The position numbers and the translations under genes were made by a program. Positions 1-37,745 of a DNA stretch of 37,745 nt are shown here, piece by piece. The stretch comes from an uncultured Anaerolineae bacterium. GTDB lineage: Bacteria > Chloroflexota > Anaerolineae > Fen-1058. How positions within the stretch are numbered: position 1 is the stretch's first letter; the number at the start of each line of letters is the position of its first letter. The notes below the pieces were generated by a model. That model did no database searches and was not told where the DNA came from. It worked only from the letters and a program-made list of their open reading frames with translations. The DNA lies in NCBI GenBank assembly GCA_964354595.1, contig CAYHAR010000005.1, forward strand, positions 1-37,745, read 5' to 3'.

Positions 1-49
1 TTTTCGTGTCCTTCACTGCGGCGAAGCCTCAAACTAGCACCATTCGTTA

Positions 50-556
50 CTATTGACCTTCTGGAACGTCTATCTGTCCCAGGTCCACTGTTTGACCATC
101 AGTAGCATCAAATACGACATCTTTTCCAGTAGAATAGCGCGCCAGATAGGTATCAAATGCGTTCCGATAAATCAGTGCGTACCGACCTGGTGGCACATTC
201 TCGAAAATAAAAATACCAGACTGTTCGGTGGTAGTGAATTGAGCAGTTGCAGGATTTAGTGAAGCGACGGAGAATCCCCTCGTGCTATCAACCTGTTCCA
301 CTGCACCAAGATAGACTGTGGTCCCTGCAACAGGTTCTCCTTTCATTTGCTGAACAAACTTGCCTGTCACTACGGCCAACCCTGGCCTAGGTCTAGGAAT
401 CTGAAGCTTGCCCTCGCTGGCCACCGGCAACCGCAAGGGAGACACAGCCTGCATCGGCATCAAGGGGGATACGGTCGGTGTTGGTTTAGGAGGCCCACTT
501 TTGCACCCTACAAGTAGTAAAAGCAGCACTGCTACCAACCATAATCGTTTTTTCAT
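50..556 (-). CDS. Lipoprotein with carboxypeptidase-regulatory-like / prealbumin-like beta-sandwich domain
   Basis: Start revised to ATG 556 (AGGAG RBS upstream). MKKR, then a hydrophobic stretch and lipobox LVGC, a Pro-rich linker, and 'TTTEQSGIFIFENVPPGRY' typical of this fold. Confidence 0.75.
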   Translation of the reverse strand: MKKRLWLVAVLLLLLVGCKSGPPKPTPTVSPLMPMQAVSPLRLPVASEGKLQIPRPRPGLAVVTGKFVQQMKGEPVAGTTVYLGAVEQVDSTRGFSVASLNPATAQFTTTEQSGIFIFENVPPGRYALIYRNAFDTYLARYSTGKDVVFDATDGQTVDLGQIDVPEGQ

Positions 557-579
557 GCACACTCCTGTCAATGCATAGA

Positions 580-619
580 ATCAACAACAACCAGGGCCGC
601 CAAATCTTGGCGACCCTGG
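580..619 (-). terminator. Intrinsic terminator after the S-layer-like gene
   Basis: 13-bp stem 591-603/607-619; its one mismatch is a G-U pair on the minus strand. Followed on the minus strand by TTGTTGTTGAT. Confidence 0.7.
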
Positions 620-662
620 CATAGTGACCTGCAGGTACGCAGTGAAAGGCTAGGACAAACGA

Positions 663-2063
663 CTACCGGTTTGTGCCAGTATAGGTCAACAGCGAGTCTG
701 CCGTAGAGCCACCTTGGAGCTGGTTGACCACTGCCACGCACGGCTTGGTGCAAACCACGATAGCAGAACCCACCCACCGCTGGCTGTTATTCTTGGCGGG
801 ATCGATCCACTGCCCAGCATACTGTCGGAAGTTGTAACCCGCACCATCAGCGATGCCAGTAGCGGTCTCTACCTCGGGGGTCGTATACGCACCCGCAGAG
901 GTGGCATACGTGACGGTAAAGTCAGCTGCAGAGCCATCTCCAGCGACGTTCTGTACCAGGAAACCAGTTATGAACCCGCCATTGTAGGCCATCAGTGTTG
1001 GAACGACAATTTCGGTCGTGGCAGCAGCAGGGTCAAAGCCTGAATAGGCAGAGCCTTGACCAGGAGCAGCTCCCTTGAGCTGGTTTACGTTGACGACAAG
1101 AGACTGATTTTGGCTATTGGTAACAGTTGCGCTCCCAACGTAACGATTGGTTCCCCATTGGCCGCCCCACTGGTTAAAGTTCACCGAAGACTTGGCAGCG
1201 ATATTGACACTCGTCTCTGCTACAGGGTTAAACGTACCAACGGTGTTAGGGCCAAACGAGATGGTGATAGTAGTGGGAATTGTACCTACATTCTGCACTG
1301 CAACACCAGTGTTATAGCCGCCGTTGTTGGCCTGAATGGTCGGCAGGCTCACCTTAGGAGAACCACCCGCAGTGAATCCCCGATAGCTCAAAATGACCTT
1401 CGCTGTTGGGTTAACTTGGTTGACAGCCGCCACGACAGGTTGGTCACTCACGACGACTGCTGAACCAACAAACCGGGTTCCAAGTGCCGAATGGCCACTG
1501 TCCGATTGATCGAACGTCTTGGCATAGCCGGGCTTGATGGTGAAGGGGCCCTCACTCCAATTACTGCCGGCTACCCCGGCGGTATATGTAACGGTTACAC
1601 TCGCGTCCACACTCCCGGCATTCTGGACAGTAAAGGCTGTATTGTATCCACCATTGTTGCGCATAATGATGGGCAGTTGGACACTAGTGGCCCCGGCCGA
1701 CACACCCTCATAGCTGCCACCGCCAGAATTGCTGCCACCCATGGTGGTTAGTTGGTTCACTGTTGCTGCCACAGGTTGGTCAGAAGCAATGACGGCAGAA
1801 CCACTGAACGAGGTCCCCGCCATAGTCAACGGGAAGAGCTTGACCGAGCCATTCACAGGAATTTTTGTCGTGGGAGCATAATTAATAACACTCGACCCGT
1901 TTATGGGGTAGAATGCTATGCTATAAGTAGCTTCACCTGTCTTGCTCATGTTGGCAATGGTAATGCCGTCGTCCCAGACAAGGCCAAACCCCTGCCCCAC
2001 AGCGACACCAGAGAGCAGCAGTGATACTGCCACAACCAAGCTGATTAAACCAAACTTTTTCAT
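663..2063 (-). CDS. Secreted surface protein with four ~100-aa beta-rich repeats (S-layer-like)
   Basis: Strong AGGAGG RBS and Sec signal peptide. Repeats end AVIASDQPVAATVNQ / AVVVSDQPVVAAVNQ / ATVTNSQNQSLVVNVNQ / AIVVCTKPCVAVVNQ; 'LP.I...NGGY(N)T...VQN.G' recurs; S/T/G/N-rich. Confidence 0.75.
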   Translation of the reverse strand: MKKFGLISLVVAVSLLLSGVAVGQGFGLVWDDGITIANMSKTGEATYSIAFYPINGSSVINYAPTTKIPVNGSVKLFPLTMAGTSFSGSAVIASDQPVAATVNQLTTMGGSNSGGGSYEGVSAGATSVQLPIIMRNNGGYNTAFTVQNAGSVDASVTVTYTAGVAGSNWSEGPFTIKPGYAKTFDQSDSGHSALGTRFVGSAVVVSDQPVVAAVNQVNPTAKVILSYRGFTAGGSPKVSLPTIQANNGGYNTGVAVQNVGTIPTTITISFGPNTVGTFNPVAETSVNIAAKSSVNFNQWGGQWGTNRYVGSATVTNSQNQSLVVNVNQLKGAAPGQGSAYSGFDPAAATTEIVVPTLMAYNGGFITGFLVQNVAGDGSAADFTVTYATSAGAYTTPEVETATGIADGAGYNFRQYAGQWIDPAKNNSQRWVGSAIVVCTKPCVAVVNQLQGGSTADSLLTYTGTNR

Positions 2064-2285
2064 CGAGAATCCTCCTTACATAATATGATTTGAGAGCTCT
2101 TTGAGTCTTGCCGAGAACACTTGACCTTTAGTTTATATCGTCGTTGCCATCCCTCCTCTGGGTCGGCCTTGGCTATGATTTTTCATCACCCCCCGGCCCC
2201 CATCGGGGCTACATAACGTTCAAAAAGCAACTTGGCAAAGACACAATCAGCGATGCCAGTATGCCAATCTCAATTTACAGAACTC

Positions 2286-2314
2286 ATTTTAGCTGCTAAT
2301 TCGGAACATGGCAA
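2286..2314 (-). promoter_or_regulatory. Sigma70-type promoter for the S-layer-like gene
   Basis: TTGCCA (2314-2309), 17-nt spacer, TAAAAT (2291-2286); implies a ~215-nt leader. Confidence 0.55.
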
Positions 2315-2365
2315 TAATACCTTCGGATTATTGAATCGCCGGCCCCGAGTGTATTGTACTTGTGT

Positions 2366-3319
2366 TCAGGAAAGGAAAAAACTGAACGCGAACCACAATA
2401 ATTGGTTTATTACAACCCAGACCCTGGACAAGGCCGAAACCGCAATAGAAATGGGAAGTGGAACCAGAAATTGCAACAAATACGCCATTGTGACTTCACG
2501 AGTACCGAATCCAGCCGGAACAAACAAGGTCACAATGGTGGAGACTAGGCCGCTAAGTGACCAAATAGCCACAATCTTGGGCCAGGCAGTTAGTGGCACT
2601 GGGTAAAACGTTTGGACAAGAAAAAATAGGCATGTGCCGCCTAATACCCAATTAACACTATAGATTGCTATCCAACGCGCAAGATCCCGACGTTTCATCA
2701 CAGGTAGGGGAGTCTTGAGGAAACGACTGCTGAGCTTGTTCAGTGAGCGTACCAACAGATCATGCCTAATAAATATGATAGCTAACAAAACCACACCTAT
2801 TCCTAAAATGACTAGCGTAGGTAACGGCAACGATTGGCTGCCCATAAATGGCCAAAACAAAAAGGTGACAACTAGCCCGGACCCGGCAACCATCACTAGT
2901 TCTAAAAAGATGGCTGTGGACACTAAAAGAGCACTTGTGTTTTCCTGTTGGTATACATAAGTTCGCCCTGCGGCATAAAACAGGATAGTTGGCAGCCGAC
3001 GGGCCAAATTAGTAGAACAGTAAAGCTTGACATTTTTCCAGTAGGAAATACGTCCACCCAGATCAACCAAAATTGTGTGCCATCCCCACACTGTTGTCAG
3101 AATCGTCGGCCCATAGGCTAGAAACGAAACTAGCAGTGCGAGCCAGTCCATACGAAATGACGAACCCGCGAGTTCGTCCCAGCCCTGGTATCCACTGTAG
3201 AGCAACAGTACAATAGCAACGCCCATCAACAGGCGAAATGTCCATCTGGCGAGCGGACTCGTTGACCAAGCAGACGCTGCAACTGACACAGGAGATTCGG
3301 AACCGCCATTCTTTGTCAT
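2366..3319 (-). CDS. Flippase-like / lysylphosphatidylglycerol synthase TM-domain (YbhN-type) membrane protein
   Basis: About 8 TM helices, with 'W..IL..LG', 'NLARRLP', 'PAGFGTRE' and 'SRVW' motifs. Start revised to ATG 3319, just after the upstream stop. Confidence 0.8.
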   Translation of the reverse strand: MTKNGGSESPVSVAASAWSTSPLARWTFRLLMGVAIVLLLYSGYQGWDELAGSSFRMDWLALLVSFLAYGPTILTTVWGWHTILVDLGGRISYWKNVKLYCSTNLARRLPTILFYAAGRTYVYQQENTSALLVSTAIFLELVMVAGSGLVVTFLFWPFMGSQSLPLPTLVILGIGVVLLAIIFIRHDLLVRSLNKLSSRFLKTPLPVMKRRDLARWIAIYSVNWVLGGTCLFFLVQTFYPVPLTAWPKIVAIWSLSGLVSTIVTLFVPAGFGTREVTMAYLLQFLVPLPISIAVSALSRVWVVINQLLWFAFSFFLS

Positions 3320-3323
3320 AAGT

Positions 3324-4469
3324 CTACTTTGAGCCGAGCAATTGGGAATCTGCGACAAGGAAACGCGAAATCGCCCGAGATGCAATCATGTGTCCTTTTG
3401 TATTCCAATGGATGTCATTCTTAAAATAGGCGCTGTCCACATTCACAAAATCTGGCATCAAGTCAAACACTGGTAGACCAACCTCCTGCCCAAACTGCAC
3501 GAACAATTTACCCGGCTGCGCGCGGTCATAATTTGCAGCAGACAAACGATACACAGAAATTGTCTCATTCCACAACGTGTCGTCAACTTGAACGGCGGAG
3601 GGCACGACTACAATCATCAAGTGCGCCCCATGCTGAGATGCTTGGTCGGTCATCTGTTTCAGTATTGATTCAGTCAATACCAGGCCATCCCGAAACTCTT
3701 GTGAGAGAGGAATTTGTATCGCCTCGAGATGTTCCTGCGGTACTGGAAGGCGTGTTCCGCGCGACCATTGGATCACATCCAATGGTGTGCGCATAAAGAC
3801 ATACAGACGGCTGTAAACAGCCAACCAACTGGTCAATGGTCCAACGATCCGATACTTGGATGCTTTTTGGCGCGCCTGATACTCATCATAAAGGAATCCA
3901 TTGCGGACCGAACGGCGTTCCTTCCCGCCGATCAAGTTGTCATTCACATCATTGCCAGCAAACATGTTGACAATGACCAAGTCGGGCGAGTATGACCATC
4001 CCAGTTCCTGGAGCAGCGCAAATTCTTGGTCAGTGCCATAACCGGGCACGCCTGCATTAATCACCTGAGTCTTGATATCGGGCCGGTACTTGGCGAGTTC
4101 GCTCTCCAACAAACGTGGGAAGGCAAGCTCTGCATCAACACCTTGACCAAACACAAATGAATCGCCCAACACCAAAACCCGAAATGTTCCAGGCGCCTTG
4201 GGGCCTAATTCTCGCTCACGCAACCCTTGGCTGTTCGTAGAGATACTGGTTTGGAATTCAGGGCTTTTGAGCGAGGCGTGAAAATCGGGGGCGAGTGCAT
4301 AACCGCGCACCTGATCTGAGATGTACATACCTTGGGGGTGCGGGCTGGTCAGATATTCCGGCACAAGCAATCGTACCCCCATCTCACCCATGATCAAGGT
4401 CACACAGATGCTCAGACCCGATAGTAAGAGATTTTGAAGCAATCCTCTTAGCATCTGCGGCTTCATCAA
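3324..4469 (-). CDS. Membrane-anchored SGNH/GDSL hydrolase-family protein (acyltransferase/esterase)
   Basis: N-terminal TM, 'NSQGLR', block I VLGDSF, block II GVPGYG, block III GND, block V DIHWN. Confidence 0.85.
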   Translation of the reverse strand: MMKPQMLRGLLQNLLLSGLSICVTLIMGEMGVRLLVPEYLTSPHPQGMYISDQVRGYALAPDFHASLKSPEFQTSISTNSQGLRERELGPKAPGTFRVLVLGDSFVFGQGVDAELAFPRLLESELAKYRPDIKTQVINAGVPGYGTDQEFALLQELGWSYSPDLVIVNMFAGNDVNDNLIGGKERRSVRNGFLYDEYQARQKASKYRIVGPLTSWLAVYSRLYVFMRTPLDVIQWSRGTRLPVPQEHLEAIQIPLSQEFRDGLVLTESILKQMTDQASQHGAHLMIVVVPSAVQVDDTLWNETISVYRLSAANYDRAQPGKLFVQFGQEVGLPVFDLMPDFVNVDSAYFKNDIHWNTKGHMIASRAISRFLVADSQLLGSK

Positions 4470-5386
4470 ATTGCCCGTGCGACAATGGTGATAGATGTCC
4501 CTCTGCCTAACCTATCAATTGCCCAGAATAATGGCAAGGTCGCTGCTCGAAGAACAAGCGAGTGCTCGATCCGCTTATCCAATCGCTTGCCACGCGCCCG
4601 CAGCCAAAAGTCCATGCTATAGACAAATCCAAAATATCCCCCCCAGCATTTCTGCTGAATGATCTCGAATCCGGCCAGGTTAAGCATCCGAGTCATGACG
4701 GGACGAGGAAAAATATACAGATGGCGAGGAGCATCAAGCCCAATCCAATAGTTTCCGAATAGCCATCCATCCAGGCTTTCTAATTGTGGAGTCCGTATGA
4801 TGACTATTCCACCGGGTTTCAGAATCCGTCGTATTTCTTGGAGGGCTGCTCGGGGGTCGTGTAAGTGTTCCAGTACATCCCACAACGTGACGACGTCAAA
4901 GTGTGCGTCTGGAAAAGCTGCCTCGGCCAATTGCCCTGCAAACACATCCAAGTTGAACTGCTGGCGTGCTTGTTGGGCCACGGCTTCATTAAGCTCCACA
5001 CCGGTCAACTCCCAATCGCCATAATGACGCATGCGGTTCAAGACCAGCCCAGACGAGCACCCTACATCCAGCAGCCGCCCAGCAGGTATCCAATGTCTGA
5101 TCAAGCGGCACCTGCGATCCATGCCAAAGTCAAGCGCCCGCTTCTGAATAATCGAGGCAGCATCGTTGGCTGCTACATAAGGCTCGTATTCGGACGGATA
5201 GAAACGGGCGATTTCAGCCACGTCGGGCCGGGGGTTTTGATACACTAGACCACAATTGGCACAGCGGACCAGGTAGAATTCACCCTCTATGCCACACAAC
5301 CAGTCTTGGAGCTTGGCAAAAGGTTCTGTACTATCCATGCCACAGTGATTACACGAAACCTGTTCGAATGCCATAATGACCATCAC
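4466..5386 (-). CDS. Class I SAM-dependent methyltransferase with N-terminal Cys4 motif
   Basis: CNHC...CANC; LLDVGCSSG; FDVVTLWDVLEHL; LKPGG; PRHL. Confidence 0.9.
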   Translation of the reverse strand: MMVIMAFEQVSCNHCGMDSTEPFAKLQDWLCGIEGEFYLVRCANCGLVYQNPRPDVAEIARFYPSEYEPYVAANDAASIIQKRALDFGMDRRCRLIRHWIPAGRLLDVGCSSGLVLNRMRHYGDWELTGVELNEAVAQQARQQFNLDVFAGQLAEAAFPDAHFDVVTLWDVLEHLHDPRAALQEIRRILKPGGIVIIRTPQLESLDGWLFGNYWIGLDAPRHLYIFPRPVMTRMLNLAGFEIIQQKCWGGYFGFVYSMDFWLRARGKRLDKRIEHSLVLRAATLPLFWAIDRLGRGTSITIVARAI

Positions 5387-5400
5387 CCAGTGAACTCGAC

Positions 5401-7137
5401 TCAGTCGAGATAACCCAGGTCCCGCAGGTGCCCCAGAATAATTTCTTGCTCTTCTGGATCAAGTCCGCTCTCATCTCTTGGTGGAGTAGATGGAGCTGGC
5501 GCTAAAGCATCTTGTTGGCGAGGCTTATTATCGCTTTGATAAGCATCGGTAAATCCATCCAACAGTACATGACCCTCCATGTCGCCGGGGATGGCTTCGT
5601 CCATGAGATAGAGCAAGGTGGGTGCCAAGTCACGCAGGTGCGCTGTTGAAATGTGGCAATGCGCGATGCTGCCCACCGGACTCCACATGAGCAATATGCC
5701 TAGTGCACGATGAGCTGCATTTGCATTCTTGACTGGCTCCACGAGGCTGGTGCTCCAGAAAATTGACCCATGTTTGCTATCGAACTTGCCGTCACGGTAG
5801 GTAACTATGATGTCAGGGGCCTCCGGCATATACGACCCTGAATACAGTTCCTCGCCAAAGTAAACCTGATCCACCATCAAATCACCCGTGATCGGGTTCT
5901 TCATCTGGGACAGCCGTCGCCGAATAGCGTTGCGTATCTGTTTGTATTCTTCGCCAGGTGTGATAATCCCTTGAGGCTCGCGTCCCTTCAAGTTAATGTA
6001 GATAAAACCAGTTTGCGTAGGGCCAGTGGCATAGGCGATCGTTCTACTCCAGTCAACATCCGCGAAACTCAACAAAGGCAGACGCAGCAAGCGATTGGCA
6101 AACAACCGCAAGCGGGACTGCTTCCGACCCACGTGCTCGGTTGATATCCCAGCGAGCCCAGCGCGCAAGTCTCCCAACGTAAAGCGGCGGAGCAATGACG
6201 AGGGCATCAAGCGATAAAGAGCCGCGGGATTCAGTCCGATGGCGTATCCCCACCGCCGGAGCGTGGTCGCAACACTTGACCTCCACTTGATGAATCCTTC
6301 TTGCAATAGCCAATTGTTCAAGTACACATGTCCAGAGGTTGGCCCCATACCATGATCCGACAAGATCACCAAGTCAGTGTCAATGCCGCACATCTCTACC
6401 AAGTCGGCAATGCCACGATCAACCTGCTGAAAAATTTGCAGCATGGCGTGGCTCAAAGGATGTGGCGCACCATCAGCCGTCTTGTCGCCCAAGAACCGCC
6501 AGTACGTATGCTGGACTTGGTCTGTTTCCAAGAAGTGGATAAAGAAAGCATCCCACTCTTTGGCGGCAAGCAGGTATTTAGTTGCCTCGAGCCGTGTTGC
6601 TACCAACTCGCTCAGATATTCCAGGTATCTTTTGTAAGAACTTTCGACGACGGCCGCGTTCCGCGTCAAATCCCACCCGTGCGCTTGTAGCTCGGCCAGG
6701 ATCTCTGTCGGATAAGCTATATCAGGTTGAGCCAGCGCGGGCACCCCGCTAATCAAGAATCCGTTGACTGGCTCAGCCGGATAAGTCATCGGCATGTTGA
6801 TCACTCCCACGCGGTACCCGCGTTGGCTGAGAATGCCCCATAGGGTAGGATTGCGCCTCGGTGGGGAGACGACGGGCACAAGATCAGTGTATTGACTTCG
6901 CAGAGGACGGAAAAAGTCGAAAATGCCTGTATGGCCCGAGTTTTTGCTGGTCATGAACGTGGACCAGGCCACTGGGGTAATCGGGGGAATGGTACTTTGA
7001 AGAGCCGCCGTAGCTCCTTCGTCGCAGAGTCGCTTCAGGCAAGGTAGCTTGCCAACCTCCATCCATGGGGTCAGCAAATCCCACGTAGCACCGTCGAGGG
7101 CAATGACAAGAATTTTGCGTCGAGTTGCCATAGCCAT
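5401..7137 (-). CDS. Alkaline phosphatase superfamily, type I phosphodiesterase/nucleotide pyrophosphatase-like
   Basis: IALDGATWD, STIPPITPVAW, DQVQH, SDHGMG, C-terminal LRDLGYLD. Confidence 0.85.
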   Translation of the reverse strand: MAMATRRKILVIALDGATWDLLTPWMEVGKLPCLKRLCDEGATAALQSTIPPITPVAWSTFMTSKNSGHTGIFDFFRPLRSQYTDLVPVVSPPRRNPTLWGILSQRGYRVGVINMPMTYPAEPVNGFLISGVPALAQPDIAYPTEILAELQAHGWDLTRNAAVVESSYKRYLEYLSELVATRLEATKYLLAAKEWDAFFIHFLETDQVQHTYWRFLGDKTADGAPHPLSHAMLQIFQQVDRGIADLVEMCGIDTDLVILSDHGMGPTSGHVYLNNWLLQEGFIKWRSSVATTLRRWGYAIGLNPAALYRLMPSSLLRRFTLGDLRAGLAGISTEHVGRKQSRLRLFANRLLRLPLLSFADVDWSRTIAYATGPTQTGFIYINLKGREPQGIITPGEEYKQIRNAIRRRLSQMKNPITGDLMVDQVYFGEELYSGSYMPEAPDIIVTYRDGKFDSKHGSIFWSTSLVEPVKNANAAHRALGILLMWSPVGSIAHCHISTAHLRDLAPTLLYLMDEAIPGDMEGHVLLDGFTDAYQSDNKPRQQDALAPAPSTPPRDESGLDPEEQEIILGHLRDLGYLD

Positions 7138-7140
7138 ACA

Positions 7141-7443
7141 TCAGGCGTGCCGGGGATTTTCTGCTGTGGCTCTACGCTCAAAAGCCGCATGGATCAGCAG
7201 CGAAATCGCACACACAGCCAGGCAACCCAGGCCAAAAAGAACGCCCACCACCCAATAACCACTCAGCAACCCGCTGAGCACGGCGACGGGAGCGCCTGTC
7301 ATCGATGCCGAGGCAAGGTAGTGAAACACTCGCCCCCCCAACCCTGACCGCAGGGGGGAGCGGCGTGCCGATGCGCTCGCCACAAACCCTCCACCCGCTA
7401 GTCCAATAATGAGCGTGAGCGTAAATACAATGTATATTGTCAT
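7141..7443 (-). CDS. Small membrane protein (100 aa, ~3 TM)
   Basis: ATG 7443 overlaps the upstream TAA (TAATG coupling); hydrophobic segments. The longer 7560 start would overlap the DUF5989 gene. Confidence 0.65.
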   Translation of the reverse strand: MTIYIVFTLTLIIGLAGGGFVASASARRSPLRSGLGGRVFHYLASASMTGAPVAVLSGLLSGYWVVGVLFGLGCLAVCAISLLIHAAFERRATAENPRHA

Positions 7444-7628
7444 TAGAACAGCGAATAGATGAATGGTGCAACGCCCGCTATCTGAGAAAAGACCAGTAAC
7501 GTGCCCAAAACCAATAACAACAGAATCATGGGGATCATCCACCACAACTTTCGTGTCCACATAAAGTGCAGCAATTCTCCCGCAATATCCAGGCGATTGA
7601 TCAGATCATTTAGCAATCTGCTCGCCAT
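7443..7628 (-). CDS. DUF5989 / SxtK-like small membrane protein
   Basis: 'ELLHFMWTRKLWWMIPMI...VAPFIYSLF' signature; directly after the carbamoyltransferase. Confidence 0.85.
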   Translation of the reverse strand: MASRLLNDLINRLDIAGELLHFMWTRKLWWMIPMILLLLVLGTLLVFSQIAGVAPFIYSLF

Positions 7629-9588
7629 CTAATTCGCCTCCTTTCGTACCACAAAGCGGTCCATCACCAGTACGTCAATGCCGCTGTTGTGAAACGTGTT
7701 CCAGGCGTTGGCAGGCGTGTTGACAATCGGCTCACCGCGCACGTTATATGATGTGTTCATCAACACTGGCACTCCCGTCGCCTGACCGAATCTTTCCACC
7801 AGATCATAGTATAGCGGGTTCCACTCTCGCCTCACGGTCTGAATACGCGAGGTACCGCCTTCATGTGTTGTAGCCGGAAAAGCTTGACACTTTTCGTGGA
7901 CGTTATAAACCGAAAGCATATAACGTGCAGGGTACTGACTGGCCACATCTTCGGCGTCTTCATAGAATTCGGCCGTGCGCTCTTCTAGCACCACTGGCGC
8001 GAACGGACGGAACGGCTCGCGGAACTTGATCTTGGCATTCACAATATCTTTCATCTCCGCGCGCCTTGGGTCTGCGAGGATGCTGCGGTTGCCCAGTGCG
8101 CGAGGCCCCCACTCAAACCGACCTTGATACAAGCCAATGACTTTGCCCCGGATGATATCGTCGGTGATAGTATCCACCAACCGGTTCAAGTCATCGTGAT
8201 ATTCGAATGCAATATTGTTCTCGTGCAGGAATGTACGGATTTGGTCATGGCTATATTCAGCGCCCCAATAGCTATGTTCTTCAAAAGTTTCCCGATTGTT
8301 GTCCAGGAGTGTCAAGTTTGGAACGCATGTGCAAAAACAGCTGGCTAGCTGAACATAATTCGACGAAAACTTGCCTGGTTCTGGCCGGTTTCGCCAGTCA
8401 GGACCGCCAAGCCAGGCCCCAAAGCACGAATCGGGAAACTTTTGGTTCTTGTACAAAGTTGCGTGGGCGCTGAAGCAAGACATGATAAACCCACAACGCT
8501 GCTCCCAGCGCCCCCCCCGAATCGCCGGCTGCGGGTTGGATGAAAACATTTTTAAACGGCGACTCACGCATCACGCGCCCATTCGCTACACTGTTGAGCG
8601 TCACCCCTCCTGCCATGCACAAGTTGCGCGAGCCAGTTTGCTGATATGCATAGTGAGCTATCTTGAGAACAATATCTTCGGTGACTTTTTGTATACTGGC
8701 GGCGACATCCGCGTAATACTGATTGCGTCGAGCGCTCTCCGGGTCCTGACGAGCCAAATCCTGTTTAATCTTGCCCGTGAAGAATAAGGATTCAGGAACA
8801 CGAGGTTCGCCAAAGAGATCGATAAATGCGTCACTAAAGGTTTGCGTAGGGGAATGTTGGAAAGTGAAGTAACGCATGTTCAGCGTTAAGGCGCCATCAC
8901 CTCCTACGTGGACCGTCTCATAGACTTTGTCCACGTATCGCGGCTCGCCATAGGGAGCCATGCCCATCACCTTGTATTCACCTTCGTTAACCTCAAAACC
9001 GAGAAAAGCAGTAAAGGCCGAATAAAGCAGTCCTAGCAAATGTGGAAAACGTGCCTCGTACATCATCTCGATTGAGTTTCGACCTTGACTGTCCCATGTG
9101 GCCGCACCTTTGCCAACGGTCGCGGTGGTCCACTCACCTACACCATCTATGGTCACGATTGCAGCTTCTTTGTACGGCGAGACCAAAAAAGAACTGGCAG
9201 CATGTGCCATATGATGATCAGCAAACAGCAGCCGCCCGGGCGGAATTTCCAGTTCTCTCAAAATGAGGCTCTTGACCCACAACTTGTCGTTCATCCAGGC
9301 TGTCATTGCCTGGTGGAAGAGCGATATCGAACGCGGAAACGTCGCCAGAGTGCTTAACAGGATGCGCTCAAACTTGACCAAGGGTTTTTCGTAAAAGACC
9401 ACATAATCCAGATCGCCAGCCTGGATACCACCTTGTTTCAGACAAAACTTGACCGTATGAACAGGAAAGCCATCATCGTGCTTTTTGCGTGAAAACCGCT
9501 CCTCTTCAGCGGCGGCCATGATCGCTCCATCTTTAATCAGAGCGGCAGCCGAATCGTGATAAAAACAAGAGATGCCAAGAATGAACAT
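7629..9588 (-). pseudogene. NodU/CmcH-family O-carbamoyltransferase (SxtI-like), interrupted by a MITE
   Basis: N-half has GISCFYHDSAAA, EEERFSR, HHMAHAAS, DGVGE, GEYKVMG, PAAGDSG. C-half has GRFEWGPRALGNRSIL, KFREPFRPFAP, NTSYNVRGEP. Removing 169 bp (MITE plus one TSD) gives RPRNFVQEHSYWG and a 596-aa ORF. Confidence 0.92.
8282..8444. mobile_element. Non-autonomous miniature inverted-repeat transposable element (163 bp)
   Basis: Perfect 16-bp TIRs CAAAAGTTTCCCGATT (8282-8297) and AATCGGGAAACTTTTG (8429-8444), flanked by direct repeat GTTCTT (8276-8281, 8445-8450); no transposase. Confidence 0.93.
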
Positions 9589-9827
9589 TAAAACTGCCTC
9601 CGAGCATCATCGAGTTGATCTGATATAGGCTTGCGCGCATGCCATTGAAGTGGCGACTGGCAAGTTTGCAGAACATCGCTAAACAATGCAACCCCTAACC
9701 CAAATGGCATCAAGATCGTCCAGTAAAAGACAGCCGTCAAGATGCGGCCCTATGCGGCACCTAGTATGGAAGATAGAACCCTCCAACGAGCCCATGCCAA
9801 CTTCATAATTGCTATCGCACTGTTCAT
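9588..9827 (-). pseudogene. SxtJ-like small membrane protein with an in-frame TAG
   Basis: MNSAIAIMKLAWARWRVLSSILGAA*GRILTAVFYWTILMPFGLGVALFSDVL...W..R...DDARRQF; TAG at 9750-9752; its TAA overlaps the carbamoyltransferase ATG. Confidence 0.8.
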
Positions 9828-9903
9828 ATTAACGGTTTCCCAGATTGAGGAATTCAGAGATCATCCAGTTTTCGAGCATTCCGGCGAACCAGATATCGGT
9901 ATT

Positions 9904-10800
9904 CTATGGCGCCCGGAGGTCGGCCCGCCAACCATCCAGCCAGCCTCCAATGAGTGGCCGTATCAATGCTGTGTCTCGCAAAGCTACATCGCGGATTGCC
10001 ACCCGTAATGCGCGCAAGGCTGTAAACATCAACATGACCGGCACCTGCCAACCTCGCGAGTACTTGCGATAAAAGGTTACCTGGTTGCGCGTCCGCAGGT
10101 AACGTGACGTCGGCTTGTCGCGGTTGGCCGATAAAGAGACCTTGTGCCACATTCTGGCATGCGGCGCACAAGCCAGATGGAATCCCTTGGAACGCGCGCG
10201 CCAGCAAAAGTCTGAATCTTCGCCATACATGAAGAAATCAGTGTTAAAGAGTCCCACTTGCTCAAAGACCGCTCGTTTCACCATCATTCCGCAGCCGCTG
10301 ACCAAGTCTACAGGCAGCAATGCGGGGAACTGTCCACGATCGCGAGCTCCACGGGCGATACTTGACGACAACGGCAAGCCGGGTATCAAGCGATCCCCTA
10401 GGTACCAGATACGATCAGGATCATCATGATACAAGATCATCGGTGCAATGATCCCTAGTCGATCATCTAAACTGGACACACGCTCCAGCTCAGCTACAAA
10501 GCCAGAGTCCACTCGCGTGTCGTTATTCAAAAGGAGCATCCAAGCAGCATTCTCTGCCAACGCGCGTTCTATACCAAGATTGGTCCCGCCTGCAAAGCCC
10601 AGGTTCGTTTCACTTACTACCAGCTTGATGGCCGGGCCAAATGTGTCCATTATTGCCTGCGCTGATCCATCTGTTGACCCATTGTCTACCACGATCACTT
10701 GGCCGGCAAGCGCGCCAGAAGACAGCACAGATTCGACACAAATCAACGTATCGTCCGGCAGGTTCCAGTTGACAATGACGGTATACAATGACGGGAACAT
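9904..10800 (-). CDS. GT2 glycosyltransferase
   Basis: VIVNWN, VVDNGSTDGS, NLGFAGG.N, LLNND, FFMYGEDSD, H-K-V-S. Confidence 0.92.
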   Translation of the reverse strand: MFPSLYTVIVNWNLPDDTLICVESVLSSGALAGQVIVVDNGSTDGSAQAIMDTFGPAIKLVVSETNLGFAGGTNLGIERALAENAAWMLLLNNDTRVDSGFVAELERVSSLDDRLGIIAPMILYHDDPDRIWYLGDRLIPGLPLSSSIARGARDRGQFPALLPVDLVSGCGMMVKRAVFEQVGLFNTDFFMYGEDSDFCWRARSKGFHLACAPHARMWHKVSLSANRDKPTSRYLRTRNQVTFYRKYSRGWQVPVMLMFTALRALRVAIRDVALRDTALIRPLIGGWLDGWRADLRAP

Positions 10801-10844
10801 GGCTGTACTTTCCCTTGGTTCGCGTCCCGCGCAATAGCGACGGG

Positions 10845-10853
10845 ATTATACCA
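10845..10853 (-). promoter_or_regulatory. Extended -10 promoter driving the leftward GT2-sxtJIK operon
   Basis: Minus strand TGGTATAAT; no clear -35. Confidence 0.55.
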
Positions 10854-10870
10854 CAATCGTGTGGCCTTAC

Positions 10871-10899
10871 TTGCCCTCCTAGTTGGTCAGGTTTATAAT
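10871..10899 (+). promoter_or_regulatory. Sigma70 promoter for the plus-strand GT4 (probably leaderless)
   Basis: TTGCCC, 17-nt spacer, TATAAT; only 8 nt separate it from ATG 10908. Confidence 0.6.
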
Positions 10900-10907
10900 C
10901 CGATGCA

Positions 10908-11990
10908 ATGCGTATCTTGTTTGCCTGTGGGCGAGAGCCCACTTATCCTCGCAACGACGTTTTGCTTCGCGCACTTGGCCGCCTCGGTGCTGTCGAGACC
11001 GTCACTGACTCTCAGCCAGGATCACTAGTCTTGCGCAGTCTGCGGATCCTTATGCGGCTGTTACCTCGGCTTGCCCGTCAATACGATCTGGCCTTTGTCG
11101 GATTCTATGGATACTTGCTCATGCTGCCAGTGGGCGCTCTTTCGCGCCGTCCCATTCTGTTCGATGCATTTGTATCCAATTACGACACGCTATGCTTCGA
11201 CCGAGCGCGTTTTTTGCCAAATTCCCTGCCCGGCCACCTAGCGTTTTGGTTGGACCGAACGACATGTCAACGGGCTGACCGAGTTCTGCTCGATACGACG
11301 CTACACGCAGATTATTTCGCCAAGACCTTTGGCTTGCCACCCTCCAAATTTCACGTGCTGCCAGTAGGTTGTAACGAAGATCTGTTCCATCCCCACCCCT
11401 TGTCTGTTTCTCCTGACGGCATGACACGTGTGTTGTACTATAGCAGCTATCTTCCGCTTCACGGTGTGGAGACGGTGGTCCACGCTGCCACTCTGCTCCA
11501 GTCAGAATCTCGCATTCACTTTCGACTGATCGGCCATGGTCAGGAGTATACTGCCGTCCGCGAATTGGCAGCCGATCTGAAAAATGTCACATTCGTGCCG
11601 CCTTGCCCGCTCGACGCATTGCCGGCCGAGATTGCTTCCGCCGATATCTGCCTGGGAGGGCACTGGGGCCGCAGCGCCAAAGGCGGGCGTGTCGTTCCTG
11701 GCAAGGTCTATCAGATGCTCGCCATGGCCCGCCCGGTGATTGCTGCTGACACAGCCGCCAACCAAACACTACTTTCTCACCAAGTGACAGCTTACCTATG
11801 CCCTCCGAATGAGCCAGAAGCATTGGCCGCAGCCATCCTTAGACTTCACAACGACGTCGAACTGCGCAATTATCTGGCGGCTAATGGTCGGAATCTTTAC
11901 GCTACTCGATGCAGCGAGGCTGTTATTACCGAGCGTCTTGGAGTTCTTGTGCACGAGATGATCGACCAGGATACGTTAGGCAAGGCCTGA
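10908..11990 (+). CDS. GT4 glycosyltransferase
   Basis: MRILF, 'YLPLHGVETVV', 'GKVYQMLAMARPVI', 'PPNEPEALAAAI'; the only plus-strand gene. Confidence 0.88.
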   Translation: MRILFACGREPTYPRNDVLLRALGRLGAVETVTDSQPGSLVLRSLRILMRLLPRLARQYDLAFVGFYGYLLMLPVGALSRRPILFDAFVSNYDTLCFDRARFLPNSLPGHLAFWLDRTTCQRADRVLLDTTLHADYFAKTFGLPPSKFHVLPVGCNEDLFHPHPLSVSPDGMTRVLYYSSYLPLHGVETVVHAATLLQSESRIHFRLIGHGQEYTAVRELAADLKNVTFVPPCPLDALPAEIASADICLGGHWGRSAKGGRVVPGKVYQMLAMARPVIAADTAANQTLLSHQVTAYLCPPNEPEALAAAILRLHNDVELRNYLAANGRNLYATRCSEAVITERLGVLVHEMIDQDTLGKA

Positions 11991-12028
11991 TTCAGTTGGG
12001 TCATGCTCAGAGTGCAAGCATCCTGCTA

Positions 12029-13111
12029 CTAGAACAAACTATTCAGGGCGCTTTCAAAACGATCTACGGCCGCATCCCAAGTAAAACGTGCTGCTACCGG
12101 AGGGCCTTTGACCCGCAAACGTTCGGCTAACGCCGTGTCGGTCAGCACTCGAATCATGGCCTGTGCCAAGGCCATCGGGTCATGTGGAGGCACCATCAGA
12201 CAATTATCTTCATCACGGGCGTACTCGTATGCCCCTCGTGTCGCCGTCAAGACTACCGGCGCGCCACAAGCCATCGCTTCTAGCGGCGGCAATCCGAAAG
12301 ACTCGAGCCACGAAGCTGAGACGAATAGATCACAGGTTGCATAGAGCCGTGCCAGTTCAACCCGCGTAGGCCGATAAATGTATTCATACGGCACATCCGT
12401 CTCAATCTGGCAATCTTCCTTGGAGACAATCAATAGTTTAATATCTTTCGCAATTTCATAAACTTGGGCTGCAGCCTGCAGAAAGTCGAACCACCCTTTG
12501 CGCGGACGCATATCGCCCAAATACAAAATGGTTCGCCGGTTGTCCAACTTGGGGCGTGCCTCGGGTGGCAAGGGATGGAAAAGCTCTGCATGGCTCAGCC
12601 CCTCACCAACCACTACTATTCTGCCAGGAGAATCAGTATTCAACTCCTGCCGCGAAAGATCTGACACCACCAGAGCAAGATCATGCCACCGCAAGGCATG
12701 GCGCAGCAACCATTCTTCGTAGGGCCGACCGGCGAACATCTCACGGTTGTCCTGATACAACCACACCAGTCGGCATCTTTTCAACAGGCGGGCCGCTAGG
12801 AAGCCCGCTACCGTTGTGGATGTGTGTGTGGAAATAACCACATGTGAAGGAGGTACTACCCGGGCCAGTGACCACGTGAGTAGAATCATATGCAAAATAC
12901 TCATTTGTGACTTGCGTGCTACACGGCTTTCCCACACGCTCACGCCAGTGCGCACCTCTTGCAACATATCAGGGTCAGAAGTGCCACCGGGCGTGATGAG
13001 AGTGACCCGGTGCCCTCTGGCGGTTAGGCGATTGGCGTATTCCACGATAACCCGCACGCCACCGTTAAGCCACAGAGACGACATAACAAAACTGATATAC
13101 ACGACTGTCAC
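12029..13111 (-). CDS. GT4 glycosyltransferase
   Basis: GGVRVIVEYANRL, RPRKG, ESFGLPPLEAMACG. Confidence 0.92.
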   Translation of the reverse strand: MTVVYISFVMSSLWLNGGVRVIVEYANRLTARGHRVTLITPGGTSDPDMLQEVRTGVSVWESRVARKSQMSILHMILLTWSLARVVPPSHVVISTHTSTTVAGFLAARLLKRCRLVWLYQDNREMFAGRPYEEWLLRHALRWHDLALVVSDLSRQELNTDSPGRIVVVGEGLSHAELFHPLPPEARPKLDNRRTILYLGDMRPRKGWFDFLQAAAQVYEIAKDIKLLIVSKEDCQIETDVPYEYIYRPTRVELARLYATCDLFVSASWLESFGLPPLEAMACGAPVVLTATRGAYEYARDEDNCLMVPPHDPMALAQAMIRVLTDTALAERLRVKGPPVAARFTWDAAVDRFESALNSLF

Positions 13112-15879
13112 TCCATCACATTTAGACAGATTGTCGTATCAGGGGTCGCATTGTGCAAAACCAGTTCATCTTGCATCCACTCCCAATCAAACTGCATGCG
13201 CTCGCCTGCATCGAACACGTTTGCCGGTCTGCTTCCTAGATTGACTTGCGTGCGCGTGCCACCTTCGAAGCATACTTGCCGGCTCCGGTTCTGTTGCAGC
13301 ACGAGAACCCAGCGGCCATCGGTAGCTGCGTCTTGCGTTTGCAGCCATTGCGCCGAGTCATTCTGCAAGAGAATCAAACTCTTGTCCTTGTCTGTCAATC
13401 TGATCTGCCAGCCGCCGGGCAAGCTTTGCGCTTCATACTGTGCGGAAGCCCACTGCCCCAACAAAAACACTGTCGCCAAATGAAGCTGCCCTGGCACAGG
13501 GGAATGATACATTACATTCCAGTTGGGCAGTCCAAGGTCGCCCTTGTCACTCTCTGCCCCAATGGGCTCAATGCTTGTACTCTGCCAGGCCTCTAGAGGT
13601 AGGATCATCCTCACTGGCAAAGGGCTCTCGCGCAGCCACATGCTATTGCCGTCACGACGTCCCTCACCCACCAGATGCCAGGCAATCGCCGGCTGCCCAC
13701 TGCCCTGGGCTGAATCTATCACGATGACAGGGCCTTGGGGGACAAAATAGACAGCGCGCGTATGTGACCAACTTCGCCAGTCGTTAATCGCCGTTCGACT
13801 GAAATCCAATGCGCCGAGCGTCTCAAACCTCTCAACCTGCGCATAGGGCGGCGGATCCTGCGACCACGCGTTGCCAACGCCGGTCAAAATCTGGAGGACG
13901 CGTGCCATACCGGACTGTGGAATCAACAAGCCATTGAGATTCTCGCGCGGCACGCGCTTATCGCGGAATGCAGCACGTCCGCGCGGTAGCCAGCCAATCG
14001 GCTGGTCGGTTGACTGCTCAACAACTATTGGGCCATTCTCATACAGGAGGGTCACCGTGTTTGTTGCCTTATAGCGATGCCACCCAGTGAACCGTAGGTT
14101 AAGCAACAAGTAGGCCGCTTCTGGCGACCAGCTATCTCGGAACACCACCTTATCTGGTGCCAGCGGCCCCGACTGATTGGGGAGGCCGGAATCGCCATAC
14201 AGCAAACAAGAGCCTTCAAGTGGAGAAGCGCCCGACAGCGGGATCGGTACCTCGATTCCAGGCTGCGCTGGCATGAAACCATCACGCTGCTCCAAATCAG
14301 AAAGCGCCCGCTCTGTCAGCCACACGTAACGTGCGTCAGATAGCAATCGTGCCCCTAGGTAGCTGATACCCGCCAACGATAGCCGACTGGGGTGATTATA
14401 CGTCAAGGCCGATCCATCAGGCAGAGCCTGCAAGAGTAACCACTCGAAAGAAAGCCGACGGTTGCGCTTGACTATTTCTGGTTCACCTCCCGTGCTTTGA
14501 TCGTAACCGAATTGGAAAAGAGCATTACTGATCCATTCAGGTTGATAGATGTAGGCATCATCTGTGTTTCGAAATCGCGCTGCCCACCCTCGCACATATC
14601 GGCGCAAGTAATCGCGATTCGCCTCCGATAGCTCTGGTGCACCCAGCCTCTCCTGCTCAAGCATAGCCAACAGCCCGGCCCCGTTTTCTTGGTTTTCGTA
14701 AGGGCCCTCCGGCCATTTTGAGAAGGCCAGGGCATACATCCAGTCCACCCATTCCACAGCCAAAGCACGGCGATTGACAGCAGCAAACCACATCTGCAAT
14801 GTGCTCCAATCTTGATCGGTAAATAAACCCGGAAAAGCTGCCCGAACACGGGGCGCATAATATGCTCCCAGGGCTGCCTCATGTTGCGTAGACTTGACAC
14901 TGTTGGCCGGCCCGGTGAATCGGCCCGCTCGCGCTTCGGCCAAAATTGCATCGCGAAACACTTCGGCCCAGCACTGCTGGTGCGTGCCCAGCGCCAACAG
15001 TGCAAATTCTGAGGGGCGCTTGTAAGGGTTTGCTTCGACGCGCGCCAAAAGCTGCCGATACACATCCACACCAGAAGGCTGCTGGGGATCAGCCGCAACT
15101 TGGCCGCACACGAATGGAGTGGTTTCTGTGATTCCGGGATAGGCGGGAGCCTCTGAAGTATAAAAACTATGCTGGTAAGCCACAAGGCCCCAGACGCCCA
15201 ACCCAATCATCATGCTGGTCAGGCCACCAATAATCACCAAGCTCGTCTCGCACGTTGGCCTGTCAATAATGTTTTCCGTTTTCACCCGGCGACGGTCCAG
15301 GTAACTCTGCCCGGACAAGAACAACAAACAAAAAACTACCAGAGCGATGCCCTGCACAAACACAAAGAATTCTTCATCTGAAAAGCGACCCTCGATTTGG
15401 CTGAGAATGATAGGCAGAAATCCACCGGCCCCGGCCAGGATCAATCGAGCTATCCAGCGTCCTACACGATTGCAAACCAGGGCTGCGACAACAGTCCGAT
15501 CCAGCCAAGCCAGCGACACGTACATCACAACGAGCGATAGCCAAGCTGCCCACGTGTGTTGGCTGAACGCATACCACGTACTGCTCGCTGCAAGGCCGAG
15601 GATCAGCCCGAGGGCTTGCCACGACCATCTATGCCAGCCGGAGCAACAGACGATTTCGCACAGTGCCAAAAGCCCAACGACGAAACTCACTGACCATAGC
15701 AAGCGGAGCACCAAATCGCCAGTGACGGACGGTGTGCTGGCGACTTGCACTATCCCCAGATAGCTGACCAGGCAAAACCATACCCCGATTCTATCTGCGA
15801 TCGCTCCAAACGCGATATTGCTGGCTTGCTGACTTGCCGGTTTATTGATCTCTACCCTCCGCCTGCCACAGATGAACAC
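13108..15879 (-). CDS. Polytopic membrane protein with extracellular heparinase II/III-like (alpha-toroid plus beta-sandwich) region
   Basis: About 7 N-terminal TM helices; 'VFRDSWSPEAAYLLLN...GWH...N.VTL..NG' and 'HTRAVYFV...VIVID' resemble Hepar_II_III. Start uncertain. Confidence 0.6.
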   Translation of the reverse strand: MFICGRRRVEINKPASQQASNIAFGAIADRIGVWFCLVSYLGIVQVASTPSVTGDLVLRLLWSVSFVVGLLALCEIVCCSGWHRWSWQALGLILGLAASSTWYAFSQHTWAAWLSLVVMYVSLAWLDRTVVAALVCNRVGRWIARLILAGAGGFLPIILSQIEGRFSDEEFFVFVQGIALVVFCLLFLSGQSYLDRRRVKTENIIDRPTCETSLVIIGGLTSMMIGLGVWGLVAYQHSFYTSEAPAYPGITETTPFVCGQVAADPQQPSGVDVYRQLLARVEANPYKRPSEFALLALGTHQQCWAEVFRDAILAEARAGRFTGPANSVKSTQHEAALGAYYAPRVRAAFPGLFTDQDWSTLQMWFAAVNRRALAVEWVDWMYALAFSKWPEGPYENQENGAGLLAMLEQERLGAPELSEANRDYLRRYVRGWAARFRNTDDAYIYQPEWISNALFQFGYDQSTGGEPEIVKRNRRLSFEWLLLQALPDGSALTYNHPSRLSLAGISYLGARLLSDARYVWLTERALSDLEQRDGFMPAQPGIEVPIPLSGASPLEGSCLLYGDSGLPNQSGPLAPDKVVFRDSWSPEAAYLLLNLRFTGWHRYKATNTVTLLYENGPIVVEQSTDQPIGWLPRGRAAFRDKRVPRENLNGLLIPQSGMARVLQILTGVGNAWSQDPPPYAQVERFETLGALDFSRTAINDWRSWSHTRAVYFVPQGPVIVIDSAQGSGQPAIAWHLVGEGRRDGNSMWLRESPLPVRMILPLEAWQSTSIEPIGAESDKGDLGLPNWNVMYHSPVPGQLHLATVFLLGQWASAQYEAQSLPGGWQIRLTDKDKSLILLQNDSAQWLQTQDAATDGRWVLVLQQNRSRQVCFEGGTRTQVNLGSRPANVFDAGERMQFDWEWMQDELVLHNATPDTTICLNVME

Positions 15880-18365
15880 ACAGAAACATCAAACGCAAAC
15901 ACGCCCACTTTGTCTTGCCGATACAGTAGCTTGAATTGCGGGGACGACTCTAAACTCGCAAGAGGCAACATGGGTTCCGGCGGCGGCAACGCGATCCGCC
16001 CTTGTCCCTGGCCCACGTAGACATGCGTGATACTGTGCTGGCACAGCAGCCGCATCCCCTCCGGCGATGTGACCCCAACCTGCCTGAGTTGCGCCACCAG
16101 ATCGGTCACAGCTTTATCATAGCCCGGTTGATAGGGCTTTTCATTCAGCAGCGCATATTGAGGCGGCATTGTGTTTTGCCGACCAGCCAACAGCGGAATC
16201 CACCATCCCGCATCCGATCCAACCACCGACCGACCATCATAGATCAAAAAGCCATCCACGAGAAAGCGAGCATCGCCCGGCGTATTGGCGCGAAGCCAAT
16301 CCATCGCTACCAAGTCAGCCGGAGCCACCAGGCGATACGACGGGTTTATGACTGCGCTGCGCTCCTTGGCGCCCCACGCTGCCAGGCCAATCAGCCCTAC
16401 GACCGCGGCCACTTTTCCCCACTGACGCAAACGCCCCAGATGCTCCAGCGCCGAGTCCAGCATATAACCACCCAATAGCCCGACGGGGATGTACAGACTG
16501 ATCATGATGGCAAAGCTTGCCATGTGGTTCGACCCCGGCAACCTGATGAGCCGCGTTGCCGTCAGTGCCGCCAATCCCGCAACCCACAAACCAATTGTCG
16601 CCACCGCGGCACGCTGCCGGCGCCGAGCCACGCCCCAGATCAGGCCGGCGACAGCCAATGCCATGAGAGCGACGGGAATGTAATGGGCAATGTCACGCCA
16701 TTGCCCATATTCGCGCAAAACCTGATCCAGCGTAGAGCCGTTGGTAACCCCGGCTTCAATCGTCGCGGCCAGACTGCCGCCTGCGATGTGCATCAGCCAC
16801 GGCACGATCAGCGCCAGCATTACCAGGCCCGTCACAATCAACCAAGCTGCCCACCTGATCCACGATCTCCAATCTAGTCTCCATCGCGGCAGACCGATTG
16901 CCAAAAGCCACGCAACGACGAATGCCGCGTAATAATGCGGCATTCGGTAGTACGATAAAAACATACCCGCCAGCGCCATGGCCGTGAGTAGCATTACGCG
17001 CCATCTCTGTTTCGCTTCTGCTTCGGCTAGCTCCCAGGTCAACCAGGCTGCGACCGGCAACACGGCTTGTCCTGCCAGTTGGGAATAACGTCCCCAATTC
17101 ACGTATTCCATCGGCAAAGGTGAAAGCAATCCGGCCACGAGCAGCGCGCCAATTCCCGCCCACCGGCTTATAGTCAAACGGCAGGCCAGCGGAACGAGGA
17201 CGAGGATGGCAAGGAAATTGATCATCTGCCCGGCTACCAATGTGTTGCGCGGGATAGCATTGCCCATTAGCCAATGCACAGCGGCGATGTCGCTGTGAAA
17301 TCCAAAATGAACCGTGAGTGTCCGAAAAGGAGTATACGGCAGCCACGAGTCGAACAGACCGCCGTGATCTACCATCAACTGACCGATGACTGCGTGCTGA
17401 ACTGAATCGCCCCAAAATGGAACTTGATAGCCACGGATGACGAACAGCCGCACTCCCAAGACCAACAACATAACCAACGCCAAAAGCGCGTCGGAGAGGA
17501 ACGCTTCGGAATGCATCCACCGTCCAAACGCGGCATGCGCCGCGGCGGGCGAAATGTGGATCACGCGACGATTGCGCCACCCTAGAGCGAGGGCGGATAC
17601 TGCCACCGGTCCCCACGCGGCTGCCACTCCCAATTGCGCGCCAATCACGCGCGCCCACAGCAATACGAGCGGATAGACGCACAGACTGAGGCCAGCAGAC
17701 AAACCCAGCATCTCGCCCCAGGTGAGTTTTCTTCCCGGCAACAGATACGTCAGCAGCGCCCAACCCGGCAGTATGAACAACGCCAGCATTACCAACAGAA
17801 CTTGCACGTCGGACAACGTATCCAGCAATACATTGGCGACTAACTCTCCCCACGCGTAATGAAGCTGAAAGGTCAGTTGCCTATCGCGCGGCTGGCCCGA
17901 CCGATACATCGCCCCATCGTCATAGGTCGGCCCAAGGCCACGCCCCACCGTGAGCGAGCTGCCTTCAGGCAATCCCTGCGCTTCAATCAGAAAATAGTAT
18001 CGCCTGGCGTGGGTGTCGTGGATCGGGGGAAACGAGAAAGTGTAAAAGCCGGGGCCAGAAACTCTGACCAGAGGCAGGCTTGCCTGAGCAACATCCCGTT
18101 CCGAGGTAGGATCAGTGCGGAGATGCAAAATGGCAACGCCATCGCCGGCGTTGCCATCTACCGCAGCCAATACACTGATGCCATTCAAGCCCCCGTGCCA
18201 TGCCACAAAAGTCTGTCCCACATTTTGCGTGGCGGTTACCGGGCTGCCTAGACCCAGGGAATTGTTCGGCTGTGTGGCATCCACAAAATCGGAGCAGCCG
18301 CTGGCCCACAACGCGATCAGCGCCAACAGAGGCAACAACCCAAAACGGCGATTGAACACTGCCAC
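15852..18365 (-). CDS. Large GT-C-like polytopic membrane protein with N-terminal lipobox-bearing extracellular domain
   Basis: Signal peptide with WASGC; more than 10 TM helices; loop 'WGDSVQH', 'WGRYSQL'; C-terminal 'AMDWLRANTP.DARFL' and 'ITHVY' as in GT-C soluble domains. Confidence 0.7.
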   Translation of the reverse strand: MAVFNRRFGLLPLLALIALWASGCSDFVDATQPNNSLGLGSPVTATQNVGQTFVAWHGGLNGISVLAAVDGNAGDGVAILHLRTDPTSERDVAQASLPLVRVSGPGFYTFSFPPIHDTHARRYYFLIEAQGLPEGSSLTVGRGLGPTYDDGAMYRSGQPRDRQLTFQLHYAWGELVANVLLDTLSDVQVLLVMLALFILPGWALLTYLLPGRKLTWGEMLGLSAGLSLCVYPLVLLWARVIGAQLGVAAAWGPVAVSALALGWRNRRVIHISPAAAHAAFGRWMHSEAFLSDALLALVMLLVLGVRLFVIRGYQVPFWGDSVQHAVIGQLMVDHGGLFDSWLPYTPFRTLTVHFGFHSDIAAVHWLMGNAIPRNTLVAGQMINFLAILVLVPLACRLTISRWAGIGALLVAGLLSPLPMEYVNWGRYSQLAGQAVLPVAAWLTWELAEAEAKQRWRVMLLTAMALAGMFLSYYRMPHYYAAFVVAWLLAIGLPRWRLDWRSWIRWAAWLIVTGLVMLALIVPWLMHIAGGSLAATIEAGVTNGSTLDQVLREYGQWRDIAHYIPVALMALAVAGLIWGVARRRQRAAVATIGLWVAGLAALTATRLIRLPGSNHMASFAIMISLYIPVGLLGGYMLDSALEHLGRLRQWGKVAAVVGLIGLAAWGAKERSAVINPSYRLVAPADLVAMDWLRANTPGDARFLVDGFLIYDGRSVVGSDAGWWIPLLAGRQNTMPPQYALLNEKPYQPGYDKAVTDLVAQLRQVGVTSPEGMRLLCQHSITHVYVGQGQGRIALPPPEPMLPLASLESSPQFKLLYRQDKVGVFAFDVSVCSSVAGGG

Positions 18366-19352
18366 CTAGCCCTGCATCCTTGAGGATGTACCCGGTGTAT
18401 CAGCGCGCGTCCGGTCTAGTTCCATCTTGCGTACGCGATACAGCGTCTCTTCCATCATGCGCCGGTTGACGCCGACCAGGTCAGCGATCAGTCCAATCAG
18501 CGCGACCTGGACACCCAAGATAATCAGGATCGCAGCGAGAATCAACGATTGAATATGGCCGGCTGCTCCTGCACCCGTCAGATAGAAATACAGAAAGCGC
18601 AATCCCAGTGCCAGGCCGCCAGCCAGGAAAAGACTGCCAATTGCCGCAAACACGCGCAGTGGCCGGTAGGTGGCATACACCCGCACGATGGTCAAGACGG
18701 ACTTGGCGATGAATTGAGGTAGGCTCTCGATCAGCCGTGACTCGCGCGTCTTGGGGTTCACCCGCACCGGCACGTACTCTATTGCCAGCCGATGCGCGCC
18801 GGCCTGGATGAGCGTCTCGAGCGTGTACGAATACTCGCTCAACACTGTCGTCCGCAGCGCGGCCTCGCGGCTGAACGCGCGAAAGCCGCTCGTCGCGTCG
18901 GGTATGGCAAAGCCCGATGCGCATTGCACGACCCAACTGCCGAACCGCTGCAACAGGCGCTTTATCGGCGAAAAATGTTCGAGTGTTGCCACGCCCCGAT
19001 CGCCGACCACAATATCGGCCCGGCCGGCCAGGATAGGTTCCACCAACCGGGCAATGTCCGCGCCGTTATACTGATTGTCCGCATCCGTGTTCACGATAAT
19101 GTCGGCGCCCGCCAGCAGCGCCGTCTCCAACCCGGCCCGGAACGCGCGCGCCAGACCAACGTGCTGAGGGAAGGAATAGACGTGGTGAACGCCCTCCTCG
19201 CGCGCCACCTCGACCGTCCGATCGTGGCTGCCGTCGTCAATCACCAACAGCTCGACCTCGTCTATCCTTGGCAATTCGCGCGGCAAATCGCCGAGGGTGA
19301 CGGGAAGCGTGGCTTCTTCGTTATAGCAGGGGATCTGGATGATTAACTTCAT
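18366..19352 (-). CDS. GT2 polyprenol-phosphate glycosyltransferase (DPM1/GtrB-like)
   Basis: [28 protein letters not shown], two C-terminal TM helices; start revised to ATG 19352. Confidence 0.88.
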
Positions 19353-19392
19353 GGTAGACAGCAAGAGGTGCCCATCTCAACGTGCGAGGGAG

Positions 19393-19421
19393 ATTATAAC
19401 AAAAGACACCAGAAGTGGCAA
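19393..19421 (-). promoter_or_regulatory. Sigma70 promoter with extended -10
   Basis: TTGCCA, 17-nt spacer ending TGT, then TATAAT. Confidence 0.7.
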
Positions 19422-19448
19422 CAATCGCAAGGAAGGCGAATGCGCCGC

Positions 19449-20564
19449 CTACGCCTCGATCGCTTTCAGCGAAGCGAGCACCCGCTCTGCGGTCGTGGCC
19501 CAATTGAACTGCCCAGCGCGCGCCAGGCCGCGCGTTCGCCATTGCGCGCGCAATGTCTCGTCAAACAGCGCGCGCGCCATCGCTTCCGAGAGGGCCGCCA
19601 CATCCGTCGGATCGGCCACGAGCGCGGCATCTCCTACAACTTCGGGCAGGCTGGTTGTGCTGCTGGCGACCACCGGCGTTCCACAGGCCATCGCCTCTAA
19701 AGCAGGCAGGCCAAAGCCTTCGTACAAAGAGGGATATACCAGCAGCGCCGCCTGACGGTAAAAGGCCGGCAAGTGTTCGGGCGCGACCCGACCGGTGAGC
19801 TGCACCCCCGTTGCTCGCGCACGCTGTTGAAGCTGTGCGCTGCCCCATCGCTCGACGCCCACCCACACCATCCCAGGCAGATCGGCTCTGACCTGACGCA
19901 ACCGCTCATACGCATCCAGCAGCCGTCCCAGATTTTTGCGTGGGTGGATGTTGCCGACCGCCAGAATGTAAGGCGGCTCGATCCCGTACTCGCGAAGGGC
20001 TGCCCGGTCTATTGCCAGGTCGCCTTCTGTCGTAAATTCCCGGCTAACGCCGGGATAGACGACCCTCGTCTTGGGAAGAGCCGACGGATAAAAGCGCTCC
20101 AGTTCGCTGCGCGTGAACTCGGAAAGCGCGATGACGACTTGAGCGCGGCGCACCGCCCAGCCAACCAGCATGGCCATGTATAGAGCAATGTGGATGGGAA
20201 AATAATCTGGGTGAGCGCGAAACGAAAGGTCGTGAATCAACACGCCCGCCCGACACGGGATGACGGGCGGCAGCAGAAAAGTCGAAAGGTACCACTCGGC
20301 TCGCGTGCGCCGCAGGGCCTGCGTCTGTTGCCAGAGATAAGAAGGCCAGCGGCTCCAGGGGCCAGTATCAACAAGGTCGAACCGGCCAGGCCATGACTGG
20401 GCCGAGAGTATCGTCGCCCCGGCCTGGCACGCGATCAGAGTAAGGCGGTCGCCCGAATCAGGCAGTGACCGCAACCCGTCGAGCAGGCCCAATAGATACG
20501 ATTCGTTGCCGCCGCGATTGCGGCCAATCTCGGTCGCGTTGATCGCCACGCGCATGTCCGTCAC
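19449..20564 (-). CDS. GT4 glycosyltransferase (MtfB/WbpY-like)
   Basis: IHDLSF, HPRKN, YEGFGLPALEAMACG; start is GTG 20564 (GTGA overlap) or ATG 20555. Confidence 0.9.
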   Translation of the reverse strand: MTDMRVAINATEIGRNRGGNESYLLGLLDGLRSLPDSGDRLTLIACQAGATILSAQSWPGRFDLVDTGPWSRWPSYLWQQTQALRRTRAEWYLSTFLLPPVIPCRAGVLIHDLSFRAHPDYFPIHIALYMAMLVGWAVRRAQVVIALSEFTRSELERFYPSALPKTRVVYPGVSREFTTEGDLAIDRAALREYGIEPPYILAVGNIHPRKNLGRLLDAYERLRQVRADLPGMVWVGVERWGSAQLQQRARATGVQLTGRVAPEHLPAFYRQAALLVYPSLYEGFGLPALEAMACGTPVVASSTTSLPEVVGDAALVADPTDVAALSEAMARALFDETLRAQWRTRGLARAGQFNWATTAERVLASLKAIEA

Positions 20565-21568
20565 TCGCCGAGGCTTGATTGGGGCGCGTGGATGCGCGCC
20601 CGGATGTGCTTGAAGCGCAATGGGATTTTCCACGGAGGCTCAAGAGGGCGAATCAGCCGCAGGTAATCGTTCGCGCGGGCTGGGCTGTGGCGGCGTTTGC
20701 GGATCATGCGGGGCAAACTCAGCAGGCCCGCCACGCGACCCTCGATGGCGCCTATGTCGCCGCGCGAGAGCAAGCCATACCCTAGCGCGAGCAGGTCGTA
20801 AACCACCAGCAACACGATCCACGCCAGGCGCCAACCACCCGGCATGTTCTTGGCAAACATCCACACCTTGTTGCGGCCCAGCATATAGTTCTTGAAGCGC
20901 GACCCTTCGCCGGAGGTAGCCGAAGCGGCATGATACACGCGCGCAGCAGGCGTATAGAGGCAGCGCCAACCCGCCCGCTGCGCTCGCCAGGCAAGGTCTG
21001 CGTCTTCGGCGTAAAGAAAGAAATCCTCGTCCAATAAACCAATCTCGTTCAGCATGGCGCGCCGATAGAGCGCTGCGCCGCCCGTAGGGCCGAACCGCTC
21101 CTCGATGGCGCTGGCGCTCGGATCATCGAGCTGTCCACCGCGCCAATCCCAGCAGAACCCGGCCCAGTCCAGCGCCAGTCCGGTCGAGTTAATAATATCC
21201 GGCGCATCGGCAAACAACAGTTTGCAGGCAACCATGCCCACCCCGGGGTCGGATTCGGCTGCGGCCACCATTGCTCCCAGCCAGCCTGGCTCTGCCTGCG
21301 TGTCATTGTTCAATATCGCCACGTGTCGGCTATCGCGGGCTCGTATGCCTTGATTGATCGGCGCCGCAAACCCGCGATTGCTCTCGTTGGCAATCACCTC
21401 CACCGTCGGCCAATGCTCCCGCAGCCACTCCACCGAGCCATCGGTCGAGCCGTTATCCACGACGATCACTTGAAAATCGGAATACGTCTGCGCCCGGAGC
21501 GCGTTCAGGCAACGCTCCAGCAAATGGCGACCGTTCCAATTTGGGATGACGACGGCTATCTCGGGCAT
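20561..21568 (-). CDS. GT2 glycosyltransferase (rhamnosyltransferase-like)
   Basis: IPNWNG, VDNGSTDGS, LNND, FFLYAEDADLAWRA; paralog of 21596-22603. Confidence 0.9.
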   Translation of the reverse strand: MPEIAVVIPNWNGRHLLERCLNALRAQTYSDFQVIVVDNGSTDGSVEWLREHWPTVEVIANESNRGFAAPINQGIRARDSRHVAILNNDTQAEPGWLGAMVAAAESDPGVGMVACKLLFADAPDIINSTGLALDWAGFCWDWRGGQLDDPSASAIEERFGPTGGAALYRRAMLNEIGLLDEDFFLYAEDADLAWRAQRAGWRCLYTPAARVYHAASATSGEGSRFKNYMLGRNKVWMFAKNMPGGWRLAWIVLLVVYDLLALGYGLLSRGDIGAIEGRVAGLLSLPRMIRKRRHSPARANDYLRLIRPLEPPWKIPLRFKHIRARIHAPQSSLGE

Positions 21569-21595
21569 AAACACAGACCAGCGCAAAGCTTTCAG

Positions 21596-22603
21596 CTACT
21601 TGATGCGCTCCGCCACGTGCCGCGTGCGCTCGTTGACCCGCCAGACCGCCGTCATCGGTGACATGCCATCGGGCCACCGGGAGCGGCGAACCGGGTTGCC
21701 GGGCAGATGGCGCTGGCGCCAGGCGACGCGCCAGCGCCACAGCCCATGCAAACGCCCCCGTATGTTGTGCCAATTTCCTCGCAGCACCTGGCGCAGCGAC
21801 AGTGTGCCCACATCATACAGCACAGCCAGCGGGAGATAGAGCAAGCCCACCGGCAACGGATAGTTCTTGATCAACAGCCAGACCTTGTTGCGCCCCGAGT
21901 GAAAATCCTTGAACGGCGAACCTTCCACGCCGCTCGCCGAGTGGTGATGATAGACGCGCGCTGCCGGCACATACAGGCAACGCCATCCGGCCAGGCGCGC
22001 GCGCCAGGCTAAATCTACGTCCTCAAAGTACATGAAAAAATCTGGATCAAAGTCGCCGATTTGATCAAACATGGCCCGTCGGTAAAGGGCCGCCCCGGCG
22101 CAAGCTCCAAATACCTCGGTCGATTCTGTGTCTCGGTCTGCGTCTGGTTCTCCTCCACGCCGGTCCCAGGCAATGCCCATCTTGTCCACGCAAATGCCGG
22201 TTGAGTTGATCATGTGGGGATTGTCGGCAAAGAGCATCTTGGAGGCGCAGGCGCCCAGGCTCGGGTCGCCGTCCATCACCTGCACCAGCTCGGCCAGCCA
22301 GTTCGGCTCGACGCGGGTATCGTTGTTCAGCGTGGCGATGAACTCGGACCGGCTGGCGTGGATGGCCTGGTTGTTGCCCGCCGCAAAGCCCAGGTTCACC
22401 GGGTTGCGAATCAGGCGCACGGCCGGAAACTGCTCGGCCACCCAATCGGCTGAGCCGTCGTCAGAGCCATTATCTACCAGGATGATTTCATAATCCGAGT
22501 ACGTCTGATCTAGCACTGTCGGCAGGCAGTCTTGCAGAAAACGTTTTCCGTTCCAGTTGACAATGATGATCGAGACGCGAGGCGTTGGCCGGGGCTCTGT
22601 CAC
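21596..22603 (-). CDS. GT2 glycosyltransferase (rhamnosyltransferase-like)
   Basis: IVNWNG, VDNGSDDGS, LNND, FFMYFEDVDLAWRA; GTG 22603 follows an AAAGGT RBS. Confidence 0.9.
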   Translation of the reverse strand: MTEPRPTPRVSIIIVNWNGKRFLQDCLPTVLDQTYSDYEIILVDNGSDDGSADWVAEQFPAVRLIRNPVNLGFAAGNNQAIHASRSEFIATLNNDTRVEPNWLAELVQVMDGDPSLGACASKMLFADNPHMINSTGICVDKMGIAWDRRGGEPDADRDTESTEVFGACAGAALYRRAMFDQIGDFDPDFFMYFEDVDLAWRARLAGWRCLYVPAARVYHHHSASGVEGSPFKDFHSGRNKVWLLIKNYPLPVGLLYLPLAVLYDVGTLSLRQVLRGNWHNIRGRLHGLWRWRVAWRQRHLPGNPVRRSRWPDGMSPMTAVWRVNERTRHVAERIK

Positions 22604-22654
22604 GCTGTTGCTACCTTTCTCATCAGAAGGCCTGGGATCGCGCAACCGGTCGCT

Positions 22655-24430
22655 TCAGTTAGTCAAGACGAAAGGCACATCGCTATACCAGCGGGCTGTG
22701 TTGTAGCCATCGGTTATTTCGGCCATGATGTAATAGGCGCCAGCCGATACCCCGGCCGTGTTCCATATCACCTTGGTCCCAGTCGGCGTTAGACCAGGCG
22801 GGGGATAACCCTGCACGACGAGGGGCAAATAAACACACACCGGGCCGCATGGGCTTGGTGCTGGAGCCGTGTAAACTTGGACCAGCGTCTTGCCGTTGGA
22901 CGGGTTAGTGTCGGCGTCATAATACAACGTCACCGTCACACCGGATGTTTCGGATAACTCGTACCAGATGGGCACCTGCGAGTTGATCCTGCCGGTGGGA
23001 TTGCCGGTGAGCAAGGCATAGTCAATGTGAAAAGTCCAGGGCACGCCCCGGATGTTTTCGTTCGGGTCAAAGCGGAACACACCCCACGACCCGGCTTGCC
23101 ACGGAGTACCGCCCGGCTCCAAGATCGCCTTAGTCAGGTCAAGCGTATACGTGTTCCAGCCAGGATAGATAACAATGTCATCGGTTGTCGTATGCAGACT
23201 GCCAGCCGAGGCAGCCCAAAGAGCGCGCGCCACCCAGCCGCCGTACAGGTCCCAGTTTCCTTCCAGCCACATCCGGACGCTAAAGTATTTGTACTTGCTG
23301 GTATCCACGGTCACCGGCGTGTTAAAGCGCAGGCGAGGGTCTCCGCCAGTGTTGGTGGCGTTAAACTGCCCTCCGGAGAACTGGTAACTGTCGAGGCCCA
23401 GGATAGACTTGAAGGCATTCGAATTGTCCATGTTCCACGGAACGCCAGCGTTAGTGGCGTAATCAGGCCCGGTGAGGTAGCTGGGATGGGTGACCCACAG
23501 CATCGGCGTCCCTTTGACGGTGAGGGTTCCACCGCTGTAAACGGTCGAGCTGCCATACTTGCCACACACGTAATAGTTGCCCGGCGCAATGTTGACCGGA
23601 AGCGGATAAGGCAGACCCGAAGGGCCACCCAGCGCAGCGCCCCAGGTGAAGGTGCCCGACGAAGATGGCGATGAGATAGATGCGATTTGTGGTCCGTCAC
23701 AACCGGACGTGTCCTCGTCCAGGTAGAGGCCCAAGCTGGAACCAGATACCCCGCTCCAACCGAGAGGAAGCATGTGCGTGGTGTCCAAGGGCGTGAGCCG
23801 CACCCAGTCAAGCTGCATGTCCACGCCAGCCGTCTTGATCGGATTGAGGCGCAGCCCAGTGACTGTGCCACTCCAGCCCGTGGCGCCTCCATAGTTGCCC
23901 CCCACATAGTTCAGCAGATCAACCGTATAGACGTGCCAACCTGTCTGGATGCTGATCCAGTTGGACCAGGCATACTTTGAATAAATTGGATCGTAGAACC
24001 AGTATATGTTCGCCAATCCTGCTACACTTGAATACATACGAAAGGAAAAGAAGCGGTATTTGCTGGCGTCAATCGGGTCCGCGACGCCGGTCTTGCCAAT
24101 GTTCTGGGCGCTGCCGTATCCCTGGTGCAGCACCCAGAAATATGGATCGGCGGTGGCAGTGCGAAAGCTCATAATTCCGCCGCTGAAGGCAACGTTCGAG
24201 ATGTTATTTATTTCCCAGACATCGCTGCTTTCGTTCATGTCCCACGGGTCGCGCAAGACGACGGTGGCAAAATCGTCTCCTCCGCCGACAGTGCTGCCAC
24301 TGGGAAAAGTGATGCTGGCCTGGGGCGTAGCTTGGGATGGTGTAGTCGTTCCCAAAAGCGAGAGCATGAGTAGGATGGCTAGAGAAAAGCCAATGGGCCG
24401 GGCCAAGTTGAGATGGCCGAGTGTTCTCAT
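22655..24430 (-). CDS. Secreted protein with two tandem CBM-like plus Ig-like units
   Basis: GGAGG RBS before ATG 24430; signal peptide. Duplicated motifs DFAT..DPWDM/DYAT..PWNM, IDASKYRFFSFRM/VDTSKYKYFSVRM, GWHVYTVDL/GWNTYTLDL, LDWVRLT/IDYALLT. Confidence 0.75.
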   Translation of the reverse strand: MRTLGHLNLARPIGFSLAILLMLSLLGTTTPSQATPQASITFPSGSTVGGGDDFATVVLRDPWDMNESSDVWEINNISNVAFSGGIMSFRTATADPYFWVLHQGYGSAQNIGKTGVADPIDASKYRFFSFRMYSSVAGLANIYWFYDPIYSKYAWSNWISIQTGWHVYTVDLLNYVGGNYGGATGWSGTVTGLRLNPIKTAGVDMQLDWVRLTPLDTTHMLPLGWSGVSGSSLGLYLDEDTSGCDGPQIASISSPSSSGTFTWGAALGGPSGLPYPLPVNIAPGNYYVCGKYGSSTVYSGGTLTVKGTPMLWVTHPSYLTGPDYATNAGVPWNMDNSNAFKSILGLDSYQFSGGQFNATNTGGDPRLRFNTPVTVDTSKYKYFSVRMWLEGNWDLYGGWVARALWAASAGSLHTTTDDIVIYPGWNTYTLDLTKAILEPGGTPWQAGSWGVFRFDPNENIRGVPWTFHIDYALLTGNPTGRINSQVPIWYELSETSGVTVTLYYDADTNPSNGKTLVQVYTAPAPSPCGPVCVYLPLVVQGYPPPGLTPTGTKVIWNTAGVSAGAYYIMAEITDGYNTARWYSDVPFVLTN

Positions 24431-24605
24431 TTTGCTTGCCTCCATTGCAATTTACTTTTGCCTGGCTTCTGCCGACGCGCGGCGCAGAGCGCGCGTCGGC
24501 CCCGAGGTTCCCAAGAACCATGGACGGGCGCGAGCGTCGGGGCGTGCGGAGGACCAGGTGACGTCTCGTGTCCGACCGTTTTGCGTCAGGCTGCCTGACG
24601 ATTAC

Positions 24606-24635
24606 AGTTTACACCGGCACGTCTGTCGGTGTCAA
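24606..24635 (-). promoter_or_regulatory. Sigma70-type promoter with palindromic spacer
   Basis: TTGACA, 18-nt spacer, TAAACT; overlapped by an imperfect inverted repeat at 24608-24635. Confidence 0.55.
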
Positions 24636-24707
24636 TAGCTTGATGGTCACACCCGCCTGATCCACAAACGGGTGTCACGATGAAGAGTTGCCAAGAAACC
24701 CGACCGA

Positions 24708-25568
24708 TCATGAGGCGGGTTTTTCCGCTTGGGCGAAGAGTATATCGCCCCATGCCCGGTGGGCGATCTGCTGGTGAAAGCGGCTCAGTCGGCGCACCAG
24801 GTGTTGCGCCAGGCGGACGCGTAGCGTTTTTGTGTGAATCTGGTCAGGATTGAGGGCGCTATTGGTGCGCACATCTATATTGACGAAACCCGTTCGTTCG
24901 AGCATGGCGCACAGTGTCTGCGGTGTAAAGTAAAAGAGGTGCTCCCCTGGGCTTAACACCGACCATTCGCGCCCGACCAACTTGTAAGCCAGGCTATTGA
25001 AATTAGGGGTAGTGATGGATAGGACACCTCCTGGTCGAAGCACGCGATGGATCTCCTTGAGATCGGCCATCGGGTCGAGCAGGTGTTCGATGGTCTCCTG
25101 CAACGTCACGACATCATAGCGATGGTCGGGCAAGTTGGATTCGGTCATGCGGCCCTGTATCACATCCAGGCCCAATCGGGAGCGAGCGAATTCCACGCCG
25201 CCGCTGGCGATTTCTACTCCCTGGACTTGCCAGCCATCGCGCTGTGCCACGTGTAAAAAGAGGCCAGCCCCGGCGCCCACGTCAAGCAGCCAGTTCGTTT
25301 GCCGGTAGGGGCGCAACTCGTCTAATGTGGGCAGATATCGCCGATACAACTCTTCCGAATTGACCTGATCGGCGCGCACGCCCCAACTCGGCAGATATTC
25401 CTGCTCAAAGTACTCGCGGCTGTAACGACCCCAGATAAAGTCCAGTGACGGGCGTGGATTGGTGTAGACCAGAGAGCACTGGCGGCAGCGCACGACGGTC
25501 AAATTAAACTTGGCCGCGATGACCGCGCCGTCGTCGGCCAGGCAGAGGTTACACCGGATATATTCCAT
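24708..25568 (-). CDS. Class I SAM-dependent methyltransferase with N-terminal Cys4 motif
   Basis: CNLC...CRQC; LLDVGAGAG; YDVVTLQETIEHL; LRPGG. Confidence 0.9.
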   Translation of the reverse strand: MEYIRCNLCLADDGAVIAAKFNLTVVRCRQCSLVYTNPRPSLDFIWGRYSREYFEQEYLPSWGVRADQVNSEELYRRYLPTLDELRPYRQTNWLLDVGAGAGLFLHVAQRDGWQVQGVEIASGGVEFARSRLGLDVIQGRMTESNLPDHRYDVVTLQETIEHLLDPMADLKEIHRVLRPGGVLSITTPNFNSLAYKLVGREWSVLSPGEHLFYFTPQTLCAMLERTGFVNIDVRTNSALNPDQIHTKTLRVRLAQHLVRRLSRFHQQIAHRAWGDILFAQAEKPAS

Positions 25569-25580
25569 TTCGCCCCTGTG

Positions 25581-26387
25581 TTATCTGTGTCGCAGCCAGG
25601 TGAGGTAACCACGGACTTGTCTGGTCAGAGCCTCTCCGCCTTGATACCACAGAGTATTCCAAGCGCGACCGGGCAAACGCCACAGGGAAGTCGGCGCAGG
25701 TTTCTGTCCTGGCTCGCCGGACTTTGTAACGTAAGCAATCACGTCACCGCCGAACGAGTCCAGGTCTTTGAACCGGACCTGCTCCGCGCCCAATAGCTGG
25801 ACGAACTTGATTTCCAACTCTTCGCGAGTGTAAAACACGTGCCAATGACATTCTTCGCCCTTGCAGATCATCTCACATACTTTACTATAGTCGCCATAAC
25901 CGATGTGCGGCGCTCTCTTCCAGGTAATAAAATGCAAAGCCGCCTTTCCCTTGGGTTTCAGGACTCGCATGATCTCGGCCAGAAGCAGAAAGGCCGCATG
26001 TTCCTCTATGTGCTGGATGCACGCGGTGCTATACACTTTGTCAAACACATGGTCCTCAAAGGGTATCGTCCTTCCATCGTAACGTTGCCAGGAGAGGGCT
26101 GGATGAGACAATCGCTTTTGAGCCAGTTCGAGTGTCGCCTCTGAAATATCGAGGCCAACTATCTTCTTGACCTGGCAGCGGCTTAAAAGCTCTTCGATGA
26201 TGTATCCGACCCCACAACCAAAATCCAGCACAATATCCTCTGCTCCAAAGAAGCCCGGCGGGAACATGGCTTTACAATAACCCTCTGCGCGCGCTTTTAA
26301 TTCTTCAGGAGTCATCACTCCGTCATGGCTTTTCACATTAAACTCACCCAGCGAATACGGCTTTATCCATGTATCTTGGTAGCTCAT
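25581..26387 (-). CDS. Class I SAM-dependent methyltransferase
   Basis: VLDFGCGVG, GLDIS, FDKVYS, LKPKG; start revised to ATG 26387 (GGAGG RBS). Confidence 0.88.
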   Translation of the reverse strand: MSYQDTWIKPYSLGEFNVKSHDGVMTPEELKARAEGYCKAMFPPGFFGAEDIVLDFGCGVGYIIEELLSRCQVKKIVGLDISEATLELAQKRLSHPALSWQRYDGRTIPFEDHVFDKVYSTACIQHIEEHAAFLLLAEIMRVLKPKGKAALHFITWKRAPHIGYGDYSKVCEMICKGEECHWHVFYTREELEIKFVQLLGAEQVRFKDLDSFGGDVIAYVTKSGEPGQKPAPTSLWRLPGRAWNTLWYQGGEALTRQVRGYLTWLRHR

Positions 26388-26475
26388 CCTTCCTCCATGG
26401 CGTGGGTTGTGAGGGCGGGGACGTCTATTCACCAACGCGCCTATGAACAACAGCATCCGACCGACTCTTTGCGCC

Positions 26476-27783
26476 TTATTGGTGTCTCATCCATGTGAGA
26501 TAAGAGCGAATTTCTTTGACCAAGGCAGCTCCGCCCTGGTACCACAGGATGCCGAATGTGCGAATAGGCAGTCGCCACCAAGGAGTCGGCTCGACCATCT
26601 TTTGTGCCGCCCCAGCCGGCATTGGGAGCCGGGGGCCGGTGCGCGCCCGATAGGCAGGCTTGCCATCTCCTTGCTCGAACCGGTCGGCGTTGCTAGGCGG
26701 CCGGGTCTTGCGCTTTTGGCCGACCAGCGTCACGCACTCGACTCCGTCCGGGAAAGCGCGTTTCATGACCGCGTTCAAGATGCTGATGGTGCGCTCAGCG
26801 TGGGCCAGGCTCTCGGGCGACTTGTCACACGCCAGATAGTAGAGATCGCGGAAACGATCCAGAAAGATATAGCGGTAGTCTGCCATGTCAATGTGAAAAT
26901 ATTTCTCGACGGAGGGGATGATGGCCCATTCGCTGCAATCTTCGTTGACGGAAGCCACGCCGGGAGGAATAGGAACCGACTTGATGCGCTCGTCTCGATA
27001 GCGCGGAAAGATGGCCTCTTGCGCCCAGTCGAGAAGCGCGGCGGCGACCAGGTTGGCTTTATGATTGTTCTGAATATGCTCGTCAATCGCGATGCAGCCA
27101 TTCATTTTGATGCTGTCGTACACACTCTGCATCAACTGGTCGAGGTCCGGCACGTGATGGAGCGAATGAAAGGCGAACACGACGTCCAAGCTTTCCGGCT
27201 TGAACCGCAGGTTGCCCATCGCAGCGCAGATGCACTCCAGGAAAACGCCTTGCTTCATCGCGTACTCTTTGGCCGTGCGCATGTTTTCCAGGCCCGGATC
27301 ATACGTGACCACGTCAAAGCCGCAGCGGGCCAGGTAAAACGAAGTCCAGCCGCTGCCGGAGCCGATGTCGAGCAATCGCCCGCCGCGCGCGACCAAAAGA
27401 TGTTCGGCCAACCGGGCAACCCCGGCTACCCGCTGCCGCTCTGTATGAGGGGCAGCCTCTCCCACCTGGTAAGGCAAAAAGCCGGGCACGTCGCCCCGCG
27501 AGTCCACATAGCCGGTATAGCCCTGGTCATAGTGCCAGCGATAAAAGGTTCCCCAATACTCGCCGTCCTTCTTGACGCTTTCTGGCATCAGGTCATACAA
27601 GGAGAGCACATAGTCAGCGATGGGCCAAGTCCGTTGGCATTCGCGGCAGACGACCTGTCCCTCCCTGACCTCTTCAACCTCTCGCTCGCCGTAGCGCACC
27701 TGTTCAGTTTGCGCCTGATGCAAAGCCAGACGGTCAGCGCCGCAGACAGGGCACAACATCAATTCGACTAGTTCGGCTCTCAT
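26476..27783 (-). CDS. SAM methyltransferase with N-terminal Trm112-like Zn-ribbon
   Basis: 'ELMLCPVCG...EGQVVCREC...WPI'; LLDIGSGSG; SLHHVPD; start revised to ATG 27783. Confidence 0.85.
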   Translation of the reverse strand: MRAELVELMLCPVCGADRLALHQAQTEQVRYGEREVEEVREGQVVCRECQRTWPIADYVLSLYDLMPESVKKDGEYWGTFYRWHYDQGYTGYVDSRGDVPGFLPYQVGEAAPHTERQRVAGVARLAEHLLVARGGRLLDIGSGSGWTSFYLARCGFDVVTYDPGLENMRTAKEYAMKQGVFLECICAAMGNLRFKPESLDVVFAFHSLHHVPDLDQLMQSVYDSIKMNGCIAIDEHIQNNHKANLVAAALLDWAQEAIFPRYRDERIKSVPIPPGVASVNEDCSEWAIIPSVEKYFHIDMADYRYIFLDRFRDLYYLACDKSPESLAHAERTISILNAVMKRAFPDGVECVTLVGQKRKTRPPSNADRFEQGDGKPAYRARTGPRLPMPAGAAQKMVEPTPWWRLPIRTFGILWYQGGAALVKEIRSYLTWMRHQ

Positions 27784-27790
27784 CGTGTTC

Positions 27791-29080
27791 TCACTCCACG
27801 GGACCAAACTGTTGGTCAAGCTGGAATAGAGTGACCAGTTTTTTCTGCACCTGCTCGTAGCCGGGATCAATAAAGTTGGGCTGATACGGGACGCCAAAGA
27901 GATGCACGATCTCGCCATCAGCCCGACGACGGGCGGCCTGCACCCGCTGCCGCTTGGCCAACATCACGGGATAAAAGCGAGCCACGTCGCTGCCGGCGAC
28001 CAGTAGGCTGTAGGCCGTGCTGGGAATCTCTATCAGGTCATCATCCGTCAGGCGAGGCAGCCAAGAAGACAGCACTCGTCCGGGCCCACCGCGCCGACGC
28101 AGCTCCGCTCGCGTTTTCGACCAAAGCGCGCACATTCCTTCCTGGCGCAACGTGCGCCACGCTTCGCGCCAGTAATACTCTGCGGTATAAACCGGCTGAG
28201 CCGGTTGCGGCGGCATCGTGGGGCGGCGCTCCACTCGGAATGCTGCCGGGTCGAACCCGGGGCGCGCGTAGAGATAGGCCCGTTCCAGCATCAGGAGCAA
28301 CGCGACCGGCAACACTCGCACCAGGTTTTCGTCGCCGTAATTCTTGATGAGCGAATAGAGCGCGTTGCGCTCGTAGAGAACCAGCTTGCGCTCTTGTCCG
28401 ACTTGACCCCAGTAACCATGATGAACGTGATAGGAGACCGAGCGGCCGGCCAGCATCGCTCGGTAACCCATCACCCACAGCCGCCAGCCCAGGTCGGTAT
28501 CTTCAAAGTAGGCAAAAAAATCTTCGTCAAAGCCGCCAACGTCGAGAAAGACCTGGCGATTCACCAGCATCGCGCCTCCGCACGGCGCGAGAATCTCTCG
28601 ATCCTCTGTATAATCGTCAACACGCTCGTCGCCATAGCCGATCTGCCAACCGTGGCCGTAGAAATTATGGAGTGAACCGGCAAAGTCAATTCGCTTGCCA
28701 TCCCAACTCAGTATCCGCGAGCCGACGGCGACCACGTCGTCCGCGGCCAGCACCGGCTTGACCAACTCGGTCAGCCAAGTCGGCTCGACCCGCATATCGT
28801 TGTTCAGAAGGGCAACATATTCTCCTTTGGCTTCAGCCGCGGCCAGGTTGTTGGCCCGCGAAAAGCCATAGTTGTGCGGCAAGGCGACGATCCGCACTTG
28901 TGGAAAGTGCTTTTGCGCAAACTTGCGCGAGTCGTCCGTCGAGGCATTGTCCGCCAGAATCAATTCCAGCCGGTCGGTCGGATAGTCCAGCGCCAGCAGC
29001 GAACGAAAGCAAGGCTCCAGGTGTTGCACGCCGTTGTAGTTGAGGACGATCACGCTGACATGAGGCCAGTCCACGCTCAA
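27791..29080 (-). CDS. GT2 glycosyltransferase with C-terminal extension
   Basis: VLNYNG, DNASTD, LNND, FFAYFEDTDLGWR; TTG 29080 with GGAG RBS overlaps the upstream TGA. Confidence 0.9.
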   Translation of the reverse strand: MSVDWPHVSVIVLNYNGVQHLEPCFRSLLALDYPTDRLELILADNASTDDSRKFAQKHFPQVRIVALPHNYGFSRANNLAAAEAKGEYVALLNNDMRVEPTWLTELVKPVLAADDVVAVGSRILSWDGKRIDFAGSLHNFYGHGWQIGYGDERVDDYTEDREILAPCGGAMLVNRQVFLDVGGFDEDFFAYFEDTDLGWRLWVMGYRAMLAGRSVSYHVHHGYWGQVGQERKLVLYERNALYSLIKNYGDENLVRVLPVALLLMLERAYLYARPGFDPAAFRVERRPTMPPQPAQPVYTAEYYWREAWRTLRQEGMCALWSKTRAELRRRGGPGRVLSSWLPRLTDDDLIEIPSTAYSLLVAGSDVARFYPVMLAKRQRVQAARRRADGEIVHLFGVPYQPNFIDPGYEQVQKKLVTLFQLDQQFGPVE

Positions 29081-30459
29081 TGCTCCAGTTTCCACACCAG
29101 GTAGCCAATGATCTCGCGCTTCAGGGCGGCCCATCCGCCTTGGCGCAAGCTGCGCCACGCCTTGACCAGCCTCTCTCCCCACGAACGAGCGGGACGTGGT
29201 GGAACCGCCGTTGCGTATGTCGTAAACGTCAACTCTATCAGTCGCCTGCCTCGATCAGGAGCGAGCCGGGGGGCGCGACAAAACTCTACCAGGGGGCGGG
29301 TGGTTTGCTCCCAACGATAGGCGCGCGCCAGGTCGGCAAAGCACGGAGCGAGATCGGCTTTGAGGTTGGGGGTGGCGAGCAAGTCCAAGATGGCCTGGGC
29401 TAGGCCCGACGCATCCTGATAGCCGACGACGGCACCCAATCGGTGCCGCTCCACCAATTCGCTGGCCGTGTCGCCTTCAGTCGCGATGATTGGCAGCCCG
29501 GCCCAGATGTAATCGAGCACGCGATTACGAAAGGCAAAGCGGGTTTCGACGTGTTCCAGGTGGAGGGAAAGACCCAGGTCGGCTTCGAGCAGATAATTCT
29601 CGCGCTCCTGGTAAGGAATCCAATCGTGGAAGAAAACGTGCCGGTCGGTCAGGCCCAATTTGTCGCTCAAGCTCATCGTCTGCTGGCACATGGGCGAAAC
29701 GGCTGTGACGTTGGGGCTGGGATGGCGCGTGGCGGCGAAAAAGACGACGACCTCGGGTCGTTTCTCGATCACCTGCGGCATCGCGTGGACGAGTGTGAGT
29801 GGATCGAGCCAGTCGTAGAGGCCACCGCCCCAGAACAACACTCGGGCATCGGGAGGAATGCCGCTGTAGACGCCTTTCAGCACGGGCTGGCGGTGTCGAG
29901 GCGGCTCGTCGGGCAAGCCAAACGAGACCACGTCCACCAGGCGACGGAGCGATGGATCGTCGGCGTAGGTCGTTGGATTGACGCGGCCCAGGGCGGCGAG
30001 CATGCCGATCCAATAATCGCGCTGCCGCTCGCTGTTGCAAACAAAATAGTCCCCAACTGCCAGTTGCTCGTTCAACACTGCTGCGCCATCCCGAAAGACG
30101 TGCCACTGAAATTCCTGTCCCTTGCCTTCGGAGATAAAGTGTTGAATGTTTTCCAGGACAAAAGAGTGAGGTACGCTCAAGACCAGAGGCATCGGCAGCA
30201 TTTTCAGAAATGGAAAGCGCTTGAGCGCATAGCCCGAAGTGACCACGACATCGTTTTCGCTGACCATCGCCTGCAACGCCTCCGCCGAGTCATAGCGGCG
30301 CAGACTAAAATCAGATGGCGACAGGTCGCTTTCGTTGGGGATGGCCAGGGTGACGCGGCAATGCCGGCTCAACACGCGAGCGTATTCCCAGTCGCGGACG
30401 GCTGGTCCGGACATCTTGCTGCCGACGTGATCCTCACTGACAATCAATACCCTGTTCAT
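29077..30459 (-). CDS. GT4-like glycosyltransferase
   Basis: GSKMSGPAVR, WGGGLYDWLDP, ETRFAFRNRVLDYIWAGLP. Confidence 0.88.
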   Translation of the reverse strand: MNRVLIVSEDHVGSKMSGPAVRDWEYARVLSRHCRVTLAIPNESDLSPSDFSLRRYDSAEALQAMVSENDVVVTSGYALKRFPFLKMLPMPLVLSVPHSFVLENIQHFISEGKGQEFQWHVFRDGAAVLNEQLAVGDYFVCNSERQRDYWIGMLAALGRVNPTTYADDPSLRRLVDVVSFGLPDEPPRHRQPVLKGVYSGIPPDARVLFWGGGLYDWLDPLTLVHAMPQVIEKRPEVVVFFAATRHPSPNVTAVSPMCQQTMSLSDKLGLTDRHVFFHDWIPYQERENYLLEADLGLSLHLEHVETRFAFRNRVLDYIWAGLPIIATEGDTASELVERHRLGAVVGYQDASGLAQAILDLLATPNLKADLAPCFADLARAYRWEQTTRPLVEFCRAPRLAPDRGRRLIELTFTTYATAVPPRPARSWGERLVKAWRSLRQGGWAALKREIIGYLVWKLEH

Positions 30460-31829
30460 CGTTGTGTCGGTTCCTGTTCTTGCCCAAAGAAATTTTGTAT
30501 CCCGCAGGCCTCGGCCAGGTCTTGCAGTGTTTGTATATAGTACGAGTTTGGATAGTCGGCTCCCAAAGGCCAGCGAAAGAGTGCAAATATTTCTTGGTCA
30601 GACCGGCGGCGACGACTTTGAACAACCTGGCGCTTTTGCATCAGGCGAGGCAAGTCTTGCGCCAGGTCATCGGCGGCGATCAGGTGACTGACAGTACGTT
30701 TGTCTACAGAGGTGCGACCAGGCCCAGCTCGCCGATTCACCCGGCGACTCGGTGAGCGCGGCAGCCGAGGCCGATTCTGCCAGCGGTTCCTTGCTTCGAT
30801 GGCGGCTTTGCGCCACAACTCTCCCGGTCCATCGTCTCGCAAGGTCCGCCAGGCCTCGCGGAGATAGTAGGCGATGTTGTAGGTTTGTTGTCCTGCGGAA
30901 CCTAAAGCCCTTCGGCGCGGAGTATTGATGTGTGGGACTTCGGTGTACAGATGAGGCGCGATCGCGCGTGGCTCGGAGCGCACGCGCGACGAGTCCACAC
31001 GGGTCGCCAGATAGGCCCGTCGCAGGTACAGCAAAAGCGCCGCCGGCAACACGCGGCTCAACTGCTCGTCGCCATAGTTCTTGAACAGGGTGCTGAAAGC
31101 GTTGCGCTGGTAGAGCAACACGATCTTTTCGTTGGACACCCGTTTCCACGAGCCATGATGGATGTGGTAGGCAATCGCACGAGGCGCGTAGACGACTTTG
31201 TGTCCCATCACCCACAGCCGCCAACCCCAATCCAAATCTTCGTAAAAGGCAAAATAGTCTTCGTCAAAACCGCCGCTATCTAAAAAGACTTGGCGATCTG
31301 TCAGCATTGCTCCGCCGCATGGCGCCAGGATGAGCTTTTCCTGGTCATGCGTCGTCGCCGGGTCTCCCCAGCCTTCCTGATAACCATAGCCCAACACATT
31401 CATCCCCGAGCCGGCAAAATCAATGCGCCGGCCATCCCAGCTCAATATCTTGGATGCAACGCAGACAATGTCGGGGTCGCGCTGCATGGGAGCCGCCAGC
31501 TCAACCAGCCAGTCAGACGCGACGCGCATATCGGGGTTCAGAAAAGCCACCCACTGTCCGCGCGCCCGGCGAGCGCCTTCGTTGTTGCCGCGCGCAAAGC
31601 CATAGTTTTCGGGGTTGGCAACCGTCGTGATCTGGGGGAAGCGAGAAGCGGCGAACTCGAGCGAGCCATCGGTCGAGGCATTGTCCACCAGCATCAGCTC
31701 GAGTTGCTCAGCCGGGTAACGCAATGCCAACAAGGAGCGAAAGCAGGTTTCCAGGTGCTGGCGGCTGTTGTAGCTCAGGACGACAACGGTCACCGAAGGC
31801 AAGGCGGCGCTGGGAGGGAGGCTGACCAT
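30456..31829 (-). CDS. GT2 glycosyltransferase with C-terminal extension
   Basis: VLSYN, VDNASTDGS, LNPD, YFAFYEDLDWGWR; paralog of 27791-29080. Confidence 0.9.
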   Translation of the reverse strand: MVSLPPSAALPSVTVVVLSYNSRQHLETCFRSLLALRYPAEQLELMLVDNASTDGSLEFAASRFPQITTVANPENYGFARGNNEGARRARGQWVAFLNPDMRVASDWLVELAAPMQRDPDIVCVASKILSWDGRRIDFAGSGMNVLGYGYQEGWGDPATTHDQEKLILAPCGGAMLTDRQVFLDSGGFDEDYFAFYEDLDWGWRLWVMGHKVVYAPRAIAYHIHHGSWKRVSNEKIVLLYQRNAFSTLFKNYGDEQLSRVLPAALLLYLRRAYLATRVDSSRVRSEPRAIAPHLYTEVPHINTPRRRALGSAGQQTYNIAYYLREAWRTLRDDGPGELWRKAAIEARNRWQNRPRLPRSPSRRVNRRAGPGRTSVDKRTVSHLIAADDLAQDLPRLMQKRQVVQSRRRRSDQEIFALFRWPLGADYPNSYYIQTLQDLAEACGIQNFFGQEQEPTQR

Positions 31830-31833
31830 ATTT

Positions 31834-32700
31834 CTACTCGGCGCGCTTTTCTGCCTTGTAGGCGGAGGCATAGCACTCGACAGGGCGGTCGAGCGTCGCG
31901 CGCATTCGATACACGTCGGCGGCGACCAGGTTGACATCGGTGACCAACCTGTTCACGCCGCCGAGGAGCTGGTCCATGTAGGGCAAGACGATCATGCGCG
32001 CCCAAAACATTTTGACGCTTCGAATGGCGCGCCGCAAGAGATTGTCGTTGAGTAGAGGCAATCTCCGCTCGTAGGTCAGATGAGGGATCAGCGGCGCGTC
32101 TTGTTGGCGTGTCGAGATGCTCGGCTCGCCCCACAGCGGGGCTGCCATTCGGGGATTCTCGCCCATCTGGGGATTAACAAAGCCGACGTAATCGAGGAAA
32201 AAGCACAGCAGTTCAGGATGGTAGAAAGAGACGTGACCAAAGTGCTTGTAAAAGCTCTCCAGGTGAGCGTACATGCTGCGCGCGTTCGGCGTGGCCAACA
32301 GAATGATTCCACCCGGCTTGAGGGCGCGCAGACCAAGCTCCAACATCCTGAGCGCCTGACGATAGTTCAGGTGCTCGACCAGGTGCGCCGAAAAGATGCC
32401 GTCAATGCTGTCTGGCTCGACCTGCTCCAGGTAGTCCAGAACATCCTGGCAGACGACATCCAGCCCGCGCGCCCGCGCGGCTTGGCACGCCTTGGGATCA
32501 AAGTCTATGCCGATGACCGACACGCCCTTTTCGGCCAGCATCTGGACAAAGTCGCCATCACCACAGGCCAAGTCCAACACTCGCTGCCGCCCCTCAAAGA
32601 AGGGCAAATAAAAGCTCTGGATGCGCCGCATATTTTCGGGCACCACGCCGGTGTAGCGCAAAAACGCATAATCCAGGTCAGGGTAGAGTCGGTCGTCCAT
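31834..32700 (-). CDS. Class I SAM methyltransferase (glycan-terminal methyltransferase-like)
   Basis: YLPFF, VLDLACGDGDF, HLVEHL, LKPGG..LATPN, then an amphipathic C-terminus. Confidence 0.85.
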   Translation of the reverse strand: MDDRLYPDLDYAFLRYTGVVPENMRRIQSFYLPFFEGRQRVLDLACGDGDFVQMLAEKGVSVIGIDFDPKACQAARARGLDVVCQDVLDYLEQVEPDSIDGIFSAHLVEHLNYRQALRMLELGLRALKPGGIILLATPNARSMYAHLESFYKHFGHVSFYHPELLCFFLDYVGFVNPQMGENPRMAAPLWGEPSISTRQQDAPLIPHLTYERRLPLLNDNLLRRAIRSVKMFWARMIVLPYMDQLLGGVNRLVTDVNLVAADVYRMRATLDRPVECYASAYKAEKRAE

Positions 32701-32712
32701 GGTCTTGACGTT

Positions 32713-33270
32713 TTAGGTGAAAGCCGGCTTTTTCAAATACTCTTTCAGGCTCATCCCGTTTTGATCACGCTTGGAAAGAGTCGGGTTGGTGATTGGCCAT
32801 TGGATGCCCACGTCCGGGTCATTCCACGCCAGGGTGCCTTCGGACGGCGGCGTGTAAAAGCCCGTTTGCTTGTACTGCACTTCGGCCACATCCGAAAGCG
32901 TCGCAAACCCGTGCGCGAATCCGACCGGCACGTAGATTTGCTTCTTGTTGTCCGCCGAAAGCTCGATGCCGAACCACTTGCCGAACGTGGGCGAGCTGCC
33001 GCGCAAGTCAACCGCCACGTCAAAGATGCGGCCTACTGTGCAGCGCAGCAGCTTGCCCATCGGCGCAGTCACGTCCTGATAGTGTAGCCCGCGCAAGACG
33101 CCCTGCCCCGAACGGGAATGACCTTCTTGCACAAACTCGAGGTCGAGTCCTGCCGCGGCGAAATCCCGCTTGTGCCAGCTTTCAATAAAGAATCCCCGTT
33201 CATCCTGGAAATAGTAAATCTCTACGACGACCAGACCGTCCAGAGGCGTAAGGATAAGATGAGTTTTCAT
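32713..33270 (-). CDS. rmlC: dTDP-4-dehydrorhamnose 3,5-epimerase
   Basis: DERGFF, HSRS..GVLRGLHYQ, DVAVDLR.SSPTFG, GFAHGF, WNDP. Confidence 0.95.
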   Translation of the reverse strand: MKTHLILTPLDGLVVVEIYYFQDERGFFIESWHKRDFAAAGLDLEFVQEGHSRSGQGVLRGLHYQDVTAPMGKLLRCTVGRIFDVAVDLRGSSPTFGKWFGIELSADNKKQIYVPVGFAHGFATLSDVAEVQYKQTGFYTPPSEGTLAWNDPDVGIQWPITNPTLSKRDQNGMSLKEYLKKPAFT

Positions 33271-33309
33271 CGTTTCCGGTTCCTTTCTGTTGTCAAGTTT
33301 GGCAACACC

Positions 33310-34284
33310 CTATATCGTTTTGCCTTGGACTCGCCGCCAAAATTCCTGGGTGGCGATCATCAAGCGCATCACTCGCCCATTGCGAAAGGCTTTTACCAGC
33401 TCCGCCTGCTGTTTTACCTCTTGCTTCAGTTGTGTTATCTGCTGTGACCGCAGCACATCATCCTCGCGCTGAAATCTTTCCAGTCTCCGCCAAATGTCCT
33501 GTTGAATGAGGGCATAGTCAGCCTTGTCAACCCAAGTCAGATCAACGGGCTTGGGCAAGGCACTTGGTTTGCAAAGAAAAAGCGTCCCCCAGGCTCCATG
33601 CCACCTTTCTTCCTGCCAGAGGCTTTCGGAGAAATGCCGGTTCCCTACAATCTCCAGCCCGGAAGGCCGAACGATACGCGTTTCAATCTCATCGGGCGAC
33701 ATAAAACCTTGACAGTCCGGCTCCAGGTAACCATAGTCGAACGTCAGTCCCAGAACTCCCCCTGGCTTGAGAACACGCGCCATTTCTTGAACAGCGCGTT
33801 CCTGTCTTTTGATGTGTTCCAAGACACAGATGGAAAGTACATGGTCAAAGGTTCCCGCTGAGAAAGGCAGGTCTGCTGCATCGCTCAACAGATTGAACAG
33901 CTTCCACTTCATGACATTGGCGACACGATTAGCGTTGGTGGCCAGGGCAGGATTCAAGTCTATTGTGTAAACTGTAGCGCCTTTGCTGGCAAGGTAGAAA
34001 GAAAGCAGCGTGGACGACTCGCCAATGCCCAACACGACTGAGCGGCTCGACACACCTGAGAAAGTGATCGCCATACACATCTCCCAGTACTTCCACAACG
34101 CACGCTCAGGCCAGGCACGGTCACGTGCCACTGGGCTATGAAAAGGCTGAAAGTCTCCCAAGAAACTTGTATGGCGCAATCCTTTTTCGTTCAGAGCAAT
34201 CCTGAGGCGCTCAAAATCTTCCACCAGCGCAAGAAAGGAAACGCGCTGCAAGTCGGAGAGCTCGATAGATTTATTGATAATCAC
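33310..34284 (-). CDS. Class I SAM methyltransferase with C-terminal coiled coil
   Basis: LPF..GTFD, ICVLEHI, RVLKPGG; tail QQITQLKQEVKQQAELVKAFRNGRVMRL. Confidence 0.82.
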   Translation of the reverse strand: MIINKSIELSDLQRVSFLALVEDFERLRIALNEKGLRHTSFLGDFQPFHSPVARDRAWPERALWKYWEMCMAITFSGVSSRSVVLGIGESSTLLSFYLASKGATVYTIDLNPALATNANRVANVMKWKLFNLLSDAADLPFSAGTFDHVLSICVLEHIKRQERAVQEMARVLKPGGVLGLTFDYGYLEPDCQGFMSPDEIETRIVRPSGLEIVGNRHFSESLWQEERWHGAWGTLFLCKPSALPKPVDLTWVDKADYALIQQDIWRRLERFQREDDVLRSQQITQLKQEVKQQAELVKAFRNGRVMRLMIATQEFWRRVQGKTI

Positions 34285-35179
34285 GGCGGGCTCCTGACAA
34301 GAGCAAAGGACACTCGGTCAAGCCACGCTCTTTCAGATAAGCAGCCAACGCCTCTTGCCATGGGCGCATCTGATCCAACCCGATGTACTGCAAGGCTTTG
34401 TTTTCCAAAACAGAATATGCGGGTCGAGTCGCCTTTTCGCCGAAACTGCCGGTTTTGGCTTTGCTCAGGTTGGGGGCAAGACCGCTCTGGCGAAAGATCT
34501 CGGCGGCAAACTCGTGCCAGGTGCAGTCTCCCTGGCTGGTCGCGTGGTACAGGCCGTAACGCGGGGTTTCGATGAGTGCCGCGATTTGATGCGCCACATC
34601 CACCGTGTAGGTCGGCGTCAATCGCTGGTCGTCAACCACTCGGATCGGCTTGCCTTCCTTTGCCAGTCGCAGCATCAGCTCGACAAAGTTGCCGCCTTTG
34701 CCGGACGACCCGGCCACGCCGTAAAGTCCCGTCACGCGCAAGATATAGTAGTGCTCTAGCGCATAGCGGATCAGGTTTTCGCCAGCCAACTTGGAAACGC
34801 CATAGACGTTGATAGGTGCTGGCGTATCCGTCTCGACATAGGGCGCGCGGCGCGCCTTGTCGCCGCCAAAAACATAGTCGGTGCTCATGTGCAGCAGAGC
34901 CGCGTTGTGAGCGCGGCAAGCCAGGGCCAGGTTGTGCGCGCCAAAAGCGTTGACGGCAAAGGTTTGCTCGACCTGCTCTTCGCACACATCCACCTTGTGA
35001 AAGGCGGCCATGTTCATCACTAATTCGGGCCGATGCATTTGCATCATCGCTTCCAAGTTTTCGGGGCGAGTGACTTCGACATCGGCGTGGGCGAGCGGAA
35101 CCAGGTCGTGCGCGGGCCGCAACACTTTGACCAAATCGCTGCCGAGTTGTCCGTTAGCGCCGATGAGCACGATCTTCAT
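34271..35179 (-). CDS. rmlD: dTDP-4-dehydrorhamnose reductase
   Basis: GANGQLG, STDYVF, YGVSKLAGE, VVDDQ..TPT, RPAYSVL. Confidence 0.95.
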   Translation of the reverse strand: MKIVLIGANGQLGSDLVKVLRPAHDLVPLAHADVEVTRPENLEAMMQMHRPELVMNMAAFHKVDVCEEQVEQTFAVNAFGAHNLALACRAHNAALLHMSTDYVFGGDKARRAPYVETDTPAPINVYGVSKLAGENLIRYALEHYYILRVTGLYGVAGSSGKGGNFVELMLRLAKEGKPIRVVDDQRLTPTYTVDVAHQIAALIETPRYGLYHATSQGDCTWHEFAAEIFRQSGLAPNLSKAKTGSFGEKATRPAYSVLENKALQYIGLDQMRPWQEALAAYLKERGLTECPLLLSGARRDYQ

Positions 35180-35182
35180 GGC

Positions 35183-36232
35183 TCACCCCTTGGCCTCAAA
35201 GACCGAGCCGGTGATGCTGATGACTTTGTGCGCCTCTTCCAGCAGCCGCATCCAGCGGATGTTATAATACTTGGGATTATCAAAGTCGGTGTAGCCATAC
35301 TTTTGAATCTGCTTCACCAGGTCCTTGACCGACTCTTCAATCGTGACCTTGGGCTGAAAATTCAGCACGCGCTGAATCTTGGCTGCCGACACGCGGTAGC
35401 TTCGCACACCGGAATAACCATAGTCCGGCACAATCTCGCACTCATGGCCGGTTTCACGCAGTGCGGCGCGCACGCGGAGCGCCAGCTCCGAGATGCGGAT
35501 GTTGTGGAACGAAACATTGAACATCTCGCCTTTGACCTTTTCTTCCGGCGCCTCCAGGCAGGCAATGTAGGCGCGGGCTACGTCGCGCACATCTACGAGT
35601 GGTCGCCACATCTCGCCGCCATAGTGCAGCGTCAGTTTGCCCGTCGCCAGCGCGCTCTTGACAAAGGTATTGACCACCAGGTCGTAGCGCATTCGCGGCG
35701 AAAAGCCATACACCGTGCCCTTGCGCAGAATGACCGGGCAAAAGTCGTTGCTGACCATTGCCAACAAGAGCTTTTCGGCCTCGCGCTTGGAGCTGGAATA
35801 GGCCGCGCGCGGATAGACCTCGGAAGTCTCGTCGAGCAACACGTCCGCCGACTCGTTGCCGACGCCGCGATCATAGATCGAGCACGACGAGGCAAAGACA
35901 TAGCGCCGGACGCCATGAGCAACGCACAGGTCGGCGAGCTTTTTGGTCGCCAACGTGTTCATCTCGTGATTGGCTTGCGGATTGTACTCGGCCGTCGGGT
36001 CGTTCGACAGCCCGCCGATGTTGACCACGCTGTCCACATCTTTGAGCACGGTGCTATCCACCGTGCGCATGTCGCCGACCACCAGCTCGACGCGGTCGCG
36101 GACATCGCGCAGCCCGTCGTCGCCAAAATACAGCCGGTCGAGGATTTTGACCGCATAACCGCGCTGCAACAACTCGTAGGCCAAGACAGACCCGACATAG
36201 CCTGCCCCGCCGACCAACAAAATTTTAGGCAT
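35183..36232 (-). CDS. NAD-dependent epimerase/dehydratase (extended SDR)
   Basis: GGAGYVG, ASSCSIY, YSSSK, GFSPRMRYDLVVN, WRPLVDV; lacks the RmlB AAESHVD motif. Confidence 0.9.
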   Translation of the reverse strand: MPKILLVGGAGYVGSVLAYELLQRGYAVKILDRLYFGDDGLRDVRDRVELVVGDMRTVDSTVLKDVDSVVNIGGLSNDPTAEYNPQANHEMNTLATKKLADLCVAHGVRRYVFASSCSIYDRGVGNESADVLLDETSEVYPRAAYSSSKREAEKLLLAMVSNDFCPVILRKGTVYGFSPRMRYDLVVNTFVKSALATGKLTLHYGGEMWRPLVDVRDVARAYIACLEAPEEKVKGEMFNVSFHNIRISELALRVRAALRETGHECEIVPDYGYSGVRSYRVSAAKIQRVLNFQPKVTIEESVKDLVKQIQKYGYTDFDNPKYYNIRWMRLLEEAHKVISITGSVFEAKG

Positions 36233-36300
36233 CTAGTTTCTCCTGTGATGTCTCAATCGGCCGGGGCCGATCAAAGGTTTTCCCGCGCGTGCTCTCTGAC

Positions 36301-37533
36301 TTACAGTTTCCCTACACGGGCGTCCCACTGCGATGGCACGTAGATCAATCCGTATTGTTCGGCCACGCCGCCCGGCTTGACGGTAAAGCGAGCGCACTTG
36401 TGCCAGTGGTCAAAAGAGTGAATACCGGCATGATCATAGATAGCGGCAGAGACAAAATAGTCCCCGGCCAGGAATGGCAAAGCCGGAATGATATAGTCCA
36501 CGTACCCCTCACCCTCGATATAAGGGATATCGTAATCGGAAAACACATTGTTCGGGCCGCTCAAATGTGTCCCTGTGCTGGCGTGATAAAACGCCAGGCC
36601 CACCTGAGGCTGAGGAATGCGCTGGCGCGCGTCATGATGCATCCGCACCACCACCCGCTCGCCCGTGGTAAAGACATGACGAAGCTGCCCGTCACTGCCG
36701 AGAAACTCGACTGACGTGATCTCGACCTCGCCACTGCCCCACCGGATGCCGGGCACATCGGCCGGCTGGGCAACCCGCTGGCCGGGAGCCGGCTGGCTAT
36801 GAGTGGCAACGCTCTCCCGGTATGCGTCGAGCACTTGCTCCACGCTGCCGTCGAGTTGCACTTGACCATCTTCCAGCCACACCGCGCGCGAGCACAGGCT
36901 GGATACCGTGCCCAGCTCGTGCGACACAAAGAGAATGGTCATCCCCTGATGCTGAAGCTCACGGACGCGCTGCAGACATTTGGCCTGAAAGCTCTGGTCG
37001 CCCACCGCCAGGACCTCGTCCACCAACAGAACCTCTGGCTCCACGTGAATCGCCACTGCAAACGCCAGCCGCATGTACATGCCCGACGAATAATGTTTTA
37101 CCGGCACGTCAATGAATTGGTCAAGCTCGGAAAAGGCGACCACGTCGTCGAATTTGCGCTCCATCTCACGGCGTCGGATGCCCAACACGGACCCGTTGAG
37201 GAACACATTCTCGCGGCCAGTCAGGTCAGGATGAAAGCCGGCGCCCAGCTCCAACAGCGCCGCCACACGGCCCCGGACGTGTATCTGGCCGGACGATGGC
37301 CCGATGACCTTGGTGATGAGCTTGAGCAGCGTGCTCTTGCCGGCGCCGTTATCGCCGATCACGCCGACCGTCTCGCCCGAGTAGACGGAGAAAGACACAT
37401 CCTGCAGCGCCCACATCTGCTCGCTGGGCCGAGGCTTCCACCCGTTGGTCACCAGTTCGAGAAATGAACGGGGGCGCTCGCGCTGAAGGAGAAATCTCTT
37501 GGAGACGTGGTCGAGTTGAATCTTGCTTTCCAT
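36301..37533 (-). CDS. wzt: Polysaccharide ABC exporter ATPase with Wzt C-terminal carbohydrate-binding domain
   Basis: GDNGAGKST, LELGAGF, YSSGM..RLAF, DEVLAVGD, then 'RWGSGEVEIT' Wzt_C domain; start revised to ATG 37533. Confidence 0.92.
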   Translation of the reverse strand: MESKIQLDHVSKRFLLQRERPRSFLELVTNGWKPRPSEQMWALQDVSFSVYSGETVGVIGDNGAGKSTLLKLITKVIGPSSGQIHVRGRVAALLELGAGFHPDLTGRENVFLNGSVLGIRRREMERKFDDVVAFSELDQFIDVPVKHYSSGMYMRLAFAVAIHVEPEVLLVDEVLAVGDQSFQAKCLQRVRELQHQGMTILFVSHELGTVSSLCSRAVWLEDGQVQLDGSVEQVLDAYRESVATHSQPAPGQRVAQPADVPGIRWGSGEVEITSVEFLGSDGQLRHVFTTGERVVVRMHHDARQRIPQPQVGLAFYHASTGTHLSGPNNVFSDYDIPYIEGEGYVDYIIPALPFLAGDYFVSAAIYDHAGIHSFDHWHKCARFTVKPGGVAEQYGLIYVPSQWDARVGKL

Positions 37534-37570
37534 TTTGCCGGACGCATCCTGGCCCAGAGAGGCGAGCGAT

Positions 37571-37579
37571 ATTATACCA
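37571..37579 (-). promoter_or_regulatory. Extended -10 promoter upstream of wzt
   Basis: TGGTATAAT about 38 nt upstream of the ATG. Confidence 0.55.
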
Positions 37580-37613
37580 CATCCCGACCAAGCCCCGGTG
37601 GATACAGCGAGCG

Positions 37614-37745
37614 TCAGATGTCCGATTCCTCTCCGCTGGCAGTCCACACTCCGGGCCAGACTCGACGCGCCGCCAGGTTACGCAAAATCGCCCCCGGCAT
37701 ATTCGGTGTTGACAAAATGGGCAAGTCGGGGTAGAAATCATACAC
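37614..37745 (-). CDS. Possible 3' end of an upstream gene (partial)
   Basis: Frame is open from the window edge: VYDFYPDLPILSTPNMPG...EESDI*; not hydrophobic, so unlike Wzm. Confidence 0.35.
   Translation of the reverse strand: MYDFYPDLPILSTPNMPGAILRNLAARRVWPGVWTASGEESDI

Follow-up and report, generated by a model that had tools for sequence, protein, structure and literature searches.

A young 163-bp MITE insertion in a carbamoyltransferase gene of an uncultured Anaerolineae bacterium, and an unnamed IS4-superfamily element as its likely autonomous partner

In the analysed window, a 37,745-nucleotide stretch of DNA from an uncultured Anaerolineae bacterium of sediment, a gene for an O-carbamoyltransferase of the NodU/CmcH/TobZ type, located on the minus strand within a glycan-synthesis cluster, is interrupted between the regions for its N- and C-terminal domains by a 163-bp MITE, whose position (8282-8444) was confirmed to the base. 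The element recurs in the same assembly, is flanked by target-site duplications, is missing from the same site in contigs from public sediment data, and has ends identical to those of an IS of about 2.02 kb. It is held with considerable confidence, for the account as a whole, that the MITE was mobilised in trans, likely with this IS as the source of the transposase, that the interrupted enzyme is likely inactive, and that the insertion is of recent date and has not gone to fixation. While the insertion of a MITE into a gene is an ordinary kind of event, the new part is that neither the element nor its parent transposon has been named so far, as judged by NCBIfam models and the literature. The features discussed below are as follows.

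8282..8444, no strand: MITE, non-autonomous and without coding capacity of its own (sequence, and copies elsewhere in the assembly)
8282..8297, plus strand: left terminal inverted repeat CAAAAGTTTCCCGATT (sequence, repeat search, shuffle test)
8429..8444, minus strand: right terminal inverted repeat AATCGGGAAACTTTTG, the reverse complement of the left one (sequence, repeat search, shuffle test)
8276..8281, no strand: target-site duplication GTTCTT, left copy (sequence)
8445..8450, no strand: target-site duplication GTTCTT, right copy (sequence)
8338..8351, minus strand: hairpin CAGCTAGCCAGCTG with TTTTT after it, within the MITE, resembling a terminator on the sense strand of the gene (a weak consensus match only)
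8445..9588, minus strand: carbamoyltransferase gene, first 381 codons (5′ part), with a complete Carbam_trans_N domain (PF02543, 9e-82, residues 3-365)
7629..8276, minus strand: carbamoyltransferase gene, last 215 codons (3′ part), with Carbam_trans_C, in another frame than the 5′ part (PF16861, 1.6e-65)

The GTTCTT duplication, the perfect 16-bp terminal inverted repeats (TIRs) and the length of 163 bp, described in the initial annotation of this DNA, are read in the sequence exactly as claimed there. An inverted-repeat search found the TIR arms complementary at 16/16 nt (100%) with a spacing of 131 nt, and the TIR 16-mer, with up to two mismatches allowed, occurs twice in the window vs. 0.01 occurrences expected (100 shuffles, of which none reached two). 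The TIR stem of the MITE folds as a hairpin, and the small interior hairpins that had also been pointed out are present, i.e., CAGCT/AGCTG at 8338-8351, which is the terminator-like site listed above, and CTGGC/GCCAG at about 8381-8397. Terminator-like sites in positions 7500-9900 number five, vs. 2.5 ± 2.1 in shuffles, and a promoter scan revealed no promoter-like site on the strand of the gene inside or adjoining the MITE. No Rfam family was matched in positions 7900-8800 at E up to 1, hence there is no sign of the element being a known RNA gene. As had been stated from the outset, this short element contains no transposase; the only frames that stay open across it belong to the flanking gene, which reads through.

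A search of the genome for further copies, named initially as a check, found six complete copies of the MITE in the same assembly, which fall into three sub-families (163, 162, and 148 bp), and two partial ones on contigs C143 and C311; the number is a lower bound, since the assembly is fragmented. All six complete copies are flanked by a 6-bp duplication, the sequence of which is different at each: GTTCTT for the window copy (contig C5), ACTTTA (C188), ATGATG (C35), CCTTGA (C346), AAGACA (C50), and GACAAA(C) (C22), the last being also readable as 7 bp. Inside the sub-families of 163, 162, and 148 bp the copies are 99.4%, 100%, and 99.3% identical, respectively. The window copy differs at only 1/163 bases (~99% identity) from the one on C188 (positions 6324-6486), and the 162-bp relatives on C35 and C346 are 70% identical to it. 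The interiors of the three sub-families differ and one pair of ends is common to all. The 13-mer core of the TIR is present in 5/22 genomes of the family (when reversed as a control, it gave 0-1 hits in each genome), and the search for the MITE interior in 60 relatives returned only two weak 43-bp partial matches, both in one genome (G013), and no copy outside the own assembly. By its length, TIRs, target-site duplication and copy number, as well as by the ends in common with an IS and the empty site described below, the insert is a MITE, as was proposed at the start.

The carbamoyltransferase gene is otherwise intact. The frame of its 5′ part (ORF 8398..9588) enters the MITE, where it gains 15 extra codons before a stop at 8398-8400. 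Excising 8282-8450 (169 bp) gives a single minus-strand frame that reads ...RPRNFV followed directly by QEHSYWGAEY... and begins with the ATG at 9588 and ends with the stop at 7629, i.e., 1791 nt or, by arithmetic, 596 aa; the fusion and the product length predicted earlier were thus obtained again. The break falls at residues 381/382 in the inter-domain linker, given that residue 365 is the last of the N domain and that about 40 residues lie between the break and the beginning of the C domain. Comparison with related loci, likewise suggested at the start, showed both halves on a single open frame, with the domains fused and the insert absent, in 11/11 cases; the halves are set apart there only by two residues (QE), which had been trimmed from the query beforehand. 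Among solved structures in the PDB the N part matches NovN (2.5e-42), GdmN (1.9e-39) and TobZ (6e-31). A paralogue with 50% identity, open to the contig end, is present on C227 of the same assembly and could take over part of the carbamoyltransferase function.

Both forms of the site, filled and empty, are found in public sediment data. The filled left junction (8281/8282) is spanned by contigs in three of the four runs covered (X1, X5, and X6), e.g., record 20 of X6 covers 8073 to 8305. In two of the four runs (X1 and X5) there are empty-site contigs, in which 8275 is joined to 8445, so that exactly 169 bp are skipped, with 6 ambiguous bases, and exactly one copy of GTTCTT is kept at the joint. 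These contigs have no other differences over 258 bp (X1) and 175 bp (X5), and they hold only 24 bases left of the joint, which is below the 30 advised for metagenomes. Contig depth of empty vs. filled-junction contigs is 4.34 vs. 2.07 in X1 and 5 vs. 3.8 in X5, these being per-contig values and not allele frequencies. It might be argued that the insert is an assembly artefact, i.e., a repeat mis-threaded into the gene: the metagenome-assembled genome is fragmented (586 contigs), the element is a repeat, and the right junction (8444/8445) is bridged by no contig among the matches listed. However, a perfect 6-bp duplication at the exact ends of the element marks a transposition event and not a wrong join, and the left junction is crossed in three runs, one of which may be the source sample; an artefact can be given almost no weight. 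The insertion is of recent date and has not reached fixation; intact and interrupted alleles coexist in natural populations. The suggestion that the insertion was recent, made from the sequence at first, is borne out by the single difference to the C188 copy, by the otherwise intact gene and by the coexisting empty-site form, the search for which had been proposed as well.

The candidate for the autonomous partner of the MITE, likely in our view, is an IS of about 2.02 kb (e.g., positions 742-2759 of locus L061), common in sediment metagenomes, that encodes a 630-aa transposase, in which a DDE_5 domain is followed by DDE_Tnp_1, and that has ends of 16-18 bp as in the MITE. Both ends are carried by 18 of 29 closely related metagenome loci, 2001-2043 bp apart, and both 16-mers are perfect in 8 of these 18; the left TIR of the MITE is identical to the ends of the IS in loci L054-L075. 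In L052 and L027 the DDE transposase gene stops a few bases before ...AATCGGGAAACTTTTG. The latter locus is the IS copy of a same-genus genome (G002), a single 5′-truncated relic, the left end of which was searched for and not found, and therefore the full anatomy of the IS is not obtainable from it. Among 16 IS loci with both flanks, duplications of 6, 5, and 5 bp were read at three, while the rest are regarded as putative chimeras, formed when a multi-copy repeat was assembled. The MITE and the IS are similar in the terminal 16-22 bases, to which the similarity is confined; it is hence the ends and the duplication length that link them, and the MITE is not a simple internal-deletion derivative of the IS, because its interior is dissimilar beyond these bases.

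The IS group comprises 87 protein clusters, nearly all of them metagenomic, and a scan of genome contigs with the transposase gave three loci only (G002, L052 and one weak match). No relative of it was found in the own assembly, either by genome search or by tblastn at E up to 10 (noise only). Since this assembly consists of 586 contigs and is 92.8% complete, the partner IS may be unassembled, unbinned or truly absent. One unrelated DDE_Tnp_1 gene is present on contig C34 of the same genome (22995-23663), and a PDB sequence search with the transposase gave no match at E up to 1. That a DDE IS bearing these ends mobilised the element in trans was postulated initially, and such an IS does exist, in other records only. 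One may ask if the MITE was instead moved by another transposase, the common ends being coincidental or used by several IS types. The 630-aa protein is not found in the own assembly, the likeness is limited to the ends, and the unrelated gene on C34 does encode another DDE_Tnp_1 protein; but the 630-aa gene is flanked by MITE-type ends of 16-18 bp in 18 loci, and the duplication lengths agree, i.e., 5-6 bp for the IS and 6 bp for the MITE. Moreover, the end variants CAAAAG and CAAGAG are both common to MITE sub-families and full-length IS copies (CAAGAG, the variant of the 148-bp sub-family, is also on full-length IS L065), and all 16-mer matches with up to two mismatches in the own genome are parts of MITE copies. 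Another transposase is accordingly thought quite improbable, and the 2.02-kb IS most likely moved the window copy of the MITE.

None of the curated IS-family models gives the transposase a score above its cut-off. The best protein-level match, transpos_IS4_4 (NF049925), reached 122 bits vs. a cut-off of 250, transpos_IS701 (NF033540) 70.7 bits vs. 150, with two further models in the IS701 test, NF049921 and NF049999, at 48 vs. 250 and 47 vs. 170, and transpos_IS1634 (NF033559) 20.4 and 29.7 bits vs. 100. By contrast, PF01609 (DDE_Tnp_1) was scored at 35.0 and 44.3 bits, above the Pfam cut-off of 23, and by this predicted domain the transposase belongs to the IS4 superfamily. The motif Y/H-(2)-R-(3)-E-(6)-K/R is present, with the Y and K of YREK kept in L027 and replaced by H and R in L052. 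According to the family description ('IS4 family goes genomic', PMC2266710), IS1634 elements have 1500-2000 bp, ends C-----YT, 5-6-bp duplications, rather AT-rich targets and a large transposase, in which the arginine of the YREK motif is present in only 5/32 members; IS701 elements have 1400-1550 bp, a 4-bp duplication and an end consensus unlike the ends of the partner IS; and IS4 proper makes 8-13-bp duplications. The partner IS is like IS1634 in its ends, CAAAAGTT..., which fit C-----YT, in its 5-6-bp duplications, rather AT-rich targets and large transposase, and its length of ~2018 bp (2001-2043) is at or just above the upper limit of the family, whereas the low model score and the retained YREK arginine set it apart. 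With IS701 and IS4 it shares the best model matches (IS4_4, 122 bits; IS701, 71 bits), DDE_5 before DDE_Tnp_1 and the Y/H-R-E-K/R motif; it departs from IS701, as described there, by length and duplication, and from IS4 proper by its 5-6-bp duplications, the sub-cut-off score and the motif incomplete in L052. The indications of family therefore diverge, the DNA features appearing IS1634-like and the protein scoring best on IS4- and IS701-type models. Among named proteins of plasmid records, the closest is an 'IS4-like element ISTeha4 family transposase', which aligns over one third of the protein at 26% identity, and no source checked gives an IS-family name for the transposase. Judging by titles and the opening of abstracts, none of the papers listed on MITEs in Chloroflexi/Anaerolineae and on IS1634/IS701 describes the MITE or the IS, in keeping with the early view that the family could not be assigned and was possibly undescribed.

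In the mechanism proposed, a DDE transposase supplied in trans, probably by the unnamed IS4-superfamily IS with its 630-aa DDE_5 and DDE_Tnp_1 protein, would recognise the 16-bp ends of the MITE and cut the target GTTCTT, with a stagger of 6 bp, in the linker that joins the Kae1-like N domain to the YrdC-like C domain. The MITE would be inserted at the cut, and repair of the stagger would duplicate GTTCTT. Since the insert amounts to 169 bases (169 = 3 × 56 + 1) and a stop follows 15 codons in, the product could be no more than the N domain plus a short foreign tail, and thus the enzyme would most likely be inactive, as it would lack the YrdC-like domain, which in TobZ forms carbamoyl-adenylate. 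A retained function is conceivable in two ways, i.e., the domains work as separate polypeptides, or the site is a reversible switch that operates via precise excision. In favour of this, it is the inter-domain linker that is broken, the C-part frame has no stop back through the entire MITE to 8567, an allele with an empty site and an intact gene coexists, and in t6A synthesis the related proteins Kae1/TsaD and YrdC/TsaC work unfused. Yet the sole start-type codon downstream of the N-part stop in the C-part frame is a TTG at 8315, with no purine-rich ribosome-binding stretch seen by eye in the 20 bases upstream, and the domains are fused in all 11 related loci. As for excision, the initial annotation held that it would switch glycan carbamoylation back on. 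The intact allele which this presupposes exists, but DDE cut-and-paste excision seldom restores a site exactly, so the empty allele may more simply be the ancestor, and that the substrate is a glycan is inferred from the neighbour genes. A preserved or switchable function is, on balance, given little credence, and a loss of enzyme activity is preferred.

Besides the three MITE sub-families, non-autonomous elements with the ends of the IS include a ~710-bp element in genome G003 and another type in G010. A broader reading is put forward only tentatively, and with more doubt than trust: the 2.02-kb IS and these elements might constitute an undescribed IS4-superfamily group (IS701-like transposase, IS1634-like ends, 5-6-bp duplications), active today in sediment Anaerolineae, where its insertions would keep up standing presence/absence variation, within a single population, in genes for the modification of surface glycans. 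The window offers a clean natural case, in which a MITE interrupts the gene of a glycan-modifying enzyme (a predicted knock-out) and the same sediment populations still carry the intact allele; cell-surface diversity in uncultured Anaerolineae may thus be due in part to polymorphism of mobile elements. A widespread unnamed IS group gains a defined anatomy (ends, length, duplication and non-autonomous derivatives), which would aid annotation of Chloroflexota genomes and metagenome bins, where 2-kb repeats usually drop out of assembly. The understanding of how MITEs work is unchanged.

Compared with known systems, the element resembles bacterial MITEs that are derived from or cross-mobilised by IS in its small size (148-163 bp), its lack of coding capacity, its perfect TIRs, a target-site duplication of fixed length, several near-identical copies, ends in common with an autonomous IS and a TIR stem that folds as a hairpin. 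It is different in that the interior is unlike the partner IS beyond the 16-22 terminal bases and that three sub-families with unlike interiors stand behind one pair of ends. The interrupted gene has the same two-domain layout, Carbam_trans_N and Carbam_trans_C, as the O-carbamoyltransferases TobZ, GdmN, and NovN, whereas its neighbours are genes for glycosyltransferases, a methyltransferase and an SGNH/AlgX-like protein rather than those of an antibiotic pathway.

The stretch 8276-8450, read in the initial annotation as a MITE with perfect terminal inverted repeats (TIRs) between GTTCTT duplications, matches that description exactly, and the two small hairpins reported from its interior are present. 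The following parts are read from the sequence:

8276-8281, left target-site duplication, GTTCTT
8282-8297, left TIR, CAAAAGTTTCCCGATT
8429-8444, right TIR, AATCGGGAAACTTTTG
8445-8450, right target-site duplication, GTTCTT

A repeat search of the window returned the TIR arms as 16 nt long, with 100% complementarity and a spacing of 131 nt, and, when up to two mismatches are allowed, no site in the 37.7 kb other than the two element ends matches the 16-mer (0.01 matches expected from shuffles). The sense-strand RNA of the carbamoyltransferase gene over these 175 nt, repeats included, is predicted to fold at -59.6 kcal/mol (z = -2.8), with a closing stem that would be formed by the TIRs. The gene is left in two parts:

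8398..9588, minus strand, ORF of 396 aa, residues 3-365 matching Carbam_trans_N (9e-82)
7629..8276, minus strand, frame of 215 aa, matching Carbam_trans_C (1.6e-65)

The N part matches the solved O-carbamoyltransferases NovN, GdmN and TobZ. The first 381 codons of its ORF are genuine, while the remaining 15 (PKVSRFVLWGLAWRS) are derived from the element and end in TGA, the insert causing a +1 frame shift plus a stop. Removal of 8282-8450 reproduced the 596-aa fusion that had been claimed for a 169-bp deletion, as one continuous frame in which ...RPRNFV is followed directly by QEHSYWGAEY.... In TobZ the C domain makes carbamoyl-adenylate, which the N domain then transfers, and by analogy with these domain roles a product consisting of the N domain only should be inactive. 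The two parts might conceivably still work as a split enzyme, as the insertion point lies in the linker between the N and C domains and no stop interrupts the C frame anywhere in the element, although no credible start codon with a ribosome-binding site was seen for it. Besides the expected inactivity of the N-domain product, the element has on the gene's sense strand a weak terminator-like hairpin, of a kind no more frequent in this region than chance would give, which might exert a polar effect on the small membrane ORFs and the phosphodiesterase gene downstream. The neighbours of the carbamoyltransferase gene are:

two GT2 glycosyltransferases
three GT1/GT4 glycosyltransferases
a methyltransferase
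an SGNH/AlgX-like protein
a phosphodiesterase-family protein

These surroundings point to a polysaccharide-synthesis cluster, from which we infer, reasonably, that a glycan would be the substrate. Amid the glycosyltransferases lie two minus-strand ORFs of 923 and 837 aa (13108-15879 and 15852-18365) for which Pfam gives no match at E <= 1e-5.

Relatives of the N part (E <= 1e-30) were found in 16 of the 41 genomes searched. Comparison with orthologues, which the initial annotation had named as a check on the insertion, covered 11 related loci (L040-L050; ten at 60-66% identity, L050 at 49%), and the insert is absent from all of them: the N and C parts share a single open frame (601-1011 aa) and the gap between them is exactly two residues, QE, which are encoded by the duplicated hexamer and were omitted from the query. 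Of the same-genus genomes, G001 and G003 have only a paralogue type at 51-53%, and no N-part relative was found in G002 at E <= 1e-30; therefore these genomes offer no orthologous empty site at the DNA level. The type found in G001 and G003 is also represented in the window's own assembly, G000, by a second carbamoyltransferase (G000:C227:1-1527, minus strand) that is 50% identical to the interrupted gene; the frame of this paralogue stays open over 508 codons, up to where the contig stops.

In G000 (586 contigs, 4.58 Mb, 92.8% complete) the MITE reading, and the search for further copies that it called for, are borne out by six complete elements, each with its own duplication:

C5 (the window), 163 bp, duplication GTTCTT
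C188, 163 bp, duplication ACTTTA
C35, 162 bp, duplication ATGATG
C346, 162 bp, duplication CCTTGA
C22, 148 bp, duplication GACAAA(C), 6 or 7 bp
C50, 148 bp, duplication AAGACA

The TIR 16-mer with up to three mismatches has 46 matches in G000, against about 35 expected by chance on our own estimate, and all matches with up to two mismatches are parts of elements. Two more copies are partial: one truncated where C143 ends, and a mini-form of about 62 bp on C311. Within the sub-families the copies are 99.4% (1 difference in 163), 100% and 99.3% identical; the 163-bp and 162-bp forms can be aligned from end to end, in opposite orientation, at 70% identity, whereas the 148-bp form has only its ends in common with them, in the variant CAAGAGTTTCCCGATT. 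Interior blocks common to the 163-bp (8282-8444) and 162-bp (G000:C35:10824-10985) forms, e.g., GTGAACATAATTC and TGGAACG, might be internal transposase-binding or other functional sites, judging from two distinct sequences only. A long conserved gene is clearly broken by the C5 copy alone; the C50 copy lies four codons before the end of a 354-codon frame and the others are in short or doubtful frames. The mini-form (G000:C311:2571-2632, L012), which belongs to the 148-bp sub-family, sits within a palindromic repeat rich in CACGAAG/CTTCGTG words, and the flank of the C143 copy (G000:C143:9295-9384, L013) has CACGGAT words resembling the interior of that sub-family; these surroundings suggest that small repeats of a different type lie nested or side by side here.

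Words of 7900-8850 occur in 23 public sequencing runs, every one labelled as a metagenome of sediment or freshwater sediment. Eight of the runs contain half or more of the words, and contigs of four of these (X1, X5, X6 and X7) were compared with 7600-9600. The search for empty-site alleles that had been proposed found a precise empty site in one contig of X1 (282 nt) and one of X5 (199 nt), where 24 bases equal to 8252-8275, fewer than the 30 advised, are followed by 8445 onward with no other difference. The joint skips exactly 169 bases, six bases fitting either side, and is the predicted excision product to the base. The filled left junction is crossed by contigs in X1 and X5 (8252-8311) and in X6 (8073-8305), and the X7 contig, ending at 8281, shows neither form; X1 and X6 also contain a contig that has the flank of the C188 copy and, at 8333, its base. 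Both allele-specific contigs have their start at 8252, which is exactly 30 bases short of where the alleles diverge, and for these contigs we take k to be 31, at which a bubble in the 31-mer graph gives such a start. Because the contig starts fit this bubble and the joint matches the predicted product, the empty-site allele is accepted as existing in the public runs; that it is ancestral, rather than revertant, is the simpler reading.

A 13-base TIR core is present in five of 22 taxonomic-family genomes (G000 11, G003 3, G010 3, G002 1, G009 1), and a reversed 13-base control gave 0-1 matches per genome. In G002 the motif stands at the end of a DDE_Tnp_1 open frame of 413 aa; this copy (L027 2779-4043), the only one of the partner insertion sequence (IS) in a single-contig genome, is 5'-truncated with a perfect right end, and its left end was looked for and not found. 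Another transposase fragment, of 40 residues, lies elsewhere in G002 (L038). A scan of species-representative genomes yielded L052, a 1959-bp contig ending exactly at ...AATCGGGAAACTTTTG, whose product is a 630-aa transposase with DDE_5 and DDE_Tnp_1 domains. A metagenome scan, with an alignment of two transposase proteins as query, returned 80 loci, including 29 close relatives (L054-L082), of which 18 have both ends, eight the right only, one the left only and two neither. The two-ended loci measure 2001-2043 bp end to end (2017-2021 bp in 14 of 18), with inverted repeats of 16-18 bp, and in eight of the 18 both 16-mers are those of the MITE; L065 carries a CAAGAG variant at both ends, as in the 148-bp MITE sub-family. 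Duplications flank three of the 16 IS loci with two flanks (AAGTAT, 6 bp; GTTAA and ATAAT, 5 bp each); in the 13 without one, different copies of the repeat are suspected to have been joined chimerically within short metagenome contigs. MITE and IS are similar only in their terminal 16-22 bases.

Thus, the DDE IS with the same ends that had been postulated does exist, in metagenomes, G002 and L052, but no transposase relative was found in G000. Most transposase relatives in the protein collection are on contigs of about 2-4 kb, which has the look of a collapsed, unbinned repeat, and the absence from G000 is therefore weak evidence. The only DDE_Tnp_1 transposase gene found there (G000:C34:22995-23663, minus strand; 422-codon frame, 37.7 bits) shows no relation to the 630-aa partner in tblastn. 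Other non-autonomous elements, with unrelated interiors, occur under the same terminal repeat in two relatives: in G003 (L028 3923-4632, L029 130-191, L030 4013-), one of them of about 710 bp with a degenerate right end, and in G010 (L033 1927-, L032 -4005, L031 -3983) as another type whose sub-terminal sequences match at separate left and right ends. In the most likely course of insertion, a trans-acting DDE transposase would bind the 16-bp ends, the target would be cut with a 6-bp stagger and its repair would duplicate GTTCTT.

The partner transposase exceeds the Pfam cut-off for DDE_Tnp_1, and against NCBIfam it scores far under all three curated cut-offs:

transpos_IS4_4, 122 bits, cut-off 250
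transpos_IS701, 71 bits, cut-off 150
transpos_IS1634, 20-30 bits, cut-off 100

No IS-family name appears among 87 related protein clusters, in agreement with the earlier view that the family could not be assigned, and among plasmid records the closest relative with a name is an ISTeha4-type IS4-like transposase, which matches a third of the protein at 26% identity. In a review of the IS4 family (PMC2266710), IS1634 members are described as 1500-2000 bp long with C-----YT ends, 5-6-bp AT-rich duplications and large transposases, IS701 as 1400-1550 bp with a 4-bp duplication, and IS4 proper as having 8-13-bp duplications. By that description the length, ends, duplication and large transposase of the partner IS fit IS1634, whereas its length and duplication do not fit IS701, nor its duplication IS4 proper. 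Yet the partner keeps the motif arginine that is absent in most IS1634 members, and varies at the motif tyrosine (L027 Y, L052 H) as IS701 members do (PMC2266710). Full-text searches returned no paper on this element, though the supplementary end alignments of PMC2266710 might list a related one. Since the NCBIfam scores are below cut-off and DNA and protein features point to different families, the partner is filed, from its sequence, only under the IS4 superfamily. MITE insertions in bacterial genes are well known, and therefore the kind of event is not new; what is new here is the element family itself, together with the definition of a partner IS of about 2.02 kb that has no name and the direct evidence of an insertion segregating in natural populations.

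Follow-up and report, generated by a model that had tools for sequence, protein, structure and literature searches.

The window analysed here, a stretch of 37,745 nucleotides from a member of the Chloroflexota, contains five consecutive minus-strand genes whose products share a segment of about 33 residues that is rich in Trp, Arg and Leu and includes one invariant Gly. Two of them encode class I SAM methyltransferases. MT_a (25581..26387; 268 aa in the called form, P0002, with an ORF extending to 26456) matches Methyltransf_25 (E 4e-21) and Methyltransf_11, and the module forms its last 33 residues (25584..25682), preceded by a Pro-rich linker that reaches to about 25718. MT_b (26476..27783; 435 aa in the called form, P0001, ORF to 27918) matches Methyltransf_11 (E 4e-17), begins with a Trm112-like zinc-ribbon region, and likewise carries the module as its last 33 residues (26479..26577). 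The other three are glycosyltransferases. GT2_a (27791..29074; 427 aa in the called form, P0005, ORF to 29182) is a GT-A fold enzyme of family 2 (Glycos_transf_2) with an internal module (28082..28180), situated after the GT2 core and ahead of a conserved helical region at the C-terminus, and flanked on both sides by low-confidence linkers. GT4 (29077..30459; 460 aa, P0004; Glyco_trans_1_4) is a GT-B fold enzyme, orthologous to the C-terminal half of fused GT2-GT4 proteins in other genomes, and its last 33 residues (29080..29178) are the module, again after a low-confidence linker. GT2_b (30456..31829; 457 aa in the called form, P0008, ORF to 31937; Glycos_transf_2) is a paralogue of GT2_a that overlaps the start of GT4 by 4 bases and has an internal module at 30774..30872.

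The same gene string on the minus strand includes a Wzt-type ABC transporter ATPase (36301..37647; ABC_tran E 9e-23), with the glycan-terminus-binding domain Wzt_C (E 2e-23). Counted along the ORFs, the pattern [AT][WF]..L[WR]..G...L begins at residue 265 of 291 in MT_a (25581-26456), 454 of 480 in MT_b (26476-27918), 341 of 463 in GT2_a (27791-29182), 434 of 460 in GT4 (29077-30459), and 362 of 493 in GT2_b (30456-31937). The five genes and motif positions are thus as the preliminary description of this DNA gave them, and genome-wide profiles place the same five on top.

The 4.58-Mb genome of the window was searched as 50,548 six-frame ORFs of at least 50 aa. A profile of the five window segments matched these five only (E 8e-18 to 7e-16; next best E 0.13). 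A non-circular profile, made from 29 tails of other genomes only, ranked the same five at the top of the 50,548 ORFs, with E values of 1.9e-10 for MT_a, 1.2e-9 for GT4, 3.7e-9 for MT_b, 2.7e-8 for GT2_a and 1.2e-5 for GT2_b, the next match being at 0.098. In the profile searches, no other glycosyltransferase or methyltransferase of the window showed the module, in agreement with its claimed absence from them. Between MT_a and MT_b, the tail is the sole similarity found by BLASTP (59% over 37 aa, E 8e-14). GT2_a and GT2_b, on the other hand, are full-length paralogues (47% over 456 aa), and the independent host contexts therefore number four, not five. Recent gene conversion between the tails can be ruled out, as their nucleotide identity within the window is 0.28-0.65 and identical residues are seldom encoded by identical codons.

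A profile of GT4-type tails alone found GT4 and both methyltransferases at E <= 1.4e-8, with GT2_b at E 0.13 and GT2_a outside the 10 best rows, and the GT2-internal variant is the most diverged form of the module. In the other direction, the GT2-internal profile matched the C-terminal tails of five of eight fused proteins (i-E 3.6e-5 to 2e-3) and gave no internal match in any of the eight. Judged from these profiles, homology of the module across its hosts can be regarded as shown. One could still argue that the segments are low-complexity, Arg/Trp-rich ends that resemble each other by chance, with no common origin or function, since they are short and the GT4-type profile recognizes the GT2-internal variant weakly. 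However, orthologues in different families of the Chloroflexota have kept the module, the other-genome profile retrieves exactly these five ORFs, the next match being four orders of magnitude weaker, and the GT2-internal profile finds the C-terminal tails. The last two results effectively refute this extremely improbable explanation.

The module is currently unannotated, as far as the searched Pfam and NCBIfam libraries are concerned: in full-length scans every match fell in the catalytic domains and none over the module, an outcome in line with its proposed novelty as a domain. Scanned in isolation against Pfam (E <= 1), 34 tails gave only four single-member matches at chance level, the best being DUF6098 (E 0.011). 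A search of the ESM Atlas for look-alikes of the GT4 tail returned no usable match, and no published account of this tail family was found in the open-access literature searched.

The module had been described as a portable helix-turn-helix that follows a linker. Its portability is borne out by the AlphaFold2 models of GT4 and GT2_a, in which linkers with pLDDT <50 connect it to unrelated catalytic folds, whereas the helix-turn-helix is not. In GT4, residues 411-422 have pLDDT <50 and are followed by a helix at 427-459, and in GT2_a a helix at 298-327 lies between low-confidence stretches at 282-292 and 332-346; the module is modelled in both as one continuous helix on a tether. Pro immediately follows the invariant Gly in 47% of the tails, and a kink or hairpin may be possible in these; GT4 and GT2_a lack that Pro. 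Ahead of the module, the GT4 model shows short helices and a low-confidence linker only, and MT_a and MT_b have a Pro-rich stretch directly N-terminal of it. Comparison of the GT2_a model with the PDB (top Foldseek chains, aligned with VIA-align) gave GT-A catalytic-domain matches only, with Z 26.6 for ppGalNAc-T2 and Z 20.3 for GlfT2.

The module is cationic and rich in Trp, Tyr and Arg. The window segments contain 16% R, 12% L and 10% W, and the net charge of the tails ranges from +1 to +10 (median +5). Columns with A, W, L, R, L, E, Y, L and W are each conserved in 65-85% of the 34 tails from different hosts, and the Gly is invariant. The Glu (74% of the 34 tails) and the Gly lie near the centre of the conserved helix face; Gln, Ser and Thr positions are frequent. 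When projected on a straight helix, the conserved and the hydrophobic positions share one face, with a conservation moment of 0.35 against a shuffle mean of 0.16 (reached by 1.5% of shuffles). This supports in part the label 'amphipathic' given in the preliminary description, but only to a moderate degree: the tails have a median hydrophobic moment of 0.35, 8.6% of shuffles reach the moment computed for the column means, and the second half of the window segments does not rise above shuffles (0.17-0.75 of which reach the observed value). Lipid-binding potential was assessed with a HeliQuest-style discriminant, D = 0.944 x hydrophobic moment + 0.33 x net charge, in an 18-residue window. The thresholds for D are 0.68 and 1.34. 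D exceeds 1.34 in 23 of the 34 tails, against 4.4% of background 18-residue windows, and 0.68 in 32 of them. The high values are driven mainly by charge, and the median of the tails is reached by 8% of background 33-mers.

The module occurs once per polypeptide. All eight fused GT2-GT4 proteins keep the C-terminal helical region of GT2 and lack the internal module, having the C-terminal copy only. Among the stand-alone GT2 homologues of alignment A7, 18 of 19 have the motif as a loop insertion at the internal position, shortened in the most diverged of them (L056), while the remaining one, P0024, has it at the C-terminus instead. This one-copy rule suggests that a single anchor suffices for a fused enzyme, whereas each of the split enzymes requires its own. 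None of the five tagged proteins has a transmembrane-like segment (Kyte-Doolittle 19-residue maximum < 1.6 in all), and three of the tail-less GT2s of the window have such segments at their C-termini.

Outside the window, the module was found in 9 of 41 genomes of relatives and in 20 of 401 genomes of the phylum, and it is a recurrent Chloroflexota module, kept on orthologues in several families. In 19 of the 24 matches (20 loci) the segment ends no more than 9 residues from the end of the ORF and in two at 15-22; two are internal in GT2 proteins and one is N-terminal on a radical SAM/SPASM protein. The usual site is therefore the very end of the protein, behind a disordered linker. Carriers are GT4, fused GT2-GT4 proteins and methyltransferases, with a radical SAM enzyme as a single case; the commonest is the polymerase itself, as GT4 or as a fused GT2-GT4. 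Broader searches added little. The 33-column profile A1, too short for the library size, found five proteins at E <= 0.001 among 1.84 billion representatives, including P0013, a 777-aa double GT4 with a tail and one WsaF-like half. Word-indexed searches with the tail alignments gave 10 proteins at E <= 0.001, and 16 at E <= 10 with another alignment; these were mostly the proteins of the window itself and close Chloroflexota relatives, long proteins crowding out relatives. A scan of genome contigs with the three-sequence alignment A5 returned its own two source records only.

In each genome examined for this, strong matches are confined to one glycan locus (5/5 in G000, 3/3 in G042, 3/3 in G055 and 2/2 in G005), and a Wzt homologue (E <= 1e-70) is present in 13 of the 20 tail-bearing loci, both in line with the interpretation put forward originally. 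The confinement to one locus, together with the residue-specific conserved face, the invariant Gly and the conserved Glu, favours a pathway-specific docking tag, by which the helix would bind one shared protein receptor and gather the tagged enzymes into one glycan factory. The receptor could be, for example, the Wzm/Wzt transporter, the large DUF6541-like membrane protein, or a scaffold. A homologue of the 837-aa membrane protein of the window adjoins the fused GT2-GT4 gene in five loci (L043, L048, L050, L052 and L055). Tail subtypes are specific to host type and kept across genomes, and with the low nucleotide identity this suggests that the motif is long-standing and not the product of recent copying. 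A recruitment site of this kind has a precedent in WbdD, as described in PMC11231755.

However, the analysis brought up no partner, and neither Wzt, missing from 7 of the 20 loci (12-19 kb per locus), nor the 837-aa protein is universal. The linkage to Wzt mostly reflects a gene order inherited along with orthologous polymerase genes and is thus not independent evidence, and the strong positive charge and the Trp/Tyr/Arg richness resemble a helix of the lipid interface. Docking to a shared receptor seems rather unlikely to us. In its most specific form, the Gly, Trp, Leu, Glu, Tyr, Trp face would be an address code read by a dedicated membrane receptor of this one pathway, and all enzymes that have to work on the lipid-linked chain would bear one tag per polypeptide and join a single polymerization-methylation-export machine. 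This proposal is likewise rather unlikely, but if it is true, evolution could re-wire such a machine by moving the tag alone, which a GT2 would gain on splitting from GT4 and which would have been added to methyltransferases and a radical SAM enzyme.

Alternatively, the tails may pack against one another in homo- or hetero-oligomeric bundles, tying the enzymes together directly. Conserved positions at a spacing of 3-4 on one face, Gly and Ala that allow close helix packing, and the presence of several tagged enzymes in four genomes are compatible with this. On the other hand, 17 of the 20 genomes in the phylum search gave one match only (at most 19 candidates scored per genome), and G047, in which all candidates were scored, has a lone tailed protein, a fused GT2-GT4. 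With a single tailed protein, a fused GT2-GT4, in most matched genomes, tail-to-tail hetero-assembly of many enzymes cannot be the general role. In addition, helices with a net charge of about +5 would repel each other unless neutralized, which leaves oligomerization improbable. A predicted complex of two 45-residue tail copies (alignment A6; score 0.02, mark 0.42) weighs neither for nor against self-association.

A basic helix could also handle substrate instead of serving localization: bound to the nascent glycan or to the head group of the polyprenyl diphosphate, it would tune chain length or processivity. Many Arg/Lys positions of the tails are conserved, and removal of the C-terminal helix of KpsC altered the product length distribution in vitro, according to PMC10148158. 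However, the hosts differ in chemistry (GT-A and GT-B glycosyltransferases, methyltransferases, radical SAM) and carry the module at either terminus or in a loop, the tether being flexible in every case, which speaks against a function in one particular active site. The one-per-polypeptide rule also suits localization better, and we find a substrate-handling element quite improbable.

The reading that we prefer, although we see the case for and against it as about even, is that the module acts as a tethered cationic anchor at the membrane interface, by analogy with the C-terminal helices of KpsC and WbdD. It rests on that precedent, on the position-independent and tethered nature of the module, on its single copy per polypeptide, on hosts that are cytoplasmic enzymes without a hydrophobic anchor, and on the R/L/W-rich composition, the charge, the D values and the one-faced conservation. 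We infer that the lipid bilayer itself, not a protein, would be the receptor. The portable helix on its disordered, often Pro-rich tether would then be a localization tag, most likely residing in the interfacial zone at the cytoplasmic face of the membrane, that holds otherwise soluble enzymes of one Wzt (ABC-transporter)-dependent glycan pathway beside the lipid-linked growing chain. The polymerizing GT2/GT4 and the modifying methyltransferases could thereby act on the same membrane-bound substrate. Against the anchor count the moderate amphipathicity and the dependence of D on charge. Moreover, the residue-specific conservation is tighter than a generic lipid-binding helix needs and fits a specific partner better, and one might look for a general anchor in further glycan pathways, not in one locus only. 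Conceivably, the helix packs against the catalytic core instead.

The assembly of ABC-transporter-dependent glycans requires that the enzymes reach the lipid-linked chain at the membrane. To our knowledge, the way in which they are brought together has been worked out in detail only for a handful of proteobacterial systems, such as WbdD/WbdA and KpsC. The present locus is a natural experiment, with one tag on four unrelated scaffolds, once per polypeptide and lost from GT2 on fusion with GT4, and it offers a clean test case for distinguishing lipid anchors from specific docking codes. A profile from alignment A6 may serve as a simple marker for enzymes acting on membrane-bound polymer in Chloroflexota glycan loci, and removal of the tail as a handle for making these enzymes soluble. 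Although put forward as an undescribed system, the module belongs to a known kind of device, the tethered C-terminal helix of peripheral glycan-assembly enzymes; what is new is an undescribed sequence family of this device type.

Membrane-targeting helices of peripheral bacterial proteins of the MinD and FtsA type are short (about 10-15 residues), terminal, tethered, cationic, amphipathic and transplantable between proteins, and are conserved mainly in pattern. The module resembles them in being short, terminal, tethered, cationic, moderately amphipathic and transplantable, but it is about 33 residues long, shows residue-specific conservation and is confined to one biosynthetic locus. A closer counterpart is KpsC of the ABC-transporter-dependent E. 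coli group 2 capsule, which is described in PMC10148158 as having a C-terminal amphipathic helix on a disordered tether; the helix probably drives the association with the membrane, since the enzyme became soluble when it was removed. As in KpsC, the module is typically an extreme C-terminal helix on a cytoplasmic glycosyltransferase. AlphaFold models show a disordered tether (pLDDT <50) in either case, and both helices are rich in basic and non-polar residues. However, the KpsC helix, in the account of PMC10148158, has basic or non-polar residues only and occurs in one protein family, whereas Glu is conserved and Gly invariant in the module, which has polar positions as well. The module is moreover shared within one locus by four or more unrelated host families and can also be internal or N-terminal. 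The analogy with the C-terminus of WbdD, drawn already in the preliminary description, is apt on the basis of PMC11231755, which describes a C-terminal membrane-associated amphipathic helix. WbdD, the chain terminator of E. coli O9a and K. pneumoniae O3, is likewise a methyltransferase-containing enzyme of a Wzt-dependent pathway. In contrast to WbdD, as described there, in which a long coiled-coil ruler precedes the helix, none of the five tagged proteins has one before the module (from the GT4 model and the Pro-rich sequences of MT_a and MT_b); and whereas WbdD is the sole anchored partner and then recruits WbdA, each enzyme of the window has its own copy.

The tryptophan-, arginine- and leucine-rich module of about 33 residues is carried by five enzymes encoded on the minus strand, in exact agreement with the preliminary description. 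In the methyltransferases MT_a (25581) and MT_b (26476) and the glycosyltransferase GT4 (29077) it forms the very C-terminus; in the glycosyltransferases GT2_a (27791) and GT2_b (30456) it is internal, about 100 residues ahead of the end. When the profile is built from the five segments themselves (33 residues each), which makes the test circular, it matches only these five among the 50,548 six-frame ORFs of the genome (4.58 Mb, 586 contigs, 92.8% complete). The non-circular check, a profile of 29 tails from other genomes only, places the same five genes at the top (E 1.9e-10 to 1.2e-5), with the sixth-ranked ORF at E 0.098. When 16 GT4-type tails from other genomes served as the profile, the window's GT4 and both methyltransferases were found at E <= 1.4e-8, GT2_b at E 0.13 only, and GT2_a was absent from the best 10 matches listed. 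Of the versions of the module, the one inside GT2 is thus the most diverged. Its kinship with the C-terminal tails is supported by sequence comparison: of eight fused GT2-GT4 proteins, five are matched in the C-terminal tail by a GT2-internal profile (i-E 3.6e-5 to 2e-3), with no internal match in the eight, and BLASTP of GT2_a against GT4 aligns the module segments (E 0.003).

The module was detected in 9 of 41 related genomes (E <= 0.01) and, in a phylum-wide sample of 401 Chloroflexota genomes, in at least 20 (E <= 0.001), the window's own genome being counted in both; the latter figure is a lower bound, as at most 19 first-look candidates were scored per genome. Twenty fetched loci contain 24 module matches. 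In 19 of these, no more than 9 residues separate the module from the ORF end, and in two the distance is within 15-22 residues; two are internal, both in GT2 orthologues of GT2_a and GT2_b, and one is N-terminal, spanning residues 9-39 in a radical SAM/SPASM protein. By Pfam assignment, the hosts are fused GT2-GT4 proteins (9/24; 833-1272 aa as stop-to-stop ORFs), proteins with GT4-type domains only (9/24), GT2 proteins (2/24), methyltransferases (2/24; Methyltransf_11 and Methyltransf_9-like), the radical SAM protein (1/24), and a protein that has no Pfam match at 1e-5 yet resembles the window's GT4 (1/24; phmmer E 1e-56). The module also occurs in WsaF-like GT4 proteins and, as a C-terminal tail, in a double-GT2 protein. 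The radical SAM/SPASM gene (L046:8202-9458, minus strand), the sole N-terminal case and the sole host seen that is neither a glycosyltransferase nor a methyltransferase, has Polysacc_synt_2 nearby and otherwise housekeeping neighbours. The consensus of 34 tails reads pTPxWrLP-x-kAWxxLRxxGxxxLxxExrxYLRWR; the glycine is the sole invariant residue, and a proline directly follows it in 47%. At another locus (L051:7796-10386, minus strand), two adjacent genes encode homologues of the window's GT4 (phmmer E 2e-106 and 1e-56), only one of which is tailed: the 414-aa member stops where the linker would start, and its 451-aa neighbour has the tail.

The window's GT2_b and GT4 genes are adjacent, with a 4-base overlap, and their products match the respective halves of the GT2-GT4 fusions found in other genomes (GT4 E ~1e-120; GT2 E ~1e-70 to 1e-100). 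In all eight fused proteins examined, the GT2 part retains its conserved helical C-terminal region, the internal module is lacking, and a single module stands at the very end. Among 19 aligned stand-alone GT2 homologues, the module is inserted between the GT2 core and the helical region in 18, of which the most diverged, from locus L056, is shortened; the nineteenth sequence, P0024, carries its module at the C-terminus. The pattern in fused and stand-alone forms therefore indicates a rule of a single module on each polypeptide. When all candidates were scored, strong matches were confined to one stretch per genome: the window's genome has five within 6.3 kb, G042 three within 2.9 kb, G055 three within 7 kb, G005 two within 1.4 kb, G021 one (plus a weak one, E 0.004, on a different contig) and G047 a single match. 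Such restriction to one locus speaks for a pathway-specific docking tag, the main rival to the reading that we favour below and a possible, though less likely, one. That the tails bundle with one another is improbable, since many genomes hold only one tailed protein.

GT2_a and GT2_b are paralogous over their full length (47% over 456 residues). In MT_a and MT_b, the tail alone is detectably similar by BLASTP (59% over 37 residues, E 8e-14), and the likeness of MT_a to GT4 is likewise confined to the tail (E 1e-4), so that the five enzymes represent four host contexts on three folds. The tail-coding stretches have a nucleotide identity of 0.28-0.65 and share few codons; the copies are therefore old and did not arise by recent conversion.

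The AlphaFold2 model of GT4 (26 sequences, mean pLDDT 87.7) has a GT-B body that is joined, by a linker with pLDDT below 50 (residues 411-422), to one continuous helix at 427-459 (pLDDT 64-84). In that of GT2_a (19 sequences, mean pLDDT 84.3), the module is one helix at 298-327, flanked by stretches with pLDDT below 50 (282-292 and 332-346) and followed by a confident helical C-terminal region. The helix-turn-helix proposed earlier is thus seen in neither model; neither protein has the proline after the glycine. If the helix is taken as straight, conserved columns fall on one face (conservation moment 0.35 versus 0.16 shuffled; 1.5% of shuffles reach it), which roughly matches the hydrophobic direction and has the glycine and a 74%-conserved glutamate near its centre. 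A residue-specific face of this kind, with glycine and glutamate included, also speaks for a docking tag. The amphipathic character ascribed to the module is moderate. Its first half has a moment of 0.40-0.78, which 1.7%-28% of shuffles reach; for the second half, shuffles do as well. Arginine, leucine and tryptophan make up 16%, 12% and 10% of the five window segments, and the net charge of the 34 tails is +1 to +10 (median +5). A HeliQuest-style discriminant exceeds the threshold of 1.34 in 23 of the 34 tails versus 4.4% of background windows, its value coming mainly from charge. No TM-like segment was found in the five tagged host proteins; three tail-less GT2s in the window have such segments.

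A tethered segment that may occupy any chain position, occurs once per polypeptide and is carried by soluble enzymes that would have to act on a membrane-bound lipid-linked chain is, taken together, a putative localisation tag. Direct binding of the module to the membrane interface is the reading we favour, and we give it an even chance, because of the charge, the Trp/Tyr/Arg content and two precedents. One is KpsC, with a tethered basic and non-polar C-terminal helix whose removal renders the enzyme soluble (PMC10148158); the other is WbdD, whose C-terminus bears an amphipathic helix associated with the membrane (PMC11231755).

A homologue of the window's Wzt (E <= 1e-70) is present in 13 of the 20 loci, within the 12-19 kb fetched for each, often directly adjacent; for 9 of them there is a match to the Wzt C-terminal domain as well. 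The carriers are mostly orthologous polymerase genes, so that the linkage largely reflects synteny by descent and does not represent 13 independent events. The other seven loci have no Wzt homologue within the fetched stretch but still carry glycan genes, e.g., Wzy_C, GT2, GT4, Polysacc_synt_2 and PMT_2.

In the window, the glycan genes form one long minus-strand string. Wzt (36301-37647; Wzt_C plus ABC_tran) is followed in order by an NAD-dependent epimerase, RmlD, a methyltransferase, RmlC and a methyltransferase, then by GT2_b, GT4, GT2_a, MT_b and MT_a, beyond which lie another methyltransferase, a secreted protein without a Pfam match, four glycosyltransferases and two large polytopic membrane proteins. 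The gene calls in the protein collection are 5'-shorter than the ORFs for MT_a (268 aa), MT_b (435 aa), GT2_a (427 aa) and GT2_b (457 aa); with these shortened calls, neighbouring genes abut or overlap by a few bases.

Several other features of these loci deserve mention. Residues 46-104 of the MT_b ORF (26476-27918, minus strand), N-terminal of the methyltransferase domain, are a Trm112-like zinc-ribbon region (NCBIfam Trm112_arch, E 7e-9, below the curated cut-off; Pfam Trm112p, E 0.006). In genome G055, a DDE_Tnp_4 transposase gene (L038:9390-10334, minus strand) lies between a tailed MT_b orthologue and a tailed GT4. A 596-aa protein in the middle of the glycan operon (22655-24445, minus strand) has a signal-like hydrophobic segment at its N-terminus and matches nothing in Pfam, and its homologues are present in the tail-bearing loci L042 and L056. 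The polytopic membrane proteins at 15852-18365 (837 aa) and 13108-15879 (923 aa), both on the minus strand, also have no Pfam match. Homologues of the 837-aa protein directly adjoin the tailed fused GT2-GT4 gene in L043, L048, L050, L052 and L055, and that in L048 matches DUF6541; the protein may be a partner or may act downstream in glycan handling. A carbamoyltransferase (7629-9588, minus strand) is split into two overlapping ORFs (Carbam_trans_N, 8398-9588; Carbam_trans_C, 7629-8567), which points to a frameshift, pseudogene or assembly error. In the tail-less Methyltransf_11 methyltransferase at 33310-34284 (minus strand), the last ~60 residues resemble, by eye, a coiled coil rich in heptads. 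According to PMC11231755, glycan chain terminators typically have coiled coils, and by analogy this enzyme may be the WbdD-like terminator of the pathway.

Tethered terminal helices are already known from peripheral enzymes of glycan assembly, and the module is a device of this kind. What is new here is a recognisable sequence family that has no coverage in Pfam or NCBIfam and of which no description was found in the open-access literature searched, a module common to GT-A, GT-B, methyltransferase and radical SAM hosts, and a one-per-polypeptide rule that holds across fused and split forms.
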